Below are positions 1-64,000 of a stretch of 64,000 bases of DNA, one piece after another (positions within the stretch are counted from its first letter, which is position 1; each line of letters begins with the position of its first letter). The notes beneath the pieces were generated by a model. That model saw only the letters and a list, made by a program, of their open reading frames with translations, ran no database searches and was not told the origin of the DNA. This DNA comes from an uncultured Actinomycetes bacterium. Its GTDB lineage: Bacteria > Actinomycetota > Thermoleophilia > Solirubrobacterales > 70-9. The stretch lies in the NCBI GenBank assembly GCA_963797665.1, contig CAWCQE010000023.1, positions 219,845-283,844 of the forward strand, written 5' to 3'. The translations under genes were made by a program, and so were the position numbers.

Positions 1-2
1 CG

Positions 3-182
3 CGGCTCGACGGCCTGTTCCGGGGCCGGCTGAGGAAGATCGAAGTCACGAAGACGGGAGACTCGCCGCGGATCGTGAAGGCCAAGGTCGTGGGTTCGCA
101 GGGCAGCTCGCGCGTCTCCGGGGCGACCCTGCAGAGCCGTCTGGACCTGATGAGCACCTGGGCCAGGTTCCGCCGGCGCTAG
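3..182 (+). CDS. C-terminal fragment of a SpoIID/LytB-domain protein (partial, runs off window start)
   Basis: Translation ...RLDGLFRGRLRKIEVTKTGDSPRIVKAKVVGSQGSSRVSGATLQSRLDLMSTWARFRRR* resembles the conserved C-terminus of SpoIID/LytB amidase-enhancer proteins (…LGL.STWF); stop TAG at 180-182. Confidence 0.4.
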   Translation, partial: RLDGLFRGRLRKIEVTKTGDSPRIVKAKVVGSQGSSRVSGATLQSRLDLMSTWARFRRR

Positions 183-276
183 CTCGCCCGGCGGCGAGCG
201 CCGCGGCGTCTGCCGCGATCCGCGACGAGCGTCCCGCCGCGGGGCGCGATGGTTAGCTTGCTGACCCCGGGACGGG

Positions 277-306
277 TTGACTTGCCGGCGCGCCTGCGGT
301 TACGGT
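277..306 (+). promoter_or_regulatory. Putative sigma70-like promoter (TTGACT, 18 bp spacer, TACGGT) upstream of the C1 peptidase gene
   Basis: TTGACT at 277-282 and TACGGT at 301-306 in the intergenic region; GAGGAGG RBS at 331-337 precedes ATG 346. Confidence 0.2.
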
Positions 307-345
307 CGCGCTCGTTCATTTGACCGTCGAGAGGAGGCCGACGCG

Positions 346-1110
346 ATGGCGTACAAGCTTCAGGGATACGGATGGCTCCCCGACCTGCCCGATGGCCGGG
401 ACCTGCTCTACGCGGCACCGCTGACGGCGCTGCCGGAGCTCCCGCCGAAGGTGGACATGCGCGGGGACTGCCCGCCCGTGTACGACCAGGGGCAGCTTGG
501 GAGCTGCACCGCCAATGCGATCGGCGGGGCCCTGCAGTTCGACCAGATGAAGCAGGGCGAGAACGACTTCGTCCCGTCTCGGCTGTTCATCTACTACAAC
601 GAGCGGGTCATCGAGGGCACGGTGCATTCGGACTCCGGCGCGCAGATCCGCGACGGCGTCAAGTCGGTCGCCAAGCAGGGGGCCTGCAAGGAGGATCCGA
701 CGTGGCCCTACCAGATCAACAAGTTCGATGACAAGCCGCCGGAGGAGGCCTACAAGCAGGGCAAGCGCCACCAGGCCATCCGCTACCTGCGCGTCACCCA
801 GGCGCTGAGCCAGCTGAAGGGCTGCCTCGCCGACGGCTATCCGTTCGTCTTCGGGTTCGTGGTCTACGAGAGCTTCGAGAGCCAGGAGGTCGCCGATACC
901 GGCAAGGTGCCGATGCCGAAGGCAAATGAGGCCGTCCTCGGCGGCCATGCCGTTCTCGCGGTCGGCTACGACGAGGGCGAGCAGCGCTTCATCGTCCGCA
1001 ACTCGTGGAGCGACGACTGGGGCATGGACGGCTACTTCACCATGCCATACCCGTACCTGCTCCAGGGAAGCCTCTCGCGCGACTTCTGGACGATTCGGCA
1101 GGTGGAGTAG
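346..1110 (+). CDS. Papain-like cysteine peptidase (peptidase family C1)
   Basis: Catalytic motifs QGQLGSCTANA (Cys), GGHAVLAVGYD (His) and NSWSDDWGMDGYF (Asn-Ser-Trp); strong RBS; start chosen at MAYKLQ (ATG 346) inside ORF 277..1110. Confidence 0.8.
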   Translation: MAYKLQGYGWLPDLPDGRDLLYAAPLTALPELPPKVDMRGDCPPVYDQGQLGSCTANAIGGALQFDQMKQGENDFVPSRLFIYYNERVIEGTVHSDSGAQIRDGVKSVAKQGACKEDPTWPYQINKFDDKPPEEAYKQGKRHQAIRYLRVTQALSQLKGCLADGYPFVFGFVVYESFESQEVADTGKVPMPKANEAVLGGHAVLAVGYDEGEQRFIVRNSWSDDWGMDGYFTMPYPYLLQGSLSRDFWTIRQVE

Positions 1111-1129
1111 GTCCGAAAAACGCGCTGGG

Positions 1130-2120
1130 TCAGCCGTCGGGGTACGGCTGCACCTGGATGCCGTGGTCGGTGTCGCGGGTCCCCAACTCGTAGGCCGCGG
1201 CGCCGATCAGCTCCATGCGCTCGGGCGCACCGCCGTCTCGCTCCACCTCCAGCTCGAGGTCGGCGATCGAGCAATTCAGCGTGTTGTGCTCCGGCCCCCG
1301 CGGGTCCGCGTAGACCCAGGCGACGAAGTTCCGCGCCTCGGAGGCCACGCGACCGCGAACCTTCACGCCCTTGCCGGCGAGCTGGAATGCGCAGCTCGTG
1401 GGGTGCTCGGACACCCTCGTCGACCACATCCGGTCGAAGCCGCCGAGGCGATGCTCGACGACGCCGAGGCGCAGCATCCCATTCGCCACCCAGGGGGTCT
1501 GTAGGGGCCCCAGCTTGATCCGGCCGGCGGCCATGTCGAAGTAGGCGGGCTCGTCGCCGTGGAGGAACGCGCCCTGCACCCAGACCCAGCGCTCCGCGTG
1601 CTCGGCCCCCCAGTTGTGGCCGACCATCCCAGGCCACGAGGCGACCTCGATCTCCTCGCCGCCGACGGTCGAGGCCGCCGTCGAAGCGGGCGCTCGGGTA
1701 CGGCGACAGGAACTTGGTGCGGGGCAGCGCGGCCTCGTACAGGCGGTCGTACGGGAGGTGGTGAAATGCCTCGCCCTCGTCGGCGAACCGCAGGTCCCAG
1801 CTCGCCTCGAGCTCCGGCGTGGTGATCTCGCCGGTGGCGCGGCCCGGCTCAAAGGCGGCGCCGTCGATGCGGATGTAGCCGTCATCGGGGGCGGACAGCT
1901 CCTCGGCGGAGAACGTCGCCTTGGTCGCGCGCGGACCGGAGGCCTCCGCGTCGAAGAGCGTCAGCCACAGCGCGGCGGTGGGCTCGGCCTGCGGCCGCTT
2001 GTGGACCGTGTGGCGAATCCAGACACCCCGTCCGCCGGCCGGGTGGGTCGCCTTCAGGTAGTAGCTCTCGTAATGGCCGGCGTCCCTCCGGACGCGGGGG
2101 AACCGCGGCGGGCTTCGCAC
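1130..2120 (-). CDS. Conserved hypothetical protein, apparent frameshift near 1680
   Basis: Two overlapping minus-strand ORFs (1032..2120 and 1130..1885) each carry a protein-like half (N-part ...HYESYYLKATHPAGGRGVWIRH..., C-part ...GHNWGAEHAERWVWVQGAFLHGDEPAYFDMAAGRIKLGPLQTPW...) that join if one indel is assumed. Confidence 0.4.
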
Positions 2121-2152
2121 GCGGCCAATCTACCCGGCCGGAGTTACAGGCA

Positions 2153-3182
2153 CTAGCTCCAGTGATCCCACTTCTTCAGCTTCTTGGTCACCGTCCGCAT
2201 CGCGTGGCCACCCTCATACCAGCCGGGGCGGGACCACATCTCGAAGTGGAGGTGGCACCCGCTCGCATTGCCGGTCTGGCCGACGCGGCCGATCTTCTCG
2301 CCGGTGCGGACGCGCGATCCCTTCGTGCGGGCCCCGCTTCTTGAGATGCATGTAGACGTAGTCATGACTGTCGGCTCGCCCATCGATCACGACGTAATAA
2401 CCGGCGCCGCTGGCCTGGTAGCCGCTGTACTGCACCCGTCCCCCGCGGGCCGCGACAACGCGCTTGCCGCACTTGGCGAAGAGGTCCTGTCCCTGATGGG
2501 TGTGGCCCGAGCGCGCGGCGCCGAAGCCGTCGCCGTACGTGTGGCGCGCGCGGACGGGAAACTTCGCCGGGTACAGCTTGACCGAGCGATCATCGCCCTT
2601 GGCGCGCGAGCGGTCCACATCGGCACCCCGCATGGTGCGGACCCGGAAGAGGTAGGCGCCCTTGGCGGCCGCCTTGTCGTCCCGCGTGACGCCGTTCCAT
2701 CGCACCTGGTAGGTGCCCGGCTCGAGGTTGTCGCGCCGCCACACCCGCACGACCTTCCAGTCGTCGCGTCGCACCGCCTGGATCTTGAGGTTCTTGGACC
2801 GGTCGCCGTCGATCGTGAACGCGTAGTGAACCCGGTGATCGCCGTAGATGAAGGCCTTGCTGGGGCCGGCGGACTCCGCCATCAGGCGAATCGAGCCGCG
2901 GCCACCTCCACCGCTGCCGCTGCCGCCGGTGCCGCTGGAGGCCTTCGTGGTGCTGCTGCTCGTCCCGGCCGACGTCTCGTCAGCGCCGGTGGTGCTCGCC
3001 CCGGCCGACGTCGTGTCACCGGTGGTAGTCGTACCCGCCTGCGTCGTGCCCTCGTCCGCGGTGGCGTCGGCGGATGTCGTCCCGGAACCGGCGCCGGTCT
3101 GGCCGACGGCGACGCCCGCCGCCCCACACATGGCCGCGGTCGCTGCGGCCGTCGCCACGACACCAGCGCGGGCGAGGCGCAT
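2153..3182 (-). CDS. M23 family metallopeptidase (LytM domain) with Thr/Ser/Gly-rich N-terminal region; apparent frameshift near 2370
   Basis: HTYGDGFGAARSGHTHQGQDLFAKCGKRVVAARGGRVQYSGY (ORF 2214..3203) continues in another frame as KIGRVGQTGNASGCHLHFEMW (ORF 2153..2383); these are the M23 HxxxD and HxH motifs. Predicted signal peptide MRLARAGVVATAAATAAMCGAAG. Confidence 0.7.
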
Positions 3183-3594
3183 CCCATGGATCTTGCGGCT
3201 CAACTCAACAGCCCCCTCTTTCTCGGGCCTACGGGGTTAGCTGTCGGGCTCGCGCTGAAAGAGCTGCGCTACGGCCGGTGTGCCGATTCGCCCCTGGGGC
3301 CTTGGCCCCGTCGGATCCCCCGCTCCCCGGCGCGGCGCACCGGAGATTCGGCATTTCTAAGGCTTGCTAACTGAACGGCGGCAAGAGGCTAACAAATCCG
3401 AAGGCGACGGATGCGTCTCGGACGGAGGGCATCCAGGGAGGCGTGATGGCGAGCCTGGTTCAAGGGGTTGATCCCCGATGAGTGGCGGGTGGACGCTTGC
3501 TTTCGGTATGCGAAAGCGAACGTCCACTGGCGTGCGACTACTTGCCTGCGGCCACCCTCTACTTGCCCTGAACGGCTGGTATGGACCGGCGGCC

Positions 3595-4675
3595 CTAATG
3601 CCTGATCGTGATCACATCGCCGTCCCGCACGACGTAGTCGCGCCCCTCGGTCCGCAAGAGCCCTCGCTCCCGCGCCCGCGCGTAGCCGCCGGCCTCGACG
3701 AGGTCGCGCCAGCCGATCACCTCGGCGCGGACGAACCCCGCCTGGATATCGCCGTGAACGCGGCCCGCCGCGTCCCAGGCGGTGGCGCCGCTCCCGAGCG
3801 CCCGCGCCCGCGCCTCGCTTCCCCGGTGGGCGGTGAAGAACGTGATCAGCCCCAGCAGGTCGTAGGCGGCGCGCACGAGCCGCGCGAGGCCCGGCTCGTC
3901 GATCCCGAGCTCGGTCCGCATCTCGGCGGCCTCGTGGGCGGGCGAGCTCGGCGAGCTCCTCCTCGATACGAGCGCTCACCGCGACGCACGGCGACTCTTC
4001 GGCGTGGGCCATCAGGTCCGCCGGGGGTTTGTCCTCCCCCTCGTCGACGTTTGCGACGTAGAGCATCGGCTTCGAGGTCAGGGCCTGCAGGTTCGCGGCT
4101 GCCCGCGGCGCCAGCGGCCGGCGGTGGAATCCTCGCGCACCGGGTCGCCACGGCCCAGCGCGTCGACCACCCGCTCCAGCCACTCGCGCTCGGCCACGAC
4201 CTCCTTGGCGCCGGAGCCCGCCTGCTTTCGGACTCGCTCCAGCCGGCGCTCCGCCTGCTCCAGGTCCGCCAGGTAGAGCTCCGCCTCGACGATCTCTGCG
4301 TCGGCGACCGGATCGACGCGCGCCGTCCGGGTGCGGAACGAGTCGTCGACGTGCGCGCGCACCACGTGACAGATCGCATCCGTCTCCCGGATCTCGGCCA
4401 GGAAGCGGTTGCCGAACCCCTCGCCGCGCGAGGCCCCGCGGACGAGGCCCGCGATGTCCCGGAACTCGATCGTCTCCGGGACCAGCGGGACTCGCATCGG
4501 CCGCCGCCGCCACCGGCGCGAGACGGTCGTCGGGGACCTCGACGATGGCGACGTTCGGCTCGACGGTCGTGAAGGGATAGGCGGCCGTTTCGCGCCGATG
4601 CCCTCGTGAGCGCGTTGAAGAGGGTGGTCTTGCCGGCATTCGGGAGGCCGACGATCCCGATCCTCACTTCGGGGT
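3595..4675 (-). CDS. ychF: Ribosome-binding ATPase YchF (Obg-like GTPase family) with several apparent frameshifts
   Basis: N-terminal G1 motif VRIGIVGLPNAGKTTLFNALT; middle region ...ETIEFRDIAGLVRGASRGEGFGNRFLAEIRETDAICHVVRAHVD...; C-terminal TGS domain ...LITFFTAHRGSEARA...GFVRAEVIGWRDL...GDVITIRH. The pieces lie in three different frames (ORFs 3846..4988, 4078..5241, 3595..3921). GTG start at 4673-4675. Confidence 0.75.
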
Positions 4676-4689
4676 GAGGTCGCGCGGGT

Positions 4690-5241
4690 CCGCCATCCCG
4701 GCCGCCGTCGAGGTCGGTCGCCCGATTCCCGCTGCCGCCGGCGACGAGTTCGATCAAGCGCTCCTCCATTCCTGGCTCGCCGCAGCCTGGGAAACGCCTG
4801 CCGATCAGGGCTCCGAGGACCACCCCGGCGAGCACGTCGGACGGATAGTGCATGCCGAGATAGGGCCGCGTGAGGCAGATGGCGCCGGCGAGGCGAGAGC
4901 GGCGGCCGGCAGCTCGGGGCGACCCGGCCCAGTGCGGTGGCGGCGGCGACGGACGAGGTCGCGTGGGCCGAGGGAAACGAGAGATCACTCGGCGCGCGCG
5001 TGAGCGGTGGGTGCTCTTCGATGAGCGGTCGATCGCGACCGACAGCGACCTTCACCGCGTAGTTCACGGCGATCGCCACTGGTCCGACAGCGGCTGCTGC
5101 GAGCCACCGGGGACGCCGGCGCGCATCGCGGGCGGTCCCGAACAGGCCGATCGCGGCCCAAACCGCGCCCCATTCGCCGACGATCCCCAGTGCACGCATG
5201 CCGCTTTCGAGCGGCTCGACATGGCCGCGGGTGCGCATCAA
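4690..5241 (-). CDS. PAP2 (type 2 phosphatidic acid phosphatase) family membrane phosphatase; apparent frameshift
   Basis: PAP2 motifs KVAVGRDRP, SFPSAHATSSVAAATAL and (in a second frame) YLGMHYPSDVLAGVVLGALIG; the C-terminal part reads in frame into the ychF N-terminus, indicating a missing stop or indel. Confidence 0.5.
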
Positions 5242-5404
5242 CCACAGGACCGTCTGGTCCAGCCAGCCGAGGAACCCGGCGACGCCGGCGCCTGCGGACC
5301 GGCGGGCCGATCCGCCGCCGGCGCGCGAACGGCATCCGAACCACCGGCGGCGTTCGCAAGCCTCTGGCGCGTGTTCTCAGCACGGGCGGAGAGTATGCCT
5401 GGGC

Positions 5405-6289
5405 TCATCCGACGATCACGTGGAACGCGCGCGGCAAGGCAACGAACGTGGCAGCACCGCTCGTCACGAGCTCGCCGTCGACGTTGAAGGCGGTTCCCTC
5501 CGGCACCTGGAGCTCGACCCGCCGCGCCCGAAACGAGCGGACGCCGCTCTGGGATTCGAGCTCTCCGCGACGCAGGCCATACGCGCGGACGGCGAGCTTG
5601 ACCCGCGCGGTCGAGTCGACGACGACGACGTCCAGGGCGCCATCCTGCGGGTCTGCCTCCACGCGGGAGCCGGCGCCGAACGCGCCGGTGCAGGCGACCG
5701 TGACCTGCCACGCGCGCCCCGAGAAGGCCTCGGCGCCGTCGCAGCGCAGCGCGCCCTCCACGGGCTTCGCGGTCAGCCCGGCGCGGAGCGCGCCCAGGGC
5801 GTACGCGGGCGCGCCGAAGAGACGCCTCAAGCCTCGCGCCTTCCGCGCGGCCGCCGGCGGAAGCCCCACGCTCGCGGCGTTCACGAACGGTCGCTCGCCC
5901 ATCCGGCCGAGGTCGAGCGGCTCGGTCCGGACGCCCTTCACGGCAAGCCGGCAGGCGGCGGTGAGGTCGTCGGGCAGCCCCAAGGCGCGCGCGAAGTCGT
6001 TCGCCGTTCCGGCGGGGACGACGGCGAGGGGGACCCCGGATTCGGCGGCGGTCACTGCCGCAGAGCCAATCGATCCGTCGCCCCCGGCGACCACGATTCG
6101 GTCGGCCGCGGAGCTCGCCGCGCGCTCCCAATCCGAGAGCGGGTAGACGCGGACGTCAGCGCCGAGAGCCGCCAGTTCCAGCCTCGCCCGCTCGGCGTCG
6201 CCCTTGCCGGAATCCGGGTTCACCAGGAGCGCGACCGACCTCGCATGCCGCGGCTCCGGCTCGTGGGCTTGACCCGTTCCTGCTCCCAT
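5405..6289 (-). CDS. Diacylglycerol kinase catalytic domain / YegS-LCB5 family lipid kinase
   Basis: ALLVNPDSGKGDAERARLELAALGADVRVYPL...RIVVAGGDGSIGSAAVTAAESGVPLAVVPAGTANDFARALGL matches the DAGK_cat signature (GGDGT-like, PxGTxNDFAR); start assumed at MGAGTGQ. Confidence 0.65.
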   Translation of the reverse strand: MGAGTGQAHEPEPRHARSVALLVNPDSGKGDAERARLELAALGADVRVYPLSDWERAASSAADRIVVAGGDGSIGSAAVTAAESGVPLAVVPAGTANDFARALGLPDDLTAACRLAVKGVRTEPLDLGRMGERPFVNAASVGLPPAAARKARGLRRLFGAPAYALGALRAGLTAKPVEGALRCDGAEAFSGRAWQVTVACTGAFGAGSRVEADPQDGALDVVVVDSTARVKLAVRAYGLRRGELESQSGVRSFRARRVELQVPEGTAFNVDGELVTSGAATFVALPRAFHVIVG

Positions 6290-6363
6290 GCCTCCCTTGT
6301 CCGTGGGCACGTACCCCAGGGGGCAGGGCGGAAACGAGGTCCGTCCTCGGTCAGAATCCGCCA

Positions 6364-7333
6364 ATGACCCCGACCATGGTCCCCGGCTACCGGCACGTCC
6401 CCGGGAATCACTGCGGCTCGACCGCGCTCCGGAACCTCCTCGCCTTCCACGGGCTGGAGATGTCGGAGGAGATGGCGCTTGGCCTCGGCGCGGGGATCAG
6501 CTTCTACTACGTGGTCCTCGAGGACTCCTCGCCCTCGCGCTTCACCAACGGCCGCACCGGCCGGCTGGAGGAGCAGTTCGTCGACCTGACGGACGCGCCG
6601 CTTCGTCTCGAGACCTTCGACGATCCAGGGGACGGGTGGCGAGCCGCCGCGGCGACGGTCGACTCCGGCCGGCCCGTGATCCTGATCACGGATCTCTACT
6701 ACCTCGATCACTATGGGAAGTCCGCGCACTTCCCGGGCCACGCGGTGGTGCTCGCCGGATATGACTCCGAGCTGGCCTACCTCTCCGACACCGCGTTCGA
6801 GGAGCTTCAGACGACACGCCTCGAGGCATTGGCCCGCGCGCGACACGGTCAGCACCCGATCTTCCCCCTGGACGGGCACATGTTCGCGGTGCCGGAGGGA
6901 GCGGAGATCCGGGACCTCTCCGCCGCCGCACCGGGGGCGATCGCGCGCTGCGCCGCGCGGAATGCTCGAGCCGGAGCTCGGAGCGGTCCAAGGTATGCCT
7001 GCGCTTCGCCGGTTCGCCTCCGAGGTCGGAGCGTGGCCGGAGGAGGCCGAGGACTGGCGGTGGTGCGCTCGCTTCCTCTATCAGGTGATCGAGCGCCGCG
7101 GGACCGGCGGCGGGAATTTCCGGCTCATGTACTCGCGGTTCCTCGAGGAGGCCGGCTACGAGGAGGCGGCGCTGGCGGCCGCGGCGGCCGCGGCCTGGAC
7201 CGCGCTCGCGGCAACGGCCCAGGCCGCCAGCGAGCCCAGCGAGCCGGATCCCGGCGTGTGGTCACGGGTAGCCACCGAGGCAGCCGTCGTGCTCGAGGCC
7301 GAGGAGCGGCTCTGGGATTCGCTCGCTCCCTGA
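6364..7333 (+). CDS. BtrH_N (butirosin BtrH N-terminal, C39-peptidase-like) + DUF4872 domain protein; apparent frameshift near 6950
   Basis: N-terminal GYRHVPGNHCGSTALRNLLAFHG...VILITDLYYLDHYGKSAHFPGHAVVLAGYD (Cys/His pair of the BtrH_N fold); C-terminal part (ORF 6713..7333) ...FASEVGAWPEEAEDWRWCARFLYQVIERRGTGGGNFRLMYSRFLEEAG... in a second frame. Confidence 0.55.
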
Positions 7334-7338
7334 CCAGG

Positions 7339-7943
7339 TCAGGGCTCGAGACGAGCGAAGTAGCCGAGCGGCGGCCCGCTGCGCCGGGTCAGTCGCAGCC
7401 CGGCGCCCTCCGCCCGGCGCTGCAGCGAACGCAGGGTCACCATGTGCGGGTCGCCGAAGAGCTCGCCCACGATCAGCCGGCCGCGGGGCTTCAGCACGCG
7501 TGCGATCTCGCGCAGCGCGGCGTCCTGATCGGGGATCTCGCCCGAGACACGGTGACCAGAATCGCCGCGTCGAAGGAGTCGTCGTCGTATGGAAGCTCCC
7601 GTGCGTCGCCCCGCGTCGGGTTCACGTTCCAGAGTCCGCGCTCGCGGGCCCTGCGGATCGTGTGGTCGAGCATCTCCTGCTGGAGATCGAGGATCTCCAC
7701 CGTCCCATCGTGGCCGACCCACTCCGCGAGGTCGAGGGTGTAGTAGCCGGTTCCGGGGCCGATCTCCAGCACCCGCTCGCCGGCCGTCGGCTCGAGGACC
7801 TGGCGCAGGCGCTCGCGGGTGATCACCGGGTGTGGCGCCGCGACCCAGAAGCGCTGGCTATAGGGGCAGGCCGACGGGTTCTTCCGCCACCACAGGGCCA
7901 CGCCGACCACCCCCAGCAGCCCGAGGGCGACCAGCTTCCTCAC
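7339..7943 (-). CDS. Class I SAM-dependent methyltransferase with N-terminal transmembrane helix; apparent frameshift near 7530
   Basis: VRKLVALGLLGVVGVALWW (TM helix), VLEIGPGTGYYTLDLA (SAM motif I), LREIARVLKPRGRLIVGE (post-I/II motifs) in two frames; GTG start at 7941-7943. Confidence 0.6.
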
Positions 7944-8162
7944 TTGTCGGAGAAGCCGATCGTGTGCGCGGCGGCGGCGGTGCGGACGAAGACCACCTGT
8001 CTCGGTGTCGAGGGTGACCGGGCCGTCCTCCGCGTCGAGGTCGTGCCAGTCGTGGCCACGCTGCACCGCCTCACGCAGCGTCTGCAGAGCGTCCTCGCTC
8101 ACGCGCGCCGACATCACCTGCCCGCCCGCGAAGCCCACCTCGATCCGCTTCATCTCAGCCAT
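7927..8162 (-). CDS. DUF3107-like small protein (apparent single-base frameshift near 7990)
   Basis: MAEMKRIEVGFAGGQVMSARVSEDALQTLREAVQRGHDWHDLDAEDGPVTLDT then, after a +1 shift, RQVVFVRTAAAAHTIGFSDK*; AGGAGG RBS upstream. Resembles the small actinobacterial DUF3107 family. Confidence 0.45.
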
Positions 8163-8170
8163 CTCGCCTC

Positions 8171-8596
8171 CTATTCGTGACCCGTGGCGGGCTCGACCAG
8201 CTCCGTCAGCACGCCGTCCGTGGACTTGGGATGCAGGAACGCGACCCGGCTCTTGCGGATGCCGATCCGCGGCTTGGGATCGATCAGATCGACGCCGGCC
8301 TCTCCGAGCCTCGCGAGCGCCGCATCGATGTCGTCGACGCGGTACGCGACGTGGTGTAGCCCCTCGCCCCGCCGCTCCACGAACTTCGCCGACAACGGTC
8401 TCGGGGCCCAGGGGCGACAGCAGCTCGACGTGCCCATCGCCGACGTCCAGCAGCACCGCTTCGACACCCTGCTCGTCGACGGTCTCGCGGTGGACGAGCG
8501 GCATGCCGAACGTCCCCTCGTAGAGCGCGATCGCGCGGTCGAGATCGGACACCGCGACGCCGACGTGGTCGATCTGCCCGAACACGGGCGTCAGTC
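8171..8596 (-). CDS. mce: Methylmalonyl-CoA epimerase (VOC/glyoxalase family); apparent frameshift near 8400
   Basis: N-part FGQIDHVGVAVSDLDRAIALYEGTFGMPLVHRETVDEQGVEAVLLDVGDGHVELLSPLGPET; C-part (other frame) GEGLHHVAYRVDDIDAALARLGEAGVDLIDPKPRIGIRKSRVAFLHPKSTDGVLTELVE. Confidence 0.6.
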
Positions 8597-8622
8597 TATG
8601 GACCTTCGTGCGGGGCCCAGGC

Positions 8623-10192
<1,570 letters not shown>

Positions 10193-10243
10193 TCATGGGT
10201 ACGTTGGCCGCGGCTGAGCCGGCAGCTAACCGTATCGGCAGCC

Positions 10244-11127
10244 TCAGGCCGCGACTGAACGAGCGTGTCGCCTGCCTCGGCCCTCAGGATCTCGCGCAGG
10301 GCGGCCGAGCCGACCTCCAGCTGCTCCTCGCTGGGCTCGCGCGTGGACGAGGAGCGCGCTGGATCTCGTGGCCGGCGGCGTGGATCCCGCGCCCAGTGGG
10401 GAGTCCGGCGCGCGCTCGCGCGTAGGCGAACAGCTCGACTGCCGCCGGACAGCTGGCCAATCCGGCGACGGCCGCGCGCGGCCGGCCCCGGGTTCCGGAC
10501 GAGCCGCTCCACGACCAGCTGTCCGGCCACCGAGAGGACGAGGAGCGGGAGCGACCAGGTTGGAGCCGCAGCGCTCGTGCTCCTTCGGGAGCGTCGGCCG
10601 GGTCGAAGCTGCCGCGCTCGTACGCGCCGATCGCCTTGTGCTCGACGCCGTGGTAGGCGGCGAGGTCGCGATCGCGAAGCGCGGCGGCAGCCGGGAGCGA
10701 CGCCGAGCGTAGCGATGAGGGCCTCCCGGGCCACGCGTCGTCGGGCCGAGCCGCCGGATCGCACGCTCGAGGCCAGCGCCGTGGCGAGGCCGACCGCGAG
10801 CACGCGCGAGTCCTCGATCGGCAGCCGCGCCGCGGGAGGCTGCGCCGCGCGACGGGCACGACCGCGAACGCCTCGGCGAGGCGCAGCGGGCCGCGCAGCA
10901 GCGGCACCGACCCCAGCGACCCGCGGGCGAAGCGTCGGCTTGGGCCCGGAGGCGACCTCGATCGCGCCGTCGGGGGCGCGGGCGGCCGCCGCCCACGACG
11001 TCGGGCCGTGGATCAGGAGCCCGTTGCGAAGCGCCATCCCGCCGAGGCGCAGCGGGCGCTCGGGCCCAGCGCCGTTGCCGGGAGCGTCGACGACGCGCTC
11101 GGCGGAGGCGCCGTCGTCGATGCTCAC
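10244..11127 (-). CDS. DUF1385 family protein (YqhQ-like); apparent frameshifts
   Basis: GGMALRNGLLIHGPTSWAAAARAPDGAIEV (N-terminus), RIPLLRGPLRLAEAFAVV, YHGVEHKAIGAYE (YHGAEHK motif), C-terminal TTREPSEEQLEVGSAALREIL; GTG start overlaps the M20 stop (GTGA). Confidence 0.55.
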
Positions 11128-12472
11128 TCCAGCACCCGCTGGATCATGTCGCGATAGAAGCGCGCCGCGAACTCGATGTCGGCGACGGCCGCGCGCTCGT
11201 CGGCGCTGTGGACCAGCGGCGCGGCGTCGAGCAGCGACAACTCCCGCTGCGGGCAGAAGCCGTAGACCGTCGCGGCGTCGAAAGCCTTGCGGAACCAGTG
11301 GCTGTCGCTGAAGCCCGCCATGACGATCGGCACCAGCGCCGCGCCGGGGTCGTTCTCGCGCGAGCCACTCCTCGATCAGGTCCCGCAGCGGAGAGCTCGG
11401 ACGGCGAGCGGTTGCCGACGACTTGGTCCACGAATTCCAGCGAGTAACCGTCGGACCCGCCGAGAACTCGCCTCGACCTGGCGCGCGAACCTCGTCCTCC
11501 TCCACGCCGGGCGGCACGCGGCAGTCGACCAGGGTCTCGGCGGTCGAGGGGATCACGTTCGCCTTGTCGGACGCGCTCGCCTGCGTCGGGCACGAGCGTG
11601 ACGCGAAGCATCGGGTCGAGGAGGTAGGCGACCATCTCGGGGCGCGCGGTCCCGGAGCCGCGCAACCGCGCTCGTCGAGGCCGCCTGGGTCGGCGCCGAC
11701 GTCCTCGCCGCACAGCGCCGGAGACGAACTCGGCCGCCTCCGGGGTCGCGGTCGACGGGCGGCTGCGCGCGCAGACGCTCGAGCAGCGGCGCAAGCTTCA
11801 GCAGGGCGTTGTCGCCGAGCGCCGGCATCGATGCGTGGCCGGCGCGGCCATGCGTCCGGAGCAGGAACCGGAACACGCCCTTCTCGCCGACACACAGGGT
11901 GTAGAAGCGGCGCCCGTCGAGCTCGAAGGCCACGCCGCCGCCCTCGTTCAAGACGTAGTCCGCAGCGAACCGCGTCGGGGTGCTCCCGGCAGAGCCACTG
12001 CGCGCCGGCCTCGGCGCCCATCTCCTCGTCGGCGGTGGCGACCACCAGCAGGTCCCCGGAGGTCGGCCGCCAGCCGTCGCGCCCGAGCGCCGCCGCGGCG
12101 GCCACCTCGGCCGCGACCTGGTCCTTCATGTCCTGCGCGCCGCGGCCGCGGATCTCGCCGTCCACGACGTCGCCCGCCCACGGATCGAAGCTCCACTCGG
12201 ACGGGTCGGCCGGGACGGTGTCGACGTGCCCGAGCAGGCACAGCGTCGGCCCGGAGCGCTCGCCACGAAGCCGGGCGACCAGGTTCGGGCGGCCGGGCTC
12301 CGCGCGCCAGGAGCTCGCACTCGAAGCCGGCGTCGGTCAGCGTCTCGGCGAAGAGCTCCTGCGCCGGCTGCTCGTTGCCGGGCGGGTTGACGGTGTTGAT
12401 GCGAAGCAGCCGCTGCAGCAGCTCGACGGCCTCGGAGCCCTCGGCGGTCGCCGCTGCGCCCTCTCCCTCCAC
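11124..12472 (-). CDS. M20 family metallopeptidase (dipeptidase/ArgE-DapE-like); at least three apparent frameshifts
   Basis: AVELLQRLLRINTVNPPGNEQ (N-term), LLGHVDTVPADPSEW, GRGAQDMKDQVAA (M20 GxGxxDxK motif), dimerization domain YTLCVGEKGVFRFLLRTHGRAGHASMP, C-term SDSHWFRKAF...DIEFAARFYRDMIQRVLE*, spread over four frames. Confidence 0.65.
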
Positions 12473-12587
12473 GCGAGGGAGGTTAGTGCTCAGCCGGCAA
12501 CCTCGCCGCTCACGGCTCTGGGGAATTGGGGCGTCATCGCGACCCTGGGTCCCCAAACCTCCCTGAGCTCGGGGTCATACTGGATTC

Positions 12588-13949
12588 ATGGAGCGGCTTT
12601 TCGAAACCGGCGAGGAGCGGCGTCGGCGCACGAGCGTCCCGCCCGCCGAGGCGCCGCTTGCCCGTGCGGGCGCGGCCGCGGACGCTGGACGAGCTGGTCG
12701 GTCAGGAGCACCTGCTCGCCGAGGGGTCGCCGCTGCGCATCGCGGTCGAGACCGGGGAGCCCCACTCGGCGATCTTCTACGGCCCCCCCGGCTCCGGCAA
12801 GACCACCCTCGCCCGCATCATCGCCGAGGCCGCACGGGGCGCCTTCGAGGAGGAGTCCGCCGTGAACGCCGGGCGTGCGGAGGTGCGGGCGGTGATCGAG
12901 CGCGCCGAGGAACGACGCCGCGCCTCGGGGCAGCCGACGATCTTCTTCCTCGACGAGATCCACCGCTTCAACAAGGCTCAGCAGGACGCCCTCCTGCCGG
13001 CGGTCGAGGAGGGGCTCCTGACCCTGATCGGCGCGACCACCGAGAACCCATACTTCGAGGTGAACTCGGCGCTGCTCTCCCGAGCGCAGATCTACGAGCT
13101 TCATCCGCTCGCGCCGGGTGACCTCCGGCGGCTGCTCGATCGGGCGCTGGCCGACTCCGAGCGCGGCGTCGAGGACCCGCCCGAGGTCTCCGAGGAGGCG
13201 CTGGAGCTCCTGGCCGGACGATCGGACGGCGACGCGCGCGTCGGGCTGTCGGCGCTCGAGCGTGCGGTCGAGGCCGCTCGCGCCGCGGGCCATGCGGTCG
13301 ACCTGGACACCGCCGAGGATGCGCTCCAGCGAAAGGCGCTGACGTACGACCGCGAAGGCGATCGCCACTACGACTACATCTCGGCGTGGATCAAGGCCAC
13401 CCGCGCCTCCGATCCCGACGCCTCCCTGTACTACCTGGCCGTCATGCTGGAGGGCGGCGAGGACCCCCGCTTCATCGCCCGGCGGATGGTGATCCTCGCC
13501 TCTGAGGACATCGGCAACGCTGACCCGCAGGCGCTCGTCGTCGCAAGCGCCGCGGCCGACGCCGTCGATCGCGTCGGGCTTCCCGAGTGCCGGCTGAACC
13601 TCGCGCAGGCGGCGACTTACCTGGCGCTCGCGCCGAAGTCGAACGCCTCGTACCTGGGGCTGAAGCGGGCCCTCGCCCACGTCCGCGAGCATGGCGCGCA
13701 GCCGCCCCCACCGTACCTGCGCGACGCGCATTACCACGGCGCGCGCAAGCTCGGGCGCGGTGTCGGCTACGTCTATCCGCATGACGAGCCGGGAGGCGTG
13801 GCCGATCAGCAGGTGATCCCGGAGGGCATGGAACGCGAGCGCTTCTACGAGCCGACCGACCGTGGCTTCGAGGCGGAGTCTCGAGGCGCCTGGAGGAGCT
13901 GCGCCGCCGCCTGCGCCCTTCCCAGGGCGCGAGGTCCCGCACGAAGTAG
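12588..13949 (+). CDS. rarA: Replication-associated recombination protein A (AAA ATPase RarA/MgsA); apparent frameshifts near 12660 and 13875
   Basis: [20 protein letters not shown] (frame a) then [22 protein letters not shown]...[18 protein letters not shown] (Walker A)...[25 protein letters not shown] (Walker B/sensor)...C-terminal MgsA domain; natural end ...[21 protein letters not shown] at 13949 in a third frame. Confidence 0.75.
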
Positions 13950-14023
13950 CCCCCAGGTCGAGAGGTGCAGTTCCCGCGCATAGCGCGGATAACGCACCGC
14001 TCGGCGCAATATCATCGCCGTCG

Positions 14024-15595
14024 ATGGGGAAGCTCGAGTCGTTCAACCCGGCGACCGGCGAGCTCGTCGGGAGCGTCGAGACCATCAAGCCCGACGAGGT
14101 CCAGGGAGTCGTCGACGACGTCGCGCGAGGTCCAGCCGTTCTGGGCGCAGCTGACGCTCGCGGACCGGGCGCGGTACCTGCGCAAGGCCGCCGACGTGCT
14201 GGTCGAGGAGGTCGACGAGGTCGCCGAGCTCCTCACCCGCGAGCAGGGCAAGCCGATCACCGAGAGCTACACGATGGAGGTCGTCCCCACCATCGACGTG
14301 CTGCGCTGGTGCGCCAGCGCGGGCCAGAAGATCCTCGCGGACGAGCAGGTGCGGATGGGCCAGGCGCTCTTCCTCACCAAGCAGGCGAAGTTCAGCGTAC
14401 CAGCCGATGGGCGTCGTCGGCGTGATCGCGCCGTGGAACTACCCGTGGTCGATCCCGTTCGACGAGGTCGCGATGGCGCTGATGGCGGGAAACGGCGTCG
14501 TGCTGAAGCCGGCCAGCCTGACCCCGCTGCTCGGGGAGCGGATCCGCGAGACGTTCGAGAAGGCCGGGCTCCCCGAGGGCCTCGTCCGCGTCGTCCACGG
14601 CGGCGGGGCGATCGGCGCGGCCCTGTGCGAGTCGACGGCGCGGAAGATCTTCTTCACCGGCTCGGTCGAGGTCGGCCGCAAGGTCGGCGAGCTCTGCGCC
14701 CAGCGGCTCAAGGGCTCGGTGCTCGAGCTCGGCGGCAAGGACCCGCAGATCGTCTGCGCGGACGCCGACCTTCCCGAACGCGATCTCCGGTTGCGTGTGG
14801 GGCGGCTTCGCGAACGCCGGCCAGACGTGCTCGGGCATCGAGCGCACCTACGTCGTCAAGGAGGTCGCCGACAGGTTCATCGACGGCGTCGTGCGCCGCG
14901 CGAGCGAGCTGACGGTGGGCGACCCATGGAGTGGGAGACCGAGATCGGACCCGATGGTCTCCGAGGATCAGTTCGGCGTCGTGCAGCGAGCTCGTCGACG
15001 ACGCGCTGACGAACGGCGCGGAGCGCGTCGCCGGCGGGCCCCGCGAGGTCCCCGGCTTCACGGGCAAGTTCATCGCCCCGACCGTGCTCGCCGGCGTCGA
15101 GGACGAGATGCGGATCATGAAGGAGGAGATCTTCGGCCCGGTGCGTGCCGATCATCGTCGTCGACTCCGAGGAGGAGGCGATGGCCCGGGCCAACGACTC
15201 CAACTTCGGCCTCGGCGCGTCGGTCTGGACCAAGGACCGCGCAAAGGGCGAGCGGATGGCGAAGCGCGATCGAGTCCGGCATGGTGTGGATCAACGACCA
15301 CTCCTACACGCACGCCGCCTGCCAGTGCTCCTGGGGCGGCGTCAAGGACTCGGGCGTCGGCCGCTCGCACTCGAAGTTCGGCTTCTACGAGTGCGTCGAC
15401 GTCAAGCTCGTCGCCTGGGAGCCGGGCCGTACCCGCGACTTCTGGTGGCAGCCGTACGACCGGACCCTCGGCGAGGCCGTCCGCGCCACCGCCAGGCTGC
15501 TCTACGGCCGCAACGGCCAGCGCGTGCGGGCGCTGCGCGAGGGTGGGATCCCGCTTCTGCGGGTGACCGCCCGCACCCTGCGCAAGGACGCCTAG
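14024..15595 (+). CDS. NAD(P)-dependent aldehyde dehydrogenase family protein; about 5 apparent frameshifts
   Basis: Consecutive segments in alternating frames: MGKLESFNPATGELVG...; ...FWAQLTLADRARYLRKAADVLVEEVDEVAELLTREQGKPITES...; MGVVGVIAPWNYPWSIPF...VVLKPASLTPL...; GGFANAGQTCSGIERTYV (catalytic Cys); EEIFGPV...; ...IESGMVWINDHSY...GGVKDSGVGR (ALDH C-terminal motif). Confidence 0.7.
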
Positions 15596-15672
15596 CGCGG
15601 GCCGCGCAGCTTGCGTCCAGGCACGCATAGCGACCCTGGATTGCCAACGCTGAGAACGCGGGCGGGCCGCCC

Positions 15673-16329
15673 TACTGCTGTGGCCGCCTGACCGGTGAGT
15701 CGTCACGGCTACGCGGGCGGCGGGCGACCAGCCGCTCGCCTGGCTCGTGTTGCTCGCCTTCTCCGAGCGCGCCGCGACGTCGTAGGTGTGCCCTGCCCGA
15801 ACGCGGCACGGGCTTTCCAACGGCGCCGAAGGTCGCCTGCGCGGCCGTCACGTCGTTCTTCCAGACCTTCCACGCCCCGCCGTCGACCCGGTAGCGCACG
15901 TCGAACTTGCCGCCCGTGTCGTTGGACCCCGTCGACCACCTGACGCCGAACGAGCTGGCGGTCTTGTTGAAGATCTGAGGCCGGATCTTGATCGTGCCCT
16001 GCCATCCCGGAGCTGCGATGGAGCTCGCAGTAGTAGTGGAAGGATCCCGCCGACGGGATGACGGTGAACCCGCTTGGCTGTGGCTGCGTGAGGTCGCCCG
16101 GAGTAGAAGAGCTTGACGTCCTGGCGGACGTTGTGGCTGGAGGAGGTCGTCCCGTTGGTGCCCCACTGCCAGTGGATGCCGCCCGCGCCCACGTTCTTGG
16201 TCACGGTCTTCGGTCCGAAGGTGAGCGAGTTGTTGGGCCGACCGTGACCGTCGTGGTGGCCCGCCCGAACGCCAGCGCCGGAATGGCAAGCAGCACGAGC
16301 GTCGCGCCGATCAGGAAATAGCGCCTCAT
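15673..16329 (-). CDS. Secreted cupredoxin (plastocyanin/amicyanin-like blue copper) domain protein with C-terminal beta-sandwich (FN3-like) domain; apparent frameshifts
   Basis: Signal peptide MRRYFLIGATLVLLAIPALAFG; copper-ligand pattern H..(HNV)...FHYYCELHRSSGMAG (C-x2-H-x4-M); C-terminal FGVRWSTGSNDTGGKFDVRYRVDGGAWKVWKNDVT...GHTYDVAARSEKASNTS. Confidence 0.55.
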
Positions 16330-16466
16330 CTCAACCTCCCTGTGAATCCCTCGTCTCCCCTGCCTCCTGCGGCGGCACGGTCCGCTGGGCTCAGCTTAAT
16401 GAACACGGGCAGGAACCCCAAGCTCCCCTGCATGCCGCCCATGCCCGGCTGGGACAATCGCACCGA

Positions 16467-17223
16467 ATGACGGAGGCGACCTCGCTCCAACAACCCGTTG
16501 CGCGCGAGCGCTCGCGACAAGCGGGCGGTGCGGTCGAGCTCCGCGGTCTGTGGCGGGCGTTCGGCGACCGGGCGGTTTTGCGCGATGCCTCGATCGCGGC
16601 CCCGGTTGGCAGCACGCTGGCCGTGCTCGGGCCGAACGGTGCGGGCAAGACCACTCTCCTCCGGATTCTCGCCACGCTGCTGCGCCCGACGAGCGGCGAG
16701 GTCAGCGTTCTCGGCTGTGCGCTCCCGCGTGAGGCCTGGCGGGCCCGGGGCCGAATCGGGCTCCTCGGCCACGAGCCGCTCCTCTATCGCGACCTGACCG
16801 CCACGGAGAACCTCCGTTTCCATGGCCGCCTTCACGGCCTCGCGGATGAAGCGGCCCGGCGGGTCGACGAGCTGCTCGCGGCAGGTCCGCATGTCCCGGC
16901 GTGCCGACGAGCTGGTGCGAAACCTCTCGGCCGGCATGGTCCAGCGCTTGGCCGTGTGCCGGGTGCTTCTGCACGAGCCGGAGCTCCTGCTTCTGGACGA
17001 GCCGCGCTCCCATCTCGATCCGGAGGCCGGGGCGCTCGTCGAGCCGCTGCTGGGCCCCGCGCCGGGGCGGACCCGCGTTCTGGTCACGCACGAGGTCGAT
17101 GCCGCTCTGGCCGAGGCCGATCTCGTCCTGGCGCTCAAGGCGGGCGGCTCGGTCGCCTACGCCGGCCCCGCCAGCGGCCTGTCGGCGGGGGACGCGAGGG
17201 CCATCTACGGGGGCGCGCCGTGA
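16467..17223 (+). CDS. ccmA: Heme-exporter ABC transporter ATP-binding protein CcmA-like; apparent frameshift near 16880
   Basis: LAVLGPNGAGKTTLLRILATL (Walker A), LSAGMVQRLAVCRVLL (ABC signature), LLLLDEPRSHLD (Walker B), H-loop VTHE; short (about 250 aa) single-domain ATPase directly upstream of ccmB/ccmC. Confidence 0.7.
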
Positions 17224-17268
17224 CCGCGCACTGCTCAGGCGCGCGCGCAGCGCCGCGCGAGCTCGCTC

Positions 17269-17934
17269 GTGGCGCTGCGGGCGATCCTCATGAAGGACCT
17301 GCGGGTCGAGCTGCGGACGCTCCAGTCGGTGCCTGCCATGGCGCTGTTCGCCGTGACCACGTTCGTGATCTTCCGCTATGGGCTGGACAGGCAGTCGCTC
17401 AGCGGCGGCCTCGCAGCCGGGGTCCTCCTCGCCACGGTGCTGTTCGCGGCGATCATCGCGGTGAACAGACTGTTCGTCGCCGAGCGCGAGGAGGGGGGCT
17501 TCGACTCGATTCGCCTGGCCCCGGTCGACGGAACCGCGCTGCTCGGCGCGAAGGCCGCAGCGCTCGTGATCTACCTCGTCGTGCTGGAGACGATCGCCGT
17601 TCCCGTCTTCGCGCTCTTCTTTCTGCACTCGTGGAGCGGCATACCCCCGCTGGCGGGAGTCCTCCTGCTCGCCGACCTCGGCCTCGCCGCGACCGGCGTG
17701 CTCGTCTCCTCAATCGCGGCCAACTCCCGGGCGCGCGACCTCCTCGTGCCGCTCGTCCTGCTGCCGCTCCTGGTGCCGGTGATGATCGCGGCTGCCGGCG
17801 CGTCGCAGGAGCTGCTCGCCGCAGGCGGGCCGTCGTACGACGGAGTGGCGAAATGGCTGGCCGTGCTGGCCTTCTACGATATGACGTTCGCGGCGGTGGG
17901 CTTCGCCGTCTACGACTATCTCCTCGAGGACTGA
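17269..17934 (+). CDS. ccmB: Heme exporter protein CcmB (6-TM ABC permease)
   Basis: Polytopic membrane protein of the expected size between ccmA and ccmC; GTG start 3 codons... 45 bp after ccmA stop TGA 17221-17223. Confidence 0.7.
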   Translation: MALRAILMKDLRVELRTLQSVPAMALFAVTTFVIFRYGLDRQSLSGGLAAGVLLATVLFAAIIAVNRLFVAEREEGGFDSIRLAPVDGTALLGAKAAALVIYLVVLETIAVPVFALFFLHSWSGIPPLAGVLLLADLGLAATGVLVSSIAANSRARDLLVPLVLLPLLVPVMIAAAGASQELLAAGGPSYDGVAKWLAVLAFYDMTFAAVGFAVYDYLLED

Positions 17935-17956
17935 AGCACTCGCCGACGAGCCTCGC

Positions 17957-18706
17957 ATGAAGGTCCCAAGCCTCCGAACCAACGCCATCGCAGCCACGCT
18001 CGTCCTGTCCGCGGGCTTCGCGCTGGTCTTCTTCTACGCGCCTCTCGACGCCGACCAGGGATTCATCCAGAAGATCTTCTACCTGCATGTCCCGCTCGCG
18101 ATGTGCTCGCTGGCCGGGTTCGTCGTCGGCGGGATCCTTGCGATCGCTCATCTCCGGACCGGCGATCCGCGGTGGGACGCCCGCTCCTACGTCGCCATCC
18201 ACCTCTCGATCATCTTCGGCGTCGGCGTGCTGATCACGGGATCGATCTGGGCCCACGCCTCGTGGGGCAAGTGGTGGGTCTGGGATGAGCCGACGCTGGT
18301 GAGCTTTCTGATCGTGTTCCTGCTCTATGCGACGTACTACCCCTTGCGCTACGCGATCGAGGATCGCGACCGCCAGGCCCGCTACGCCTCGGTGTTCGCC
18401 ATCACGGCGGGCGCCTTCGTCCCGCTCAACTTCGTGGCGGTGCGGATGGCCCAGTCCCTCGTCCACCCGCGGGTCTTCGCCACCGCAAACGGCGGCCTGC
18501 CCGGCTCGATGCTCCTGACCTTCCTGGTGTGCCTGGCGGGGATGGCGCTCCTGTGGCTGGCGCTCGTGCGATTCGAGCTGGCCGCGAAGTCCGCGTCGGC
18601 GAGCCTGTCGCGGCTGCGGCGAGCGCTCGAGGGTGAGCCGGAGGTGCCCGCACCGGGATCGCGCGTCGCCCCCGGCGTTCCGTCCAGCGCGACGTCGGTG
18701 ACCTGA
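17957..18706 (+). CDS. ccmC: Heme exporter protein CcmC (heme-handling protein family)
   Basis: Trp-rich WWD motif WGKWWVWDEPTLVS and flanking conserved His residues; 6 predicted TM helices. Confidence 0.8.
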   Translation: MKVPSLRTNAIAATLVLSAGFALVFFYAPLDADQGFIQKIFYLHVPLAMCSLAGFVVGGILAIAHLRTGDPRWDARSYVAIHLSIIFGVGVLITGSIWAHASWGKWWVWDEPTLVSFLIVFLLYATYYPLRYAIEDRDRQARYASVFAITAGAFVPLNFVAVRMAQSLVHPRVFATANGGLPGSMLLTFLVCLAGMALLWLALVRFELAAKSASASLSRLRRALEGEPEVPAPGSRVAPGVPSSATSVT

Positions 18707-18978
18707 TGCCCGCGCTCCCACTGGATGAGGCCGGCAAGTACGTCGCGGCCGCATACCTCGTCTTTCTCGCCCTGATCCTGATCTACGTCGCACTCATGGC
18801 GGCGAAGCTCGCGAGGATCGACCGCGAGCTGTCCGAGCTGGCCGAGCTCGCCGAAGGAAACCGCCGTCCTGCAACCGATCCTCCCGGCGCGGACGCGGGA
18901 GCAGACCAAGATGCCCGAGGCGGAGCCGAGGGCAACATGTTCGAGCGAGAGCGGAGCAGCCGGGAGGAATTGGTGTGA
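18706..18978 (+). CDS. ccmD: Small single-TM protein, CcmD-like
   Basis: Start ATG overlaps ccmC stop (TGATG); single hydrophobic helix AAAYLVFLALILIYVALMAA followed by charged tail; position after ccmC. Confidence 0.45.
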   Translation: MPALPLDEAGKYVAAAYLVFLALILIYVALMAAKLARIDRELSELAELAEGNRRPATDPPGADAGADQDARGGAEGNMFERERSSREELV

Positions 18979-20318
18979 CCGCACTGCTCGCCTTGGGCAT
19001 CTCGCACAAGACCGCTCCGCTCGAGCTGCGCGAGCGCGTCGCGCTGACCGAGGGGCGGGCTGCAGGCGTCCTGCGCGAGCTCGTCGAGGCCCGCGAGGTC
19101 CAGGAGGTCGCTGCGATCTCGACCTGCAACCGGACCGAGCTCTATCTCGCGGCTCCGGATCCGGTGGGCGCCGAGGCGCTGGCCCTCGGCGTGCTGGCGC
19201 GAGAGGCGGGGACGCCGCCGACCGAGCTCGTCGGCCACCTGTACTCCCTGCGCGGGGCCGATGCCGCGCTTCACCTGTTTCGGGTCGCCGCGGGTCTCGA
19301 TTCGATGATCGTCGGCGAGGCCGAGGTGCAGGGTCAGGTCAAGCGTGCCTACGAGCTGGCGCTGGTGGAAGGGGCGACGGGACCGATCCTGAACCGCCTC
19401 TTCCGCGGCGCGCTCGCCGCCGGCAAGCGCGCGCGCTCCCAGACGGGCATCAGCGAGCGCGGCGTTTCGGTTCCGTCGGTCGCCGTCGAGCTCGCGCGGC
19501 GGACGCTCGGGGACCTGTCGAGCCGCCTCGTGCTGGTCGTCGGCGCCGGTGAGACCGCCGAGCTCACGGCCCGAGCGCTCGTGTCGCGAGGTGTCGAGCC
19601 CGCCTTCATCGCCAACCGCCGCTACGACCGGGCGATCGGACTCGCGCAGCGCTTCGGTGGGCGCGCGATCCGGTTCGAGGAGCTTCCGGAGCAGATGGCG
19701 GACGCGGACATCGTCGTCGCTTCCACCAGCTCGCCGCATCACGTGATCGAGCGCACCGAGCTCGCCCAGGTGATGGCGGCGCGCGCCGGGCGCCAGCTGC
19801 TGTTGATCGACCTCGCCGTCCCTCGTGATGTCCATCCAGACTGCCGTGACCTCGAGGGTGTGGGTCTCTTCGACATGGATGACCTCCAGAGGCTGGTCGA
19901 GCGAAACGCGTCCGGGCGCGAGGCCGAGGGCCGGCGCGCGGAGAGCATCCTGCGGACGGAGCTCGGGAGCTTCGAGCGCTGGATGGCATCGCAGAACGTC
20001 GTGCCGACGATCGCGGCCCTGCGCGCTCGGGCGGATGAGATCACGGCGCGCGTTCTCGCGGAGAACGAGCAGCGGTGGGAGTCGCTCAGCGATGGCGACC
20101 GCGAGCGCGTTCGGGCCATGGCCAGGGCGATCGCGAGCCGTCTGCTGCACGAGCCGACCCTGCGGCTCAAGCGCTCCTCCGGCGAGGAGGACGCGTACAT
20201 CTATGTGAACGCGCTCCGCGAGCTGTTCGGTCTCGACGCCGAGAGCGCGCCCGCGCGGAACGCGGACGCCGAGGTGCGGGCGCTTCGCGGCGCCCGGCGC
20301 GGTCGCTCAGCGACTTGA
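18975..20318 (+). CDS. hemA: Glutamyl-tRNA reductase
   Basis: LALGISHKTAPLELRE, catalytic STCNRTELY motif, NAD-binding LVVGAGETAELTARAL; GTG start overlapping ccmD stop. Confidence 0.9.
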   Translation: MTALLALGISHKTAPLELRERVALTEGRAAGVLRELVEAREVQEVAAISTCNRTELYLAAPDPVGAEALALGVLAREAGTPPTELVGHLYSLRGADAALHLFRVAAGLDSMIVGEAEVQGQVKRAYELALVEGATGPILNRLFRGALAAGKRARSQTGISERGVSVPSVAVELARRTLGDLSSRLVLVVGAGETAELTARALVSRGVEPAFIANRRYDRAIGLAQRFGGRAIRFEELPEQMADADIVVASTSSPHHVIERTELAQVMAARAGRQLLLIDLAVPRDVHPDCRDLEGVGLFDMDDLQRLVERNASGREAEGRRAESILRTELGSFERWMASQNVVPTIAALRARADEITARVLAENEQRWESLSDGDRERVRAMARAIASRLLHEPTLRLKRSSGEEDAYIYVNALRELFGLDAESAPARNADAEVRALRGARRGRSAT

Positions 20319-21205
20319 ATCAGGCCCAGGTCCTCAGGCTCGGCACGCGCGGGAGCCGCCTCGCCCTCGCGCAGGCGCAGGCGGTGGCGGACGCCATCGG
20401 GGACGCCGAGGTGATTCCCGTGCGGTCCACGGACTCCGAGCCCGGCGACAAGGAACGGTTCGTCCGCGGCGTGGAGCGGGCGCTCCTCGCGGGGGAGGTG
20501 GACCTGGGCGTTCACTCGGCCAAGGACCTGCCCGGCGACCGGCCGGACGAGCTCCGGCTCGCCGGCGTCAGCCGACGCGAGGATCCGCTGGACGCGTACG
20601 TCGGGGCGGCGTCCTCGCTGGGCGATCTGGAGGCCGGGTCGCGGATCGGGACCTCGAGCCTGCGGAGGCGTTCGCAGCTCCTGGCGTCGCGGGACGACCT
20701 GGAGGTGGTCGAGCTTCGCGGGAACGTCGACACCAGGCTTCGCAAGCTGGCCGAGGGCGACTACGACGGCATCGTGATCGCCGCCGCCGGGCTGCGCCGG
20801 CTCGGCCGGGAGTCGGAGATCTCCTTCACGTTCGCCATCTCCGAGCTCACCCCGGCGCCGGGGCAGGGCTCGCTCGCGATCGAGGCGCGACGGGACGACG
20901 CCTCGGCGGCGGTGGAGGCGGCACGGATCTCCGATCATGACGCGCTGGTGGAGCTGACGGCCGAGCGAGCGGCGGTCGTTGCGTTGAACGCGAGCTGTCA
21001 GACGCCCATCGGCGTCTGCGCGCGCATCGGCGACGACGAGCTCGTCCTGCACGGCTACGCCGGCCTACCCGACGGATCCGAGTGGGTTCGCGACCGGGTG
21101 GCGGGCGACCGCGAGCAGCCGGTGGCGTTGGGCGAGGCGCTCGCGGAGCGGATGCTGGTCGCAGGTGCCGGGGACATCCTCGAGCGCGCCGGGGCGGCGC
21201 TCTGA
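20315..21205 (+). CDS. hemC: Hydroxymethylbilane synthase (porphobilinogen deaminase)
   Basis: LRLGTRGSRLALAQA, ...RGNVDTRLRKL..., cofactor Cys region ALNASCQTPIGVCA; TTG start overlapping hemA stop. Confidence 0.85.
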   Translation: MNQAQVLRLGTRGSRLALAQAQAVADAIGDAEVIPVRSTDSEPGDKERFVRGVERALLAGEVDLGVHSAKDLPGDRPDELRLAGVSRREDPLDAYVGAASSLGDLEAGSRIGTSSLRRRSQLLASRDDLEVVELRGNVDTRLRKLAEGDYDGIVIAAAGLRRLGRESEISFTFAISELTPAPGQGSLAIEARRDDASAAVEAARISDHDALVELTAERAAVVALNASCQTPIGVCARIGDDELVLHGYAGLPDGSEWVRDRVAGDREQPVALGEALAERMLVAGAGDILERAGAAL

Positions 21206-22728
21206 TGGCGGCGGCGCGGCCCGGCGTCGTGTATCTGGTCGGGGCGGGACCCGGCGACCCCGGGCTGATGACGGTGCGCGGCGCGGCGCTCCTCGCGAGC
21301 GCCGACGTGATCCTCCACGACCGCCTGATCCCCGCCGGGGCGCTGCGGGGCGCACGGGAGGATGCCGAGGTCGCGTACGTCGGCAAGCGGCCGGGTGAGG
21401 CCGAGCTGCCGCAGACGGAGATCGAGCGCCGGATGATCGACCAGGCGCGCGCCGGCAGGAGCGTCGTCCGACTGAAGGGGGGCGACCCATTCGTGTTCGG
21501 GCGCGGCGGCGAGGAGGCCGAGGCGCTCGCCGAGGCCGGGATCCCGTTCGAGGTCGTCCCGGGCGTCACTGCGGGGGTTGCTGCCCCGGCCTATGCCGGG
21601 ATCCCGCTCACCCATCGCGACGATGCCTCCGCCGTCGCCTTCGTCGCGGGTCACGAGGACCCATCCAAGGATGGATCCGGGATCGACTGGGACTCGCTCG
21701 CGAGCTTTCCGGGCACGCTCGTCCTCTACATGGGCGTAAAGCGCGTCGGCGAGATCGTCGCTCGCCTGACGGGGGCGGGCAGGCGGGCGGACGAGCCCGC
21801 CGCCGCCATCGAGCGAGGCACGACGCCGGCGCAGCGCACGGTCGAGGCACCGCTGGCGGAGCTGCCGGACGCCGTGGCACGGGCGCGGATCAGCCCGCCG
21901 GCGATCGTCCTCACGGGCGCCGTCGCCGCGCGCCGCGAGACGATCGCCTGGCTCGAACGGCGACCGCTCTTCGGTCGGCGGGTGGTCGTGACCCGGGCAC
22001 GGGCGCAGGCCAGCGGGCTCGCGGCCACGCTCGCGGCGCTGGGAGCGGACGTCGTGGAGCTGCCGGCGATCCGGATCGAGCCACGGCTCGACTCGCCCGC
22101 GGTACGTGACGCCATCGGTTCGATCCACTCCTACGCCCTGATCTGCCTGACCAGCCCCAACGGAGCTCGGCTTCTGTTCCAGGCCCTGGACGAAGGCGGG
22201 CACGACTCGCGGGCCCTCGCGAACGCGACCGTCGCGGCGATCGGACCGGGGACGGCCGCCGCGCTCGCGGAGCGGGGCATTCGGGCCGACGTCGTTCCGG
22301 AGCGGTCGGTCGCCGAGGCGCTGGTCGAATCGCTCCTGGACGTCAACGTGGTGGGCCGCCCAGTACTCGTCGCCCGCGCGGCCGAGGCCAGGGACGTGCT
22401 GCCCGAGGCGCTTCGCGAGCGGGGCGCGAAGGTGGACGTCATCGGGCTTTACGAGACGGTGGCCGAGGAGCCCGACCTCGCGGCGCTGGAGGCCGCGGAG
22501 TCCGCCGACTACGTGACCTTTACGTCGTCGTCGACGGTGCGCAACTTCGTCGCGGTGGCCGGGAATCGGCTGCCGGGCGATGCGAGGATCGTCTCGATCG
22601 GACCGGTGACGAGCGACGAGGCGCGCGCCGCTGGCCTCGGGGTCGACGTGGAGGCCATTCGGCACGATCCAGACGGCCTCGTGGAGGCGCTGCTACTCGA
22701 CGCCGCCCAGCGAGCGGTTGTCGGTTGA
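21205..22728 (+). CDS. cobA-hemD: Bifunctional uroporphyrinogen-III C-methyltransferase / uroporphyrinogen-III synthase
   Basis: N-terminal SUMT domain VYLVGAGPGDPGLMTVRGAALL...VRLKGGDPFVFGRGGEE; C-terminal HemD domain RRVVVTRARAQASGLAATLAALGADVVELP...; ATG overlaps hemC stop (TGATG). Confidence 0.85.
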   Translation: MAAARPGVVYLVGAGPGDPGLMTVRGAALLASADVILHDRLIPAGALRGAREDAEVAYVGKRPGEAELPQTEIERRMIDQARAGRSVVRLKGGDPFVFGRGGEEAEALAEAGIPFEVVPGVTAGVAAPAYAGIPLTHRDDASAVAFVAGHEDPSKDGSGIDWDSLASFPGTLVLYMGVKRVGEIVARLTGAGRRADEPAAAIERGTTPAQRTVEAPLAELPDAVARARISPPAIVLTGAVAARRETIAWLERRPLFGRRVVVTRARAQASGLAATLAALGADVVELPAIRIEPRLDSPAVRDAIGSIHSYALICLTSPNGARLLFQALDEGGHDSRALANATVAAIGPGTAAALAERGIRADVVPERSVAEALVESLLDVNVVGRPVLVARAAEARDVLPEALRERGAKVDVIGLYETVAEEPDLAALEAAESADYVTFTSSSTVRNFVAVAGNRLPGDARIVSIGPVTSDEARAAGLGVDVEAIRHDPDGLVEALLLDAAQRAVVG

Positions 22729-22805
22729 CAGCGGCTCGGCGGCGTCCTTAGCCTTCCGGAAGGCCGTGGAGCCCAACCCAGGGCTCGGAGCCGCGTAGGG
22801 AGCAA

Positions 22806-23879
22806 TTGACGAATACCGGAGAGGGTGCTCGGGCCGACGGTGCCGGGTTCCATATCGAGCGTGACCTCCTCTGCACGGTCAACTCGGACGGCTACTTCAC
22901 GTCGCTGAACAGCGGCTGGGAGCGGGTTCTGGGCTGGACGCGCGAGGAGCTGATGTCCCGCCCGATCGTCGACTTCATTCATCCCGCCGATCGCACGCGG
23001 GCGGTCGCCGAGCTGGCCAAGGTCACCAGTGCGGACTACGAGGTCGTGAACTTCGAGAGTCGCTACCGCTCCCGTGGCGGCGGCTGGCGCTGGCTGCGGT
23101 GGAGCGCGCGCACGGACGGTGAGAGCTGGTTCGCCGTCGCCTTCGACGTCACCCGCGAGAAGGAGGTCGAGGCGCGGTTGCGCGGTGTCCTCACCGACGA
23201 GTACCTGGTCGCATACAGCCAGCCGATCCTCGACCATCGACGCGGCAAGATCGTGCAGGAGGAGCTCCTCGTGCGGATGCGCGAGGACCACGGGTCAGCG
23301 GCGATCCTGATGCCCTCCGAGTTCCTTCCGGATGCCGAGCGCTGCGGGCTCATCGGGCTGGTGGACCGGTGGATGGCGGCCCACGCGGTGGCGCTCTCGC
23401 GGCGGGGCCGACGGGCGGAGGTGAACCTCTCCGCGGTTTCGATCGCGGACGAGGAATTTATCGCCAGGCTCGAGCAATGGATCGAGCGCGCCGGCGTCAG
23501 CCCGTCCAATTTGGTGTTCGAGATCACCGAGACCGCCGCCCTCGAACAGCTGGATCTCGCGGTCGACTTCGCTGAGCGGCTCACCCGCCTCGGGTGCCAG
23601 TTCGCCCTCGATGACTTCGGAACCGGCTTCGGGTCGCTGACGCATCTGCGGGTGCTGCCGGTCAGGTACCTCAAGATCGACACGAGCTTCGTCCGCGAGG
23701 CCGCTTCGAGTCGCGAGGATCAGGCGATGGTTCGCGGGATCGTCGCGATCGCCCGCGAGCTCCGAATGCTGACGGTGGCGGAGGGAATCGAGGACGCGCG
23801 GACGCTGGAGCTCGTCACCGATCTCGGCGTGGACTACGCGCAGGGCTTTCACATCGGCCGCCCCGCACCGGTGGGCTGA
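22806..23879 (+). CDS. PAS domain + EAL domain protein (putative c-di-GMP phosphodiesterase; no GGDEF domain)
   Basis: PAS-like N-terminus (...FIHPADRTRAVAEL...WRWLRWSARTD...), EAL domain motifs EITETAAL, LDDFGTGFGSLTHL, KIDTSFVR, EGIED. Confidence 0.75.
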   Translation: MTNTGEGARADGAGFHIERDLLCTVNSDGYFTSLNSGWERVLGWTREELMSRPIVDFIHPADRTRAVAELAKVTSADYEVVNFESRYRSRGGGWRWLRWSARTDGESWFAVAFDVTREKEVEARLRGVLTDEYLVAYSQPILDHRRGKIVQEELLVRMREDHGSAAILMPSEFLPDAERCGLIGLVDRWMAAHAVALSRRGRRAEVNLSAVSIADEEFIARLEQWIERAGVSPSNLVFEITETAALEQLDLAVDFAERLTRLGCQFALDDFGTGFGSLTHLRVLPVRYLKIDTSFVREAASSREDQAMVRGIVAIARELRMLTVAEGIEDARTLELVTDLGVDYAQGFHIGRPAPVG

Positions 23880-23908
23880 GGCCAAGCGTCTGAACTACCT
23901 TTCGTGCC

Positions 23909-24724
23909 GTGGCGACGCGGCCGATCACGTTTCTCTCGGACTACGGCTACGACGACGAGTTCGCCGGCGTGTGCAGGGCGGTGATCGCTCGGATCGCGCC
24001 CGACGCGACGGTGATCGACCTGACCCATGGGATCCCGCGCCACGGGGTCGAGCGGGGAGCCGCGGTGCTGGCGAACGCCCTTCCATACACGCCCGCGGGC
24101 ATCCACGTGGCCGTGGTGGATCCCGGAGTCGGCTCCCCCCGGCGCGCCGTGGCGGTGCGCGCGGCAACCGAGGATCGGATCCTGGTCGGCCCCGACAACG
24201 GGCTGCTCTGGCCCGCGATCGAGCGCCTCGGTGGCCCCGTGCAGGCCGCCGACATCTCCCTGTCCGACCTGCGGCTGGAGCCGATCTCGGCGACGTTCCA
24301 CGGCCGCGACGTGTTCGCCCCGGTCGCCGCGCACCTCGCCCGTGGCTCTTCGCTGCCGAAGGCGGGCGAGAGGATCGAGACCGAGTCGCTGATCCGGATC
24401 GAGGCGCCCGAGCCGGCGATCGAGGCCGGGCGCGTCAGGGCGCACGTGGTCTCCGTCGACCGGTTCGGCAACTCGGCGCTCGACCTCGCCGACCGGCATC
24501 TGCCGAGGAGCGGGCTGCGGATGGGCCGCCCGGTCACGGTCGACGTGGCCGGGTCGACGCGCGACGCGGTGTTCGCGCTCACGTTTGCCGACGTCCCCGA
24601 CGGTGGGCTGCTTCTTTACGAGGACTCGACCGGGAGCCTCGCGCTCGCCGTCAACCGCGGCGACGCCGCCGCCGAGCTAGGCCTCGAGCCCGGTGCCGAG
24701 GTCACCGTTCGGCCCGCGGACTGA
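23909..24724 (+). CDS. SAM hydroxide adenosyltransferase family protein (DUF62; fluorinase/chlorinase-like fold)
   Basis: ITFLSDYGYDDEFAGVCRAVI, VVDPGVGSPRRAVAV, LVGPDNGLL, HGRDVFAPVAAHLARG are the family's conserved blocks; GTG start. Confidence 0.7.
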   Translation: MATRPITFLSDYGYDDEFAGVCRAVIARIAPDATVIDLTHGIPRHGVERGAAVLANALPYTPAGIHVAVVDPGVGSPRRAVAVRAATEDRILVGPDNGLLWPAIERLGGPVQAADISLSDLRLEPISATFHGRDVFAPVAAHLARGSSLPKAGERIETESLIRIEAPEPAIEAGRVRAHVVSVDRFGNSALDLADRHLPRSGLRMGRPVTVDVAGSTRDAVFALTFADVPDGGLLLYEDSTGSLALAVNRGDAAAELGLEPGAEVTVRPAD

Positions 24725-24729
24725 CGGCG

Positions 24730-25473
24730 GTGGAAGCCCGATCGCCCTTCGGGGCGCCGCGCAGGCACTACCGGCTCGTCGATTCGACGAACGAGCGAGC
24801 ACGGGAGCTCGCCGCCGCGGGAGCGCCTGGGAGGACGATCGTCACGGCGGACCAACAGACCTCCGGCCGTGGCCGCCGGGGCCGACGCTGGTCGGCGCCG
24901 GCCGGAAAGGCGCTCCTCGTCTCGGCGATTCTCAGCCCGCTGAGCGCCGAGCACGCGCTCCTGCCGCTTGCCGTCCCGCTCGCGATCTGCGAGGCGGTGG
25001 AGTCACTCGCGCCGCTTCGGTGCCGGGTCAAGTGGCCGAACGACGTCTGGAGCGACGAGCGCAAGGTGGCGGGCGTCCTGATCGAGGCCCAGCCCCCTGA
25101 TTGGGCGGTGATCGGGATCGGCGTCAACGTTTCGATCGAGCCGGACGAGTTTCCCGACGACCTTCGCCACCCCGCGACCTCGGTGGCGCATGGAGTGGAC
25201 ACCGAGGAGGTGCTCGACGCGGTCTGTGCGCGGCTCGGCGAGTGGGTGAGCACGCCGCTCGATGTTGTCGTGGCCGAGTTCGAGGTGCGCGATGCGCTCC
25301 GGGGCCGGCAGGTGGGCTGGACGGGCGCGGGCGGCGAGGAGGGCCAGGGCTCGGGCGTCGCCGACGGGATCGACGAGCGGGGGAACCTCGTCGTGGTCAC
25401 GGCCGATGGGGAACGCCTGAGCCTCGGGTCCGGCGAGGTGACGCTGACCGTGGATCGGGCGACGAGAGAGTGA
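24730..25473 (+). CDS. birA: Biotin--[acetyl-CoA-carboxylase] ligase (no N-terminal HTH domain)
   Basis: YRLVDSTNERARELAAAG, TADQQTSGRGRRGRRWSAPAGKALLVS (GRGRxGR biotin-binding motif), KWPNDVW, GIGVNV. Confidence 0.8.
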   Translation: MEARSPFGAPRRHYRLVDSTNERARELAAAGAPGRTIVTADQQTSGRGRRGRRWSAPAGKALLVSAILSPLSAEHALLPLAVPLAICEAVESLAPLRCRVKWPNDVWSDERKVAGVLIEAQPPDWAVIGIGVNVSIEPDEFPDDLRHPATSVAHGVDTEEVLDAVCARLGEWVSTPLDVVVAEFEVRDALRGRQVGWTGAGGEEGQGSGVADGIDERGNLVVVTADGERLSLGSGEVTLTVDRATRE

Positions 25474-25489
25474 CTGGGAGATTCGCGCC

Positions 25490-25536
25490 GAGTGAAAGAT
25501 TGGGGCCCTTATAGGTACCCCCAATCGTTCACTCGA
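25490..25536. terminator. Bidirectional stem-loop between convergent birA and helicase genes
   Basis: Inverted repeat CGAGTGAAAGATTGGGG / CCCCAATCGTTCACTCG (17 bp arms, 1 mismatch) with 13-nt loop; a second hairpin GAGCCGC-ATACA-GCGGCTC at 25566-25584. Confidence 0.4.
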
Positions 25537-25581
25537 TCGGGTCAACAGCGCCGAGTGTGGATTTGAGCCGCATACAGCGGC

Positions 25582-28137
25582 TCAATCACTCACTCGATTC
25601 GGACTTCGGGTTGGAGGCCGCCTTGGGCTCGTCTCCGTCGCCCGAAGCCTCGACGGAGTCTTCTCGTCGCCGGCCTCGGTGTCGTTCTCCCCGTCGGCGC
25701 CGTTTTGTGCCGCCCGCGCCCCGTTCTCGTCGGCGGCGGACCGGCGGCCCCGCCGTCGCCTGCGCTTGCCGGCCGAGCGGGGGAAGTTGCGCAGGAGCTC
25801 CCGGGCGACGGCGGAGGGCTTGCGGGCCATGCGCATGCGGGCGCCGCGCAGCACCTCCTCGGCCTCCGGCGTGTGGGCCACCGCCGCCGCCAGCAGCGAG
25901 ATCGCCAACCGTCGGTCCTGCTGCCGGGCGGCGTGCACGATGCGCCGGGCGTTGCGGCCGTGGGCCCGTCCCGATGAATTGACGAACAGGCCGAGCAGCC
26001 GCTTCGTCTCCGGCCAGCGCTGCACGGCGTACTCCTCGTGGAGCTCGCGCGTGATCGACGCCAGGCGCCACACCCACGCCTGCGCCTGGTCACGACGGCC
26101 GATCCGGCGCTCCGCGAGCGCCTGCAGAAGGACCCTCGCCCCCGCCCGCCGCTCGTCGCGCGGCCACGTCGCCACGACCTCGAGCGAGTCGTCGAAGGCG
26201 TCGGGGTCCCGGAGCGCCGCGATCTCCGAAAGGGCCTTCAGCCGGAGCTGATGGTTGCGGTTGCGCTGCACGCACGTCAGCAGGAAGCGCCGCCGAAGCT
26301 CCCTGCCCTGGTCATGCTGGAGCATCGCCTTGGCGCGGCGCCAGTTGTTCGTCGTGACGCGGGCCCCGGCCAGCGCCGCCCAGGCGTGCTGCTCGGAGTA
26401 GTTGAGGTTCTCGACCGCGATCCGCCACAGCTCGCGCTCCAGGACGGCGAGGCGCCGCTCGGGATCGGCCGAGACCGGGACGACCCGCCGCTCGACCCGC
26501 ACGCGGCGGCCCCGGCCGCGGCGCACCGGCCCGACGACAATCGCGCCGCCTCGGTACACGTCGCGGTCCAGCAGGCTGTGCAACGTGACGATGGTCTCGT
26601 CGCTCGTCGTCGCCGGATGCACGAAGTCGATGACGATGCCGGCCTCCTTGTCCGGAGCGCGGCGCGTGACGCGGCCGACGCGCTGCTGGTACACGCGCCG
26701 TGACGCGGTCGGAGCGAGATGCATGCAGATCGTCGCCCGCCGCGAGTTCCACCCCTCCGCGAGCAGCATCGCGTTGCAAAGCACGTCCACCTCGCCGCGC
26801 TCGAATGCGGCGAGGATTTCAGCCAGCTCGCGCTTAGGCGTCTCGCCGAGACGGCACGGGCATTCATGCCCGCGGCGCGGAACGAGGCGGCGACGTTGTT
26901 CGCGTGGCGAACGCCCGCCGTGTAGACGACTCCCTGGATCTTCCGGAAGCGCGACCGGTACAGGTCGGCGACGGCGACGTTGAACGGCTCCTGGTCCAGC
27001 AGGGCGGCCAGCTCTTCCTGGTCGAAGTCCTGGTCGACCTCGCCGCGGCGCAGCGGCACCTTGGCGATCGTCCTCACCCCCGGGCCGGGCGGGATCCGGA
27101 TGCACCGAAGCGGTGCGATGACGCCGCGCCGCGCCGCCTGCACGAGGTCGAAGCGCGAGGTCTGGGTGGGGAACAGGTCAGCGACGTGGCGGGCGATCAG
27201 GGCGCCCGTGGCCGTCATCCCTATGAAGACGGGCCCCGGCCACGCGCGAATGCAGGCGCTGGTCTTCTCCCCGAGCGCGGTATGCGCCTCGTCGCAGATC
27301 ACGATCGCGTAGGCGTCGGAGATGCGGTTCGCGTTCCGCACGAACCACTGGTACGTCTCGACCGTGACCGGGCCATAGGGATGGTCCGACGTGCCGAGCA
27401 GCGGCGGCGAGAGCCGATCCTTGTACCCGCGGTCCGAGATCTCGCCGATGAACTGGTCGACCAGATTGCGGCGGTGGGTCAGGATGAGGACGCCGCCCGT
27501 CCGTGAGCCCTCGATGAACCCGAGCGCAGCGACCGTCTTGCCGGAGCCGGTCGCGTGCTCGAACCAGAAGCGCCGGCTGGCGCCGGGATCCTCGGGCGCC
27601 TCATCGAGGACCTCGTCGCTCGGCTCGCTCCTCCCAGTCGACGGGCTCCTCCTCGTCCGGGACGATCTCGTCCTCGGCGACGGCATCCGGAACTCCGTTG
27701 CCGCTGCCTTCGCCGTTGGCGCCGTCCTCGCCATTTGCCGCGCGCCGCGCCGCACGGGCGCCGTTGGCCTGCGCCGCGCGATCGGACTCCTCCACCTCGG
27801 CGGTCAGCGCGGCCAGCGTGCCCGAGAGGACGTCGACCTGGTGCTCCGTGAGCTCGGCCCCGTCCGCGAGCAGGACGGGCTCGTCGGACAGGAGCCGCTC
27901 GAGGCCCAGGAGCAGGGAATACTGGCGGCGCCACTCCGGTGACGGCGTGCTCCTGCCCTCGTCGAGCTCGGCCAGCGCCGCGTCGACCGCGTGCCGGCGT
28001 GCCGTGCCCGGCGCGAGATCCTCAATCGTCTCGCCGTCGAGCAGGATCGGCTCGCGCGTGAACTCGCGCACGCGCTCTAGCTGATCCCCTTGGATCGTCC
28101 CGGCCGCGCTGGCGGCGACTTCGACTGACTTGGCCAT
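25582..28137 (-). CDS. Superfamily 2 DEAD/DEAH-box-type helicase (about 850 aa) with acidic N-terminal region and Arg-rich C-terminal extension; at least two apparent frameshifts
   Basis: Motif I FWFEHATGSGKTVAAL, motif II VICDEAHTA (DEAH), motif III GMTATG, helicase-C domain ...FERGEVDVLCNAMLLAEGWNS...RRVYQQRVGRVTRR (motif VI), long alpha-helical C-terminal part; segments in ORFs 27601..28389, 26277..27755 and 25582..27105. Confidence 0.7.
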
Positions 28138-28328
28138 GAAGGTTCTTGAGACGCCCGATCCCACAGGTCGTGGGGAGGGCGCGCTGTAGGCTCGGTGGAG
28201 GCGCGCCGGCTCTCGTGGCTTACCCCTCTCGACGAGTCGGCGGTTCCCCCGGGGTCCAGGTTCAAGCGTGGACCTACCCTTATTAAACCATCCTGGGCGC
28301 CGGTTTACGGGAACAACCCTCCAACCCG

Positions 28329-28905
28329 ATGTTCCGCAAGCTCGCAAATCTCGCCGCCGCAGCCATGGCCGCTGTGGCGCTCGTGGCAATGTCCGGGTGC
28401 GGCTCCGGCGACGACACCGGCCCGGTAAGCCGCCGGACTACCAGCTCGGCGCTGGCCGGCGCCCCGCAGCCTCTCGCGCGGCTCTACGCGAAGGGCGACC
28501 AGCTGCTGCGCGGCGGGCACGGGTGCCTTCGGGGCCGAGCTCGACGCCCTCCGCGGCCACTCGGTGGTGGTGAACAAGTGGGCGTCCTGGTGCGAGCCGT
28601 GCCGCAGGGAATTCCCGTTACTGCAGCGCGCCTCGGCCCGCTTCGGCGACCGCGTCGCGTTCGTGGGCGTGGACGCGAACGACTCGAGCGCCGCGGCGCG
28701 CACCTTCCTCGAGGAGTTCCCGCTGCCGTATCCGAGCTACAGCGATCCCAACCAGGACATCTCGCGAATCGCTCGGTGCCACAGCGGGCTTCCCCGCGAC
28801 GGCCTTCTACGACTCGAGCGGCAACTGGTGTTCGTCAAGCAGGGCCAGTACGCGAGCGAGGCCGATCTCGTCGCCGACATCAGGCGCCACGCGATGGGCG
28901 GCTAG
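28329..28905 (+). CDS. TlpA/ResA/CcmG-like thiol-disulfide oxidoreductase lipoprotein (thioredoxin fold); two apparent frameshifts
   Basis: Lipoprotein signal MFRKLANLAAAAMAAVALVAMSGC; thioredoxin active site WASWCEPCRREFP (ORF 28564..28905); ...FPATAFYDSSGNW block in a third frame. Confidence 0.6.
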
Positions 28906-28918
28906 CTTCGTTGTCATC

Positions 28919-29877
28919 GTGAGCGCGCGGGCGTGGGCGATATTCGGCGGCGTCTCGGTCCTCTGGGGGATCCCGTATCTGTTCATCAAGATCGCCGTCG
29001 ACGACGGCGTGCCGCCTGCCTTCCTGGCGTGGGTCAGGGTGGTCCTCGCCGCCGCGCTTCTCCTGGCAATCTCCTGGCGGGCCGGGACGCTCCAGACCGT
29101 ACGCGGTCACTGGCGCTGGCTCGCGGTCTTCGCCGTGGCCGAGATCACCATTCCCTTCCCGCTGATCGCAGCCGGCGAGCAGCACGTCGCCTCGTCGCTG
29201 GCGGCGATCATCATCGCCACCGCCCCGCTGTTCGTGGCCCTGCTCGCGATTCGCTTCGACGCGAGCGAACGGGTGAAGGGACGCCGGCTCGCCGGCTTGT
29301 CGTCGGGCTCTCCGGGGTCGTCGCGCTCGTGGGCATCGATGTGGCGGGCCGCGGTGACGAGCTCCTCGGCGCGCTGGCGATTCTCGTCGCCGCGTTCTGT
29401 TACGCGATCGGGCCGATGGTCCTGAAGCGTCACCTCGCGAAGCTCGACCAGGTCGCGTCGATGGGCTCGGCGCTGGCGATCGCTGCGGTCCTTTTGATCC
29501 CGGCGGTCGCGCTTGACCCGCCGAGCGCACCCCTGTCGGGCGAGGCGATCGCCGCGCTGGTCGTTCTCGGCCTGCTGTGCACGGCGGCGGCGTTCGTCCT
29601 GTACGGCATGCTGATCGCGGAGGTCGGCGCCGGCCGGGCGCTGGTCATCACGTACATCAATCCGGTCGTCGCCGTCGCCCTTGGCGTCGCGATCCTCGGG
29701 GAGCGTCCGGGCGCGGGAGCGATCGCCGGGCTCCTGCTCATCCTGGCGGGCTCCTGGCTCTCCACCGACGGCCGCCTTCCACCCGGACTCAACGCGCTGT
29801 TCGCGCGGCGGGGACGCCGCGCGGCAGGCGTCCCAGCGCAGCATGGCGCGCGGTCGGCGCCAGATGAGGTCGCGTAG
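28919..29877 (+). CDS. EamA/DMT-family transporter (10 TM); apparent frameshift near 29290
   Basis: Two EamA-like halves: [18 protein letters not shown]... and ...[18 protein letters not shown]...[22 protein letters not shown] (ORFs 28919..29425, 28933..29877). Confidence 0.65.
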
Positions 29878-29930
29878 GCGGTCACCGCTTCGAGTCTTAC
29901 GCGGGTCGCGGTAGGGCGCATAATGAGGCC

Positions 29931-31301
29931 ATGAGCCGCCTGCGGACCTGGATCTGGTGCGCCGTCGCCGTGGTCGGGCGCCGCGCTCGCCGCCACGCCC
30001 GCGCTCGGCCAGTTGTCAGGCCCCGGCTCGACCGGCGTCGCGTACTCGATCCAGCTTCAGGCGCCGATCGACCCGGCGACCCAGAAGTGGGTGAGCAGCG
30101 CGCTGGACGACGCGGCGAGCCAGGGGGCCCAGCTCGTGATCATCCGGCTCGACACTCCGGGCGGCCTGAGCGGACTCGATGCGGGCGATCATCCAGGACA
30201 TGGCGGCCGCCCCGATGCCGGTGGTCGTCTACGTTCGCCGAACGGGGCCCGGGCCGGGTCCGCGGGCGCCTACATCACCGAGGCGGCCGACGTCGCCGCG
30301 ATGGCGCCGGTCGACGAACATCGGCTCGGCGACGCCGATCGCGATCGGCCGCCGGCGGCGAGAGCCAGGACCTCTCGCGCAAGATCAAGAACGACGCGGC
30401 GGCCTGGGATGCGCGCCCTGGCCTCGGCGCACGGGCGCAACGCCGACCTCGCCTAGCTCCTGGTCACGCAGGCGAAGAACCTCACGGCGAAGGAGGCGCT
30501 CAAGGACAACCTGATCGACGTGATCGCGCCGAGCCAGGAGGCGCTGCTCCAAAAGCTCGACGGGTTCCAGGTCCAGGGCCCAAAGAAGCAGGTCTCACAC
30601 CTCCGGCCTCCAGATCCAGAACCACGACATGCCGTTCCAGTACCAGGTGCTCGAGATCTTGGTCGAACCCGAACGTCGCCTACCTCCTGATCCTCGTCGG
30701 CATCCTCGGCCTGATCGTCGAGGCATTCAGCCCGGGCCTCATCGCGCCCGGCACGATCGGGGTGATCTCGCTGCTCCTCGGCCTCTACGGCTCCGTTCCA
30801 GCTTCCGGTGAGCCTCGCGGGGGTGCTCCTGCTCGTCGCCGGCATCCTGATGATCATCGGCGAGGCCCACCTACCAACCCACGGGATCCTCGGCGCCTCG
30901 GGGATCGCGGCGATCATCGCCGCTGGGTTCCTTCTCTACCCCACCAACACCAGCGCCGTCGAGATCTCGCCGTGGTGGTCGTGATCGTCGGCCTGATTCT
31001 CGGCGGCGGCCTGGCGCTGGTCGTCCGGAAGGCGGTGCAGGCGCGGCGCGAGCCCGAAGCGCACCGGGTGGGAGGAGATGGTCGGGCTCGGTCGGCGAGG
31101 TGCGGGAGCGCGCTGGACCCCGTGGGCCAGATCTTCGTTCAGGGCGCCCTGTGGCGCGCCGAGCTCGGCGGACGCGGACGGCGAAGGGCGGGCGCTCGAG
31201 CGCGGCGTTAGAGTGCGCGTCGAGTCAGTGGAGGGGCTGACGCTCCACGTCTCACCGGTCGGCGCCACGAAGTCGCCGAGCCGAGCCGGGCGGGTCCATA
31301 G
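29931..31301 (+). CDS. NfeD-like membrane-bound ClpP-class serine protease (stomatin operon partner protein); multiple apparent frameshifts
   Basis: Signal/TM N-terminus; ClpP-like block [20 protein letters not shown]...[18 protein letters not shown]; central TM region [39 protein letters not shown]; C-terminal OB-fold ...GALWRAEL...[17 protein letters not shown]; pieces in at least 4 frames. Confidence 0.6.
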
Positions 31302-31315
31302 GAAAGGAGCGCCGC

Positions 31316-32100
31316 GTGGCCGTCGTCATCGCGATAGTCGTCCTGCTCGTCATCTTCGTGGCGATCGCTGCTCGCCTCCGGAGTCCGGATCCTCCGCGAG
31401 TACGAGCGCGGCGTCATCTTCCGCCTCGGCCGCCTGATCGCCCAGAAGGGCCCCGGCCTGATCTTCCTGATCCCGATCGTCGACCGGATGGTCCGGATCG
31501 ACCTGCGCACGGTGACCCTGACAGTTCCGCCGCAGGAGGTCATCACCAAGGACAACGTCACGGTCAGGGTCAACGCGGTCGCCTACTTCCGGGTGATCGA
31601 CCCGAACAAGGCCGTCACCGAGGTCGAGAACTTCCTCCTCGCGACTTCGCAGATCGCGCAGACGACCCTGCGCTCGGTGCTCGGCAAGGCCGAGCTCGAT
31701 TCGCTGCTGTCGGAGCGCGAGCGGCTGAACATCGAGCTCCAGCAGATCATCGACGAGCAGACCGAGCCGTGGGGAGTGAAGGTCACGACGGTCGAGGTCA
31801 AGGACGTCGAGCTGCCGGCGGACATGCAGCGGGCGATCGCGCGCCAGGCGGAGGCCGAGCGCGAGCGGCGCGCCAAGATCATCGCCGCCGACGGCGAGTT
31901 CCAAGCGGCCGAGAAGCTCTCGCAGGCGGCCGAACATCATCAGCCAGAACCCCGCCACCCTCCAGCTCCGCTACCTGCAGACCCTGCTGGACATCGGGGT
32001 GAACCAGAACTCGACGATCATCTTCCCGCTGCCGCTCGACATGGTGAAGCCGTTCCTGGAGCCCGGAGCGGCAGCCAAGCGTTCCGCCGCCTCCCGCGAG
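31316..32100 (+). CDS. SPFH/band-7 (stomatin-like) protein; apparent frameshifts near 31380 and 31930; 3' end uncertain
   Basis: [18 protein letters not shown] (TM) ...[12 protein letters not shown] (frame shift)...[49 protein letters not shown]...[29 protein letters not shown]...[11 protein letters not shown]; AAGGAG RBS; immediately downstream of nfeD (canonical nfeD-stomatin pair). Confidence 0.7.
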
Positions 32101-32109
32101 CACGCCGGG

Positions 32110-33190
32110 CAGCTGACCGGACCCGAGGTCCGCATAGACCAGCTCACCGGGCTGCGGGTCATCCTCGCGCCCGGCCGGGCCGAGCGCCCGGACGCGTTCG
32201 CGCCCGCGCGGCCCCGGAGCCGGGAGGAGCCGCCGAGTCCTGCCCGTTCTGCGAGGGCCGCGAGGACCGCACGCCGCCCGAGGTGTGGGCGACCCGCCCG
32301 GACGGCGGCGCCGCCGGATTCGCCCGGCTGGACGGCCCGGGCGGTCCCGAACCTCTACCCGGTGCTCGGCGCGAGGCGGCCGCGGCCGGCGAGACGCCGG
32401 CGCCGCCGAGACGCGGGTTGTCGAGCTCGGTCGATCCGCTTGCGGGCGTCGTCGCGCGGCGCGCGAGCCGGACCTGTTCGCCTCGCAGCCGGCCGACGGC
32501 GCGCACGAGGTGATCGTCCACGCACCCGAGCACGTGACGTCACTCGCGGAGCTGAGCGACGAGCGGTTCGCCGGGCGCGGTCGGCGGCCTGGCGCGAGCG
32601 GATGCGCGCCCACGCCGACGGCGTCCGCCTTCGTCCACCTGATCGTCAACGAGGGGCCGCGACGCGGGCGCCTCGCTGCCGCACTCGCACGCCCAGCTCT
32701 ACGCGCTCGCATTCGTTCCGGCCGAGGTCGCGCGCGAGCGCGAGCGGGCCGGCGCGTACCACGAGCGGACGATGGGGGGCACCTGCTCTCGGACGTCGCG
32801 ACCGAGGAGGTGCGCCGCACGCGAGCGGCTCGTCGCGATCGACGACGAGGCGCTCCTGGTCTGCCCGTGGGCATCGCGCTCGCCCGTTCGAGCTGCGCGT
32901 CATTCCGCGACGCCCGGCGACCGCTCGTTCGAGGCGGACGGCGAAGTCGGCACGGCGATGATCCGGCGCGGCGATCGCGCGCGCTGGCGCGCGCGGTCTT
33001 CGGCGCCGCGCCGCAGCTCAATCTCTGGGTTCGTACGGCGCCGCGCGGGGCCGAGGAGTTCTGCTGGCACGTCGACATCGTCCCCCGGCTCACGATCCGC
33101 GCCGGCTTCGAGCTCGGCACGGGCGTCGACGTCAACACCTACCCGCCGGAGCGCGCGGCGGCGGACCTGCGCGAGGCGCTCGCCTCGTAG
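32110..33190 (+). CDS. Galactose-1-phosphate uridylyltransferase family (GalT-like HIT-superfamily nucleotidyltransferase); many apparent frameshifts; start uncertain
   Basis: [20 protein letters not shown], zinc motif [45 protein letters not shown], HxHxQ active site HSHAQLY, C-terminal ...[43 protein letters not shown]... Confidence 0.55.
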
Positions 33191-33288
33191 CCCTCGGCGC
33201 GGATGGCGAGGCCGGCGTGTCGATTTCCGCGTCGCTCGCTCGACGCATGTGGTAGAAGCACAGTCACAACCGCAAGGAGGAACGCGAA

Positions 33289-33716
33289 ATGCGAGTCATG
33301 GTGCTGATCAAGGCGACGGAGGAGAGCGAGGCCGGCGAGATGCCGAGCGAGGAGCTGCTCAGCGCAGATGAGCGACTTCAACGAGGAGCTGGTGAAGGCC
33401 GGCGTGATGCTGGCGGGCGAGGGCCTGCACCCGAGCTCCAAGGGCGTGCGGGTGGCGTTCTCGGGCGGCGAGCGCAAGGTGATCGACGGCCCGTTCGCCG
33501 AGACCAAGGAGCTGCTGGCCGGCTACTGGGTGTGGCAGGTGAAGTCGCTCGACGAGGCGATCGAGTGGGTCAAGCGCATCCCGAACCCGGACGGCGACGG
33601 ACGGCGTGGTCGAGATCCGCCCGGTCTTCGAGGCCGACGACTTCGGCGACGAGCTCACCCCCGAGCTGCGCGAGCAGGAGGCGCGCCTGCGCGCGCAGGC
33701 CGAGGCGAACCGGTAG
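33289..33716 (+). CDS. YciI-related / DGPF-domain protein (PF04946-like); apparent frameshifts
   Basis: MRVMVLIKATEESEAGEMPSEELL...ELVKAGVMLAGEGLHPSSKGVRVAFSGGERKVIDGPFAETKELLAGYWVWQVKSLDEAIEWVKR (DGPF motif); stop TAG 33714-33716. Confidence 0.55.
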
Positions 33717-33741
33717 GCGGCCGGGCGCGCCGACGATCAGC

Positions 33742-35010
33742 GTGCCGGCGAGCGACGTCAACCGCACGATCGACGCCGTCTGGCGGATCGAGTCGGCGCG
33801 GCTGATCGCCGGCCTCGCCCGGATCGTGCGCGACGTCGGCGTCGCCGAGGACCTCGCGCAGGAGGCGCTCGTCGCGGCGCTCGAGCAGTGGCCCGAGTCG
33901 GCGTCCCGGACAACCCGGGCGCCTGGCTCATGGCCACGGCCAAGCACCGCGCGATCGACCGCCTGCGCCGCGCCGAGGTGCACGAGCGCAAGACGAGGAG
34001 CTGGGCGCGAGATCGAGCTCCGCGGCCAGAGCGAGAGCCCGCGACCTCGCGGCCGAGATCGACGATCCGTTCGACGACGACCTCCTGCGGCTGATCTTCA
34101 CCGCCTGCCATCCGGTGCTCTCGACCGAGGCGCGCGTCGCGCTCACCCTGCGCCTGCTCGGCGGCCTGACCACGCAGGAGATCGCCCGCGCGTTCCTGGT
34201 CTCCGGAGGCGACCGTGGCGCAGCGGATCGTGCGCGCCAAGCGCACGCTCTCGGCGGCGCGCGTGCCGTTCGAGGTGCCCGAGCGCGGCGAGCTCGCCGA
34301 GCGGCTCGCCTCGGTGCTCGAGGTGATCTACCTCATCTTCAACGAGGGCTACGCGGCGACCGCCGGCGACGACTGGATGCGGCCCGAGCTGATCGAGGAG
34401 GCGCTGCGGCTCGGGCGCATCCTCGCCGAGCTGCTCCCGGCGGAGCCGGAGGTGCACGGCCTCGTCGCGCTGATGGAGCTGCAGGCGTCGCGCTCGCGCG
34501 CGCGGATCGGGCCCGCCGGGGAGCCGGTCCTGCTGCTCGACCAGGACCGCGTCGCGCTGGGACTGGCTGCTCGTCGGCCGCGGGCTCGCCGCGCTCGAGC
34601 GCGCGCAGAGCGACCGGCGGCGCCCTCGGCCCGTACACGCTGCAGGCCGCGATCGCCGCCTGCCACGCGCGCGCCCGGATCGCCGAGGACACCGACTGGG
34701 AGCGCATCGTCGCCCTCTACGACGGACTCGCCCAGCTCGCGCCGTCGCCGGTGGTGGAGCTCAACCGCGCGGTCGCGGTCGGGATGGCGTTCGGCCCGGA
34801 GCCGGCGCTCGAGCTGGTCGACGCGCTCGCTCGCGAGCCGGCGCTGCGCGGCTACCACCTGCTGCCGACCGTGCGCGGCGACCTGCTCGCGAAGCTCGGC
34901 CGCGACGACGAGGCGCGCGCGGAGTTCGAGCGCGCCGCCGCGCTCACCGCAGAACGCCCGCGAGCGGGCGGTGCTGCTCGAGCGAGTGGCCGACCTGCTC
35001 CTCCCGGAAC
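33742..35010 (+). CDS. Sigma-70-family (ECF-like) RNA polymerase sigma factor with C-terminal TPR-like extension (COG4941-type, classic partner of DGPF proteins); many apparent frameshifts
   Basis: Region 2: DVGVAEDLAQEALVAALEQWPESGVPDNPGAWLMATAKHRAIDRLRR; region 4: ALTLRLLGGLTTQEIARAFLVSEATVAQRIVRAKRTL; C-terminal extension ...GPYTLQAAIAACHARA...YHLLPTVRGDLLAKLGRDDEARAEFERAAAL; 3' end depends on an indel near 35000. Confidence 0.6.
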
Positions 35011-35036
35011 GGCGGCTGAACAGAAGGAGGGACTCG

Positions 35037-35250
35037 ATGTTGCTCGAGAACAAGAGAACTGTCATCTACGGAGGCGCCGGCTGGATCGACGGGGCAGTGG
35101 CCGTTGCCTTCGCCCGCGAGAGGGCGAAGGTCTTCCTCGCCGGCCGCACGCGGGCCAGGCTCGAGGGCCAGCCTGGTCCGACGATGTCCGGCCAACTGCT
35201 CGAGCAACGGCCCATGCTCAGCGAATTCGGCAATTGCGGGTTAGGCTCCC
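35037..35250 (+). pseudogene. N-terminal remnant of an SDR-family (Rossmann fold) oxidoreductase
   Basis: Perfect RBS AAGGAGG 7 nt upstream of ATG; MLLENKRTVIYGGAGWIDGAVAVAFARERAKVFLAGRTRARLEG resembles SDR N-terminus (TGxxxGxG, ...AKVxLxGR) but similarity ends after about 45 codons. Confidence 0.25.
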
Positions 35251-35256
35251 CGCTTC

Positions 35257-35913
35257 ATGCCGCCGCTGCCGCGCCCATACCCCCGCTTCATCGCCGACTC
35301 GCCGCAGGAGGGCAAGCCGTACGGGCGCTGGGAGGAACGGCTGCGGAACGAGTTCGCCGAGGCGTGCTCGGAGCACGCGGGCGAGGCGGGCGGGCCGTTG
35401 GACCCCGGGACGATCAAGTGGTTTCCGGAGCGGGGCTGGGGCGGACGCGTCTACGTCCCGGCGACCGGCGGGGCAGCGGAGGGCGAGGCCGCTACGGACG
35501 ATGAGCCAGCCGAAGGCCCGGTCGAATACTTCGGCTGGGTCTCGTTCGAGCGCCCGGAGGACGGGGAGCCGAGCGATCTGGCCGCCCGGGCTGACTTCAC
35601 CGACGTCACCGCCGAGGACAACCCCGACTGGAAGATCGACCTCTCCGACGATGTCATCGGTCCGTGGCGCGCGGAGGGTGATCGGGGCGGCGACATCACG
35701 CTCGTTTGGGGCTTGCCGCTGGTGCGGGGAGCGGTCGCCGCGACCGCCGAGCTCGACGGAGAGGTCCTCGATCAGGCCGCGGTCACCGACGGCCGCTTCA
35801 CGCTCGTTGCCATCGACGCGGTGCGGGGGTTCGGCGACGACATTTATCTCGAGGTGAAGCTCTGGGACCGCCGACTGCGGGAGATCGCGTCCGAGAGCCT
35901 CTACGCGGAGTGA
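35257..35913 (+). CDS. Hypothetical acidic protein (no recognisable domain)
   Basis: 218-aa ORF with Asp/Glu-rich, non-repetitive composition (…YFGWVSFERPEDGEPSDLAARADFTDVTAEDNPDWKIDLSDDVIGPW…), codon usage consistent with neighbours. Confidence 0.45.
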   Translation: MPPLPRPYPRFIADSPQEGKPYGRWEERLRNEFAEACSEHAGEAGGPLDPGTIKWFPERGWGGRVYVPATGGAAEGEAATDDEPAEGPVEYFGWVSFERPEDGEPSDLAARADFTDVTAEDNPDWKIDLSDDVIGPWRAEGDRGGDITLVWGLPLVRGAVAATAELDGEVLDQAAVTDGRFTLVAIDAVRGFGDDIYLEVKLWDRRLREIASESLYAE

Positions 35914-36027
35914 TCGCGCGACAGCCGCCCGCCTGGCGGGAGCGTGGAGGGTCAAACCGAGGCCGGCGGTGAGGTTCGCGGTGCCCGCGTAACCGAACCG
36001 TTACATGGGTATATGTATCATCGAACA

Positions 36028-36978
36028 ATGACACGACTGGCTGAGGGGACAACCGAATTCGAGACCGTGCACCACGTCGAGCTGCACGGGCACCACGTGA
36101 GCTACCGGACGGCGGGCTCGGGCCCGGTGATTCTGCTCGTACACGGCGTCGCGGGCACCTCGGAGCAGTGGGCGGATGTCGCACCCGTGCTGGCCGAGGA
36201 GTTCACGGTCCTGGCGCCCGACCTGCTCGGGCACGGCCAGTCGGCAAAGCCGCAGGGCGACTATTCGCTCGGCGCCTACGCGGTGAGCCTGCGCGACCTC
36301 CTCGTCGTGCTGGGGCACCGCCGCGCCACGATCGTCGGCCACTCCCTCGGGGGCGGCGTCGCGATGCAGTTCGCCTACGAGTACCCGGTGTTCGCCGAGC
36401 GCATGGTGGTCGTGTCGAGTGGCGGGCTGGGCCGCGAGGTTCATCCTCTGCTGCGGGCGGCAACGCTGCCGGGCGCGGAGCTCATGCTCCCGCTGCTCGC
36501 GCACCAGCGGGTGCTGGGCGCCGGCGGCGCGGTCGGCCAGATCCTCGCGCGGCTCGGCCTGCGCGCCGGCCCGGACATCGCCGAGATGGCCCGCGGCTAC
36601 GCCTCGCTCAGCGACGCCGAGGCCAGGGCCGCCTTCCTCCACACGGTCCGCGCGGTCATCGACTACACCGGCCAGCGGGTGAGCGCCGCCGACCGTCTGT
36701 ACCTCGCGAGCCTGCTCCCGACGCTGATCGTCTGGGGTCGGCGGGACCCGCTCATCCCCGCCGCCCACGGCGAGTTCGCCCACGGCCAGATGCCCGGGAG
36801 CCGCCTCGAGATCTTCGAGGAGGCGGGCCACTTCCCACACCTCGACGACCCGATCCGCTTCGCGGCCCTGCTCCGCGACTTCCTCGAGGAGACCGAGCCG
36901 GCCGAATTCGAGTTCAGCGACGAGGATCTCGACGAGCTGCGCCAGCGGATCCTGGACCACTCGCGCCGCTCGACGTAG
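36028..36978 (+). CDS. Alpha/beta-fold hydrolase
   Basis: VILLVHGVAGTSEQW (HG oxyanion), nucleophile elbow GHSLGGGVAM, C-terminal GHFPHLDDP (catalytic His); AT-rich promoter-like tract TTACATGGGTATATGTATCATCGAACA upstream. Confidence 0.75.
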   Translation: MTRLAEGTTEFETVHHVELHGHHVSYRTAGSGPVILLVHGVAGTSEQWADVAPVLAEEFTVLAPDLLGHGQSAKPQGDYSLGAYAVSLRDLLVVLGHRRATIVGHSLGGGVAMQFAYEYPVFAERMVVVSSGGLGREVHPLLRAATLPGAELMLPLLAHQRVLGAGGAVGQILARLGLRAGPDIAEMARGYASLSDAEARAAFLHTVRAVIDYTGQRVSAADRLYLASLLPTLIVWGRRDPLIPAAHGEFAHGQMPGSRLEIFEEAGHFPHLDDPIRFAALLRDFLEETEPAEFEFSDEDLDELRQRILDHSRRST

Positions 36979-37008
36979 GCCGGCGAGGTCCTCGCCGGCC
37001 GGGCGGGA

Positions 37009-37419
37009 CTACCGCGGGCCGACCGTCACCGCCGTCGCATCGGCCTCCTCGATCGGCACGATCTCACGGCCGAACGGCCACAGCGAGATCGGGATCAGCT
37101 TGAAGTTGCCGAGCCCGAGCGGGATCCCGATGATCGTGATGCAGAGGAGGATGCCGGTGACCAGGTGGCCGATGGCGAGCCACCAGCCGGCCAGGATCAG
37201 CCAGAGGATGTTTCCAATCAGCGACGGTGCTCCCGCGTCCGGCCGCTTGAGGACGGTGCGGCCGAACGGCCACAGCGCGAAGACACCGAGCTTCACCGCC
37301 TGCAGCGCGAACGGGATGGTGATGATGAGAATGAACATCACGAGCGCCGCGAACAGGTAGCCGATCGCAAGCCACAGCCCGGCCAGCACGAACCACAGGA
37401 CGTTTCCGATCAGCCTCAT
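37009..37419 (-). CDS. yccF: YccF-family inner membrane protein (DUF307, duplicated domain)
   Basis: Internal duplication IGNVLWFVLAGLWLAIGYL... / IGNILWLILAGWWLAIGHL... typical of YccF. Confidence 0.75.
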   Translation of the reverse strand: MRLIGNVLWFVLAGLWLAIGYLFAALVMFILIITIPFALQAVKLGVFALWPFGRTVLKRPDAGAPSLIGNILWLILAGWWLAIGHLVTGILLCITIIGIPLGLGNFKLIPISLWPFGREIVPIEEADATAVTVGPR

Positions 37420-37842
37420 GCGAGCCCAGTATCTCCGAAACTGGGCCGCGAGTTCCGCCTCCGGTCACCTCATTCGGGGATGAGCCAGGGAAGCCGGCTG
37501 CTTCGCTCGAGGGGCTGACGGCCGAGGGGCACTCCTCGCCGCTCCCCGGACGTAGCAGGCGAACCGGGCCACGAGCGTACGCCGCGGGCCAAGGTCCCGG
37601 CGACGAACGAGCTCCGCCTGCTTCCGACGCGATCGAATCGCGTCCTCATCCGGCCGGACGCTCTCCGGAAAGCGGACCTGACGCGCGACGAACTGGGCGA
37701 GTGGAATCACGGTGTTTCCTCCTTCCTCGGGAGGCGGCAAGCGACGCAGGCGCCGACCGCGCATGACCGGTAAACAATCTACACCGGTCAGCATGACCTG
37801 TCAAGCGGTTTAGGTGGTCATCGTGGCTGTACAATTTCAGGC

Positions 37843-38439
37843 GTGGACGTCGCGGAGCTCGCTCGACAGATCGAGTACAAGGTCGCGCCCGTGCCGCTGA
37901 TCGCGGTCCAGGGCCTGGCCAACACCTTCGCGTTCGATCCGACGGAGGAGCGGCTCGCCGATGCGCGTGCCGCCCGCGAATGGCTGCTGCTATCCGATCT
38001 GGCGACGCCCGACGTTCAGGTCGGCAGGCGAGAGCTTGACCACCTGCTGGAGTGCCGCGCCGCGATCCGCGATCTGCTCGATTCCAATCTCACCGGCAAC
38101 GCCGACCCGTCGGCGAGCGTTCGACTCGCCCGCCTCGCGGCCGATCATCCGGTGACCCTGACGAAGGGCAGCGGCGAAGCGCTTTCACTCGACCTCAGCC
38201 CGGCCACGTCGGTGGACGGCCTGATCGCGCAGATGATCGGGATCGTCTTCCAGGCGCAGCTCGAAGGGCGATGGTCGCGGCTGAAGATCTGCGCCAACGA
38301 CGAGTGCCGGTGGGCGTTCTTCGACAGCTCCCGAAACCAGGGCGGCACCTGGTGTCAGATGGAGATCTGCGGGAATCGGGTGAAGAACCGCACGTATCGG
38401 CGCCGAGTGTCCGCTCGGCGTCGCGTTCCGGCGCCCTAG
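37843..38439 (+). CDS. ABATE-domain + CGNR zinc-finger protein (putative stress-responsive regulator)
   Basis: C-terminal CANDECRWAFFDSSRNQGGTWCQMEICGNRVKNRTYRRR (CGNR zinc finger); GTG start. Confidence 0.75.
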   Translation: MDVAELARQIEYKVAPVPLIAVQGLANTFAFDPTEERLADARAAREWLLLSDLATPDVQVGRRELDHLLECRAAIRDLLDSNLTGNADPSASVRLARLAADHPVTLTKGSGEALSLDLSPATSVDGLIAQMIGIVFQAQLEGRWSRLKICANDECRWAFFDSSRNQGGTWCQMEICGNRVKNRTYRRRVSARRRVPAP

Positions 38440-39176
38440 GAGCCGGCGCTCTGGTACTCGTCGTGTCGACGTATCCAGATGGGCCGATCGTCGTCCTCGT
38501 TGCGCCCCTTCGGCGTTCGGTCGAGCATGCCGTAGTAGGCCATCGTCGGCTCTAGTCCGCGCGCGGTGGTGACGTAGGTCCGGTACACCGTCCCGCCCTC
38601 GAGCGCGTACGCGCTCAGCCCCGGGCTCTCGGCGATGTAGCCGGCGGCGTCGGTTCCACACCCCTCCGCGTTCTGCTTCACGGTCGGGTGAATGTCGCCC
38701 TCGAGGAAGGGACGCAGCTCCTCCTCGGTGTGGGTGAATCCGAGGTCACGGTTGAAGTCGCTGCCGCCGGCGGAGACCCAGTCCAGGCTCCAGCCCATCC
38801 GCTCCTTGAAGGCCTGGAGCCTCTCGACCGGGGCGCGCGAGACGAGCAGCATGGTCACGTCTCGTGCCGCCAGATGGACCGCGTTCGGATCGATGGTGTC
38901 GGTGATCGAGGAGCAGACGGGGCAGCCCACCTCGTATGGCGGGCCGAACATGAAGTGGTAGATGAGCAGCTGCGAGCGACCGTCGAAGAGCTCGGCGAGT
39001 GACTTCGTCCCCGCGTCCGTCTCGAAGCGGTAGTCCTTCTCGACCGCCACCCAGGGAAGCTCCCGCCGCCTCCGCGTGAGCTCGTCGCTGCGGCGCGTGA
39101 GCTCCTTCTCCTCCGCGAGCAGCTCCTCGCGGGCCGCATCGAACTCCTCCTGTGAGCCGATCCTGTGATCCGCCAT
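38436..39176 (-). CDS. DUF899 thioredoxin-like family protein
   Basis: ...WVAVEKDYRFETDAGTKSLAELFDGRSQLLIYHFMFGPPYEVGCPVCSSITD... matches the DUF899 family conserved core (CPxC-like). Confidence 0.7.
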   Translation of the reverse strand: MADHRIGSQEEFDAAREELLAEEKELTRRSDELTRRRRELPWVAVEKDYRFETDAGTKSLAELFDGRSQLLIYHFMFGPPYEVGCPVCSSITDTIDPNAVHLAARDVTMLLVSRAPVERLQAFKERMGWSLDWVSAGGSDFNRDLGFTHTEEELRPFLEGDIHPTVKQNAEGCGTDAAGYIAESPGLSAYALEGGTVYRTYVTTARGLEPTMAYYGMLDRTPKGRNEDDDRPIWIRRHDEYQSAGS

Positions 39177-39343
39177 CGGTTCCTCCTATCAGTCGCACCT
39201 GCCGCCGAAACCGCGGCGGAGGCCGAAACTACTCCGTTTCGTGGTTTGGTAATTGCTAGTTCAGACACCGCAGTCGCCGCAACCGGAACGGACGATTCCT
39301 TTCGGGCGCCGACGGGGTCGTTACCTATGACGAGCGTGAATCA

Positions 39344-40369
39344 ATGTGGCCGTGCGAGGATCCCGTGGTGACAGACCGGACGCTCACTCGCGCCCGCGCG
39401 GGAGACGAGGAAGCGTTTCGCGAGCTCACCGACCCCTACCGGAGCGAGTTGCAGTTGCACTGCTACCGGATCCTGGGCTCCGTACAGGACGCGGAGGACC
39501 TGCTCCAGGAGACGCTCTTGGCGGCCTGGCGCGGGCTTGAGCGCTTCGAGGGCCGAGGGTCACTGCGCGCCTGGCTCTATCGAATCGCGACCAACCGCTG
39601 CCTGAACGTGTTGCGCGACAGCGCGCGCCGCCCGCGGGAGCTGGAGCCCATGGTCGACCCGCCCGCCCCCACCCGCCGAATCGAGCCGGTCTGGCTGGAG
39701 CCCTACCCCGACGTCCTCCTAGACGCTCTTCCGGACAGCTCAGTGGGCCCGGAGGGGCGGTACGAGACGAGGGAGGCCGTCGCGCTGGCGTTCGTCACCG
39801 CTCTCCAGCATCTCCCACCGCGCCAGCGCGCCGTGCTCGTGCTTCGCGACGTGCTCGCCTTTCGGACGGCCGAGGTGGCGGCGATGCTCGAGACCAGCGA
39901 GGGCGCGGTGAAGGGGGCCCTGCAGCGCGCCCGGGAAACCCTCGAGACGCTCCCGGCCGGTCAGCCCGACCGCAGCCCATTGCCGCACTCGCAGCGGGAG
40001 CGCGAGCTGGTTGGGCAATTCGCCGACGCCGTCGAGAGCGGCGACATGGACAGCGTTGTCTCCCTCTTGACCCACGACGCCCGGATCACGATGCCACCGC
40101 AGCCGCTCGAGTATCAGGGTCACGCGGCGATCGCCGGCTTTCTCGACGAGCGCGCCAGGCTGCGCGGTCGACCCCTCCGGCTGGTGCCCACGCGGGCGAA
40201 CGGCCAGCCGGCGTTCGGCTGCTACCTGCCATCCGAACAGGCAGCCATCGCGCGCCCATACGGCCTGATGGTCCTTACCCTCGAGGACGACTGGGTCTCC
40301 GCCATCACCTGGTTCGCCGATACCGGCGTCCTACCGCACTTCGGCCTACCCCGCGCGGTGCCCGGTTAG
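39344..40369 (+). CDS. ECF sigma factor with C-terminal SnoaL-like extension (ECF41/SigJ-type)
   Basis: Region 2 FRELTDPYRSELQLHCYRILGSVQDAEDLLQETLLAAWRGLERF...WLYRIATNRCLN; region 4 ...LPPRQRAVLVLRDVLAFRTAEVAAMLETSEGAVKGALQRAR; C-terminal about 130-aa NTF2/SnoaL-like domain with DGD-like motif (VESGDMD). Confidence 0.75.
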   Translation: MWPCEDPVVTDRTLTRARAGDEEAFRELTDPYRSELQLHCYRILGSVQDAEDLLQETLLAAWRGLERFEGRGSLRAWLYRIATNRCLNVLRDSARRPRELEPMVDPPAPTRRIEPVWLEPYPDVLLDALPDSSVGPEGRYETREAVALAFVTALQHLPPRQRAVLVLRDVLAFRTAEVAAMLETSEGAVKGALQRARETLETLPAGQPDRSPLPHSQRERELVGQFADAVESGDMDSVVSLLTHDARITMPPQPLEYQGHAAIAGFLDERARLRGRPLRLVPTRANGQPAFGCYLPSEQAAIARPYGLMVLTLEDDWVSAITWFADTGVLPHFGLPRAVPG

Positions 40370-40439
40370 ACAGTGCAGAGCCTCCAAGTCCATGGGCGCT
40401 CTCTCCTGGGAGGTTTCTTCGCCGGCCCGGCGCCGGTTT

Positions 40440-41075
40440 TCAGAGCACTCGCGGCAGCTTTGCGGTCCCCGGCGCCCGCAGGCCGTCGAGGATGATCTCG
40501 ACGAGGCGCGGCCAGCGACCGGTCGCAGGCCCAACGTTCGCCTGCGTGATCCGGCCAAGCCCGCACGCGATCATCGGGATGTCCTCCCAGACCAGGTCGC
40601 GGCGAAGCTCGCCCGACCGCTGAGCCCGCTTGACGAGCTCCGCGCAGAGCTCCGACAGGCCCGCCGCGCGGGCCGCGGCATCCATGACCTCCGGGCGCGA
40701 TCCCATCACCTCGCAGAGCCCGCGGTCATCGGCCTGAATTTGGGCGGAGTAGCGGATGAAGTCGGAGATCCCCTCCCACGGGTCCTCCGCCTCGAGGCCC
40801 TCGCGAGCCTTCTGGGCGAGGCGCTCGAAGCGCTCGCCGACCAGGGCGGCGATCAGGTCGTCCTTGGTCGGGAAATGCCGGTAGACGGTCCCCACGCCGA
40901 CCTTCGCTGCCTTCGCCACATCGGGCATCTGGGCGTCCAGGCCCTGGTCGGCGAACAGCTGCTTCGCGGCCGCGATCACGGCCTCCCGGTTGCGGCGGGC
41001 GTCGGCCCGCAGGGTCCTCTCGACGCTGTCGAGCTTCCCGTCCGAGGCGGGCTTCTTCTGAGTGACGGTCGTCAA
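40440..41075 (-). CDS. TetR-family transcriptional regulator
   Basis: HTH ...RNREAVIAAAKQLFADQGLDAQMPDVAKAAKVGVGTVYRHFPTKDDLIAAL; TTG start at 41073-41075 preferred over ATG 41108 because it leaves the operator palindromes intergenic. Confidence 0.75.
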   Translation of the reverse strand: MTTVTQKKPASDGKLDSVERTLRADARRNREAVIAAAKQLFADQGLDAQMPDVAKAAKVGVGTVYRHFPTKDDLIAALVGERFERLAQKAREGLEAEDPWEGISDFIRYSAQIQADDRGLCEVMGSRPEVMDAAARAAGLSELCAELVKRAQRSGELRRDLVWEDIPMIACGLGRITQANVGPATGRWPRLVEIILDGLRAPGTAKLPRVL

Positions 41076-41081
41076 TGTAAG

Positions 41082-41126
41082 CGGAATCGAAATTCCGGTA
41101 TGCTCCACCGAAATCGGAATTCCGAT
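41082..41126. promoter_or_regulatory. Two palindromic operator-like sites in the tetR-MFS divergent intergenic region
   Basis: CGGAATCGAAATTCCG (41082-41097) and perfect 14-bp palindrome ATCGGAATTCCGAT (41113-41126), sharing the CGGAAT/ATTCCG half-site. Confidence 0.4.
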
Positions 41127-41221
41127 TCCGAATAAGCCTACCGCACCTGTCTATTTGCGCCTCGCCCGTTCGTCGTAAGGGTGAAGACGAAAAAGCGGCC
41201 GAATGGAAAGGAGCCGGAGAC

Positions 41222-42682
41222 GTGACAACCGCACAGCAATATCTCGAACGCCGGTGGACCGCCCTGATCCTGCTCTGCGTGGCGCAGTTCGTCGTCGTCC
41301 TCGACGCGTCCATCGTCAACGTCGCCCTGCCCAGCATCGGCAAGGGCCTCGACTTCTCCGAGCAGAACCTCCCATGGGTCGTAAACGCCTACGTGATCGC
41401 GTTCGGCGGCTTCCTGCTCCTGGGCGGTCGCGCGGCGGACCTGCTGGGCCGCCGGCGCGTCTTCATCGCCGGGCTTTTGGTCGTGGCCGTCGCATCGCTG
41501 GCCGCGGGATTCGCCGCCAACCAGGGTCAGCTGATAGCTGCGCGCGCAGCGCAGGGCCTGGGCGCGGCGATCATCTCGCCGTCCGCGCTCTCGATCGTCA
41601 CCTCGCTGTTCAAGGACGGGGCCGAGCGCAACAAGGCCCTGGGCGCCTGGGGCGCGGTCGCGGGCTCCGCGGGCGCTGCGGGAGTGCTCCTCGGAGGCAT
41701 CCTCACCGACGGCCTCGGATGGGAATGGGTCCTCTGGGTCAACGTCCCGGTGGCGCTCATCGCGCTTGCGTTCACGCCCGGGCTGATTCCGGAGAGCCGC
41801 TCCGAGTCGGCGACGCGCCACTTCGACGCCGCCGGGGCCGTCAGCGTCACCGCCGGCCTCTCGGTCCTCGCCTACGCCTTGCTCGACGCGAGCTCCGCCG
41901 GCTGGGGCTCGACCAAGATCGTCAGCCTGCTGGCGCTCTCGGTGGCGCTGATCGGAGCGTTCGTCGCGATCGAGCTGCGCTCGAAGGCGCCGCTCGTTCC
42001 CTTCCGGATCTTCCGCCTCAGGACCCTGACCGGCGCCAACGTCGTCGGACTGCTGCTCGGCGCGTCGCTGTTCTCGATGTTCTTCTTCATCTCGCTCTAC
42101 ATGCAGCAGGTGCTCGGCTACAGCCCGATTCACGCCGGGCTGTCGTACCTGCCGTTGGCGGTGACGATCATCGTTGCCGCGGGCCTGGGGGGTCAGCTCG
42201 TCACTCGGTTCGGCTTCAAGCCGATCCTGGCGGCGGGGATGCTGTTCGTCGCGCTCGGCCTCGCGTGGTTCAGCCAGGTATCCGTCGGCGGCGGCTTCAC
42301 CACCGACATCCTCGGGCCCTCGCTGCTCGCGGCGATCGGCCTCGGGTTCGGCTTCGTCACCTCGACGATCGCGGCCGTCTCGGGGGTCAAGCAGCGAGAG
42401 CAGGGCCTGGCGAGTGGGCTCATCAACACCTCGCAGCAGATCGGCGGTGCCCTCGGCCTCGCGGTGCTGTCGACCATCGCGACCTCGCGAACCGACCACC
42501 TCATGGCGAGTGGGACCTCGTCCCTGCCGAACGCTCTCACGGAGGGATTCCAGAGCGCGTTCCTGGGCGGCGCGGCGATCGCGGCGCTGGGCTTCGTGGC
42601 GACCCTGATACTGATTCGCACCCGAGACAGCCGGGCGCATGTCGAGATGGCGAACGCGGAGGCGACCCCCGCCGGAGCCTAG
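41222..42682 (+). CDS. MFS transporter, DHA2 (EmrB/QacA, 14-TMS) drug:H+ antiporter family
   Basis: VVLDASIVNVALPSIGKGL, WVVNAYVIAFGGFLLLGGRAADLLGRRRVF (motif A), 14 predicted TM helices; divergent from tetR. Confidence 0.85.
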   Translation: MTTAQQYLERRWTALILLCVAQFVVVLDASIVNVALPSIGKGLDFSEQNLPWVVNAYVIAFGGFLLLGGRAADLLGRRRVFIAGLLVVAVASLAAGFAANQGQLIAARAAQGLGAAIISPSALSIVTSLFKDGAERNKALGAWGAVAGSAGAAGVLLGGILTDGLGWEWVLWVNVPVALIALAFTPGLIPESRSESATRHFDAAGAVSVTAGLSVLAYALLDASSAGWGSTKIVSLLALSVALIGAFVAIELRSKAPLVPFRIFRLRTLTGANVVGLLLGASLFSMFFFISLYMQQVLGYSPIHAGLSYLPLAVTIIVAAGLGGQLVTRFGFKPILAAGMLFVALGLAWFSQVSVGGGFTTDILGPSLLAAIGLGFGFVTSTIAAVSGVKQREQGLASGLINTSQQIGGALGLAVLSTIATSRTDHLMASGTSSLPNALTEGFQSAFLGGAAIAALGFVATLILIRTRDSRAHVEMANAEATPAGA

Positions 42683-42780
42683 TCCGCCTCGCGTATCCGG
42701 GTCTCCGAGGGTGTTACCCGCGTCAAGGACCTGCGCCGATCCGCCCGGCGGTGCGCGCTCGCCGGTGGCCGCTCGTGGGC

Positions 42781-43620
42781 ATGGGTTCTTGCGAATATGC
42801 CGACGTGGCACGGCTCAGCGCGAAAGAGCGCGCGCAGCTCCCTGACAGCGCCTTTGCGTACATCGATTCGCGCGGCCGACGCCGTCTGCCGATCCACGAC
42901 GCGGTGCACGTCCGGAACGCCCTGGCGCGATTCAGCCAGTGCGCTTTCGAGGACGAAGCGGCGCGCGACCGGGCGCGCAACAGGCTGCTGAGGGCGGCGA
43001 AGAAACACAGGATCATGCCGATCGGCTTCATGAGCGCACAGCTGCGACCGCAGCTGAAGCTGCCGAAAGGCCACGTCACATTCCTGCTGACCGACATGGA
43101 GGGATCGACCGAGCTGGTTGGGCGCCTCGACGATCAATACGTCCCCCTTCTGGCCAACGTCCGCCGACTGGTTCGTGCGGCGGTCCGATCTGCCGGCGGT
43201 CGCGAGGTGTCCGTCACCGGCGATGATCTGTTGGCCGTGTTCGAGCTCGCGCCCTCGGCGCTGGACGCCGCGCTGGCGATCCAGCGGACGATGCATGCGG
43301 GCGCCTGGCCCGGAGGGACCGACGTGCGGCTGCGCATCGGCCTCCACCGCGGGCGCCCGGCGCTCACCGAAACCGGCTATGTCGGGATCTCGGTGCACGC
43401 CGCCGCGCGCATCTGCTTCGCGGCGCACGGCGGGCAGATCGTCATGTCCTCCGCCGTTCGCTCCGCGATCCCCGAGCCGCCGGCGGACGGTGTCAGCCTG
43501 AAGAGCCTGGGAGCCTGGCGATTCCGCGGCCTCCCGGAGCCGGTGGAGCTGTTCCAGGTCCACGCCGTCGACCTGCTCGCCGACTTCCCGCCTCTTCGCT
43601 CCGCCATCCCCGTTGACTAG
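42781..43620 (+). CDS. Class III adenylate/guanylate cyclase (CHD domain) with unusual about 90-aa N-terminal domain
   Basis: VTFLLTDMEGSTELVGRL..., ...VTGDDLLAVFELAPSALDAALAIQRTM..., RIGLHRGRPALTETGYVGISVHAAARI (cyclase homology domain metal/transition-state residues); N-terminus MGSCEYADVARLSAKERAQLPDSAFAYIDSRGRRRLPIHDAVHVRNALARFSQ... of unknown function. Confidence 0.75.
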   Translation: MGSCEYADVARLSAKERAQLPDSAFAYIDSRGRRRLPIHDAVHVRNALARFSQCAFEDEAARDRARNRLLRAAKKHRIMPIGFMSAQLRPQLKLPKGHVTFLLTDMEGSTELVGRLDDQYVPLLANVRRLVRAAVRSAGGREVSVTGDDLLAVFELAPSALDAALAIQRTMHAGAWPGGTDVRLRIGLHRGRPALTETGYVGISVHAAARICFAAHGGQIVMSSAVRSAIPEPPADGVSLKSLGAWRFRGLPEPVELFQVHAVDLLADFPPLRSAIPVD

Positions 43621-43698
43621 CGGGCTCGATCGCCGCGATACGGCTGTCGCGGGCGCCCTCTGCACCGTGGCGGCCGCGACGCCCGGAGCGCTGGCCGA

Positions 43699-44271
43699 GT
43701 GAGCGGCATGGCCACAAGTAACGTTGAGCGGGTGTCCGAGGTCCCCACGAGCCCGCTTCCGCCGGTCGGAGACCGCGACCACGTCACGGGCTCCGACTCC
43801 ACCGCGGTGACGCTGGTCGAATACGGAGACTTCGGGTGTCCGTACTGCTTCGCGGCCGGCGTGCCGGTCAAGTCGCTCTTGGATCGCTTCGAGACCCTTC
43901 GCCTCGTGTGGCGACACTTCCCCGACGCCGAACTGCATCCCGGAGCGGACCTCGCCGCGGAGCTCTCCGAGCTCGCCGCGGTCCACGGCAGGTTCTGGCA
44001 GGCGAATTCACTGTTGCTCGCCGGGCGCGAGAGGTTCACGCACGAGGATCTGCTCTCGGTGGCGCGGCGGCTCGAGCTGGACGAGGATGAGGCGGAGACG
44101 GCACTCGGCCGGCGGACGTTCCGTGAGCGCGTCCTCGAAGACGTCGCGGGGGGTGGAGAAGCGGGAGTCCACGGCACCCCGACCTTCTTCGTGAACGGAG
44201 AGCGGCTCGAAGGCCATTGGCGCCAGCTCGCGCAGATCATTCCGGCGAAGATCGCGGAGTCGGGCCGGTGA
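43699..44271 (+). CDS. DsbA-family thiol:disulfide oxidoreductase (thioredoxin fold)
   Basis: Active site VEYGDFGCPYCFAAG (CPYC), C-terminal GVHGTPTFFVNGERLEG. Confidence 0.7.
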   Translation: MSGMATSNVERVSEVPTSPLPPVGDRDHVTGSDSTAVTLVEYGDFGCPYCFAAGVPVKSLLDRFETLRLVWRHFPDAELHPGADLAAELSELAAVHGRFWQANSLLLAGRERFTHEDLLSVARRLELDEDEAETALGRRTFRERVLEDVAGGGEAGVHGTPTFFVNGERLEGHWRQLAQIIPAKIAESGR

Positions 44272-45959
44272 GCGAAACCGGCCAGTCGATTGGCGCGGGA
44301 TCTCGCGAGACACCTGAGCGCGATGGGGCATTTCCACGCCTCGATGACAACCAGCGCACTCGGCTGCGGGGGCTCGGCCGCGTCCGTAAGGTCGAGCCGG
44401 GGGAGGTTCTCTTCGCCGCCGGCGACGAGAGCAGCGATTTCTTCATCATCGAATCGGGTGCGGTGGCGATCGTCCAGGGCCTCGGCAGGGAGAACCGCCT
44501 CATCGCCATCCACGGTGCCCACCGCTTCCTCGGCGAGCTGAATCTCCTGACCGGCCAACGGCTCTACCTCTCCGGGGTCGTCAGAGATGCGGGGGAGGTG
44601 ATCCAGGTTCCACTGGACAGGCTGCGGCGGATCGTTACCGAGGACAAGGCATTGAGCGACGTCATCCTCGGGGCATTCATGGCCCGGCGCGCGATTCTGA
44701 TCGGAATGGGCACGGGGATCAAGCTGATCGGCTCGCGGTTTTCCCCGGACGCCCGCCAGCTGCGCGAGTTCCTGGCCCGGAACCGGATGCCCTACCAGTG
44801 GATCGACCTCGAACGAGATGAGGACGCTGACGCCCTGCTCGATGGCCTCGGCATCAAGCCGGAGGAGACGCCGGTGGCGGTGGCCGGCGGCGGGGAGATC
44901 CTTCGGAATCCGAGCAGCGCTGAGCTCGGGAGGGCGATCGGTCTCGGCTCGCCCGGGCCATCGCCGCCCCTGTGTGACGTGGTCGTGGTGGGGGCCGGCC
45001 CCGCCGGCATCGCCGCTTCCCTCTATGCCGCGTCGGAGGGCCTGGACATCCAGTGCGTCGAGGCGGTCGCCCCCGGAGGCCAAGCCGCCACCTCAGCCCG
45101 GATCGAGAACTATCTCGGCTTCCCGGCCGGGATCTCCGGCAGCGAGTTGGTCCAGAGGGCGGGCGTCCAAGCGCTCAAGTTCGGCTCCCGGCTGGCCGTG
45201 CCGGCGGCCGCCGTTGCGCTGTCGAGCACCCCGGGGAGACACGAGATCGAGCTGTCGAACGGCGACGTCGCCACCGGCCGGACGGTTGTGATCGCCACCG
45301 GCGCGCGGTACCGGCGGCTCGACTTGCGGCGACTGGATGAATTCGAGGGCGGCGGCGTCTACTACGCCGCGACCCAGGCGGAGGCGCAAATGTGCGGCGG
45401 TGACCCGGTGGTGATCGTCGGCGGAGGGAACTCGGCCGGTCAGGCGGCGATGTTCATGTCCAAGGGCGCCGCTCGCTGCCGGCTCGTGATTCGCGGGGCT
45501 GACCTCGGCAAGTCGATGTCCCGCTACCTCGTCGCTCAGATCGAGAGCAACCCCTTGATCGAGGTCATGAGGCATTCACAGGTGATCGAGCTCCACGGCG
45601 AGGGAGAGTTGGAGGCAGTGTCGATCGCCGACACGCGTTCGGGCGAGCGCGCGCGGTTCGCAGCCCTCGCGCTGTTCGTCTTCATCGGCGCCTTGCCGCA
45701 CACCGACTGGCTGCAGGGTCAGCTCGCCACGGACCGCGCCGGGTTCCTGATGACCGGCAGGGATGTCCAGGGCGACGACCTCGCGGAGTACGACGGCGAG
45801 CGACCACTGTTCCTGGAGACGAGTCGACCGGGGATCTTCGCGGTGGGCGACGTCCATTCCGGCTCCATCAAGCGGGTCGCGTCCGCCGTTGGAGAAGGCT
45901 CAATGGCAGTTCGACTGATACACCAACGACTGGCCGCACCCGTAGGAGTGGCCGCCTGA
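44268..45959 (+). CDS. Cyclic-nucleotide-binding domain fused to thioredoxin-reductase-like FAD/NAD(P)-dependent disulfide oxidoreductase
   Basis: cNMP domain ...FAAGDESSDFFIIESGAVAIVQGLGRENRLIAIHGAHRFLGELNLLTGQR...; TrxR-like CDVVVVGAGPAGIAASLYAASEG (FAD), ...VVIVGGGNSAGQAAMFMSKGA (NAD), ...IFAVGDVHSGS; GTG start overlaps dsbA stop (GTGA). Confidence 0.8.
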   Translation: MSETGQSIGAGSRETPERDGAFPRLDDNQRTRLRGLGRVRKVEPGEVLFAAGDESSDFFIIESGAVAIVQGLGRENRLIAIHGAHRFLGELNLLTGQRLYLSGVVRDAGEVIQVPLDRLRRIVTEDKALSDVILGAFMARRAILIGMGTGIKLIGSRFSPDARQLREFLARNRMPYQWIDLERDEDADALLDGLGIKPEETPVAVAGGGEILRNPSSAELGRAIGLGSPGPSPPLCDVVVVGAGPAGIAASLYAASEGLDIQCVEAVAPGGQAATSARIENYLGFPAGISGSELVQRAGVQALKFGSRLAVPAAAVALSSTPGRHEIELSNGDVATGRTVVIATGARYRRLDLRRLDEFEGGGVYYAATQAEAQMCGGDPVVIVGGGNSAGQAAMFMSKGAARCRLVIRGADLGKSMSRYLVAQIESNPLIEVMRHSQVIELHGEGELEAVSIADTRSGERARFAALALFVFIGALPHTDWLQGQLATDRAGFLMTGRDVQGDDLAEYDGERPLFLETSRPGIFAVGDVHSGSIKRVASAVGEGSMAVRLIHQRLAAPVGVAA

Positions 45960-45971
45960 GGAGGCAATCCG

Positions 45972-46286
45972 ATGCCGTCTTGCACCCATCTCGATCACGT
46001 CCAGATCGCCCAACTCCCCGAGGCCGTCGACGGCTGCGAGGAGTGCCTGGCAGCGGGCGACCCTTGGCTCCACCTGCGGATCTGCCTCGAGTGCGGGCAC
46101 GTGGGCTGCTGCGACGACTCACCCAACCGTCACGCCACCGCTCACGCGAGGACCACCGGCCACCCGATCATCCGCTCGCTCCAGCCCGGAGAGGACTGGT
46201 CCTGGTGCTTCGTCGACGACATTCCACTCCTGATCGAGGGAATCGAGGGCGAGACCCGCATCCCGCCGTCACCGCTGGGCGGGTGA
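45972..46286 (+). CDS. zf-UBP (ubiquitin-hydrolase-type zinc finger) domain protein
   Basis: CTHLDHV...CEECLAAGDPWLHLRICLECGHVGCCDDSPNRHATAHARTTGHPII...EDWSWCFVDD matches the zf-UBP Cys/His pattern. Confidence 0.65.
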   Translation: MPSCTHLDHVQIAQLPEAVDGCEECLAAGDPWLHLRICLECGHVGCCDDSPNRHATAHARTTGHPIIRSLQPGEDWSWCFVDDIPLLIEGIEGETRIPPSPLGG

Positions 46287-46366
46287 GAATCTGGCTCGAC
46301 GCCCGACCGGCGGCGGATACCCTTGGGCCGTGGATCCGCAGGCGGGAGCGGTATCTACCACCACCA

Positions 46367-46440
<74 letters not shown>

Positions 46441-46493
46441 TCCGGCCCCTCGCAGCCTCGAACCTGCGGCACCGCTCGCCGTCCGGGCTCGCT

Positions 46494-46522
46494 GAGGCTC
46501 GAATCCTGCTCGGGGCGTCCGG
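46494..46522 (+). repeat. Direct repeat of the tRNA-Arg 3' end (att-like scar)
   Basis: AGGCTCGAATCCTGCTCGGGGCGTCCGGC repeats tRNA positions 46420-46448 (AGGTTCGAATCCTGCTCGGGGCGTCCGGC) with 1 mismatch, 55 bp downstream of the tRNA; marks start of lower-GC accessory region. Confidence 0.6.
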
Positions 46523-46678
46523 CGTTCTCCCTGCAAGTAGGCGCTTTCCGGCTGCGTTCACGGGCTGCGCCAGCCTTCATCGCTCGCCACTTCATCGCCA
46601 CTACGATCCTCGAACGCGGCCAGGCGGCGAGCAATATCGGCCCCGGCACCCTCGATAAGCGTCGCTCCGACATTTTCA

Positions 46679-47137
46679 TTAGTCGGTGGCGTGGGTTACG
46701 GGCTCGCCTTTGAAGGCTTCATCGACAAGCTTGTCAGCGTCTCCGTTCATCTCGCGGGGAACCCAGGACAGTCGCCATGACTTGAAGGGCTTGAGGGCTT
46801 CCCCGACTTCTTCGTAGAGCTCGGTAGCTCGCTCATTCTTGTTCCATCCACCCGTTATCTGGTTCACGACGTTCGCGGAGTCGCTGAACGCGGCGACATA
46901 GAGGAGTCGTTTCCCGGCGGCGAGCTTGAGACCGCGAATCAGAGCGAGGTACTCGGCCTCGTGTGGACTGCCGACGGGCCCCACTTTCTCGGCCACCCTG
47001 GCCAACACCGCGCCACAGCCGGGTTCCCGGAGAATGACCCCGATGGCGCCCTCCGCCTGGCCTTGCTCGTTGGCTCTCTTTCCTCCGTCGATGAACAGCA
47101 GGTAGTAGCCCTTCTTGAGGTCATCAACCATGAGCAA
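46679..47137 (-). CDS. RNase H (type 1, RVT_3/RNase-HI-like) family protein
   Basis: DGGKRANEQGQAEGAIGVIL (first Asp), EAEYLALIRGLKLAAG (Glu), YVAAFSDSANVVNQITGGW (Asp), REMNGDADKLVDEAF (Asn/Asp) match the RNase H catalytic DEDD arrangement. Confidence 0.7.
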   Translation of the reverse strand: MLMVDDLKKGYYLLFIDGGKRANEQGQAEGAIGVILREPGCGAVLARVAEKVGPVGSPHEAEYLALIRGLKLAAGKRLLYVAAFSDSANVVNQITGGWNKNERATELYEEVGEALKPFKSWRLSWVPREMNGDADKLVDEAFKGEPVTHATD

Positions 47138-47553
47138 CTCCTAACGTGGGCATCACTAGCCCTCCTTTTCTCGCCACTTCTCTTTCAGTCCTTCCCGCTG
47201 GTCCCGAGAGTGTCGCTCCCGCGTGAAAGGAGCAGTGCGAAGGCTCGCGCGTGCGAGCTACCGCCGTCTCTCCTAGCCAATGGGGATCGGGCCGAACAAA
47301 TAACACGAGGGCGAGAGCCTGCTCCTCGACGCTGCGATGAGTTGGCAATCCGCCTATCTGCCGAGACTAAGGACCTGCGCCGGCCCGCGGTGCCGAAGAC
47401 AGGAGGTGCGCAGGCGGAAACGATCCTCGAACCACTCGCCGCCGTTGAGGACGTGGCGTAGGCTCACGTACACCCTGTAGCACGCCGCGGCCCGCTGAGG
47501 CACCAGGCGAGGCAAGGCGTGTTAAAGCCGATGCCTCGCCCCATGACGCCTCT

Positions 47554-47736
47554 TTACATTCCGTCGGCTAGCTGGGCTACACGCTGGAGCGTCTCGCTCT
47601 CGTTGCCATCCCGGGGGACAGTGACCGTGATCTCGTCGTTGAAGATCTCAATCATGGTCGACCCGGCGCCATCCTGATCGTCCATCTCCTCCTGCTCGTC
47701 GTGCTCTTGCTCCTGCTGCTTCTTCTGTTGGGCCAT
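47554..47736 (-). CDS. Small highly acidic protein (60 aa), unknown function
   Basis: MAQQKKQQEQEHDEQEEMDDQDGAGSTMIEIFNDEITVTVPRDGNESETLQRVAQLADGM; upstream of RNase H on same strand; followed by 9-bp-stem hairpin GGCGAGGCA...TGCCTCGCC (47520-47554). Confidence 0.35.
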   Translation of the reverse strand: MAQQKKQQEQEHDEQEEMDDQDGAGSTMIEIFNDEITVTVPRDGNESETLQRVAQLADGM

Positions 47737-47862
47737 ACGAAACCTCCCGCCGGTTGAGGGTTAGCTCATTGCACAGCTACTAGTGCCCGCGCTCGGCCAT
47801 CACTAACGACTGCTACTGGCCGGAAACCTGACAACGCGACCGTCAACACGGGGCTGTTCGGG

Positions 47863-48156
47863 ATGAAGCAGAGCTTCGTCCCGCTGGCCGAGGCCGAGCC
47901 CGCGCGGGGCAAGGTCGTCGTCCCCTACAGCAACGACCAAGTCAAGGACGCGCCCTCGATCGATCCCGACGGTGAGCTCAACGCCGAGGAGGAGGAGACG
48001 CTTTACTCGCACTACGGCATCGCCTATTCGGGCTCGCAGCCGGACGACACCGCGGGCCCTCGTCCCGTCCGGCGGCGTTTACTTCCCGCCAGCTTGGGAA
48101 AGCTCCTCTTGGGCTCGGCCGGCATCGGAGTTCCATCTCCCGTCCCTCCTGGATGA
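47863..48156 (+). CDS. Hypothetical small protein
   Basis: ORF MKQSFVPLAEAEPARGKVVVPYSNDQVKDAPSIDPDGELNAEEEETLYSHYGIAY... in lower-GC island; no confident family assignment; start could be upstream non-ATG. Confidence 0.3.
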   Translation: MKQSFVPLAEAEPARGKVVVPYSNDQVKDAPSIDPDGELNAEEEETLYSHYGIAYSGSQPDDTAGPRPVRRRLLPASLGKLLLGSAGIGVPSPVPPG

Positions 48157-48322
48157 CCGTCGGTCGGGCCCTTTCCAATCCTCCGCCCTGGCCCCAGACT
48201 GTTCGGCGTAGACTGGGCCCCGGCCCCGGATCGGACTCTGCTCGGGGTTCCCTGGCTACCGCCTCTGGGTTTACCGGCCCGGGCCATTTCTTGCCCTCTC
48301 GGCGCGAGATACTGCGTAGGCG

Positions 48323-48721
48323 ATGTCGCGGGAGAACGTGGAGATCGTGCTCCGGTCGCTTGAAGCGCAGAATCGGCGAGACCGGATGGCGCTGTCTGCC
48401 CTCGTTGAGCTCGTGTTCACCGCAATAGATACCCCTCAGCGGCCCTCGCGCTCGCGACCAGTCGCATACCCCATCGGAGTGCCACGCCTTGTACGACGAG
48501 TGGTGGTCGATGTTTGAGTACGTCCGATTCGAGACGTACGACGTCGCGGAGGCGGGCTCCGAAGTCGTAGTCCCGAACACCGCCTACATGCGGGGGCGCG
48601 GCGGGATCGAGGTGAGCGCGAGGAGCACGTTCGTGTACACGGTCGAGAACGGACAGATCACTCGCCTTCGGATGTCCAAGAGCGAGCCGAGGCACTCGAA
48701 GCCGTCGGGCTGCGGGAGTAG
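48323..48721 (+). CDS. NTF2/SnoaL-like small protein, paralog 1 (two apparent frameshifts)
   Basis: MSRENVEIVLRSLEAQNRRDRMALSALVELVFTAIDTPQ...EWWSMFEYVRFETYDVAEAGSEVVVPNTAYMRGRGGIEVSARSTFVYTVENGQITRLRM...(shift)...EALEAVGLRE*; paralog of the intact gene 61581..61979. Confidence 0.5.
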
Positions 48722-48728
48722 GCGCCGA

Positions 48729-48780
48729 CTTCTGCTTTGCGCGAGAGCAGCAGCCTTCCGCCTTCACGCGAAAGCGGAAG
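48729..48780. repeat. Tandem palindromic hairpin repeats (degenerate copy of 26-bp family + related CTTCCGC...GCGGAAG hairpin)
   Basis: CTTCTGCTTTGCGCGAGAGCAGCAG (48729-48753) and CTTCCGCCTTCACGCGAAAGCGGAAG (48755-48780) directly after the NTF2-paralog stop codon. Confidence 0.6.
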
Positions 48781-48974
48781 TCCCCGCTGCGGCTTGTGGC
48801 TCTGCGGATGAGGTCGCCTCGAATGCAAAACGCCCGGGAGCAAACGGGGCGAAAAGCTGCTTATTGAACACGAGGCTCGGTCAGGGGGTCCCGGACCCTG
48901 CACGCAAATGGAAGCGCCCGATCTCTCGACCGGCGCGCTGCGCTATCACGGATGCGGTTTTGCTCGGCCGTGCG

Positions 48975-49742
48975 TCAGTGCGTGTACTTCACCAACTGCT
49001 CCATGTCTGACCCGCCGGAGACGTCGACCGCAAGAACCGCCTGGCCGCTGCCCTTGGCATAGAACTTGATCTCAGAGGCGTTTGGCTCGATCGGGGAGAA
49101 GTCCTCGGTCATGAGGGCCGGCTTGAAATGGCCAGCGGGAACCCGGGCCTGCCCGTCGAGAGCGAGAACTCGCGACTGGTCCTCGGCCACGCCCTTCGAG
49201 TACTCCTCGCGGTAGGACAAGCCGACCGTGGGCTTTGCCGGCAGCGCGACCCCGGGCATGTTGCCGTCGACACCCGCCTCCCACGAGCCGTTGTCACGCG
49301 GATGGCCGTGGACGTATTCCACCGTGTGCTCGCCGAAATACCAGACGTTCCCGCACTTGTCCTGGGCGTACCAATCCCTGGTCTTCTCGACCGGCTTGCC
49401 CTGATGCCTGACGACGTCCCTGATAACGCGGGCCTTGATCCCGTCGGCGATCATCTTCGTCCGTCTGGTCGCCTTGATCACGTCCCGGTTCACCGACCCG
49501 TCGGAGTAGTCAAGGACGCGATAGACCCAACGGCTGCCGACGGTCATCGGCCATTGGCGGTTGTTGATGTTCGCGCTGAAGTCAGCCGGGTGGAGATGGA
49601 CGGGGTCAGCCCCCTGCGGCAACGCCGGGCACTGCTGCGAGGTTCCGCCACTTGCCGCCCCACCGAGCGGCAACACCAACGCCGCGGCCAGAACGCCGAC
49701 CGTGGCGGCGCCCACCTTGATCTGGACTGATCTGTTGGCCAT
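48975..49742 (-). CDS. Secreted hypothetical protein (signal peptide, no recognised domain)
   Basis: N-terminal MANRSVQIKVGAATVGVLAAALVLPLGGAASG signal; 255 aa with typical globular composition; lower GC than core. Confidence 0.55.
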   Translation of the reverse strand: MANRSVQIKVGAATVGVLAAALVLPLGGAASGGTSQQCPALPQGADPVHLHPADFSANINNRQWPMTVGSRWVYRVLDYSDGSVNRDVIKATRRTKMIADGIKARVIRDVVRHQGKPVEKTRDWYAQDKCGNVWYFGEHTVEYVHGHPRDNGSWEAGVDGNMPGVALPAKPTVGLSYREEYSKGVAEDQSRVLALDGQARVPAGHFKPALMTEDFSPIEPNASEIKFYAKGSGQAVLAVDVSGGSDMEQLVKYTH

Positions 49743-49851
49743 GCTTGCGCTCCTTTTCGCGTCGGCTCCTTTGGTCGCAGAGTTGTGGCGGAGCGAGATG
49801 AAATGCCCGTGAAAAGACGTCTATCGGGGGCACGGCGAGATCCGGGCGTTC

Positions 49852-50058
49852 ATGGACGAGTTCTTCGCGAGTTGGGACGAAGTTCGTATAGAGATCGCTT
49901 ACGGCCCGGTAGAGGTCGAGGACGGCCTCTTGATCGCCGGGAACGTCACCTCACGTGAGGGCATCGAAGTTCAGGCTCGAAGCGCATGGCTGATCACGCT
50001 TCGGGACGCCAGCAGACCTCGCTCACGCTCTTCCAGACCAAGCAGGAAGCCCTCGAAG
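49852..50058 (+). CDS. NTF2/SnoaL-like small protein, paralog 2 (truncated/frameshifted)
   Basis: ...IEIAYGPVEVEDGLLIAGNVTSREGIEVQARSAWLITLRD...(shift)...LFQTKQEALEAAGLRE*; same C-terminal peptide and same downstream hairpin as paralogs 1 and 4. Confidence 0.4.
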
Positions 50059-50069
50059 CCGCCGGGCTG

Positions 50070-50095
50070 CGGGAGTAACGCTTTATCGACTTTTG
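50070..50095. repeat. 26-bp palindromic hairpin repeat copy
   Basis: CTTTTGCTTTGCGCGAAAAGCAGAAG (10-bp arms, GCGCGA loop). Confidence 0.6.
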
Positions 50096-50347
50096 CTTTG
50101 CGCGAAAAGCAGAAGACTTGACGGATGCCGATCACCTGTCATCGCTGCGGCCGCCCGCCCGATCCCGAGCGCGCGGACCTCGACGGCTAGCTGATCCTCG
50201 ACGCGGGAGGACGGCTGGACGCTCGTCGTCTGTCCGGACCGCCAGACGGACGCCGAGCGCCAAGGCGTCCGGTTGCTGCCCGGGAAGCGCGGCTAAGGCT
50301 GACCCTCTGCCCGCCTCGACGTCAAGCGGGCCCGAAGCCGATTCGCG

Positions 50348-51022
50348 TCAGCTGAGGCTGAACGGCGGATACCGGTCGGTGATCAGCAGGAACGCGTACG
50401 CCGTAACCCGGTTTCCCCATCGCAAGACGCCCTCGACGAAGTGGAACAGGCCCTCCGGGTAGCGGCCGGTGAAGAGGATCGCGAACCAGGCGATCACGAC
50501 ACAGACGAAGGCCGCGATCCAGAGGAAGAAGAGGACGATGTAGTGGGGGATCGCCAGAAACCACTTGACCAGCGGCAGCCACCGGTTCAGATCCCGCTCC
50601 ACGTCCGGGTAGGGAAAATCGAGATGCACCGACTGCTGCTCGTCGGTGGACGGATAGCGATCGTCCATCAACGCCAGATAGACAGCGACTCGGTTGCTGA
50701 ACCGCAGGAACTGGAGGTTCCAGTCGTACCACCAGCGGGGGTACTTGAGGCGGAAGACGATCATCAGCAGGGTGGCAAGGAAAAGGATCCCGGCGACGGC
50801 GACGGCGCCGCCGCCCCACCCGTTGCCGCCGCCGCCGAGCGCCGCGAGCACGATCAGGATCGGGATCACGGTGAAGATCCGAAGCCCCGTCGTGAGGCGG
50901 TTGAGCGGCCGATCGGGGTAGTCGACCGAGAACGTCAGCGGATAGGCGCCATCGGATGGCGCGGTAGGGGGCTCGGGCTGGGTTGGCTGGGTCGGACCCT
51001 CAGGTGCGCCGGGCTGTTCCAC
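50348..51022 (-). CDS. DUF4389 domain membrane protein
   Basis: ...YPLTFSVDYPDRPLNRLTTGLRIFTVIPILIVLAALGG...RYPRWWYDWNLQFLRFSNRVAVYLALMDDRYP...ITDRYPPFSL matches DUF4389 conserved blocks; GAGGAGG RBS + GTG start at 51020-51022. Confidence 0.65.
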   Translation of the reverse strand: MEQPGAPEGPTQPTQPEPPTAPSDGAYPLTFSVDYPDRPLNRLTTGLRIFTVIPILIVLAALGGGGNGWGGGAVAVAGILFLATLLMIVFRLKYPRWWYDWNLQFLRFSNRVAVYLALMDDRYPSTDEQQSVHLDFPYPDVERDLNRWLPLVKWFLAIPHYIVLFFLWIAAFVCVVIAWFAILFTGRYPEGLFHFVEGVLRWGNRVTAYAFLLITDRYPPFSLS

Positions 51023-51250
51023 TTGCGCCCTCCTCTCGCCTCTCGGCCGGACCCTATAGCGCTCGCGCGGACGGTGCAAGCGCGAAGAGCTACTACACGG
51101 ACAGGGCGAGGTGAAAGCCTCCTGCCGCGTTTGCGAAGCACCCAGGTGTTGGGGAGCGCGGGGCCGCCCCAAGCCCATCCCTAGCGCTGTGCTTGACGAC
51201 CCGTGGTCCGCGGCTGCCGCCGCTGGAGGTATGAATCCAGATGTGACCGG

Positions 51251-51468
51251 GCGCTTCTGCTTACACGCGAGGGTGTCGCACAAACGGTCTCCGCGACATG
51301 CACCCTACGGATGCTCAGATAGGGCCTAGAGCGGCTGGGGAGGCGACTTGCAGGACGAGCGCGAGCCGGACGAGGCCGAGGTCGCCCGGATTGTTAACGC
51401 ATGCGGAGAAGCGCTTCTAACGGCTCGGTTGGGGTTTGTGCGACAGCCTCACGCGAAAGCAGAAGCGC
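51251..51468. repeat. MITE-like element: about 35-bp inverted repeats (containing half-sites of the 26-bp hairpin family) flanking about 150 bp
   Basis: Left GCGCTTCTGCTTACACGCGAGGGTGTCGCACAAAC (51251-51285) versus right GTTTGTGCGACAGCCTCACGCGAAAGCAGAAGCGC (51434-51468): reverse complements with few mismatches; no ORF inside. Confidence 0.45.
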
Positions 51469-51642
51469 GTGCGCGGCACTTGCTGCGTTGGTGAGCATTC
51501 GCTTCCAGGCTGGACCAGCCGCATGCCCGTCCCGCGGACGCTGCCCGACAGCTAGGTGCCGAGGTTCCGAAAGTGGGCCAAGCAGTGGCACATTCGATTC
51601 TGGGAACAGCGCGACAGTCAGGCCCACTCGCTAGACGACTGA

Positions 51643-52050
51643 TCAGCTACAGGGAAGCTCGGCGCCGCTGGACTCCACCGCCCGCCGAACCGCGTTGCCA
51701 CACTTGACGCGAATGTGAAGCCCGTACCTCCGCGCCAGTCTGGTGGCCGTGACCAAGGCGCGAAGGCCGCGCGGATCGACGAAGCTGACCCGCCTCAGGT
51801 CGAGGGTGATCGACGCGGTCTGGGGCCTCTCGATGATCCGTCGCAGGGAGTCGCCGAGCGTCCACGCGCTGCTGACGTCGATCTTGCCGACCGGCCGGAT
51901 GGTCGTCGAGTTGCCGATCTGCTCGGTCAATACCGAGAGCCGCTTCGAAGCCGTCGCTGATTCCTCCTCAAGGTCGGGTCGAGGACCCGCTTTGCGTCCT
52001 GCTCGGTGATTGCGACTCGTTCTTCGTGCTACCGCTACCCGGGTCGCCAC
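51643..52050 (-). CDS. STAS-domain protein (anti-sigma-factor antagonist, SpoIIAA/RsbV-like); N-terminal extent uncertain
   Basis: ...LSVLTEQIGNSTTIRPVGKIDVSSAWTLGDSLRRIIERPQTASITLDLRRVSFVDPRGLRALVTATRLARRYGLHIRVKCGNAVRRAVESSG matches STAS fold including the conserved phospho-acceptor region (D.S.V.F.DS-like). Confidence 0.6.
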   Translation of the reverse strand: MATRVAVARRTSRNHRAGRKAGPRPDLEEESATASKRLSVLTEQIGNSTTIRPVGKIDVSSAWTLGDSLRRIIERPQTASITLDLRRVSFVDPRGLRALVTATRLARRYGLHIRVKCGNAVRRAVESSGAELPCS

Positions 52051-52376
52051 GCATCAAGCAGTGAGATTCCTGACTGACCGCAAGCGCCGCGCTCATTCCC
52101 CCGAAAACAGGACGGGGCCGCCGGAAATCGACGGCCCACGCCTCTGCCCACCTGCGTCCTCAGGGGGACGGACCAAGCTATACCCGTAAGTTCCGAAGCG
52201 ATTCGCACGAAGGCGGTCACATTCCCGACGGCGGCGGGACGCACGAGGATGATCCGTGCGTCGTAGCGGGAACGAATCGGGCCACCTCCGCGATTACGGT
52301 CGTTCCTCTTGGGCTCGGCCGGCGTCGGGGACTGATCGAGTGACCGCTGGTCGGGCCCGGTCTTGCCCTGCAGCTG

Positions 52377-52768
52377 TTACGAAGCGGTCCCCGCGAGCGG
52401 CATCTCGATCCAGACGGAGCCGTGGGAATCCCCATGAAGCGATCCCCAGTGCTGGGCGAGGGTTCGAGTCAATAGACGCCCCAACTCCGCTCCCCGAGCT
52501 CTGGACGCCGCGGTCGAAGCTCGTAGGCTGCCGCGCCGTCCCTCACCTCCACGCGCAGGTGGCGATCGCCCAACTCGATGCGCAGGGTGATCGGGCGGCT
52601 GTCCGTCTCCTCGCTTCGCACCGCGCCGGCGACGAGCTCGCTGACTATCAGGTGCAGGTCGATGAAGGCGTCGCTCTCGAGCCGGTCGCGAAACTCTTTC
52701 AGGGCCTCCCGCGACCACCCGGCGCTCTCGGGCTTCGCGGGCAGTTCGACTGTCAAATACTCCTGCAT
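52377..52768 (-). CDS. RsbW/SpoIIAB-like anti-sigma factor (HATPase_c Ser kinase), apparent frameshift
   Basis: MQEYLTVELPAKPESAGWSREALKEFRDRLESDAFIDLHLIVSELVAGAVRSEETDSRPITLRIELGDRHLRVEVRDGAA (N-box/helix), C-terminal ...GSVWIEMPL in second frame; paralog of 60776..61135. Confidence 0.5.
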
Positions 52769-52932
52769 CCGCCTCTGATCCTGATCTACCCCTTGCGGAT
52801 CTAGGCATGCTCCGATTTTGCGATCGATTGTTGGCTTCCGGTTAAGCCCAGACGGTGGGCGAGCCAGATAACCTGGCCCGGTTGCCTCGACGCACCCAGT
52901 TGGAAACCTGATAGACCCGGATGGCCTGAAAC

Positions 52933-53292
52933 GTGGAGCTCGGTGTTGAAGCGACCCCGATCGGCGATGGTCACGCGCTGCTCATCGCCGTTAGCGGCGA
53001 GCTTGACCTTTCGACCTGTGATCAGCTGAAGCCGGCCGCCGACGAGGCGGTCTTTGGACACCGGCCGCTGATCCTCGACCTCTCTGGCTGCACGTTCATC
53101 GACTCGAGCGGGCTGCGTCTCGTCCTGCAGGTTGCCAACGGCCTCGCCGGGGACGAGGTGCCGATGGCGGTCATTGCCGAGTCCAACGTCCGCAAGATGT
53201 TCTCGCTTACGGCGATCGACCAGACGATCCCGCTGTTCGACACCCGCCAGGAAGCCCTCGTGTGGCTCGAGGGGAAGCCGGCGGCGAGCTGA
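52933..53292 (+). CDS. STAS-domain anti-sigma-factor antagonist
   Basis: LLIAVSGELDLSTCDQLKPAADEAV..RPLILDLSGCTFIDSSGLRLVLQVANGL; divergent from the RsbW-like gene. Confidence 0.7.
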   Translation: MELGVEATPIGDGHALLIAVSGELDLSTCDQLKPAADEAVFGHRPLILDLSGCTFIDSSGLRLVLQVANGLAGDEVPMAVIAESNVRKMFSLTAIDQTIPLFDTRQEALVWLEGKPAAS

Positions 53293-53539
53293 AACGTCTC
53301 GCACTGGTCGATCAGGTCCGACCATTCCGCAACCACCTCGGGACGCAATTGCTCGGGAGCCGCTCGGCGAGCGCGTGGACTCGCCGCCCCGCGTTTAGGT
53401 ATCGAGAGTTTCGGAAGCTCCTCCTTGGCTTGGCCGGTCGGAGAACCCACTCTCCGTCGCGGGACGACCGACAGCCAAGCTGCACTGGAGCCCTGGGCCC
53501 CCGGGGCTCCAGCTACGTCTGCGCGATGCCGCCCTCACC

Positions 53540-53592
53540 AACGCCGGGCTGCGGAAGTACGCAGCGCTTCTGCTTTGCGCGAAAAGCAGAAG
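53540..53592. repeat. Ghost 3' end of an NTF2-paralog gene (…NAGLRKY) plus perfect 26-bp hairpin repeat
   Basis: GCCGGGCTGCGGAAGTAC matches the GCCGGGCTGCGGGAGTA(A/G) gene ends at 48705/50047/61590, followed by CTTCTGCTTTGCGCGAAAAGCAGAAG (53567-53592). Confidence 0.55.
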
Positions 53593-53899
53593 TCACGCCT
53601 GCAGCCGCACCGCTCAACAATCCGTGCGTGTAGCGAGAAACGAATCGGCCTCCCGATCTGCACTCACGACCGGTACCGCTTTTGGGACCGACTGCCGTGT
53701 CCGATGCGTCCAGATCGTCCACGCTCGGGGACGATGGGGACGCGAGGGACGCCCACGGACGCATCTACACCGATTGCCGCCCGGCTGGGGGCCGAAAGGT
53801 CGCCGGTTCAGATCCGGCCGCCCCGACTATGCGAAAGCCCGCTTCCGAAGCGGGCTGTCGGCATGTCGGCCGGTCCTGTGATCCGCCGGCGAAGGGCTC

Positions 53900-54266
53900 G
53901 TGGTACCAGCCGTGGTACCGGGCGGGGAGGCCGGCGACCCTCGGCGCGCGATAGTTACGCTCTGCTCGTGGAGCGGAGGGAGATCCTTCAGGCCGCCCCG
54001 TTCGGGGAGCGCATTCGCGGAGCAGGAGCTGGACGAGCTCGCCGAGTACTTCGTGGAGACGGATAAGTGGCGCCGGTTGTACGCGGGCGACGTGGACATT
54101 GTCTACGGGCCAAAGGGCTCCGGGAAAAGCGCCCTCTACTCGCTGCTGGTCATCAAGCAGCAGGGAGTTATTCGATCGCGGCATCCTGATCGTCCCGGCG
54201 GAGCCTGCGACGGTGACCAGCCCGGCACACGCGTCCACCTCTTCGCGCCGCGACCGCCTGGCGTGA
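53900..54266 (+). pseudogene. Truncated P-loop NTPase (N-terminal Walker A fragment only)
   Basis: ...AFAEQELDELAEYFVETDKWRRLYAGDVDIVYGPKGSGKSALYSLLVIKQQG...(shift) ELFDRGILIVPAEPATV... then stop; only about 100 codons of an ATPase, no downstream continuation. Confidence 0.3.
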
Positions 54267-54298
54267 TCTCCGCCCCAGGCGGGTAGCGGAGCCTCCGA

Positions 54299-55288
54299 AT
54301 GACCGGGTTCCTGCTCGCGGCGGCATTCGCGCTGATTGTCGGCGGCGCGATCCTGTTCACGAACGCGATCGAGTGGGCGGGCAAGCGTCTCGACCTCGGT
54401 GAGGGAGCCGTGGGGAGCCTGCTGGCCGCAGTCGGTACGGCCCTGCCGGAGTCGGTGATTCCCGTTGTCGCGGTGCTCGCGGGCGGCGAGTCCGAGGAGG
54501 TCGCGATCGGCGCCATCGTCGGCGCCCCGTTCATGCTGGGCACGGTCGCCATGCTGCTGGTCGGCGCCAGTGCGCTGGCGTTCCGCCGATCGCGAAGCAG
54601 CGGCTCGGAAGTGACCCCCGACGAGCGCTCTCTGCGTCGCGACCTCCACCTCTTTCTACCCTGCTTCGCCATCGGCCTCGCCCTCGGGCTGATCGACTCG
54701 ATGCCCGTTCACATCGCCGGGGCGGTCGGGTTGCTGATCGCCTACGCAGCCTACGTCCGGCGGACGGTCCGACACAGCGGCGAGAGCGAGGACGCGGACG
54801 AGCTCAGGCCGCTCACGTTCGACCCCACCAAGGAAGACCCGCCTCGCAACGTCGCGATCGTCGCCCAGGTCGTTTTCGGGCTGTTGATGATTGTCGGCGG
54901 CGCCGAGCTCTTCGTCGAGGAGGTCGTGACAGTCGCCGAGGCGCTCGGCATCTCCGCCCTGGTGCTTTCCCTCGTGCTCGCGCCGCTCGCGACCGAACTC
55001 CCGGAGAAGCTCAACAGCGTGATCTGGATGCGCCGCGACAAGGACACCTTGGCGGTCGGCAACATCACCGGGGCGATGGCGTTTCAGTCCACCGTGCCGG
55101 TCGCCCTCGGTCTCGTGGCGACCGACTGGGACCTCGACCGGTTCGCGCTCGCCGCCGGAGTCGCTGGCCTCGTCGGCGGCGCGCTGGCCCTGTGGCGGCT
55201 CCCGAAGGACAGGCTGGGAGCACCGGTGGTAGTCGCCTGGAGCGCCCTGTTCGTCGGCTTCGTCGCCTTCGCCGCGCTGAGCCCCTAA
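54299..55288 (+). CDS. Ca2+:cation antiporter (CaCA) family sodium/calcium exchanger (YrbG-like)
   Basis: Two alpha-repeat regions GSLLAAVGTALPES... and ...SLVLAPLATELPEKLNSVIW (conserved GTxLPE motifs), 10 TM helices. Confidence 0.8.
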   Translation: MTGFLLAAAFALIVGGAILFTNAIEWAGKRLDLGEGAVGSLLAAVGTALPESVIPVVAVLAGGESEEVAIGAIVGAPFMLGTVAMLLVGASALAFRRSRSSGSEVTPDERSLRRDLHLFLPCFAIGLALGLIDSMPVHIAGAVGLLIAYAAYVRRTVRHSGESEDADELRPLTFDPTKEDPPRNVAIVAQVVFGLLMIVGGAELFVEEVVTVAEALGISALVLSLVLAPLATELPEKLNSVIWMRRDKDTLAVGNITGAMAFQSTVPVALGLVATDWDLDRFALAAGVAGLVGGALALWRLPKDRLGAPVVVAWSALFVGFVAFAALSP

Positions 55289-55367
55289 CTGCGCTTGAGC
55301 TGAATCGAGATTGAAATGGCGCGAAGAAAGGAGCGCAGCCCTGGAATGCGTGCGGGGCCGGAGACGC

Positions 55368-57013
55368 TCAGGCGATCCGGTGGTCGAACACCGTCTCCAG
55401 CCGCGCCCCCTCGGCCTGGGGGTCGTGCACAGTCTTCGAGATAGTGAGACTCGCCTCACGCCCCTCGAGGCTCAGGGTCGCGATCTGGTTGTCGAAATAG
55501 GGGCCGCCGGCGAAGCGCCAGCGGATGCCCGCATCCTCGACCCCCGCCGCACCGGCGAGCATGCGGAGGAGCAACTCCGCGGGCCGCGTCGTCGCGGCCC
55601 TCACTGCGCGGCGCTCGTGCGCGTCCAGGGCCTTGCGAAACGGCGAGCACACCGCCTGATAGACGGCGCTGCTCACGTTCGCATCGCGCCGAAACGCCAC
55701 CTCCGCGAGGAACGCGTGGTGGACATCGCCGGAGAGAAGGCAGATTGAGGCCGGAGGGCGGCCACGCGCGCCGGAGCCCACCTCCTCGAGCAGACGGGCG
55801 AGTCGCGTGAACGAGCGCTGAAAGGCGCCCCAGTGGTCGCAGTCGACCGCGCGCCTCATCCGCTCGCCTACCGCCGCCACCGCATTCCCCCAGGCCCCGC
55901 CGCAGATCGCCTCGTTCCAGGCCTCCAGGTAATGGAGGCCGGGCGCGAGCAGGAAGGGATCTGAGGTCCCGATCAGCAGGTGGTCGAAGTCGCCGCGCAC
56001 CTTTTCCTGGACCCAGTCCCACTCCTCCTCATCGAAGATCGAGCGGCGGCCTTCCTCCAGGACGCGGCCCGTACGCACGTCCATCACGATGAGCCGCGTC
56101 GAGCCCAGATCGCGGTAGTAGCTCCACCGCTTCCCCTCTCGCTCACGATCCTCCTTGGCGGCGTACTCCCGCAAAATGGGCCCGGCGTCGTCGAGTTCGC
56201 GAACCTTCCGGTATAGGTGGTTTTGCTCTAGCTCGCGTGGCGAGAGGTTGCCAATGAATTGGTAGATCCAGTACGACACGAGTCCGGCGACCACGCGCTC
56301 GGGCCACCACGCCAGATCGCGCATGTCCTCGAGCCAGGAGCGGGAGATGTTCCAATCGTCGTGCATGTCGTGATCGTCGATCACCATCGCGATCGAGGTC
56401 GTCGAGAAGAGCCACCGAATCACTGGATCGCCCCACGACTCCAGGTAAAGACGGGTGTACTCCTCGAAGTCGGCGACCTCCTCCCCGGGGGGCGGGTCGT
56501 GTCCCTTCTTAAGCGGATGAAGTCGAGCGCCTGCGGCGAGACCTCGTCCGCGTACACCTGGTCGCCGAGCAGGAGCACGAGCTCCGGCCAGCGATCTGGC
56601 TGCGACTCGATCATCGACAGCGCGAGGGTGTGGAGGGCGTCCAGGCCGCGGCCGCGTTCGTCCTCGTCCTTCGGAAGGGTGTACGGGGGGTGATGGGGGA
56701 GCGCCGCCCGGCAGGAGCCAAAGATGATGTCGGTTCGCGCGTTCGGGTCGACGGTGCGGATGATGCTGCGCGGAAGCTCAGAGCCGGGATCGGGCCAGCG
56801 CGGCTCGCCGTCTAGAGAGACGCCGTACTCGTAGGCGGTCCCCGGCTCGAGACCGTCGATGCAGACGAGCGCGTAATGATGCCCTTCGACCCCGAACGTG
56901 GGGGTGCGGTGGCCGAGCGCCTCGACCTCGCACGGCCCGTCCGTCTCCACCCACAGGACGGCCTCCGTGTCCGAGACGTATCGCAAGACGGGGCCGAGGA
57001 GAAGCTCGGGCAT
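55368..57013 (-). CDS. PhoD-like alkaline phosphatase / metallophosphatase; one apparent frameshift near 56470
   Basis: N-terminal beta-sandwich (…VLWVETDGPCEVEALGH…), LLLGDQVYADE, MVIDDHDMHDDWN, ...GDVHHAFLAEV... PhoD metallophosphatase motifs across ORFs 56420..57316 and 55368..56423. Confidence 0.7.
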
Positions 57014-57126
57014 GCTCTGGTTGATACCCGGATCCGTCCGAGTCACCCGCCGGCCCGACAACATCCCCGAAACCCGCCCACCGGCCGAACGTGGCTGCCG
57101 TCCGACCTCTCCGCTGAGCGAACCCG

Positions 57127-57486
57127 GTGAGGGCGAGGCGACCGGCGAGGAGTCGAACACCTGCCCTCCTGTCGCGGTACACCCCCATCGAGCTCTTCTA
57201 CCGCAACCAGGGCGAGGAGAACTCGGGCTACCTGACCAACTCGTTCCTGACCTCGATCGCCGAGGCGGCGGGGGTAAAGGACATCGACAAGTGGAACAGC
57301 GATCGGCAGGACTCAAGGTGGGATGCGGTTCTGTCGAAGAACAGTACCGAGGCTCAGAATCTTGGCTTCACCGGCACCCCGTCGATCCTCGTCCAGGGAC
57401 CGGGCGGGCGTAAGCCCTTCGCGGCGATCCCGACGTTCTCGCAGATCCAGACCGCGGTCAAGGCTGTCCGGCAACGACCCGATTGA
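57127..57486 (+). pseudogene. C-terminal fragment of a DsbA-like thioredoxin-fold protein (CxxC-containing N-terminus missing)
   Basis: ...YTPIELFYRNQGEENSGYLTNSFLTSIAEAAGVKDIDKWNSDRQDSRWDAVLSKNSTEAQNLGFTGTPSILVQG... corresponds to the helical insert and C-terminal beta-strand region of DsbA-like proteins; no upstream thioredoxin motif. Confidence 0.4.
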
Positions 57487-57506
57487 GGGAGTCGGCAGCC
57501 GCAGGG

Positions 57507-57531
57507 CTGTCGCTTTGCGCGAAAGCAGAAG
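57507..57531. repeat. 26-bp palindromic hairpin repeat copy (degenerate left arm)
   Basis: CTGTCGCTTTGCGCGAAAGCAGAAG immediately after the DsbA-fragment stop. Confidence 0.5.
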
Positions 57532-57836
57532 TTTCCACTCACTCTATTGTCCGACCGCTTCGCAGCTCCGGAGTGAGCGGTCTGAACCTTGGGTTGTTGT
57601 CGCCGAGACCAGCCGCGTATGGCCCCGACCCGCCACAGAGAGAGCGCGCCAGCCACCATCAGCAACAGCCGACGGCCCGAGCAAGCCACGCATTCGCCAC
57701 GGCGCGCTGGCTCACCTCGTTGATCTCGCCGACCGCTAGCTCGAGCAGCGTCTCGTCATGCAAGAGGGGCAGCTTGACGGTTGCGTTAGGACGGCAGGTA
57801 TACGTAGGCGGCCCGAGGTCGGGTAGACAGTAACCC

Positions 57837-59425
57837 ATCCGACCGCTTCGCCTCTACCTGACCCTCTCCGGGGGAGCATCGCTGGGCGCCTACGAGGCTG
57901 GGGCCGCGGCCGGCCTCGCCCTGGCAACGCGCTATCTCGACGCCGAGGAGGGCCAGGAGGTCACCGTCGATGCGATCGGCGGTGCGTCCGCGGGTGCGCT
58001 GGTGAGCTTCTTCACCGCCCACGCCCTACTCGAGGGTCTCGATCCCGAGGCGCTCCTGCACGAGACGTGGGTCGAGCGCGTCACGCTGCCGTTGCTCCGC
58101 GCCAAAGACTCCAACGCGCTGCTCTCCTTCGACGAGCTCCGCGAGCGCGTGCCGGAGGTGCTCGCCTCCGACGGGCCGGCGGCCGCCGATCGCGACGGCA
58201 TCGACTACCGCCAGCGGCGCCCGCTCGCCCTGCACGTGCAGGTCACCGGCCTGCGCGGCCTCACCTATTCGATCCAGGGCCTGCGCCAAGACGCGCCGGT
58301 GACGGGCGCGACCTACGCCGACTGGGGTCGGTTCGAGCTTCGCCCGGGCGGCGGATCGCAGCAGATGCTCGAGCCGGAGGGTCGCTCGCCCTGGACTTCG
58401 TCCTCGCGTCCGCCGCGAGCCCTGGGGGCTTCGCGCCGGAGCTACTCGACCGCCGCCCGGACGTTCCAACCTACGAGCAGCATGGGATCGAGGACTTTCC
58501 CGACTCCGGGCACCTGTGGTACACGGACGGTGGGCTGCTTGGCACGCGGCCGCTCGGTCGCGTGATCGCCGCCGGTCAGGAGCTCCACGGCGTCGATGAG
58601 CGCGCCCACCGTCTCCACCTGCTGATCGACCCGCGCTCCGAGAACGCCGCGCTCGACACGTGGAGCGACCCGGACGCCGACCCCAGCTGGCAGACCGGCG
58701 CCTCGCGCGCCCTCGCCATCCTGTCCGAGCAGAGCCTCTTCGACGACATGCGCCGGATCGCGGAGGAGAACGCGAGGATCGAGTGGGTCGAGCGGCTCGC
58801 GGAGAGGCTGGCCCCCAGGCTCGATGACGACGCCGCCTCCGCCCTGCGAGAGTTCATCGCCGAGGTCGAGTCCGACAGCCCGGAAGGGCACGGCGGAGAT
58901 GGGGAGACCCGGGACGGCGACCTCACCACGCTCCTGGGCCGTGCGCTACGAGAGATCGGCGGCCTCGTCGGTAAGGAGCGAGTCTCGATCGATGTGATCT
59001 CGCCCTTGGTTCTGGCCGGCAGCGGAGACGAGGAGGTCGGCGCCCTTTTGGCCGGAGAGTTCATGGGAGATTTCGGCGGCTTCCTCAGCCGCAACCTGCG
59101 CGCGAGCGACTTCGCGCTCGGCTACCAGAGCACGATCGCATGGCTGGACCGGGGGTTGCCCGCCTGCGGGGTGGACGAGGAGACCGTGCGCCGGACGGTG
59201 GAGTTCGTCGAGTCAAAGCGCCGCTACGACCCCGACGAGATCCGAAGCGGAGAAGCCGAACTCTCCGACCTCTCACTCACCGACCGGTTCGAGCTCGTGC
59301 GCCTTGGCACCCACGCCGCCAGGGTGCTCGGCGCCGGGATCTTCGACGTGCGCTCGCGCATCCCCGACTCCCTCGGCCGCGCGATCGAGCGGACGCGGGA
59401 GCGACTGTCGGGGGGCGGAAGCTAG
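57837..59425 (+). CDS. Patatin-like phospholipase family protein (about 530 aa); no canonical start codon in frame, one apparent frameshift near 58390
   Basis: LYLTLSGGASLGAYEAG (oxyanion GG/SGG block), GxSxG nucleophile IGGASAGAL, DGG catalytic-Asp motif LWYTDGGLLGTRPLGRVI; long C-terminal helical extension. Confidence 0.6.
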
Positions 59426-59484
59426 ACGGCTCGGCGCTGCCATTCCGCGCACGTCATTGCCACCATCGCTAGGCGATCGGCCGG

Positions 59485-59829
59485 CTAGGACTCGGTTTCG
59501 CCCCTGCTGGTGAGCGGCTGCGCCGCCCAGAACCAGCTAAAGAGGATCACGGCACCGACCATCGCCGCCGCCAGAAACGCAAGCCCCGCGATCGAGAGCG
59601 AATTGGAGACGAGGAGGACATGCTCCTTGTCCTTTTGGCGGAAGTGGAGGCGATGCCATGCAGACGGGGCGATCAGGAGCACTGACGCCACCGCCGTGGC
59701 GCACAGGGTGCCGAAGAACGGTGCCCGCTGGAAGGAGGTGGTGGAGGTGAATCCCTGGGCCAAGCGGGCGTAAAGCGGGTCTCCCAGCGCCGCGTCGCTG
59801 CTCTCAGAACCCGCATCAGCTTCAACCAT
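59485..59829 (-). CDS. Small membrane protein (2-3 TM), unknown function
   Basis: Hydrophobic segments FFGTLCATAVASVLLIAPSAW and LSIAGLAFLAAAMVGAVILFSWFWA; 114 aa. Confidence 0.4.
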   Translation of the reverse strand: MVEADAGSESSDAALGDPLYARLAQGFTSTTSFQRAPFFGTLCATAVASVLLIAPSAWHRLHFRQKDKEHVLLVSNSLSIAGLAFLAAAMVGAVILFSWFWAAQPLTSRGETES

Positions 59830-59848
59830 TCCGCTTTAACCTCCGCCG

Positions 59849-60181
59849 ATGGACTGGGCACAGCTGCCCTTCGGCACGCGGGAACACCGCGTCGCGTTCA
59901 ACGAGGCGGCATGCCGGCATCTCAACGAGCGCAAGGCGCAATGGATCGACCACGGACTACCGACCGCCGGCTTCCGATGTGAGTGCGGAACCATGCACTG
60001 CGGTTCTCGGTTTCGCCTCTCTCAAGAGCATTGGGATGAGGCGCGGGCGCGAGCTGACCGCTTCATGGTCGCGCCCGAGCATGTCGCACCGGATGTAGAG
60101 GTGGTGGTCAAGGAGTACCCCGAGTTCTGGCTCGTCGAGAAGCGGGGCGAGGCCGAGGAGATCGTCGAGGATCTGGAGTAA
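59849..60181 (+). CDS. Zinc-ribbon-like small protein, paralog A (CEC-x4-C family, unknown function)
   Basis: ...AFNEAACRHLNERKAQW...FRCECGTMHCGSRFRLSQEHWDEARARADRFMVAPEHVAPDVEVVVKEYPEFWLVEKRGEAEEI aligns along full length with 61186..61521. Confidence 0.5.
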   Translation: MDWAQLPFGTREHRVAFNEAACRHLNERKAQWIDHGLPTAGFRCECGTMHCGSRFRLSQEHWDEARARADRFMVAPEHVAPDVEVVVKEYPEFWLVEKRGEAEEIVEDLE

Positions 60182-60662
60182 CGCCCTCGTCGTTCGCCTT
60201 GGCGCGGAAGATCCGGTTAACCCACTAAGCCCATTGCGGCGATGTGAAGCGCACCCTCGTTGGGTTGCGGGCTACTACACAGGTGCCAACTCCACGGGCG
60301 TTCACAGGCCACCGCGTACGAAACTGCCGTAGCGGGCGGATTCCGGCCAGTGGCGCGGGTAGCCTCCGGGCACGGGGTACGGAGGATGAGCGTTCATAGC
60401 TACCGCCTCACCTGTCGAGGCGTATTGTCGCCGTACGTGATTCTCGAGTTGTTTCGGCGCGGCGTCTACCGCGCTTGGGGCGGTCCCGAGCGTCCGGCGT
60501 GGTAGCCAGGAATGGTTGCCGGCGAGCGCTGACGGCCTCTGGCATCCAACGCGAGCGATGCAGACATCCGGTCCTTCTTGAACGTGGCTTGTTCCGCTCG
60601 GACCAGCCTCGCTCACGCCCGTCAATTTCGCGGGATAGAGTGGGCTCACGTGTTCCTGAGCG

Positions 60663-60688
60663 CTTCTGCTTTTCGCGCAAAGCAGGAG
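60663..60688. repeat. 26-bp palindromic hairpin repeat copy (inverted orientation, loop TCGCGC)
   Basis: CTTCTGCTTTTCGCGCAAAGCAGGAG = reverse complement of the consensus with 1 mismatch. Confidence 0.55.
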
Positions 60689-60775
60689 CGCGACTCTAGG
60701 CGAGGGCTCAGCCGCTCCCTCTTCCCCTTAACGCAGGCGTTCGAAGGACGGCCGCCGCGGGTACCGGAGCCAGTG

Positions 60776-61135
60776 ATGGCCATCAGGCTGGAACTGGAGC
60801 CGGGGCCGGAGGCCGGGCACCAAGCGCGCGACGAGGTTCGCTATCTCCTCCGCGACCGGGTAGACGACGGCTTGCTAACCGACTTGCAGCTGATCGTCAG
60901 CGAGCTCGTGACGAACTCGGTGCGGTACGGACCGGGCGAGACAATCGAGGTTGGGATCGCGGTTGCTGAGGGTGGTTCGATCACGGGCGAGGTCGAGGAC
61001 CACGGCAGGGGTGAAGTCGCGATGCGTGAGATCACTGACGAGGGCGGTGGCTTTGGCTTGCGGATCGTCGACGCCCTGGCGAGCCGCTGGGGCGTCCATG
61101 AAGGCAGCACCCAGGTGTGGTTCGAGCTCAGCTGA
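60776..61135 (+). CDS. RsbW/SpoIIAB-like anti-sigma factor (HATPase_c Ser/Thr kinase)
   Basis: MAIRLELEPGPEAGHQARDEVRYLLRD...LTDLQLIVSELVTNSVRYGPGETIEVGIAVAEGGSITGEVEDHGRGEV...GGGFGLRIVDALASRWGV (N, G1, G2 boxes of GHKL kinases). Confidence 0.65.
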   Translation: MAIRLELEPGPEAGHQARDEVRYLLRDRVDDGLLTDLQLIVSELVTNSVRYGPGETIEVGIAVAEGGSITGEVEDHGRGEVAMREITDEGGGFGLRIVDALASRWGVHEGSTQVWFELS

Positions 61136-61185
61136 GCCCCCTAGCCCGACCCGCGCTTAGAACCGGACGGGGGTAGCCTCTGTGC

Positions 61186-61521
61186 ATGGCCGGAGAGCGC
61201 GAGCGGCGGCTGGGGGAGAACGAGACCATCTTCCGGGCTGCCAACGAGCGCATGGCAAGCTGGGAGGAACGAGACCGCCTCGAAGCGGTCGAGCTCTACT
61301 TCTGTGAGTGCGCCGACCCGACCTGCACGCAGAAGGTCAGGCTACGCGGCTCCGACTACGAGCGGGTGCGCGGTGATCCGACCCACTTCTTCGTCGTGCC
61401 CGGGCACGAGGTCGCGGATGTGGAAGCGGTGCTCGAGTCGCACTCGGATTGGGTCCTTGTCGAGAAGGATGAGGCCGAGGCCCGCGACGTAGCCGAGGAA
61501 ACGGACCCCCGGCAGGACTAG
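61186..61521 (+). CDS. Zinc-ribbon-like small protein, paralog B (CEC-x4-C family, unknown function)
   Basis: ...ETIFRAANERMASWEERDRLEAVELYFCECADPTCTQKVRLRGSDYERVRGDPTHFFVVPGHEVADVEAVLESHSDWVLVEKDEAEARD; shares CEC...C, F.V.P.H..DVE.V and W.LVEK blocks with paralog A. Confidence 0.5.
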   Translation: MAGERERRLGENETIFRAANERMASWEERDRLEAVELYFCECADPTCTQKVRLRGSDYERVRGDPTHFFVVPGHEVADVEAVLESHSDWVLVEKDEAEARDVAEETDPRQD

Positions 61522-61550
61522 GCCACACCCCTCAGCGGGGTGGCGCGCAG

Positions 61551-61575
61551 CTTCCGCGTCTCGCGCAAAGCAGAG
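61551..61575. repeat. 26-bp hairpin repeat copy (inverted orientation, degenerate) serving as 3' element of the minus-strand NTF2 gene
   Basis: CTTCCGCGTCTCGCGCAAAGCAGAG; on the minus strand follows ...CTGCGGGAGTAG (…GLRE*). Confidence 0.5.
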
Positions 61576-61580
61576 TGGCG

Positions 61581-61979
61581 CTACTCCCGCAGCCCGGCGG
61601 CTTCGAGGGCCTCGTCCCGGCTCGGATATTCCGTGATCTTCAGGATCTTGCCGTCCTCGACGCTGAACACTCGAAACAGGTCCGTGTGAATCCAGGTCTG
61701 CGCGTCGCTGCCCTTCAGGCCGCGTCCCGCTACCCGCTCTACGGTGACGACACAATCTCCGGCTTCGATCATCTCGTCGGCTTCGACCCGGTACTCGTCG
61801 TACGAGTCGGACAACGAATCGAGGAATCGCGTGATCTCGTCGATTCCCTGGAAGGTCCCCGAGCCGCCAACGAGCACCAGCTGTATTTCTGGGTGCCAGA
61901 TTTCGTGGAGAGTGGACCAGTCTCTCGCGCCCCGCGCGGCGACATCTCGCCGCACGACCTCCACGTTCCCCTGCGACAT
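61581..61979 (-). CDS. NTF2/SnoaL-like (ketosteroid-isomerase-fold) small protein, intact paralog
   Basis: MSQGNVEVVRRDVAARGARDWSTLHEIWHPEIQLVLVGGSGTFQGIDEITRFLDSLSDSYDEYRVEADEMIEAGDCVVTVERVAGRGLKGSDAQTWIHTDLFRVFSVEDGKILKITEYPSRDEALEAAGLRE*. Confidence 0.65.
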   Translation of the reverse strand: MSQGNVEVVRRDVAARGARDWSTLHEIWHPEIQLVLVGGSGTFQGIDEITRFLDSLSDSYDEYRVEADEMIEAGDCVVTVERVAGRGLKGSDAQTWIHTDLFRVFSVEDGKILKITEYPSRDEALEAAGLRE

Positions 61980-62184
61980 CGCCTACGCAGTATCTCGCTC
62001 TTGCGAATCGGTCGCGGCGTTTTTGCGCGGCGCAGGCGCAGAGTGAGCCGGGCGCCAGTCCAAGAAATAAGCGGACCCTTACCAAGAGCCGCAGCCACCG
62101 AGCGGGCGAGTTCCTGGACAGTCGGGACCGCGATGCGGAACGACGTGGCCGGCCGCGAGATGCTTAGCATGGCCGTACCTCGAC

Positions 62185-63096
62185 ATGGGCGATGATGCGG
62201 AGAGAAACGAACGCGAGCTTCGGGGGCTGCGCCTCGAGGTCGACGAGCAACGGCGCGATATTCGCAAGGCCGACGATCGAGAGCGCCGTCAGGACACGCT
62301 ATTAGCCCGCCTTCGCGACGAGGCGGCGGTGCGTGATGACGAGGCGGCCGCGCTGCAGGATCGTCTCGAGGCCGCCGAGCATGAGCTCGGGGACCTGCGC
62401 GCGATTCGGGATGCGCTTACCCCGCCCGAGTTGCCGCAGCGGCCCGGCTTGGATCTCGCCGCGGCCTTCTTGCCCGCCATCGCCGAACAGGTAAGCGGCG
62501 ACTTCTACGTGGTGGCTGAGGGGCCCCAGGATTCCACCGTTCTCGTAGTCGGCGATGTAGTCGGCCACGGTTTGAACGCGGCACGCCGTTCAGCGTTCGT
62601 TCGGACAGCGTTTGCCGCGACAGCCCCCTTCTCCGACGATCCGTGCCGGCTGCTGAGTTGGGCGAACACCGCCCTGGTCGAGCGGGCCGGCATCACCAGC
62701 GAGTTCGTCACCGCCGGCTGCGTTACGTATCTGCCGGACGAGCAGCTCCTGCGCTGGGCCTACGCCGGCCATCCCCGGGCGCTGTGGCTGGACAGCGGCC
62801 AGGAACTCGTGGCGCCCACGCAGGGAACCCCGCTCGGGATTCGGCCGGACCTGGGACTCACCGAAGGTTCGCAGCGGTCGGTGGCCGCCGCGGGAGTGCT
62901 GCTCTACACCGACGGCCTAACCGAAGCACGGGGCGCCGACAGGCGGTTCGGGATCGGCGGCGTCCGGGCCGCCCTGGGCGGCCTTAGCCGGCCCTCACCG
63001 GCCGAGGCGGTCGCCATCCTGCGCGCGCGCGTTGCCGACTTCGGGTACGGCGCCCTGACTGACGATCTCTGCCTACTGGCCGTCCGCGTCCGCTAG
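62185..63096 (+). CDS. PP2C-family Ser/Thr phosphatase (SpoIIE/RsbU-like) with N-terminal coiled-coil
   Basis: SGDFYVVAEGPQDSTVLVVGDVVGHGLNAARRSAFVRTAF (metal-binding D..GDV.GHG), ...LLYTDGLTEARG (second Asp block); N-terminal 100 aa Glu/Arg-rich coiled coil. Confidence 0.75.
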   Translation: MGDDAERNERELRGLRLEVDEQRRDIRKADDRERRQDTLLARLRDEAAVRDDEAAALQDRLEAAEHELGDLRAIRDALTPPELPQRPGLDLAAAFLPAIAEQVSGDFYVVAEGPQDSTVLVVGDVVGHGLNAARRSAFVRTAFAATAPFSDDPCRLLSWANTALVERAGITSEFVTAGCVTYLPDEQLLRWAYAGHPRALWLDSGQELVAPTQGTPLGIRPDLGLTEGSQRSVAAAGVLLYTDGLTEARGADRRFGIGGVRAALGGLSRPSPAEAVAILRARVADFGYGALTDDLCLLAVRVR

Positions 63097-63293
63097 CGAT
63101 TGAGCCGGTCAGTCGGACCCTGCTGCGCCAAGGGATCGGGCTGCACGCGGGCGAGGACGCGGCTGCCGTCTGCTTTGAGCACGATGCAGCCGACGTGGCC
63201 GGCGATCAGCGGCTCCAGTTCGCCTTTCAGGAGGTACCGCGAGGCCCTCGCCGTCGTTTTTCCGCACCCCTCAGCACCTATCTTCCTCGCTAG

Positions 63294-63441
63294 TGAGCGA
63301 GATATGGCGATGGTCAACAACACCCGAGAACAACGGGAGAACAACGGACCGAAGCCCCGAAGCTCTACACCGAGCTTGGTCCCGCCGAGGCTGCCCGGCG
63401 GACCGGGATTAAACGGGCGACGATCTCGAAGTAGGCTAGTC
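63294..63441 (+). pseudogene. Remnant of a transposase N-terminal helix-turn-helix (IS630/other HTH-first family?)
   Basis: MAMVNNTREQRENN... then, in +2 frame, ...EAPKLYTELGPAEAARRTGIKRATISK*; HTH-like (ELGPAEAARRTGIKRATISK) peptide with no downstream catalytic domain. Confidence 0.3.
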
Positions 63442-63750
63442 GCGAGGGCGTGACCTCCGACCGCGCGGAGCGCACTCGCAAGGCGACCGAGTTTCCTCGT
63501 TTGGCGGTTCCCGCCCTCGAAGCCGCCGGCCTCTCGCAGTAGGCGATATCGCAGGAGGACGCCGAGCGCATCCGTCGCGCCCTATGTCTGCAAACGAGAC
63601 GGTCCGACGACGGCGACGGAGCAGTTGTGGGCTGAGGACGCCCCTTATCGAGAGCGATCAACGCGGCACCGTCGGAACCTTGATCGCCGCGGGACGTGCG
63701 ATTTGGTTTCATTGCAAACGGGCAATCTCGCGAGTCTTGGGAGGTCGGTA

Positions 63751-64000
63751 ATGGCTGGTATTGAGGCCCTGGATTTCGATTCACCCGACGAGACGCGGAC
63801 ACCCGACAAGACCCGCGTCGACGTAATCCGGGTCGGGGGCACAACCGCCGCCCGGATGAGATTCGAACCGGGTTGGAGGTGGTCGGAGTGCGTGAAGCCG
63901 GTCGTTGGCACGGACAGCTGCCAGGTCCGACACGTGGGCGTGGTTCAATCCGGCAGGCTCCACGTCGTGCACGAGGACGGGACCGAGGTCGAGGTCGGGC
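63751..64000 (+). CDS. Cupin-domain protein (partial, runs off window end)
   Basis: GGAGGT RBS; MAGIEALDFDSPDETRTPDKTRVDVIRVGGTTAARMRFEPGWRWSECVKPVVGTDSCQVRHVGVVQSGRLHVVHEDGTEVEV has cupin beta-barrel pattern (…GW.W…H.G.V.SG.L.V…DG). Confidence 0.45.
   Translation, partial: MAGIEALDFDSPDETRTPDKTRVDVIRVGGTTAARMRFEPGWRWSECVKPVVGTDSCQVRHVGVVQSGRLHVVHEDGTEVEVG

Follow-up and report, generated by a model that had tools for sequence, protein, structure and literature searches.

The architecture of the flavoprotein described here, an N-terminal CNB/Crp domain followed by a TrxB-like FAD/NAD(P)H domain in about 550 aa, is also that of ATII-TrxR (Badiea et al. 2019, PLoS One, PMC6544261). This protein was reported to reduce DTNB and, via thioredoxin, insulin, using either NADPH or NADH, and was treated as a normal high-Mr thioredoxin reductase (TrxR); the report makes no mention of a missing CxxC, of a glutaredoxin-fold (Grx-fold) domain or of an atypical cassette, and includes neither cysteine mutants nor cyclic nucleotides. 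A homologue from C. metallidurans is 87% identical to ATII-TrxR (PMC6544261). Response regulators that combine a receiver (REC) with thioredoxin reductase have been termed the 'Mycobacterium-like' combination (Galperin et al. 2018, PMC5847659), and a 'TrxB' output has been entered in a cyanobacterial census (PMC9953108). In the mycobacterial acetyltransferase Pat/KATmt (4oll and others) and the CNB-EAL protein Bd1971 (6hq5), a CNB domain lies N-terminal to an enzyme and serves as its allosteric switch. Both have canonical phosphate-binding cassettes, and their binding of cAMP has been demonstrated.

The window, a stretch of 64,000 nucleotides from an uncultured Actinomycetes bacterium, encodes a related flavoprotein which, unlike ATII-TrxR, belongs to Solirubrobacterales and has DsbA-like and zf-UBP genes on either side (Table 1). 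A sequence-only reading had singled out a class III cyclase, a DsbA with a CPYC motif, a GTGA overlap and a fusion protein, all of which were found where it had placed them; the zf-UBP gene, fourth of the string, starts 12 nt after the fusion stop, just outside its coordinates. Comparison across loci points, with about an even chance of being right, to two separately inherited blocks. Block 1 (43699-46286) would be an operon encoding the DsbA-like protein, the CNB-like/Grx-fold/TrxR-like flavoprotein and the zf-UBP protein, and would constitute a signal-gated, NAD(P)H-dependent flavoprotein system. Block 2 (40440-43620) would comprise TetR, MFS and DUF6582-cyclase genes, the cyclase not being dedicated to that system. 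The cyclase and DsbA-like genes are separated by 78 nt, as against the 4-nt overlap and 12-nt gap within block 1.

Table 1. Features of the cyclase, DsbA-like, flavoprotein and zf-UBP genes in the window.
Feature	Position	Strand	Details
DUF6582 + class III cyclase-homology-domain protein	42781-43620	+	279 aa; exact 279-aa public gene call
DUF6582 domain	42844-43014	+	aa 22-78; Pfam PF20223
Cyclase homology domain	43066-43566	+	~aa 96-262; residue alignment to Ma1120
Cytoplasmic DsbA-like thiol:disulfide oxidoreductase	43699-44271	+	190 aa from GTG, or 187 aa from ATG 43708 (public call)
CPYC motif of DsbA-like protein	43837-43848	+	aa 47-50
GTGA overlap, DsbA-like stop TGA / fusion start GTG	44268-44271	+	read directly
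CNB-like + Grx-fold + TrxR-like flavoprotein gene	44268-45959	+	563 aa; Pfam, homologues and structure
CNB-like regulatory domain (putative)	44331-44708	+	~aa 22-147; cassette FLGELNLLTGQRLYLSGVV at 44526-44582
Glutaredoxin-fold domain without cysteines	44715-44942	+	GSRFSPDA at expected CxxC site
TrxR-like FAD/NAD(P)H domain	44967-45935	+	GAGPAG aa 242-247, GGGNSA aa 385-390, FAVGDV aa 524-529
Missing redox disulfide site YYAATQAEAQMC	45360-45395	+	alignment to 7jyp and 2q7v
UBP-type zinc-finger protein	45972-46286	+	104 aa; Pfam zf-UBP 56.6 bits

The GTG start of the fusion coincides with that of the public 563-aa gene call and agrees with the N-termini of homologues. Pfam identified cNMP_binding (aa 40-125, 53.2 bits; gathering score 27.5) and Pyr_redox_2 (aa 237-544, 105 bits). 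Between the CNB-like and TrxR-like domains lies a Grx-fold domain (aa 150-225), matched by the NCBIfam mycoredoxin model TIGR02200 (aa 157-221, 3.1e-5) and displaying a beta-alpha-beta-alpha-beta-beta-alpha topology (aa 151-223) in an AF2 model of only moderate quality (pLDDT 68.9). A fold search retrieved TrxR and AhpF, and solved TrxRs match the TrxR-like domain at 1.6e-38. By both sequence and fold, the flavoprotein is matched best by low-Mr TrxB and AhpF, and it carries FAD and NAD(P)H motifs; the order of a Trx-fold domain before the reductase is AhpF-like, and 1hyu aligns over 466 columns. The FAD GxGxxG and C-terminal GD motifs are invariant in the clade, across which flavoprotein identity is 74-97%, and GGGNSA is strictly conserved too. 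GGGNSA is present in the fusion; the position of the 2'-phosphate motif HRRxxxR reads VIRGADLGKS, with a single Arg.

Unlike TrxB and AhpF, the window protein has 16 extra residues ahead of the GD motif and neither redox CxxC, that of the reductase or that of the Trx-fold domain. Both TrxR redox cysteines are replaced by Ala (gapless count back from GGGN), the site aligning as AATQAE; Cys376 is conserved nearby, and a scan of the whole 563-aa fusion recovered no CxxC. The motif was likewise not found in 118 of 120 close relatives, nor in 293 of 303 wider ones (across loci plus 50%-identity representatives). In its place the family carries the signature G-[VI]-[YF]-Y-[AS]-A-[TS]-x-x-E-A-x-x-C, to which the window fusion conforms, and the fusion also has the three-domain order and a Cys-free Grx-fold domain. 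On these sequence characters and the recurrent zf-UBP neighbour, CNB/REC - Grx-fold - TrxR-like flavoproteins are delimited here as one family and the window protein is a member. Such proteins already have names in RefSeq ('cyclic nucleotide-binding domain-containing thioredoxin-disulfide reductase' or 'FAD-dependent oxidoreductase'), and an assay of one of them, ATII-TrxR, has been published. The C. metallidurans homologue, which aligns to residues 22-562 of the window protein with 41.8% identity, also lacks CxxC, its site reading YYWASPVEAKLC.

The fusion scores 194.5 bits against TrxB (TIGR01292; equivalog cut-off 343.45) and 133.3 against NCBIfam AhpF (cut-off 502.9). A canonical low-Mr TrxB was rejected on the missing redox CxxC and the score below the TIGR01292 cut-off. 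The sequence-only reading had called the flavoenzyme complete; its FAD/NAD(P)H domain is indeed present, but without the redox CxxC the enzyme falls short of that description, and the Grx-fold domain had been overlooked. Canonical disulfide reduction is unsupported as the chemistry of the flavoprotein.

The DsbA-like protein (PF01323/PF13462) matches Thioredoxin_4 and DSBA in Pfam (55.9 and 53.6 bits), shows a cis-Pro motif at aa 159 (GTPTF), and has 3gyk as its best solved relative (4.8e-14). No hydrophobic N-terminal segment was detected (maximum KD19 0.92), on which ground a classical periplasmic DsbA with an export signal was rejected, and its homologues are 169-191 aa long, without extensions. 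The proposed pairing with the flavoprotein is borne out: the two genes lie within 1.5 kb of each other, mostly with the DsbA-like gene directly upstream, in 19 of the 37 close loci, of which 30 extend 700 nt or more upstream. These data support a conserved, translationally coupled pair. A Trx-fold neighbour of the flavoprotein was found in 29 loci, all of Actinomycetota; none was found in any REC-type locus or in CNB-type loci of other phyla.

The zf-UBP gene occurs near the flavoprotein in 33 related loci, although the two are side by side in no more than about 20% of loci. No other neighbour is conserved so widely: zf-UBP adjoins the flavoprotein in Actinomycetota, Chloroflexota, Bacteroidota, Acidobacteriota, Alphaproteobacteria and one Udaeobacter MAG, and it is the sole neighbour common to the CNB and REC clades. 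The zfUBP-DsbA pair stays joined even where it lies 4.6 kb from the flavoprotein gene. The zf-UBP protein contains 8 Cys and 7 His and has a solved relative, 2ida (1.9e-30), deposited as a hypothetical protein only, which is a zinc protein; the zf-UBP domain is not known to carry a redox-active metal. Operons of overlapping trxA, zfUBP and flavoprotein genes are present on Rhodococcus, Nocardia and Streptomyces plasmids (RefSeq), and a Trx2 gene lies 27 nt upstream in a Paractinoplanes locus (L003). Plasmid copies of the flavoprotein genes were also observed in stress and chaperone operons.

Since the redox cysteines are lost from both the TrxR-like and the Grx-fold domains, any thiol chemistry would have to be supplied in trans. 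The candidate supplier is the co-encoded Trx-fold protein, which would be the DsbA-like protein in the window and Trx2 in Rhodococcus, Nocardia, Streptomyces and Paractinoplanes, with the Cys/His-rich zf-UBP protein as a likely third partner or client. A more specific possibility, which we consider doubtful, is that the CxxC-less flavoprotein, the zf-UBP protein and the Trx-fold protein (DsbA-like or Trx2) form an undescribed three-component reducing relay controlled by a signal through the CNB-like domain or REC phosphorylation, the zf-UBP protein either providing redox-active cysteines or a metal centre in trans or being a regulated client. If so, a function could be assigned to bacterial zf-UBP proteins for the first time, and the relay would explain how thioredoxin is reduced by a 'thioredoxin reductase' without its disulfide.

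The same observations could also indicate that the flavoprotein is not a thiol/disulfide enzyme. FAD would then hand its electrons straight to a metal centre or to some small acceptor (the zf-UBP metal site, quinone, iron or O2), as in the CxxC-less TrxR-type ferredoxin-NADP+ reductases, the DsbA-like or Trx protein being downstream or incidental. The family-wide absence of CxxC, the restriction of Trx-fold neighbours to Actinomycetota and the occurrence of zf-UBP, with its 8 Cys and 7 His, as the one neighbour spanning both clades and several phyla would all fit. TrxR-type FNRs (3ab1, 3lzw, 2zbw) are among the solved relatives, yet they match at 1e-17 to 1e-11, far less well than solved TrxRs and AhpF (1e-38 to 1e-29), and the zinc of 2ida, with no redox-active metal known for zf-UBP, does not favor an electron-accepting site. 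As ATII-TrxR is moreover reported to reduce insulin in a thioredoxin-dependent manner (PMC6544261), we regard direct transfer as unlikely.

Still less probable is a role of the TrxR-like module as pseudoenzyme or sensor, in which bound FAD and/or NAD(P)H would report the redox or nucleotide state through protein contacts (zf-UBP, chaperone operon) and without turnover. Loss of the catalytic cysteines from two domains, association of the module with signalling domains and its location in plasmid-borne stress and chaperone operons are consistent with such a role, but the cofactor motifs GxGxxG, GGGNSA and GD are strictly conserved, identity remains at 74-97% across the clade, REC or CNB occupies the N-terminal position usual for inputs with an enzyme as output, and turnover of ATII-TrxR has been measured (PMC6544261).

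Evidence for signal gating of a flavoprotein output comes from the sister clade, whose proteins consist of REC, Grx and TrxR-like domains (Pfam-confirmed), with REC in place of CNB. These REC-TrxB regulators share with the window protein a homologous Grx-fold + TrxR-like module (40-47% identity, aa 150-556), are also devoid of CxxC and carry their N-terminal signalling domain in the same position as the CNB-like domain. Among 55 sampled REC-type sequences, 52 form one pure clade, with two Fitch changes on the Grx+TrxR tree, and a CNB-HisKA-HATPase kinase is encoded within 1.5 kb in 49 of 62 REC-type loci. The input of the regulators is a phospho-receiver with a CNB-histidine kinase, whereas in the window protein the CNB-like domain is fused directly; by this comparison, the window protein is the one-component counterpart of the REC-TrxB regulators. 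The domain order and the REC-for-CNB swap show the TrxR-derived FAD/NAD(P)H module to be an output domain. In the sister clade the switch would be phosphorylated REC, downstream of the CNB-containing kinase.

The CNB-like domain itself is credibly a regulatory input, since the sister clade has a REC receiver in the same position and a cognate kinase with CNB, and it may act as an allosteric switch. Its C-helix (aa 116-147) leads directly into the Grx-fold domain; a change in the CNB-like domain could thereby shift the position of the latter or of the dimer, a coupling we infer tentatively given the moderate AF2 model. The cassette keeps Gly-Glu (G89-E90), with Gly in 87 and Glu or Asp in 93 of 95 diverse relatives, but L99-Y100 align with R333-A334 of PKA RIalpha, placing Leu at the cassette Arg position. 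Arg was found there in none of the 95 relatives, the residues being Ala, Ser, Thr or Val. This Leu distinguishes the domain from Pat/KATmt and Bd1971, of which 4oll and 6hq5 are among the weak solved-structure matches to the CNB segment. A canonical ligand-competent domain was rejected, as the cassette does not have its Arg with Ser, Thr or Ala next to it. R98, variable even among close relatives, precedes the canonical position by one residue in the window's subclade, so atypical cNMP binding is possible. Neither cAMP nor cGMP, bound canonically, is likely to be the ligand, and cAMP as the signal to the flavoprotein is unsupported.

The N-terminus of the cyclase, described earlier as uncharacterised, was assigned by domain search to the Pfam family DUF6582 (PF20223, 27.7 bits against a cut-off of 27.3); phrog_16160 also matches (3.8e-10), no solved relatives were found for this domain, and the AF2 model is of low confidence over it. 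Guanylate_cyc (PF00211) covers aa 96-250 with 25.9 bits (cut-off 21.9), and stronger support comes from the NCBIfam LipJ model (4e-16) and from the closest solved cyclase domains, those of the mycobacterial class III cyclases Ma1120 (1.3e-16) and Rv1900c (LipJ; 4.1e-12). In common with these, the window cyclase retains the metal-binding Asp (D105 and D148) and transition-state Arg (R210; aligned to Ma1120), equivalents of which are kept in 120 homologues with few variants excepted. It differs from them in having Ser144, Thr or Gly, and Ser204 for the canonical substrate-specifying Lys and Asp and the transition-state Asn, substitutions that recur across the 120 homologues (VS[AV][RT]GDD and G[LI]SVHAAAR), and in its N-terminal DUF6582, where theirs have a hydrolase or no extra domain.

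On the model suggested by the sequence-only reading, this cyclase makes cAMP or cGMP, whose binding to the CNB domain controls a disulfide reductase serving the DsbA-like protein; an altered cassette or a lack of synteny in relatives was to refute it. The reading is partly supported, and both were largely found. All four genes are adjacent on the same strand, and a terminator search between the cyclase and DsbA-like genes was negative. The string recurs in two loci (L086 and L090; 92% identity, near-identical) and the 90% cluster, R98 adjoins the cassette Arg position and Gly-Glu is retained. In addition, two Chloroflexota loci (L047 and L052) carry a cyclase-NB-ARC-TPR gene adjoining the REC-flavoprotein/CNB-kinase pair, the L047 kinase having a canonical cassette, GEMSLLEGVPRMASLRA. 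Against this, the cassette Arg is Leu, with Arg in none of 95 relatives, the flavoprotein has no redox disulfide, and other residues replace the canonical Lys, Asp and Asn of the cyclase. L086 and L090 are the only ones of 38 close loci in which the cyclase adjoins the flavoprotein, and among 115 distant loci it was found only near L047 and L052. Only 5 of 153 loci contain a cyclase, one being an unrelated LipJ-type gene beyond opposite-strand genes, a frequency which by estimate rather than computation is not above expectation for genomes rich in class III cyclase genes. We consider a cAMP-gated disulfide reductase improbable.

As the cyclase adjoins block 1 only in this species-level lineage, a dedicated cyclase-to-flavoprotein pathway appears unlikely; the cyclase is a neighbour, not a conserved part, of the flavoprotein module. 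Pycsar-type defence was also rejected, there being no TIR or TM effector, no conservation of the cyclase/fusion pair and only marginal PADLOC matches (PycC 1.7e-4 and 19 bits; effector 0.01). The cyclase is a conserved Solirubrobacterales/Thermoleophilaceae protein, and the same DUF6582-cyclase occurs elsewhere in unrelated gene contexts.

The three genes described in the sequence-only reading, encoding a class III cyclase, a DsbA-like protein and a fusion flavoprotein, were all recovered as open reading frames with the corresponding Pfam domains, and the overlap between the DsbA-like stop and the fusion start was confirmed by direct reading. A gene for a UBP-type zinc-finger (zf-UBP) protein lies just beyond them as a fourth member of the string. 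All four proteins match public gene calls exactly, in clusters whose other members are from Solirubrobacterales and Solirubrobacteraceae MAGs. An 805-aa open reading frame in the cyclase frame (41203-43620) was discarded as a high-GC artefact that crosses the MFS gene in another frame; the G+C content of the window is about 0.69. A promoter and terminator scan of positions 42500-46700 found none, and the RNA fold of the spacer between the cyclase and DsbA-like genes was no different from shuffled sequences (z = -1.09). With no detectable terminator at this junction, read-through is possible.

Features of the gene string and its surroundings (window positions)
Feature	Position	Strand	Remarks
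CGNR zinc-finger/ABATE protein	37843-38439		upstream of the string
DUF899 gene	38436-39176	-	weak sub-threshold AhpC-TSA match
ECF sigma factor	39344-40369		C-terminal SnoaL-like domain
MFS gene	41222-42682
DUF6582 + class III cyclase, 279 aa	42781-43620		start 42781 confirmed by public 279-aa gene call
DUF6582 segment	42781-43050		part of the cyclase gene
DsbA-like protein, 190 aa	43699-44271		Thioredoxin_4/DSBA; CPYC at aa 47-50
Fusion flavoprotein, 563 aa	44268-45959	+	GTG start, overlapping the DsbA-like TGA as GTGA
UBP-type zinc-finger protein, 104 aa	45972-46286		Pfam
tRNA-Arg(CCT)	46367-46440		directly 3' of the zf-UBP gene
RVT_3/RNase H-like gene	46679-47137	-	past the tRNA

The flavoprotein had been taken for a cyclic-nucleotide-binding (CNB) domain fused to a complete flavoenzyme like thioredoxin reductase (TrxR). 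Both domains are indeed present (Pfam cNMP_binding at aa 40-125 and Pyr_redox_2 at aa 237-544), but the protein has three parts rather than two and lacks the CxxC motif. Its middle domain (aa 150-225) matches the mycoredoxin model TIGR02200 (3.1e-5) and is modelled by AF2 (pLDDT 68.9) with a beta-alpha-beta-alpha-beta-beta-alpha topology, the order of the glutaredoxin (Grx) fold, reading GSRFSPDA at the would-be active site. By sequence and fold alike, the C-terminal module is nearest to low-Mr thioredoxin reductases (7jyp, 1.6e-38) and AhpF. The cofactor motifs GAGPAG, GGGNSA and FAVGDV are intact, at sites that the family conserves, and the redox cysteines are gone: residue-level alignment places AATQAE where 7jyp and 2q7v have CAAC or CATC, and a gapless count back from GGGN shows both TrxR cysteines to be alanines. 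The whole protein contains four cysteines, and its NCBIfam scores fall far under the TrxB and AhpF cut-offs. This loss is a property of the family and not a local defect, as 118 of the 120 homologues compared (74-97% identity) are without a CxxC, and in a set of 303 proteins, taken from 153 related loci and from 150 representatives at 50% identity, 293 lack it in their C-terminal part. Down to 37% identity, relatives keep the signature G-[VI]-[YF]-Y-A-A-T-x-x-E-A-x-x-C. The protein could alternatively be a ferredoxin-NADP reductase (FNR)-like enzyme of non-thiol electron transfer, perhaps with a metal site of the zf-UBP protein as acceptor, a reading that we regard as improbable given that TrxR-type ferredoxin reductases, like the other candidate parent families YpdA and DDOR, are far weaker matches than TrxR and AhpF. 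Even less probable is that the TrxR-like module has become a redox-sensing pseudoenzyme.

One protein of this CNB/TrxR-like architecture, the 552-aa ATII-TrxR, has been assayed and was found to reduce DTNB (kcat 5.6 per s) and, in a thioredoxin-dependent reaction, insulin (Km 1.0 uM, kcat 28 per s), with either NADPH or NADH (PMC6544261). The report does not cover cyclic nucleotides, cysteine mutants or the missing CxxC, and gives 87% identity between ATII-TrxR and a C. metallidurans protein (PMC6544261). The homologue on the C. metallidurans megaplasmid shares 41.8% identity with the window protein, is of the same family and has no CxxC, so that the mechanism assigned to ATII-TrxR needs re-examination. 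The labels 'thioredoxin reductase (NADPH)' and 'thioredoxin-disulfide reductase' stand on thousands of database entries for the family. As the defining disulfide is missing from the family as a whole, both this annotation and the sole published characterisation rely on a mechanism that has gone unexamined.

The CNB-like domain scores above the Pfam threshold. In a gapless HMMER alignment, its cassette FGEIALLMNRPRAATV pairs with LGELNLLTGQRLYLSG of PKA RIalpha domain B, which places L99 at the position of the arginine that binds the cAMP phosphate, and R98 on the preceding proline. The spacing from the cassette Glu to the Arg is 9 in PKA and 8 in the window domain in the same alignment; it is 10 in CAP (E72 to R82). 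The Gly-Glu pair is kept and the key arginine is missing, also from all of 95 diverse CNB-type relatives, which have Ala, Ser, Thr, Val, Pro or Ile instead; the sequence-only reading had itself named a loss of cassette residues as counting against it. R98 is replaced by Thr or Gln even in close relatives, and of the same 95 proteins about half have Ala or Pro at its position, and 18 have Arg or Lys. Judged from these residues, canonically bound cAMP or cGMP is an unlikely ligand of the domain, yet atypical nucleotide binding could still occur.

Gene neighbourhoods were compared over 153 loci, comprising at least 80 genome loci (38-64% identity, many phyla), 68 metagenome loci and five long-contig loci. 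The best genome locus among the matches listed is 64% identical, and close relatives were gathered by scanning metagenomes and looking up contigs. Among 37 loci of close CNB relatives (at least 66% identity; 30 with at least 700 nt upstream), a DsbA-like gene lies within 1.5 kb in 19 and a zf-UBP gene is present in 10; a partial 38th close locus (L112) has both. A cyclase adjoins the flavoprotein gene in only two of these close loci, L086 and L090 (92%), where the entire MFS-cyclase-DsbA-fusion-zfUBP string is repeated; the three-gene string proposed earlier is thus largely not conserved. Among the matches listed, the 42 distant CNB-type loci include no DsbA-like gene within 1.5 kb, zf-UBP in five and no cyclase, and the 62 loci whose proteins carry an N-terminal receiver (REC) domain include no DsbA-like gene within 1.5 kb, zf-UBP in 13 and a cyclase in two (L047 and L052). 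When searched iteratively with greater sensitivity, only five of the 153 listed loci had a cyclase domain nearby; at L115, one of the five, it belongs to a LipJ-type gene that is unrelated and set off by genes on the opposite strand. Conversely, 80-82% identical DUF6582-cyclases adjoin aldo-keto reductase/IS or TetR/MFS/SnoaL genes with no flavoprotein nearby. As the cyclase is unlinked in other loci, the cyclase-DsbA junction is the seam of two blocks, TetR-MFS-cyclase and DsbA-flavoprotein-zfUBP, a reading that fits its 78-nt spacer as against the 4-nt overlap and 12-nt gap within the second block. The earlier model, in which the neighbouring cyclase makes the cAMP that gates disulfide reduction, is not supported and is in our view rather unlikely; for this narrow coupling of cAMP to thiol redox the result is mainly negative.

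The cyclase domain itself is a weak Guanylate_cyc match (aa 96-250, 25.9 bits); among solved structures it is closest to Ma1120 (1.3e-16), followed by Rv1900c/LipJ. Taking the roles of six residues to be those established for class III cyclases, comparison with Ma1120 shows that the domain retains the metal-binding D105 and D148 and the arginine R210, with Ser144 in place of the substrate-specifying Lys, Thr or Gly in place of its partner Asp and Ser204 in place of the transition-state Asn. The same substitutions run throughout 120 homologues (78-100% identity), several of them titled 'DUF6582 domain-containing protein [Thermoleophilaceae]'; the protein is conserved and presumably functional, with a substrate that residue comparison does not predict. 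The N-terminus noted earlier as uncharacterised matches DUF6582 (aa 22-78, 27.7 bits, barely over the cut-off), in which the segment LPDSAFAYIDSRGRRRLPIHDA is almost unchanged among the 120 homologues. No solved homologue of DUF6582 was found even at E = 10, a literature search gave nothing, the AF2 model is of too low confidence to be read (pLDDT 34-66), and the only match of the segment was to the uncharacterised phage protein family phrog_16160 (3.8e-10).

The zf-UBP gene adjoins the flavoprotein gene in 33 of the 153 listed loci, from Actinomycetota, Chloroflexota, Bacteroidota, Acidobacteriota, Alphaproteobacteria and an Udaeobacter MAG. The sole close solved relative of the protein is 2ida, a 102-aa bacterial 'hypothetical protein' (1.9e-30), and no described function of bacterial UBP-type zinc-finger proteins was found in the literature searched; the flavoprotein family is the one genomic partner with which they were seen to recur in this analysis. 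In three loci (L083-L085, ~1-1910), zf-UBP and DsbA-like genes keep pairing when parted from the flavoprotein gene, in a contiguous GCS2 (glutamate-cysteine ligase family 2)-zfUBP-DsbA-like arrangement 4.6 kb away from it. On RefSeq plasmids of Rhodococcus, Streptomyces and Nocardia (L158, L160-L162; ~1-7150), the order is grpE, J-domain gene, cbpM, clpB, trxA of the Trx2 type, zf-UBP and flavoprotein, with overlapping genes in all three genera, a DUF1931 gene after the flavoprotein in the Rhodococcus and Nocardia plasmids and an Hsp20 gene near it in one plasmid. RefSeq names these flavoproteins 'cyclic nucleotide-binding domain-containing thioredoxin-disulfide reductase' or 'FAD-dependent oxidoreductase'. 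A Trx2-type gene also lies 27 nt upstream of the flavoprotein gene on a Paractinoplanes chromosome (L003). The plasmid operon looks like a transmissible stress-tolerance island of Actinomycetota, and this association with ClpB, DnaJ, GrpE and Trx2 points to a role of the family in stress tolerance.

At loci where the match was confined to aa 150-556, the encoded proteins are equally long and carry the REC receiver at the N-terminus, and in 49 of the 62 REC loci listed a histidine kinase of 460-490 aa with an N-terminal cNMP_binding domain is adjacent. In a neighbour-joining tree of the Grx and TrxR part, 52 of the 55 REC-type sequences sampled group into a single pure clade, and only two changes between CNB and REC are needed. 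The TrxR-derived module is therefore the output, at the C-terminus, of signalling proteins that are wired in two alternative ways. It is rare for a redox flavoenzyme to serve, as this one does, both one-component (CNB-like) and two-component (REC with CNB-kinase) pathways. Pairs of a REC-Grx-TrxR-like regulator and a CNB-HisKA-HATPase kinase were seen at L030 (1117-4263), L047 (7575-14118), L052 (3781-10982) and about 60 more loci, and occur in Cyanobacteria, Bacteroidota, Acidobacteriota and Chloroflexota; L047 and L052 additionally carry a cyclase-NB-ARC-TPR gene and a zf-UBP gene. The kinase CNB domains are mostly degenerate too, the canonical GE...PRxA cassette being found only in L047.

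A CxxC thioredoxin-fold protein is co-encoded with the flavoprotein in Actinomycetota, and zf-UBP across phyla. We propose, with about even confidence in the whole, that the flavoprotein would take electrons from NAD(P)H for transfer to the DsbA-like protein or Trx2 encoded with it, the zf-UBP protein acting as mediator or client of this delivery. The CNB-like domain would gate the flavoprotein through its C-helix, which runs directly into the Grx-fold domain, and its ligand would probably be something other than cAMP or cGMP in their canonical binding mode.

RefSeq has a name for the architecture, ATII-TrxR has been assayed as one of its members, and censuses of response regulators list the REC variant (PMC5847659, PMC9953108), so that the window genes belong to a known, poorly understood kind. 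Literature searches on the RefSeq product name, on zf-UBP together with bacteria and thioredoxin reductase, and on 'REC-TrxB' returned nothing, and in the literature searched no description was found of the family-wide disulfide loss in the Grx-fold and TrxR-like domains, of the CNB/REC interchange with a CNB-kinase partner, or of the zf-UBP partnership with the flavoprotein; on these three counts the family merits a biochemical look.

A Pycsar or other defence system was rejected, PADLOC matches being marginal only. Among the wider neighbours (31-38 kb and 48-59 kb), no redox or cNMP genes were found except for those of the DUF899, ECF sigma factor and CGNR proteins, and the genes at 37843-40369 have a stress/redox flavour. 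Downstream of the string, G+C drops from ~0.69 to ~0.645 from ~46 kb on, and the region from 46367 onward may be an island integrated at tRNA-Arg(CCT).

Follow-up and report, generated by a model that had tools for sequence, protein, structure and literature searches.

What are the short coding tails that recur in this window (the whole stretch of 64,000 nucleotides analyzed here), and how did they come to share their sequence? Matches to GCCGGGCTGCGGGAGTA with up to three mismatches were found at four sites, 48704 (one mismatch), 50061 (none), 53543 (one) and 61582 on the minus strand (none), where 0.73 matches were expected from shuffling and four were reached in 0/100 shuffles. The first-pass annotation had described four NTF2/SnoaL-like copies with a common tail and hairpin and had explained them by recent duplication of a gene with its terminator, followed by pseudogenisation. 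All four copies were confirmed, and more pieces exist (remnants at 63.5 kb), but the interpretation as a whole was only partly supported and mostly wrong.

The one intact cassette lies where it had been placed, on the minus strand (61581–61998), and consists of a start element (61980–61998) and an open reading frame of 132 codons (61581–61979). A Pfam search assigned its product to SnoaL_2 (PF12680, 51.3 bits against a cut-off of 27), and it matches protein P0001 at 100%. Its AF2 model (pLDDT 92) has the NTF2 fold, an alpha+beta cone with a TM-score of ~0.74 to solved SnoaL_2/NTF2-like members, in agreement with the Pfam and PDB profiles (PDB 3ec9, 3grd, 3fgy, 3ebt and TerC 6d34). Unlike these structures, however, the protein carries an MSQENVEVVRR start and an extra C-terminal helix, EALEAAGLxE (residues 121–132), outside the aligned region.

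The two copies annotated as frameshifted are indeed pseudogenes, with substitution stops as well. The 48k copy (48323–48721, plus strand) is full-length and of the type ending in ENGQITRLRMFQERAEALEAVGLRE; three-frame translation and alignment to intact homologs placed a +1 shift early in the gene, which also carries a substitution stop (TAG, 48426–48428) and a −1 deletion at ~48677 (GTTCC to GTCC), and its HMM matches are split over two frames. The 50k copy spans 49780–50078 on the plus strand rather than 49852–50058 and is 5′-truncated (HMM positions 44–132), lacking about the first 43 codons. It has an in-frame TGA (49810–49812) and, near 50010, a frameshift; its tail is intact and ends in TAA. 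Substitutions and a truncation are among the lesions of these two copies, which therefore cannot be put down to indel sequencing errors alone, and the decay is real.

Other pieces are reduced further. The ghost 3′ end that had been noticed beside a perfect hairpin is a solo tail (53522–53559, plus strand), reading RDAALTNAGLRK and then stop, and no cassette remnant was found upstream of it with the family HMM. A second solo tail, of the internal-junction type (63470–63541, plus strand; ALEAAGLSQ and stop, CTCTCG variant), comprises the tail proper (63513–63541) and ~70 nt of remnant upstream. It is joined by a canonical GCG junction to a decayed cassette head and N-terminal part (63545 to ~63700, plus strand), whose start ATG is now ATA and which has a shifted frame and a truncated body; this region matches a tail-head junction plus the next cassette in a related locus (L011) at 80% nucleotide identity. 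All cassette pieces and hairpins of the window lie in a lower-GC stretch beyond a tRNA-Arg gene, adjoining an RNase H gene, and the same hot spot harbors integrases and cassette arrays in two related loci (L001 and L109). The window may represent one variable island by the tRNA-Arg gene, with cassettes at every stage of loss, from intact (61k) through pseudogene (48k) and truncated (50k) to tail-only (53k and 63.5k).

These pieces are members of a family of ~400-bp SnoaL_2 (NTF2-like) cassettes found clade-wide in soil-actinobacterial, Solirubrobacterales/Thermoleophilia-like Actinomycetota. Each cassette opens with an invariant head, ATGTCGCAGGAGAACGTGGAG, and closes with an invariant tail, GCCCTCGAAGCCGCCGGGCT(GCGG/TTCG)GAGTAG, the first and last ~30 bases being identical at the DNA level; the interior between them is variable and marks the old paralog type to which the cassette belongs. 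The MSQENVEVVRR start and the EALEAAGL[RS]E end were found in 30 homologs, down to 35% identity, so that the C-terminus previously taken as a sign of recent duplication is a hallmark of the whole family. Solitary cassettes sit behind a 19-nt start element (GCGAGATACTGCGnnGGCG), which may be a −10-like, near-leaderless promoter and which also precedes the first array cassette in 11 loci (L001, L003, L010, L024, L030, L040, L049, L082, L100, L108 and L110). It stands as GCGAGATACTGCGTAGGCG directly upstream of the 48k ATG (48304–48322, plus strand), with an identical 20-mer at 61977–61996 on the minus strand. Chained cassettes are arranged head-to-tail with a 3-nt spacing (TAG-GCG-ATG), and the tail GGAG precedes the next ATG by 6 nt, a Shine-Dalgarno distance. 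Tandem arrays with nucleotide-identical junctions were found in related Solirubrobacterales-like MAGs (L001, L003, L108, L109 and others).

Recent duplication within the genome could account for the similar spacing of the same hairpin after all four tails and for the matches of 47 and 39 nt (90–94%) between the ends of the 48k and 61k copies. Yet nucleotide alignment of the window copies succeeded only at these ends, which are common to the whole family, and the interiors share just 25–28% amino-acid identity, a divergence that refutes recent duplication of whole genes. Closer relatives are found in other genomes than within the window, at 79–81% nucleotide identity for the 48k type (L001, L079, L024 and L040) and 92–97% for the 61k type (L002, L003 and L112). 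Orthologous cassette types have dN/dS values of 0.2–0.5 (0.2–0.35 for the 61k cassette), with no sign of hypermutated interiors. The interiors are those of ancient paralogs and evolve under purifying selection, and we consider the recent-duplication model extremely unlikely.

The cassette ends behave differently, being fixed at synonymous sites. Head and tail codons of 39 intact genes were compared with usage in cassette interiors: GAA was used in 36/36 cases (interior usage 22%), CTC in 38/38 (41%), GCC in 36–38 per position (45%), GGG in 35/39 (25%) and TCG in 37/39 (28%), while an invariant interior Gly, taken as a control, uses all four codons. The conservation of the tail as nucleotide sequence, already suspected, thus exceeds what codon bias would give, and at the GAA position the nucleotides are kept even where the amino acid differs (AAA, GGA, CAA). 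One could suppose that nothing in this DNA is special, and that the ends are shaped by constraint on the terminal peptides, by a GC-rich codon bias and by the Shine-Dalgarno sequence that is required, while the hairpins are ordinary terminators; the peptide termini are kept in all homologs, the tail GGAG is suitably placed for the next ATG, and hairpins do lie at gene 3′ ends. This reading is contradicted by the synonymous-site test, in which the fixed GAA, GGG and TCG are non-preferred codons and are fixed also in cassettes that end an array or stand alone, and by the solo tails, which persist though non-coding. The hairpin sequence, moreover, is conserved over ~85 sites without a U-tract, and this reading is very improbable.

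Cassettes move between contexts as blocks that extend from the start element to the stop codon. The 61k cassette is found in four genomic contexts at 92–97% nucleotide identity, and its homology to L002, L003 and L112 begins at −15 to −19 and ends with the stop codon, after which come another cassette in L003, a spacer and then a cassette in L112 and a different element in L002. Since the homology does not reach beyond position −19 or past the stop codon, the hairpin is outside the conserved unit, contrary to the proposal that the duplicated unit includes it; in a syntenic relative (L086), the 61k hairpin is present and the cassette absent.

Homology limited to the cassette in four contexts, with ends fixed at the nucleotide level, might also reflect an integron-like system, in which the junction or tail, possibly with the hairpin, would be a site-specific recombination site within the coding termini, a recombinase would excise and insert whole cassettes, and solo tails with or without a hairpin would be empty or residual attachment sites. 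Ghost tails stand directly before the first array cassette (L010 −5959, L011 +3035, L079 +3719 and window 63513–63545), solo tail-plus-hairpin modules directly follow the stop codons of unrelated genes, and tyrosine recombinase genes lie 2–6 kb from the arrays in L001 and L109. These nearby integrases, however, resemble ordinary prophage/ICE integrases at a tRNA hot spot, and no recombinase gene was found among the scanned island ORFs. The arrays are dispersed over many loci with no single platform, and inside them the cassettes are separated by 3-nt junctions with no palindrome. Nor do the left edges of solo tails have one fixed position. We regard the integron-like system as unlikely.

Separate from the cassettes, the hairpin is a palindrome of REP/REPIN-like character that is scattered over the genomes of the clade, with ~85 copies in MAGs of at least 64% GC; it shows no covariation beyond the conserved stem and no U-tract. 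All four window tails have a copy downstream, those at 48k and especially 61k being degenerate: a plus-strand doublet at 48729–48780 (degenerate A-type 48729–48753, then B-type 48755–48780, CTTCCGCCTTCACGCGAAAGCGGAAG), an A-type hairpin, CTTTTGCTTTGCGCGAAAAGCAGAAG, at 50090–50115 (plus strand), a perfect A-type hairpin, CTTCTGCTTTGCGCGAAAAGCAGAAG, with a 10-bp stem and a 6-nt loop at 53567–53592 (plus strand), and a degenerate A-type hairpin at 61551–61575 (minus strand), between the convergent gene 61186–61521 (plus strand) and the NTF2 cassette (minus strand). Three further palindromes have no recognisable cassette gene or intact tail alongside. These are an A-type variant after a DSBA C-terminal fragment (57507–57531, plus strand), preceded by a possible but doubtful decayed tail at 57486–57503; an A-type hairpin in forward orientation on the minus strand (60663–60688); and a long MITE- or REPIN-like form (51251–51468, inverted repeat I6), with 35-nt inverted arms (GCGCTTCTGCTTACACGCGAGG...) around 148 nt, 89% complementarity, a predicted fold of −104.5 kcal/mol (z −4.6) and a 78% identical copy in L104.

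Hairpins mark mosaic joints between genomes exactly. The one at 53567–53592 is the left edge of homology to L102, that at 60663–60688 separates an L084-shared block on its left from an L086-shared block on its right, and that at 61551–61575 ends the homology to L086 on the right. This makes recombination between or at hairpin repeats plausible, and to that extent the earlier proposal stands, unlike the recent duplication attached to it.

Tail and hairpin also form a genuine stereotyped composite, as had been suggested. About a quarter of hairpin copies are fused to a CTGCGGGAGTAG-type tail in fixed orientation and spacing (22/91 with a tail at fixed distance, 63/91 without tails). Hairpin-linked tails were of the CTGCGGGAG type in 33/33 cases versus 8/16 at internal junctions (p = 3e-5), the hairpin had the same orientation in 32/33, and the spacer was mostly 5–7 nt. 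The A-then-B order was found at 17/91 A copies in related genomes, and the reverse order never. Among 95 tails, 36 are followed by a hairpin (20 of them solo tails, as at 53k), 20 by a head, and ~10 are credible solo tails with neither, so that solo tails are common. Because all comparison loci (L numbers) were fetched via the hairpin or the protein, all the frequencies given here are ascertainment-biased.

The composite could itself be a small mobile element, non-autonomous and REPIN- or MITE-like, with a 5′ arm that originated as a cassette 3′ end, in which case ghost tails such as 53522–53592 would be insertions and not gene remnants. Its stereotyped orientation and spacing, the fixed order of tail, A and B, the long forms of the palindrome family and the inverted tail beyond the hairpin in some copies (L010, L079 and window 53550–53609) are in line with this, as are the 20/36 composites with nearly perfect tails and no detectable gene remnant. 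The left boundary of ghost tails is variable, however, hairpin-less solo tails exist, most hairpins are tail-less, and intermediates resembling stepwise deletion occur (the 50k copy, and head-plus-hairpin deletions in L011 and L075). Neither a target-site duplication nor a transposase was identified, and we find a mobile element quite improbable.

The reading that we favor, and hold to be probable, is that cassettes turn over by recombination at their conserved ends and at hairpins and then decay through deletion. With help from translational coupling, repeated recombination or gene conversion among cassette ends would keep the ends identical, and the recombination would also insert, swap and delete cassettes, and ectopic recombination between hairpins would reshuffle their flanks. 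The left edges of solo tails vary (12–40 nt), however, which deletion decay would explain as well as recombination. Because every cassette shares these ends, crossover points cannot be located from end homology. Gene conversion limited to the ~30-nt ends of otherwise unalignable genes would be unusual and is offered here as a proposal. The analysis found no recombinase, no circular intermediate and no direct pair of insertion and empty site, and two window-specific probes had no metagenome match.

Among known systems, the family resembles integron cassette arrays (attC-bounded; CALIN) in its small, mostly promoterless ORFs chained in one orientation, its discrete units in varied contexts, its conserved boundary sequence and its gene-less remnant sites. 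NTF2-like alpha+beta barrel proteins occur among integron cassettes (Bal32a). Unlike integrons, the NTF2 cassettes have a 3-nt junction inside or next to the coding sequence in place of an attC-type imperfect palindrome, lack RYYYAAC/GTTRRRY core sites, form short arrays spread over many loci and were seen with no IntI, attI or Pc platform. Integrons are not known in Actinomycetota, the host clade.

REP/REPIN elements are mobilised by RAYT transposases (PMC3116915, PMC3337134). Like them, the hairpin is a short (~26–30 nt) intergenic palindrome with a clade-specific sequence and many copies per genome, occurring at gene 3′ ends and as singlets, A-then-B doublets and long inverted-repeat forms. 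In contrast to them, it comes with no identified RAYT gene, its host clade is outside those with described REPINs, about one copy in four is joined in a fixed orientation to the tail of a coding gene, and a conserved 5′ GTAG is found only where the tail supplies it.

In Neisseria pilS/pilE, silent and expressed cassettes have conserved flanks and a downstream Sma/Cla repeat. The NTF2 cassettes differ in that each is a whole ORF, start and stop included, in having no single expression locus and in their interiors, which are stable types under purifying selection (dN/dS 0.2–0.5) and not hypervariable. They are similar in their variable segments between nucleotide-conserved stretches, in the conserved repeat downstream and, as proposed here, in homologous exchange limited to the conserved parts.

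A search of the window with the 17-mer GCCGGGCTGCGGGAGTA, allowing up to three mismatches, returned four cassette tails (48704, 50061 and 53543 on the plus strand and 61582 on the minus strand), where 0.73 would be expected and none of 100 shuffles reached four. Reading and translating all four sites bore out the first-pass annotation, which had described one intact NTF2/SnoaL-like copy, two broken ones and a ghost. The intact 61k gene (61581-61979, minus) encodes a 132-aa SnoaL_2 protein (Pfam) ending in DEALEAAGLRE. The 48k pseudogene (48323-48721) is full length but broken by an early +1 shift, a substitution stop (TAG, 48426-48428) and a -1 deletion at ~48677, where its intact homologs read GTTCC. 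The 50k pseudogene is frameshifted as described, near 50010, lacks approximately its first 43 codons and carries an in-frame TGA (49810-49812); its true span is 49780-50078, not 49852-50058. The family HMM matched both pseudogenes; upstream of the 53k ghost (53522-53559), which keeps only RDAALTNAGLRK*, it gave no match even at very lax thresholds.

Because the lesions of the 48k and 50k copies include substitution stops and a truncation, their decay is real and not merely a product of indel errors, an argument worth making given that the MAGs of the closest relatives are Nanopore-only (PMC12313526). A metagenome probe for a near-identical relative of the 48k pseudogene found no exact match, and hence provided no independent check of the lesions. 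The inventory of pieces was incomplete: an additional solo tail, that is, a tail without its gene (63513-63541), is joined through the canonical GCG to a decayed cassette head (63545-~63700) that is frameshifted, truncated and has its ATG changed to ATA.

The copies had been explained by recent duplication of a gene-plus-terminator unit, with the shared C-terminus as its mark. Recent segmental duplicates would be highly identical along the whole unit, but DNA alignment of the window copies is confined to their ends (39-59 nt at 78-94%), and their interiors share 25-28% amino-acid identity. The nearest relatives lie in other genomes. Every comparison locus (designated L001, L002 and so on) was recruited by way of the hairpin or the protein, and our counts refer to this set. 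Within it, the 48k type is 79-81% identical in nucleotide sequence to genes in L001, L079, L024 and L040, and the 61k type has, besides the closer matches given below, a 73% match in L001. All 30 homologs that were inspected, the most distant at 35% identity, carry the N-terminus MSQENVEVVRR and the C-terminus EALEAAGL[RS]E, and the identical C-terminus is therefore a family hallmark rather than a trace of recent copying. The interior divergence makes the copies ancient, divergent paralogs, the outcome that the annotation itself had set against its model, and contradicts recent duplication within this genome, which is barely credible. The orthologous types evolve under purifying selection (dN/dS 0.2-0.5), values that rule out diversifying selection on the interiors.

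The 61k protein belongs to SnoaL_2 (PF12680; 51.3 bits, cut-off 27). Its AF2 model (pLDDT 92.1) has the alpha+beta cone of the NTF2 fold, to which residues 121-127 add a C-terminal helix, and a Foldseek search with this model returned TerC, SnoaL-like cyclases and LEH (TM ~0.7, probability 1.00). The profile match in the PDB was 3ec9 (E = 1.9e-16), and the solved structures closest to it are those of uncharacterised NTF2-like proteins, TerC, SnoaL-type cyclases and LEH. PADLOC and NCBIfam searches of the protein and its neighbours found no defence system and no named family.

The cassette genes of related contigs form tandem arrays with 3-nt spacing, comprising at least eight genes within 7 kb in L001 and two to four in L003, L108, L109, L010, L011, L024, L040, L064 and L079. 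The junction is nucleotide-identical everywhere, GCCCTCGAAGCCGCCGGGCT(GCGG/TTCG)GAGTAG GCG ATGTCGCAGGAGAACGTGGAG, and the GGAG in it precedes the following ATG by 6 nt, the spacing of a Shine-Dalgarno sequence. The start element GCGAGATACTGCGnnGGCG precedes the first cassette of an array as well as solitary cassettes and is found in the window at 48304-48322 and 61980-61998; since a consensus scan of 46-64 kb found no sigma-70-like promoter, no promoter is called there. Where the junction stop is lost, two neighbouring cassettes are sometimes called as one fused ORF (the protein P0104, of 210 aa, and L109 10403-11164). Such calls are an annotation pitfall for the family, and pipelines should allow for fused ORFs as well as solo tails at the junctions.

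The codons at the cassette ends were compared with usage in the cassette interiors in 39 intact genes from about ten genomes. Head and tail positions used GAA in 36/36 cases (interior usage 22%), CTC in 38/38 (41%), GCC in 36-38 of 36-39 (45%), GGG in 35/39 (25%) and TCG in 37/39 (28%); an invariant interior glycine, taken as a control, used all four codons. When the GAA position encodes another amino acid, its codon is AAA, GGA or CAA, so that two of the three bases are kept. The tail is therefore conserved as DNA, as had been proposed at first reading, and the effect is much stronger than was visible then. This shows that the cassette ends are fixed beyond protein constraint. A pure protein and codon-bias constraint on the ends is contradicted both by this synonymous-site test and by the existence of non-coding solo tails, and is very improbable.

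The cassette is also found as a unit in different contexts. The 61k cassette recurs at 92-97% nucleotide identity in three other contigs (L002, L003 and L112) with unrelated flanks, and in every comparison the homology runs from 15-19 nt upstream of the ATG to the stop codon. What follows the stop differs: the hairpin in the window, another cassette via a 3-nt junction in L003, a 68-nt spacer, the start element and another cassette in L112, and a different repeat in L002, where the stop codon itself is lost. L086, 90% identical over 60652-61571, has the hairpin with no cassette beyond it. The hairpin thus lies outside the copied unit, where the first-pass annotation had included it. A metagenome probe for the right flank of the 61k cassette found no exact match and no empty site. 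After some cassettes, a second recurrent element, CTTCATCGnCTTGACCCnCCGAGCCTCnnnTGAGAGGnTCGG, which contains a -35-like TTGAC and a small hairpin of its own, replaces the hairpin (L002 1412-1460, L042 ~525, L079 ~7820, L082 ~4000 and L090 ~5510).

A copy of the hairpin CTTCTGCTTTGCGCGAAAAGCAGAAG (A type) lies 5-12 nt beyond each of the four window tails, perfect at 53567-53592 and degenerate at 48729-48753 and 61551-61575. Further copies had been missed: one at 57507-57531, with only a doubtful tail-like stretch before it, and two with no recognisable cassette gene or intact tail adjoining, at 60663-60688 and, as a 218-bp long form, at 51251-51468, giving six short copies and one long form in the window island. 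The long form is a MITE- or REPIN-like element, with 35-nt terminal inverted repeats that open with the hairpin-stem sequence and a fold z-score of -4.6; a 78% identical copy is present in another genome (L104 4713-4917).

When one genome per species was searched with the exact 18-nt hairpin core, 104 stretches were recovered. Some 85 hairpin copies were in MAGs of at least 64% GC labelled Solirubrobacterales, Thermoleophilia or 'uncultured Actinomycetes', and low-GC matches were at chance level; viral contigs yielded no junction and a single chance hairpin match. The conserved palindrome measures ~28-30 nt. Covariation in the outer stem was ruled out, as pairing beyond 6 bp equalled the shuffled-column expectation, with no structural signal past the conserved palindrome. 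A second hairpin (B type, ...GCTTTCACGCGAAAGCAGAAG) follows 17 of 91 A copies, never precedes one, and its sequence suggests that it may be an inverted A variant. The stems are stable, but no T-run or U-tract follows and a consensus terminator scan called none of the repeat hairpins, unlike an intrinsic (Rho-independent) terminator, in which a U-tract would follow a GC-rich stem. Rfam searches, at the gathering threshold over the whole window and at E <= 1 over 46-64 kb, gave no match to hairpin, tail or junction. A small hairpin formed by tail and linker at 53548-53565 is not a general feature of the other copies.

A tail stands at a fixed distance from 22 of 91 hairpins. Conversely, 36 of 95 tails in the fetched loci are followed by a hairpin, 12 of them next to a full gene, 4 next to a partial one and 20 where no gene remnant could be detected, and thus the 53.5-kb ghost is one case of a common module. 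The REP-like hairpin is directionally fused to one tail variant: hairpin-linked tails are of the CTGCGGGAG (LRE) type in 33/33 cases versus 8/16 at internal junctions (Fisher p = 3e-5), with the same hairpin orientation in 32/33 and a spacer of 5-7 nt in 26/33. Such a composite of tail and hairpin could be an autonomous small mobile element, but its boundaries are variable, the left edges of solo tails ranging from 12 to 40 nt, and intermediates of stepwise deletion exist, which makes this distinctly unlikely. Head-plus-hairpin deletion derivatives occur in L075/L100 and L011, and some solo tails have no hairpin, while some lie immediately before the first cassette of an array.

Every checkable alignment edge between the island and a comparison locus coincides with a hairpin. 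Window positions 60488-60696 match L084 to just past the 60.67-kb hairpin, 60652-61571 match L086 from that hairpin to the 61.55-kb hairpin, and 53567-53829 match L102 from the 53.57-kb hairpin onwards; thus three genomes have a hairpin in common and differ on one side. The position of the repeats at these mosaic joints supports the view that they may mediate recombination, so that this part of the original proposal survives, while hairpin recombination as the origin of the paralogs does not. As a marker of rearrangement joints, the hairpin family is a potential source of error in synteny analysis and assembly.

All cassette pieces and hairpins of the window lie beyond tRNA-Arg(CCT) (46367-46440), with GC falling from ~71% to ~65% up to the window end. 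A 29-nt stretch from the 3' end of this tRNA recurs 77 nt downstream (46495-46523) at 97% identity and, more weakly, at 48228-48247, and the region resembles an integration hot spot that has kept remnants of att sites. The tRNA is adjoined by an RNase H (RVT_3) gene (46679-47137, minus), and the same gene beside integrases and arrays in L001 and L109 points to a common variable hot spot.

Other features of the island were recorded. A ~240-nt element right after the 53k hairpin (53660-53915, plus), present in at least six other loci/genomes at 78-89% identity, opens with the hairpin GGTACCRCTTTGGTACC; at its other end a tRNA-like acceptor/T-arm minihelix, GGGGCCGAAAGGTCGCCGGTTCAAATCCGGCCGCCCCGAC, precedes a terminator-like hairpin. 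It shows compensatory changes in the T-arm, received no Rfam or ARAGORN call and may be an undescribed multi-copy structured RNA. Partner-switching regulators are dense among the cassettes (51643-53292, 60578-61135 and 62185-63096), with two STAS anti-sigma-antagonists, two HATPase_c_2 (RsbW-like) proteins and one SpoIIE/PP2C phosphatase. Two paralogous proteins of 110 and 111 aa (59849-60181 and 61186-61521, both plus), one after and the other before a hairpin, have the Cys-rich motif FxCECxxxxC in common and matched nothing in Pfam, NCBIfam or PADLOC. Several further island genes are disrupted: the gene of a PhoD-like phosphatase lies in two pieces, 56420-57316 (DUF7800) and 55368-56423 (PhoD), and a DSBA-like fragment (57127-57486) holds only the C-terminal third of the domain. 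A frameshifted patatin-like gene may underlie the overlapping ORFs 58002-58565 and 58067-59425, for which Pfam gave no confirmation. Outside the island, a c-di-AMP riboswitch of the ydaO/yuaA type (3211-3363, minus, 72.5 bits) is unrelated to the cassettes.

We consider one joint account of these data reasonably probable. The conserved ends (~30-65 nt) would be held identical by repeated recombination or gene conversion between them, reinforced by translational coupling; the same end-to-end recombination would have moved and deleted cassettes, ectopic exchange at the hairpins would have reshuffled the flanks, and the window copies would represent successive stages of cassette loss. Neither a recombinase nor an intermediate of such exchange was found. 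If the coding termini are recombination substrates, bacteria would have a simple means, independent of integron machinery, of assembling and reshuffling arrays of small enzyme- or ligand-binding proteins, and this would account for the oddly invariant ends of an abundant 'ketosteroid isomerase-like' family in soil Actinomycetota. The invariant head, tail and hairpin can serve directly as probes with which to count cassette turnover in long-read metagenomes from soil.

It is tentatively possible that the arrangement is an undescribed cassette system of these Thermoleophilia-like soil bacteria, in which ~400-bp NTF2-like genes would be exchanged, inserted and excised at a ~65-nt junction within the last and first codons, with the fused REP-like hairpin as array terminus or landing pad. 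Its function would be analogous to that of integrons, without attC or IntI. A dedicated integron-like site-specific system is rather doubtful, as attC is absent between cassettes, no recombinase was found among the island ORFs scanned and the edges of solo tails do not fall at one position. Integron cassettes carry a 3' attC imperfect palindrome with R''/L''-L'/R' core sites, whereas the junction here is TAG-GCG-ATG with no palindrome, and the integron core GTTRRRY was absent from the terminal hairpin when read directly. Because no attC lies between the cassettes, membership in the integron family is rejected; integrons are not known from the host phylum, Actinomycetota. No IntI was found among the island ORFs scanned in the window, nor any transposase family among the 25 window ORFs scanned. 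Phage_integrase genes, identified at that level only, lie 2-6 kb from arrays in L001 and L109. In the literature searched for SnoaL arrays, NTF2 cassettes and SnoaL_2 expansions, this arrangement is not described. The hairpin family fits the description of REP/REPIN sequences (PMC3116915, PMC3337134): it is a short intergenic palindrome with many copies per lineage. The A-then-B doublets (17/91 copies) and the 218-bp long inverted-repeat form might correspond to the inverted REP doublets of REPINs. The arrangement relates to two known kinds, cassette arrays and REP-like repeats, and is a variant of them.

Follow-up and report, generated by a model that had tools for sequence, protein, structure and literature searches.

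Short palindromes between gene modules of uncultured soil Solirubrobacterales as candidate recombination sites of a gene-cassette system

Introduction

In the Cre/loxP, Flp/FRT, XerH/XerS/XerA-dif and shufflon Rci/sfx systems, recombination takes place at sites with inverted identical arms, whose short asymmetric spacer determines direction and has to be the same in both partners. Modules of Acinetobacter plasmids are bounded by pdif (XerC/XerD) sites, on which a Xer-type enzyme is presumed to act (PMC9771954 and references cited there). In the actinobacterium Frankia, the dif site reads CACGCCGATAATGCACATTATGTCAAGT (PMC3025954).

A family of short palindromes occurs in the window analysed here, a 64-kb stretch of DNA from an uncultured actinobacterium, and in related soil bacteria. 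The computational evidence gives about an even chance that these hairpins are core recombination sites delimiting gene cassettes and that the island holding them in the window is a decayed cassette array. They are most likely target sites of a small Xer-like recombinase.

Palindromic sites in the window

A near-exact search of the window (up to 3 mismatches, with a shuffled control) returned sites C, E and G (Table 1) and no match in the shuffles. A looser scan of the whole 64 kb (up to 5 arm mismatches, 5-7 nt centre) found nine sites, every one at or past 48729, and 20 shuffles gave 0-1 matches. The window holds 8 to 9 copies at 48.7-63.2 kb, and the first 48 kb is without any; 7-mer half-arms number 10 in the island versus a single one in the 46-kb core. 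The original prediction of at least eight copies, all intergenic, in both loop orientations and absent from the core agrees with these results, as every window copy is outside predicted genes and both GCGCGA and TCGCGC centres are present. It also placed most copies immediately 3' of small genes, which is true of 5 of 8 (within ~30 nt of the 3' end of a gene or pseudogene) and fails for hairpin G. One copy assigned to 50070 is in fact site C, at 50090, and a supposed pair at 51251/51434 is a single H2-type site (site D) split by a MITE.

Table 1. Coordinates of sites, genes and inserted elements in the window
Feature	Position	Strand	Description
SnoaL_2-like pseudogene	48323-48720	+	Frameshifted; conserved leader GCGAGATACTGCGTAGGCG-ATG; tail ...GLRE*
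Site A	48729-48753	+	Degenerate H1, CTTCTGCTTT GCGCG AGAGCAGCAG; 8 nt past stop of the frameshifted SnoaL-like pseudogene
Site B	48755-48780	+	H2-type, CTTCCGCCTT CACGCG AAAGCGGAAG; with site A the usual H1-then-H2 doublet
Second SnoaL-like gene	49852-50077	+	C-terminal fragment
Site C	50090-50115	+	H1, 1 mismatch
Site D, left half	51254-51268	+	H2 left arm CTTCTGCTTA plus C-ACGC; left duplication copy 51265-51268
MITE	51269-51450	not assigned	182 bp; terminal inverted repeats GAGGGTGTCGCACAAAC / GTTTGTGCGACAGCCTC; in centre of H2 site D
Site D, right half	51451-51465	+	ACGC (right duplication copy) plus G-AAAGCAGAAG; scan match 51441-51465
SnoaL-like tail remnant	53528-53559	+	Isolated (...NAGLRK*)
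Site E	53567-53592	+	Perfect H1; homology to L076 begins exactly at site E
Site F	57507-57531	+	Degenerate H1-like, CTGTCGCTTT GCGCG AAAGCAGAAG; 20 nt past truncated DsbA-like ORF
Recombinase gene 5' remnant	60490-60558	-	~20 codons (~70 bp); beside site G
Site G	60663-60688	-	H1, 1 mismatch, inverted centre (TCGCGC on + strand); between two divergent starts
Two-gene module	60689-61550	+	HATPase_c_2 anti-sigma kinase-like gene (60773-61135) and 111-aa ORF (61186-61521)
Site H	61551-61576	-	Degenerate H1, inverted centre; between 111-aa ORF and convergent SnoaL-like gene
SnoaL_2-family gene	61581-61979	-	Intact, 132 aa; commonest cassette gene of arrays
Weak ninth site	63167-63192		Found by looser scan

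The supposed pair at 51251/51434 has 35-nt arms that are 89% complementary. The insert in site D carries a 4-bp target duplication (ACGC) within a site that is itself of the CACGCG type. It is related to an IS5-family element (5990-7546 of locus L082) and to a MITE in L078, and the insertions of this element and of its MITEs fall exactly at the site centre. In this they resemble the known IS elements that have REPs as their targets. The usual definition of a MITE (50-500 bp, terminal inverted repeats, target duplication) describes the insert in site D but not the hairpins.

Anatomy and distribution of the sites

The family is a palindrome of ~30 bp, CRCTTCTGCTTT-N6-AAAGCAGAAGYG, in which one arm of 10-11 bp and its inverted copy (CTTCTGCTTT / AAAGCAGAAG) surround a conserved, asymmetric 6-bp centre, with a weaker consensus (CRC...GYG) outside the arms. 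The centre falls into two discrete classes, H1 (GCGCGA) and H2 (CACGCG, also readable as 11-4-11). When the arms were required to be perfect and the N6 centre was left free, GCGCGA/TCGCGC came up 64 times and CACGCG/CGCGTG 61 times, with the remaining centres present as singletons or doubletons only; the two classes are as strongly conserved as the arms. The consensus has no bulged bases, the sites are near-perfect palindromes of 26-30 bp, and no conserved flank was found past the 30-bp consensus and no direct duplication at the sites. Arm covariation is absent (70 Watson-Crick pairs observed at the flanking R/Y positions versus 69.6 expected from the marginals), and arm mismatches are without compensating changes.

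A total of 321 copies (193 H1, 128 H2) were scored in 1.03 Mb of DNA from Solirubrobacterales MAGs and soil metagenomes. All but 4 of them (317/321) are outside predicted genes, in DNA that is 68% predicted coding, and 496 of 627 10-mer arms fall in scored sites. Two MAGs carry 34 and 20 copies of an exact 20-mer of the family, at numerous positions along contigs of Mb size. A DNA uptake sequence (an abundant single motif, also within genes) was considered and rejected, given that the arms are mostly paired in sites and the 46-kb core has a single half-arm.

The original prediction was right that these are dispersed extragenic palindromes in two orientations; they are neither confined to one locus nor just part of one duplicated gene. 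It was wrong to regard the motif as specific to the island, since hundreds of copies are present in uncultured soil actinobacteria, and its MITE-like reading does not suit a hairpin with no conserved body beyond 30 bp. Its suggestion of a terminator fares no better, as discussed below.

Polarity of the arrays

Neighbouring sites point in the same direction by 70:11 in genome loci and by 47:18 in metagenome contigs, and the polarities of H1 and H2 are coherent with each other although the flanking genes point both ways. The 11 polarity switches indicate that replication direction does not explain site polarity. Doublets, whose two sites point the same way, have the order H1 then H2 in 46 cases and the reverse in 0. 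H1 lies in the sense of the gene ending beside it in 77% of cases (89:27) and H2 in 67%; a bias of this kind in H1 would be expected equally of a transcript-level element and counts against the recombination reading. Polarity follows the array (86%) more closely than the neighbouring gene (67-77%).

Modules and homology junctions

The arrays consist of modules of one or two genes with a median spacing of 0.9 kb. Gene direction varies within modules, and their content is diverse, with 100 Pfam families represented in 119 proteins. In the commonest module, the conserved leader just upstream of the start codon may hold its own promoter.

Homology between loci tends to stop at the sites. Homology ends within 5 nt of the outer edge of a site in 90 of 646 cases (mode 0) versus ~1% expected for intergenic DNA, an enrichment of about 18-fold. 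A 924-bp module shared by L017 and L077 is 99.9% identical, with H2 at both ends and unrelated flanks. Between L207/L208 and L209/L210, identity extends across the recombinase gene and the H1 site as far as ...AAAGCAG, past which the sequences are unrelated. One insertion/deletion polymorphism was seen, in which L180 has the arrangement X-H2-Y and L126 has X-H2-720 bp-H2-Y. In the window, the two-gene module with its bounding sites G and H (60652-61571) is 90% identical to positions 576-1494 of L063, a 4.2-kb contig of which the alignment covers this span only. At site G, the left arm with its flank corresponds to L061 and the right arm with its flank to L063, indicating that two modules were joined inside the site.

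Sites flanking shared modules are direct (H2+...H2+, H1-...H1-), and only the recombinase gene has inverted flanking sites. Some shared modules have one H1 end and one H2 end and therefore cannot come from a single like-with-like excision. The same junctions could also be produced by RecA-dependent recombination between 26-30-bp repeats.

The Xer-like recombinase gene

Some arrays contain a gene for a tyrosine recombinase of ~230 aa in which only PF00589 was found (E 4e-28). Among proteins of solved structure it is closest to XerA, a XerC-like protein and XerD, and it has no counterpart of the N-terminal core-binding domain found in Xer, Cre and IntI. Profile scores are well under the cut-offs for integron integrases (TIGR02249, 60 bits vs 265; NF011946, 49 vs 435) and for XerC (88 bits vs 335).

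The gene is preceded by H1+ (~100 nt upstream) and followed by H1- (~20 nt downstream), with H+ sites farther upstream and H- sites farther downstream, so that array polarity flips at the gene. This layout is seen in L011, L061, L136, L149, L102, L053, the window and L207-L210; the loci are not independent observations because the unit of recombinase gene and sites is homologous among them. L135 has a different centre and still carries inverted copies (CCATGC and GCATGG) on either side of the gene, and in L135 and L081 the polarity around the gene is opposite. Among six contexts fetched by protein alone, clean sites occur in the L207 group only; in L080, L203 and L204, fetched by the recombinase protein, sites are degenerate or absent. 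On the complete chromosome OY969725.1, all seven H1 loci are without the gene. In the window it survives as a 5' remnant (Table 1), in a block (60488-60696) that aligns at 91% identity with the sequence preceding the intact recombinase gene in L061.

Recombination sites or other palindromes

Junction behaviour, array polarity and the flanked tyrosine recombinase gene point to recombination sites rather than to REPs or terminators. The main rival, which is unlikely but carries real weight, is that the palindromes are REP-like selfish or structural elements that spread within the clade through gene conversion or with the help of a RAYT-like or different transposase that went unseen. They would be tolerated between genes, perhaps as stabilisers of mRNA 3' ends or weak terminators; recombination at them would be incidental (RecA microhomology), IS elements would use them as targets, and the recombinase would merely be a nearby accessory gene. 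As in REP/BIME/REPIN families with RAYT, these are short extragenic palindromes of high copy number that are clade-specific, occur in both orientations, cluster in variable regions and are targeted by IS elements, here precisely at the centre. The uncompensated arm mutations are as expected of decaying repeat copies, the stems are stable (-20 kcal/mol for H2 as RNA, -9 to -12.5 kcal/mol as DNA), and the sense bias of H1 relative to the upstream gene also fits. However, the GTAG-type 5' tetranucleotide is absent (the flanks read CRC...GYG), neighbours are direct and do not form the inverted pairs of REPINs and BIMEs, and the associated gene encodes a tyrosine recombinase, not an HUH enzyme. No recurrent transposase family was found among 617 proteins of the loci, and tblastn found no RAYT/IS200-like (Y1) ORF in 1.1 Mb, a weak test, with IS608 TnpA and E. 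coli RAYT as queries. The two sharply discrete centre classes also speak against a REP-like origin, which leaves unexplained the fixed H1-then-H2 order and the recurring unit of site, recombinase gene and inverted site.

Less probable still is that the sites delimit transcription units, as dedicated terminators, insulators or targets of a DNA- or RNA-binding regulator specific to the clade. Many sites are 3-30 nt past stop codons, and an excess of them lies between convergent genes (52 of 147 classified contexts). The SnoaL-like gene often has H2 shortly before its leader and H1 shortly after its stop, so that the pair brackets a transcription unit. However, 25 of the 147 contexts lie between divergent genes, the stem is not followed by a T-run (the flank is YG...), and a terminator scan calls none of the sites. 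The sequence, including the loop, is conserved over hundreds of unrelated genes in several species without compensatory change, and site polarity tracks the array above the neighbouring gene. Homology breaks inside sites between genomes would also be left unexplained. That the motif is the 3' untranslated tail of one recently duplicated SnoaL-like gene is refuted by the counts and very improbable: four window copies follow SnoaL-like genes or fragments and 48 of 193 H1 sites have a ...GLRE* tail at most 28 nt upstream, always in the same orientation, but 75% of H1 and all 128 H2 sites are without this tail, about 100 different protein families flank the sites, and the paralogues share 25-42% protein identity while the adjoining site is near-identical after a stop-to-site spacer of 3-10 nt that is not conserved.

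Proposed mechanism

If the palindromes are recombination sites, they would work as double-stranded recombination cores and not as structural RNA. We infer that the recombinase acts on these sites with strand exchange in the centre: a dimer of the Xer-like protein would bind the arms, and the asymmetric centre would give the site direction and limit recombination to like-with-like. A circular module that integrates at a site would become flanked by two sites of the same direction, and repeated integration would build arrays of uniform polarity made of one- or two-gene modules. The window from 48.7 kb on would be one such array, its recombinase gene shrunk to the remnant beside site G and several of its modules decaying, as suggested by the SnoaL-like pseudogenes, the truncated DsbA-like ORF and the MITE within one site.

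More broadly, uncultured soil Solirubrobacterales (Thermoleophilia, Actinomycetota) may possess an undescribed cassette system, a proposal that we hold tentatively, at slightly less than even confidence. It would combine a Xer-like recombinase reduced to the catalytic domain, symmetric sites of 26-30 bp with two heterospecific spacer classes, tens to hundreds of sites per chromosome, and polar mirror-image arrays whose one- or two-gene modules are captured, lost and exchanged. No report of such a system in Actinomycetota was found.

Comparison with known systems

In Cre/loxP-type systems a replicon carries a single site or a handful, whereas here tens to hundreds bound unrelated genes; the two spacer classes would behave like heterospecific lox variants. 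The gene for the serine invertase Hin is bracketed by inverted sites, as is the recombinase gene here. The sites share with Xer/dif a core of two ~11-bp arms (here 10-11 bp) around a 6-bp centre. They differ in numbering tens per genome instead of a single terminus site, in having a recombinase that is not a full-length XerC or XerD, and in a sequence unrelated to actinobacterial dif (Frankia, PMC3025954).

Like the modules described here, pdif modules are discrete units between short dif-like sites (inverted arms, 6-bp centre) and are shuffled between replicons (PMC9771954). Arms of pdif differ (XerC, XerD) and the modules are inversely flanked, whereas the arms here are identical and the flanking sites direct. 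The present arrays are chromosomal, no plasmid match for the recombinase was found, and the part of host XerCD would fall to a dedicated but truncated Xer-like protein.

Integrons, including sedentary chromosomal arrays and CALINs, likewise contain small modules (~0.7-1.5 kb) of diverse function that end in a conserved palindromic site, with co-oriented sites, a tyrosine recombinase gene beside the array, and modules gained, lost and swapped exactly at sites between related genomes. Unlike attC (55-141 bp, with R''/L''/L'/R' boxes and extrahelical bases), the sites here are near-perfect palindromes of 26-30 bp. The recombinase is 230 aa long, is without the IntI-specific insertion and scores 60 bits, far below the integron-integrase cut-off of 265. 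Arrays extend on both sides of its gene with mirrored polarity and occur in many places on the chromosome, and module genes lie in either direction. If the proposed system is real, it would be analogous in function to integrons and pdif modules, but made of lox-like sites.

Sites within and outside the window

The 26-bp hairpin motif is real: with up to three mismatches, the 26-mer was found at sites C, E (a perfect copy) and G (with an inverted centre) and in none of 100 shuffled sequences. A scan of the whole window (up to five arm mismatches and a centre of 5-7 nt; 0-1 matches in shuffled sequence) recovered nine sites (see table), one of which had been predicted at 50070 and is truly located at 50090. 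All nine lie at or beyond 48.7 kb, bearing out the absence of copies from the core, and each falls between predicted genes. An Rfam search of 46-64 kb (E up to 1) matched tRNA-Arg only, with no match at the sites. The G+C content of the window is ~70%, and ~65% past the tRNA-Arg(CCT) gene. The genes of the island are accessory and include STAS and HATPase_c_2 partner-switching proteins, SpoIIE, DUF4389, a Na/Ca exchanger, a PhoD-like protein, DUF6328, and SnoaL_2-like genes and fragments.

The repeat sequence originally predicted as a pair at 51251 and 51434 is present, but it belongs to a single H2 site (D) split by a 182-bp MITE, which explains the apparent pair. In L082, an H2 centre contains a full-length IS5-family copy (DDE_Tnp_1) whose ends are the same, and L078 has further copies of the element. 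The MITE and its parent IS5-family element insert specifically into H2 centres, with duplication of the 4-bp ACGC.

Coordinates of sites, elements and genes in the window and in related loci (L handles)
Feature	Locus	Coordinates	Direction	Remarks
Site A	window	48729	+
Site B	window	48755	+
Site C	window	50090	+
Site D (H2)	window	51254-51465	+	split; 51441 in site scan
Site E	window	53567	+
Site F	window	57507	+
Site G	window	60663	-
Site H	window	61551
Ninth site	window	63167		weak
MITE, 182 bp	window	51269-51450		terminal repeats GAGGGTGTCGCACAAAC / GTTTGTGCGACAGCCTC; duplicates central ACGC
IS5-family element	L082	5990-7546		full length
MITE/IS5-family element	L078	4715-4907, 5370-7190
Recombinase remnant	window	60549-60490	-	matches residues 4-23; surrounding 209 bp 91% identical to L061
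Module G-H	window	60652-61571		90% identical to L063 576-1494
H2-flanked module	L017	3278-4200		99.9% identical to L077 3262-4185
tRNA-Arg(CCT)	window	46367-46440
tRNA-Arg 3' repeats	window	46495-46523, 48228-48247		97%; 80% (weaker)
RVT_3 / RNase H-like gene	window	46679-47137	-
RVT_3 / RNase H-like gene	L081	12345-12839	-
Non-coding block, ~250 bp	window	53620-53870
Non-coding block, ~250 bp	L076	2395-2660
Non-coding block, ~250 bp	L020	4768-5031
Non-coding block, ~250 bp	L073	6269-6463
Non-coding block, ~250 bp	L048	2693-2881
SnoaL-like gene or fragment	window	61581-61979	-
SnoaL-like genes or fragments	window	48323-48720, 49852-50077, 53528-53559, 63510-63577
Cys-pair ORFs	window	59849-60181, 61186-61521	+
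PhoD-like phosphatase	window	55368-56423, 56420-57316	-	two overlapping ORFs
DsbA-like ORF	window	57127-57486	+	C-terminal part of domain alone
HicB-like antitoxin gene	L080	8419-8634
HicB-like antitoxin gene	L082	9698-9922
HicB-like antitoxin gene	L204	4870-5285

The motif is not, as one earlier proposal had it, specific to this island. Scanning 185,579 species genomes for CTGCTTTKCGCGMAAAGCAG gave 79 loci, ~65 of them in Solirubrobacterales/Thermoleophilia MAGs. Exact copies number 34 in CAWALB01, 20 in CAVQCK01 and 7 in OY969725.1, a complete chromosome of 3.3 Mb; they are scattered on Mb-size contigs, frequently at contig ends. The ~12 isolated matches in unrelated taxa (eight such loci have less than 62% G+C) are consistent with chance. 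Every carrier is either an uncultured MAG or a contig from a soil metagenome. At the DNA level the core genes of the window share 84.5% identity with CAVQCK01, so the window must derive from a relative.

Aligned copies share a 30-bp consensus (CRCTT-CTGCTTT-N6-AAAGCAG-AAGYG) and no conserved sequence outside it. H2 sites have the same arms as H1 sites, with the centre CACGCG in place of GCGCGA. An unbiased metagenome scan (perfect arms, free N6 centre) returned at least 120 contigs; among those listed, 64 centres are H1, 61 are H2 and any other occurs 1-2 times. The two centre classes are conserved as strictly as the arms, and the two arms assort independently. The intergenic bias extends to the 321 sites scored in 1.03 Mb of loci and window, as only four lie inside predicted genes where 68% of the DNA is predicted to be coding. 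A DNA uptake sequence was rejected since the arms are nearly always paired (496 of 627 10-mers).

Polarity, spacing and junctions

The direction of a site is set by its asymmetric centre, and neighbouring sites are co-directed by 70 to 11 in genome loci and by 47 to 18 in metagenome contigs. H1 and H2 are coherent in direction, while intervening genes lie in either orientation. The window's sites A to F share one direction across genes on both strands, that of site D being read from its halves. Replication direction is not the cause of this polarity since 11 orientation switches occur inside 8-kb loci. In doublets H1 precedes H2 (46 vs 0), and H1 is sense-oriented to the 3' end of the adjoining gene by 89 to 27. 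The gap between neighbouring sites has a median of 0.9 kb (interquartile range 0.66-1.54 kb).

Homology between loci starts and stops at the sites. Among 646 distinct BLAST alignment ends (excluding those due to locus edges), 90 are within 5 nt of the outer edge of a site, with a mode at offset 0 (33 cases), where ends scattered across intergenic DNA would be expected to give ~1%. The module common to L017 and L077 has direct H2 sites on either side and unrelated flanks, and in L044, from another MAG, a copy of 92% identity starts at a similar site. The span from site G through a two-gene module to site H is the sole part of the 4.2-kb contig L063 that aligns with the window. The left arm and flank of site G resemble L061 (91%) and its right arm and flank resemble L063, indicating that two modules were joined inside the site. 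Contigs L207/L208 and L209/L210 carry an identical recombinase and match over the ~40 nt shown, from the gene end through the downstream H1 to ...TCGCGCAAAGCAG, beyond which they are unrelated. Locus L180 reads X-H2-Y and L126 reads X-H2-(720-bp module)-H2-Y, with X and Y ~90% identical, which is the expected product of integration at a site or of deletion between two direct sites. Two other candidates were rejected: L043/L101 and L197 differ by a plain gene deletion that has no relation to the sites, and in L094 vs L180 a tandem SnoaL copy was gained via the conserved gene head and not via a site.

A small recombinase gene bracketed by sites

A motif search for tyrosine-recombinase box II identified a 230-aa ORF in L011 and L061. 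It contains the PF00589 catalytic domain only (E 4e-28), and the R, K, HxxR, H and Y motifs can be read by eye. The best NCBIfam matches (XerC and XerA) are far under cut-off; the closest solved relatives are XerA, an XerC-like protein and XerD. Its family is very large in soil metagenomes: 7,999 of the 8,000 scored candidates reached E 1e-10 or better, and the best 120 among those listed are ~230-260 aa long (one is 306). No tblastn match at E 1e-20 was found in 72,556 plasmids. Additional copies or remnants occur in L136, L149, L135, L102 and L053, and a remnant lies in the window.

Read in gene direction, H+ sites lead to an H1+ site ~100 nt before the start codon, and the recombinase gene is followed by an H1- site ~20 nt past the stop codon and then by H- sites. 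This layout is found in L011, L061, L136, L149, L102, L053, L207-L210 and the window, loci that do not count as independent observations since they have a homologous unit in common. Being mirrored, it flips the polarity of the array at the recombinase gene; in the window, the flip between sites F and G is precisely where the remnant sits. In L135 (protein 71% identical) the array centre is TCGTCC, other than H1 or H2, and the gene is again bracketed by inverted copies of one centre (CCATGC upstream, GCATGG downstream). Polarity around the recombinase is opposite in L135 and L081, and no lineage-specific array was recognisable in L080, L203 and L204, where sites are degenerate or unrecognisable. 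In three contigs retrieved via the protein, the small recombinase gene has a HicB-like antitoxin gene immediately before it or close by, with HicA as well in L204.

Other features of the island

The last 29 nt (3' end) of the tRNA-Arg gene are repeated 77 bp downstream and, more weakly, once more. These repeats, which lie where the island begins on its left, resemble att-site scars left by an element that formerly occupied the tRNA gene. The boundary between core genes and site array has an RVT_3 / RNase H-like gene in the window and in L081, an unrelated recombinase-bearing contig. The ~250-bp non-coding block is 75-83% identical in five genomes and finishes with a tRNA-like T-arm that shows compensatory changes (GCCGG/CCGGC vs GCGAG/CTCGC) and an apparent stem-loop with a short T-run. 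ARAGORN found nothing in this block, and Rfam gave a weak match to the tmRNA tRNA-like domain in L076 only (15.9 bits, E 0.012). The block may represent an attachment remnant derived from tmRNA, or else a novel small RNA that travels as a module.

SnoaL_2/NTF2-like genes are expanded (49 of 617 predicted proteins of the genome loci, including L007, L017, L029 and L082) and are often tandem, 3-14 nt apart, with a leader conserved at the DNA level (GCGAGATACTGCGTAGGCG-ATG) and a conserved tail (...EALEAAGLRE*). The paralogous Cys-pair ORFs (110-111 aa) are zinc-ribbon-like and have no Pfam or NCBIfam match; the second belongs to the module common to the window and L063. The apparent split of the PhoD-like phosphatase gene is probably due to a frameshift. 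Together with the partial DsbA-like ORF and SnoaL-like pseudogenes, it suggests that the island is decaying.

Interpretation of the sites

Simple tyrosine-recombinase core sites such as lox, FRT and single-Xer dif have identical inverted arms and an asymmetric centre. Part for part, the hairpin repeats appear to have this anatomy, with a conserved 6-bp centre. Arm assortment, two strict centre classes, co-orientation, module spacing and in-site junctions are as site-specific integration and excision would yield, and these events would lead to gain, loss and exchange of modules. The Xer-like recombinase, whose gene is repeatedly bracketed by sites, is the candidate enzyme and may act on them. 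These five features and the bracketed recombinase allow the island to be read as a cassette array with a decayed local recombinase gene, a reading whose chances are about even.

The main rival is a REP-like family in which recombination, IS insertion and the presence of the recombinase are incidental. This accounts for copy number, location and decay, but it does not say why the centres are discrete, the polarity direct, the H1-to-H2 order fixed and the site-gene-site unit conserved; it is possible, if rather unlikely. No RAYT-like or IS200 ORF was found in the loci by a weak test (tblastn over 1.1 Mb), and no transposase recurs among the locus proteins.

The two further readings fit worse than recombination sites or REP-like repeats. 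A terminator or regulator site is improbable. The arms are predicted to fold at -9 to -12.5 kcal/mol as DNA (H2 at -20 kcal/mol as RNA), but the terminator function once proposed found no support, as a terminator scan called none of the sites and no T-run follows the stem. A structural RNA or single-stranded DNA hairpin maintained by covariation was rejected for want of a covariation signal: Watson-Crick counts at variable flank positions equal the marginal expectation (70 vs 69.6; 75 vs 76), and uncompensated arm substitutions (T·C 16, G·A 10, C·A 7) compare with three G-C. That the motif is the tail of one duplicated SnoaL-like gene is very hard to credit: for 48 of 193 H1 sites (a quarter), a SnoaL_2-like stop codon (...AGLRE*) stands 3-10 nt before the site in constant orientation, but the paralogues are just 25-42% identical to the window copy, the stop-to-site spacer is not conserved, three quarters of H1 and all H2 sites are without the tail, and ~100 other protein families are also flanked by sites.

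Comparison with known systems

As a cassette array, the system would work like integron cassette arrays and the pdif modules of Acinetobacter (PMC9771954). Integrons were rejected since there is neither an IntI-type integrase nor attC structure. The sites lack dif-like sequence (PMC3025954), which also excludes canonical dif, and in contrast to pdif modules the system lacks an XerC/XerD pair and does not have inverted sites on either side of its modules. Their distribution resembles that of REPs, without RAYT (on a weak search), a GTAG head or inverted pairing. Full-text searches turned up no account of the repeat or the system; if REP-like, the family would be the first such repeat described for the class, as far as literature searches show. 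On that reading it still serves as a useful marker of variable regions and, with many copies at contig ends, is a cause of broken contigs in MAG assemblies. If the sites are recombinase targets, the system would account for accessory-gene turnover in these small genomes, and a compact enzyme of ~230 aa, whose 26-bp site comes with two spacers that are naturally heterospecific, would hold practical appeal for recombinase-mediated cassette exchange. The system would then add to integrons and pdif modules a third independent way of making genomes plastic through cassettes, built on a minimal enzyme and sites of the simplest type, in a soil lineage that ranks among the most abundant and the least cultured.

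Follow-up and report, generated by a model that had tools for sequence, protein, structure and literature searches.

What is the origin of a long palindromic structure in a non-coding gap between two genes of an uncultured actinobacterium? The window, by which we mean the whole stretch of 64,000 nucleotides that was analysed, carries two arms of 35 nt each at 51251-51285 and 51434-51468, which a repeat search and a recount show to be complementary at 31 of 35 positions (89%) across a spacer of 148 nt. The initial annotation, which was made from the sequence alone, had described these arms as near-perfect reverse complements, and the description stands. At the base composition of the window (69.7% G+C) the probability of 31 or more matches in 35 is 2.7e-13, and across 64,000 positions and 300 spacings about 5e-6 such arm pairs are expected by chance. 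The inverted pair is a non-chance feature, and it is the single inverted repeat that the repeat search detected in 50500-52200. The explanation that we favour, and hold to be very probable, is that positions 51269-51450 are a 182-bp MITE, a non-autonomous derivative of an insertion sequence of the IS1182 family, which landed in the loop of a REP-like hairpin.

The key to the structure is that each of the 35-nt arms is a composite. Read from the outside to the inside, an arm starts with 14 nt that form one half of the stem of a host hairpin, continues with a target-site duplication of 4 bp (TSD, ACGC) and ends with a 17-bp terminal inverted repeat (TIR, GAGGSTGTCGCACAAAC), and the two ends of the element are identical at 16 of the 17 TIR positions (Table 1). 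The apparent inverted repeat is 35 nt long, and not 17, because one half of the hairpin stem remains on each side. The proposal that the pair had been built from hairpin half-sites was correct for the outer 14 nt, while the inner 17 nt turn out to be TIRs of the IS1182 type. If the element and one copy of ACGC are removed in silico, a hairpin of 32 nt is restored, whose stem has 14 bp and whose loop has 4 nt, GCGCTTCTGCTTAC-ACGC-GAAAGCAGAAGCGC. This agrees with the suggestion that a large insert occupies the loop of a hairpin, since the loop that the MITE occupies is that of a member of a hairpin family. The interior was likewise correctly noted to be about 150 bp without an ORF; it is 148 nt, and its only reading frames, of 40-48 aa, are expected at such a G+C content. 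The element thus has the TIRs, the direct duplication at its edges, the small size (MITEs being roughly 50-500 bp) and the lack of a transposase gene that characterize MITEs. It also shares its ends with autonomous, transposase-encoding elements of 1.38-1.72 kb, all of which come from outside the source genome.

Table 1. Positions of the element, of the hairpin that it interrupts and of related features in the window.
Feature	Position	Strand	Remarks
5' stem half of target hairpin, GCGCTTCTGCTTAC	51251-51264		Host sequence, REP-like hairpin family; 13/14 complementary to 51455-51468
TSD, left copy, ACGC	51265-51268		Former hairpin loop; identical to 51451-51454
TIR, GAGGGTGTCGCACAAAC	51269-51285	+	IRR end for the element read from IRL to IRR on the - strand; agrees with the other end at 16/17 positions
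MITE core, 148 bp, without transposase	51286-51433	-	ORFs of 40-48 aa; no conserved interior RNA structure
TIR, GAGGCTGTCGCACAAAC	51434-51450	-	IRL type, followed inward by CCCC; exact match to the transposase-start-proximal end of full-length elements
TSD, right copy, ACGC	51451-51454		Identical to left copy; family statistics
3' stem half of target hairpin, GAAAGCAGAAGCGC	51455-51468		Repeat search and recount
Whole mobile unit, very probably a 182-bp IS1182-family MITE	51269-51450	-	Family sizes, TSDs and homologous copies
Intact hairpin copies	48729, 48755 (48729-48780); 50090-50115; 53567-53592; 57507-57531; 60663-60688; 61551-61576		Tolerant pattern
STAS-domain ORF	51643-52050	-	Flanks the gap
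DUF4389 membrane-protein gene	50348-51022	-	GTG start preceded by GAGAGGAGGG

The host part of the arms belongs to a family of short hairpins. The outer 12 nt (GCGCTTCTGCTT and AAGCAGAAGCGC) recur in the window as a hairpin stem, and they match, without a difference, the stems of the intact hairpins at 53564 and 60660. The consensus of the family is CTTCYGCTTT-N5-6-AAAGCRGAAG, 25-26 nt in length. With a tolerant pattern we count seven intact copies, all of them in the last quarter of the window, compared with none or one in shuffled sequences, so the link that had been drawn between the arms and a 26-bp hairpin is well founded for the outer 12-14 nt. Several of the hairpins lie 1-13 nt past the stop codons of SnoaL-like paralogues, the 3' ends of which are repeated too (families D6 and D7). 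Seven further hairpins of the CTTCYGCTTT type are found on a related contig of 18 kb (L002).

In order to place the inner part of the arms we scanned bacterial and archaeal genomes, one for each species and 596 Gb in all, for GTTTGTGCGACASCCTC, the inner 17-mer. At least 119 loci were found, a number that is uninformative in itself because by our estimate some 140 matches are expected by chance in 596 Gb; it is the context of the matches that carries the argument. Judged by record titles, 52 of the 119 matches listed carry names from the class Thermoleophilia (Solirubrobacterales, Thermoleophilaceae, Conexibacter, Gaiellaceae or similar), 16 are from unclassified Actinomycetota and 20 are from Dehalococcoidia. 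Twelve loci from Pelagibacteraceae were rejected as members of the family: both of their flanks are common to all twelve, and they represent an unrelated conserved gene. At the loci outside the Pelagibacteraceae, the 17-mer is the last conserved stretch before the flanks diverge. One side of it is repeated within a genome, while directly beyond ...GCCTC each copy has a sequence of its own. A conserved end that abuts copy-specific flanks is the signature of a transposon end.

Does this end have a partner? Allowing for up to 3 mismatches, we searched for an inverted 17-mer within 4 kb inward and found one for 58 strand-wise matches among those listed, where four elements, including that of the window, are counted from each end. 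The distances between the partners are bimodal, with one class at 110-250 bp (many at 178-185 bp, in particular at 180-183 bp) and another at 1.38-1.72 kb. The window element, with 182 bp, falls into the short class. The long class contains a single ORF of about 465-485 aa, which starts some 50 nt inside the end that consists of the exact repeat and CCCC. For locus L108 this ORF scores 308.3 bits against the NCBIfam model NF033551, 'IS1182 family transposase' (cutoff 270), and the ORFs of L108 and L078, one each, both match DUF772, DDE_Tnp_1 and DDE_Tnp_1_6 in a Pfam scan. A DDE transposase that exceeds the curated cutoff is found in the full-length relatives and not in the window element itself. 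By tblastn, the transposase is present in 38 repeat-carrying loci among the matches listed. Elements of the IS1182 family are about 1.3-1.9 kb in length and have terminal repeats; the 14 full-length copies among the matches listed, with 1382-1718 bp between the repeats, lie in this range. In other genomes, the 17-mer found at 51269-51285 bounds full-length IS1182 elements as well as MITEs. The initial annotation had read the structure as MITE-like, and this reading is borne out by the TIRs, the TSD and the dozens of similar-sized elements with the same TIRs in related genomes.

The conserved end at variable flanks had first led us to suspect the end of an IS200/IS605 element (TnpB omega-RNA) or of a REP-targeting element of the IS110 type. 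Both ideas are ruled out, since both ends are inverted repeats, the TSDs are of 4 bp and the ORF is an IS1182 DDE transposase.

Some of the other matches are worth recording in their own right. In L024, a stretch of 932 bp (4012-4943) lies between terminal repeats of the IS1182 type and hosts, instead of a transposase, an ORF of 180 aa that looks cupin-like by eye. This could be a non-autonomous derivative with cargo, or else two unrelated ends. The Dehalococcoidia MAG CBDAOL01 has many copies with the same 17-nt TIR for which the second end was not found (L015, L039, L069, L072, L073, L075, L089, L115, L117, L124 and L127). The Dehalococcoidia genome CBDFIB01 likewise has many copies (L050, L054, L078, L079, L082 and L113), and four of these are complete elements of about 1.6 kb. 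In most of the copies from these two genomes the flank past the repeat starts with AGCTA or a close variant, and such flanks suggest a different target preference in that Dehalococcoidia lineage.

We compared the 4 nt outside each end in 48 non-redundant two-ended elements among the matches listed. The duplication is perfect in 34 of the 48, and at least three of the four positions match in 43. A look for TSDs at the edges of the window element, as had been recommended, gives ACGC on both sides. The sequence beyond the TSD is informative as well. The next 10 nt on the two sides are complementary at 5.5 positions on average, compared with 2.8 at random positions of the same loci, and a complementarity of at least 7/10 is found for 31% of the elements compared with 0.75% of the controls. 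Many sites in Thermoleophilia have the form ...GCTTTC-NNNN, element, NNNN-GAAAGC..., and GAAAGCRG directly after the TSD is recurrent at many insertion sites of the element family. A preference for palindromic or hairpin targets, as known for some IS1182 members, is evident in this family, and the window site, a 14-bp stem with a 4-nt loop, is an instance of it.

These observations can be combined into a simple scheme for the window element. It keeps the two 17-bp TIRs that a DDE transposase would recognise and has no transposase gene, and therefore it could move only with the enzyme of a full-length relative elsewhere in the genome, presumably by mobilisation in trans. Integration would have been into the 4-nt loop (ACGC) of the 32-nt hairpin. 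A 4-bp staggered cut, followed by repair, would then have duplicated the loop and left one stem half on each side. In the 64-kb window tblastn finds no match to the IS1182 transposase and there is no second copy of the element, a search for the TIR with up to 3 mismatches giving only chance-level extras; mobility in this genome is for this reason something that we infer. More tentatively, it is possible that this clade of IS1182 elements, with its MITEs, recognises extruded hairpins by structure rather than by sequence, cuts exactly across the 4-nt loop, which is thereby duplicated, and keeps both stem halves; a REP-like hairpin family of Thermoleophilia would in that case be its preferred 'safe' landing pad across many species.

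Has the 182-bp element moved as such? We scanned metagenomes with GTCGCACAAACCCCAACCGAGC, which consists of the repeat end and the adjoining interior (the last 22 of the 28 nt GAGGCTGTCGCACAAACCCCAACCGAGC), and obtained 11 contigs. The 28 nt GAGGCTGTCGCACAAACCCCAACCGAGC at the IRL end are identical in all 11 of the metagenome copies that were fetched. The nearest homologue is L134 from a soil metagenome, an element of 183 bp that is 82.5% identical over all 182 nt of the window element; its TSD is CGCG, and the element is located in a different hairpin (CCCGCTCTG / AAGAGCGGG). In L141 the identity is 84% to the first 115 nt of the element (51450 down to 51336), where the contig ends. Elements of exactly 182 bp, with both ends on the contig, are found in L132, L133, L138, L139 and L142. 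The insertions in L138 and L139 are the same, as the flanks are identical, which leaves four distinct insertion sites among these five copies. In the wider family the interior diverges fast, and alignment is limited to the TIR and, on the IRL side, at most some 60 nt. When the 620-bp intergenic region was compared by BLAST with all loci, it matched only through its repeat and hairpin parts. Homologous copies of 182-183 bp are thus found in other contexts, in metagenomes and in other MAGs, with one copy in the 64-kb window. On the evidence of these alignments, the 182-bp unit is a repeated one that has probably moved as a unit. The initial annotation had named the absence of any other copy, anywhere, as the outcome that would speak for a chance juxtaposition of hairpins; instead, the same TIRs bound dozens of elements, and L134 matches over the full length elsewhere.

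The same locus in a close relative provides a further point of comparison. The contig L002 (ENA ERZ25039532) encodes a DUF4389 protein that is identical to that of the window. Its DNA is 96.5% identical to the window over 50126-51094 and 87% identical over 51630-52230, and the stretch between these does not align. The MITE is absent from this intergenic place in L002, where an uninterrupted double hairpin is found instead, GCGCTTCTGCTTTC-GCGT-GAAAGCGGCAG and then TGCTGCTTTTCGCGCAAAGCAGAAACGC. The first stem half and the loop are identical to the - strand flank and TSD of the window element, which reads GCGCTTCTGCTTTC-GCGT followed by GAGGCTG... of the element; on this comparison, the hairpin of L002 fits an insertion of the MITE into that loop. 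That said, L002 is an imperfect empty site and not a clean one, because it has a double hairpin and the sequences on both hairpin sides also differ between the strains to the point of being unalignable. The unalignable parts are 51023-51642 of the window and 9777-10000 of L002, and about 160 nt and 150 nt beside the hairpin are unique to the window, matching nothing that was fetched. L002 also has, at 15947-16693, an rve-type integrase (IS3/IS481-like) that the matching part of the window lacks, and this too is a sign of rearrangement between strains in the region. The more distant syntenic homologues L003-L012 have only coding sequence in common with the window, and nothing intergenic.

Could the structure be explained in other ways? 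One alternative is that it is the remnant of a full-length IS1182 copy that lost its interior in place and never transposed as a short unit. In favour of this, there is one copy only in the window, and its ends are those of full-length elements. However, copies of 182-183 bp that are homologous over their full length lie in different flanks, each with its own 4-bp TSD (L134, L138, L142 and L132), and independent deletions would not repeatedly yield the same 182-bp product; we consider the in-place origin very unlikely. The least probable of the explanations, to which we give hardly any credence, is a REP doublet (BIME-like), in which a REP-associated tyrosine transposase, or else recombination, has spread two inverted host hairpin repeats around a linker. 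The initial annotation had offered this as an alternative to a MITE, and it would account for the outer 12-14 nt, which come from a family of REP-like hairpins that are common in this section of the window, and for the two such hairpins that stand side by side at this place in L002. Yet two complete REP units are not present: each arm is half of one hairpin, with no complete palindromic unit. Moreover, the inner 17 nt are the TIRs of IS1182 elements with a DDE transposase in many genomes, and the insert is flanked by a direct duplication of 4 bp.

The remaining alternative is a structured ncRNA gene, or a 5'-leader element of the DUF4389 gene, that is closed by the long stem; the possibility of an sRNA in the core had also been raised at the outset. 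Both neighbouring genes are on the - strand, and this strand does fold better than shuffled sequences (z = -5.35); of the four mismatches between the arms, two turn into G.U pairs there. But a good fold is common to all long inverted repeats, and the stable folds of both strands are driven by the inverted repeat. A scan of the whole window with Rfam 15 at the gathering score gives no match in the region, at E<=10 over 50900-51800 there are only two chance-level matches, and a scan of 50950-51750 finds no promoter-like or terminator-like site. An RNAalifold consensus of 15 family members holds only 13 pairs, all in the terminal repeats, and includes no compensatory change; the core has neither an Rfam family nor a conserved interior structure in this alignment. 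In addition, L002 has no such element in the corresponding intergenic region, and copies of the element sit in unrelated contexts. An RNA gene or leader is accordingly very unlikely, and the sRNA proposal is not upheld.

How does this element compare with known systems? The transposons IS1272 and TnSha1, of the IS1182 family, insert into hairpins or palindromes, often terminators, without primary-sequence specificity (PMC5678879, PMC4923244), and palindromic or hairpin targets have been described for some IS1182 members (Siguier et al. 2015, as cited in PMC4923244 and PMC5678879). The elements described here resemble these staphylococcal ones in transposase family, in a hairpin or inverted-repeat target and in having little primary-sequence specificity. 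For IS1272, however, it is reported that part or all of the target hairpin is deleted and that there is no target duplication (PMC4923244, PMC5678879), whereas in the present elements both halves of the stem are retained and 4 bp are duplicated; at hairpin targets these 4 bp are the loop bases. This loop-duplicating and stem-keeping mode was previously only drawn as a hypothetical route for the IS1182 family, 'pathway c' in the model of PMC5678879. The 48 insertion sites are a modest natural data set on the targeting of hairpin loops by a DDE transposase, and they complement the staphylococcal work on IS1272, where the hairpin is deleted rather than split.

IS1182-derived MITEs are also known from Methanosarcina acetivorans, where elements of 160-169 bp are paired with ISMac2, one of which, of 160 bp, is reported to have a direct repeat of 4 bp (PMC3852290). 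These are likewise short non-autonomous elements whose terminal repeats are common to an IS1182-family element. The present case differs in its host phylum (Thermoleophilia, Actinomycetota), in the sequence of the TIR and its length (17 bp rather than 25-26 bp), in a total length of 182 bp and in an insertion site that is visibly a hairpin loop. The hairpin family of the window is, in turn, similar to the REP/BIME sequences of enterobacteria and pseudomonads, which are short repeated extragenic palindromes, often located just downstream of genes, and are landing sites for some insertion sequences. Unlike a BIME, the structure of 218 bp consists of a single hairpin that a transposon has split, and not of two REP units.

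The kind of element, its family and the hairpin preference are already established, as both hairpin targeting and MITEs with 4-bp TSDs have been published for IS1182. What is new here is this member, the sequence of its repeat and its spread in Thermoleophilia and some Chloroflexota. The element is real but ordinary mobile DNA, which opens no new question. For annotation, an odd palindrome of 218 bp and an intergenic region that is hypervariable can both be put down to a transposon insertion. In addition, GAGGSTGTCGCACAAAC together with a 4-bp duplication is a signature with which IS1182 elements and their MITEs can be masked or annotated in Solirubrobacterales and related uncultured soil Actinomycetota.

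The gap that houses the element is non-coding, 620 bp long (51023-51642) and bordered by the STAS-domain ORF and the DUF4389 membrane-protein gene. The latter is downstream of the element, with its start codon at a distance of 246 nt, and we infer that an effect on the neighbouring genes is conceivable, including on the regulation of the DUF4389 gene. The surroundings, from 48300 to 63100, hold a cluster of partner-switching-type genes: STAS proteins (51643-52050 and 52933-53292), an anti-sigma-type kinase with a HATPase domain (60578-61135) and a SpoIIE/PP2C phosphatase (62185-63096). The same stretch has several SnoaL-like paralogues and two paralogous proteins of 110 aa without a Pfam match (59849-60181 and 61186-61521). 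A scan of the window for tRNAs and tmRNAs found only a tRNA-Arg (anticodon CCT) at 46367-46440 on the + strand. Further away, at 3211-3363 on the - strand, Rfam identifies a c-di-AMP riboswitch (ydaO/yuaA leader) with 72.5 bits, compared with a gathering score of 38.
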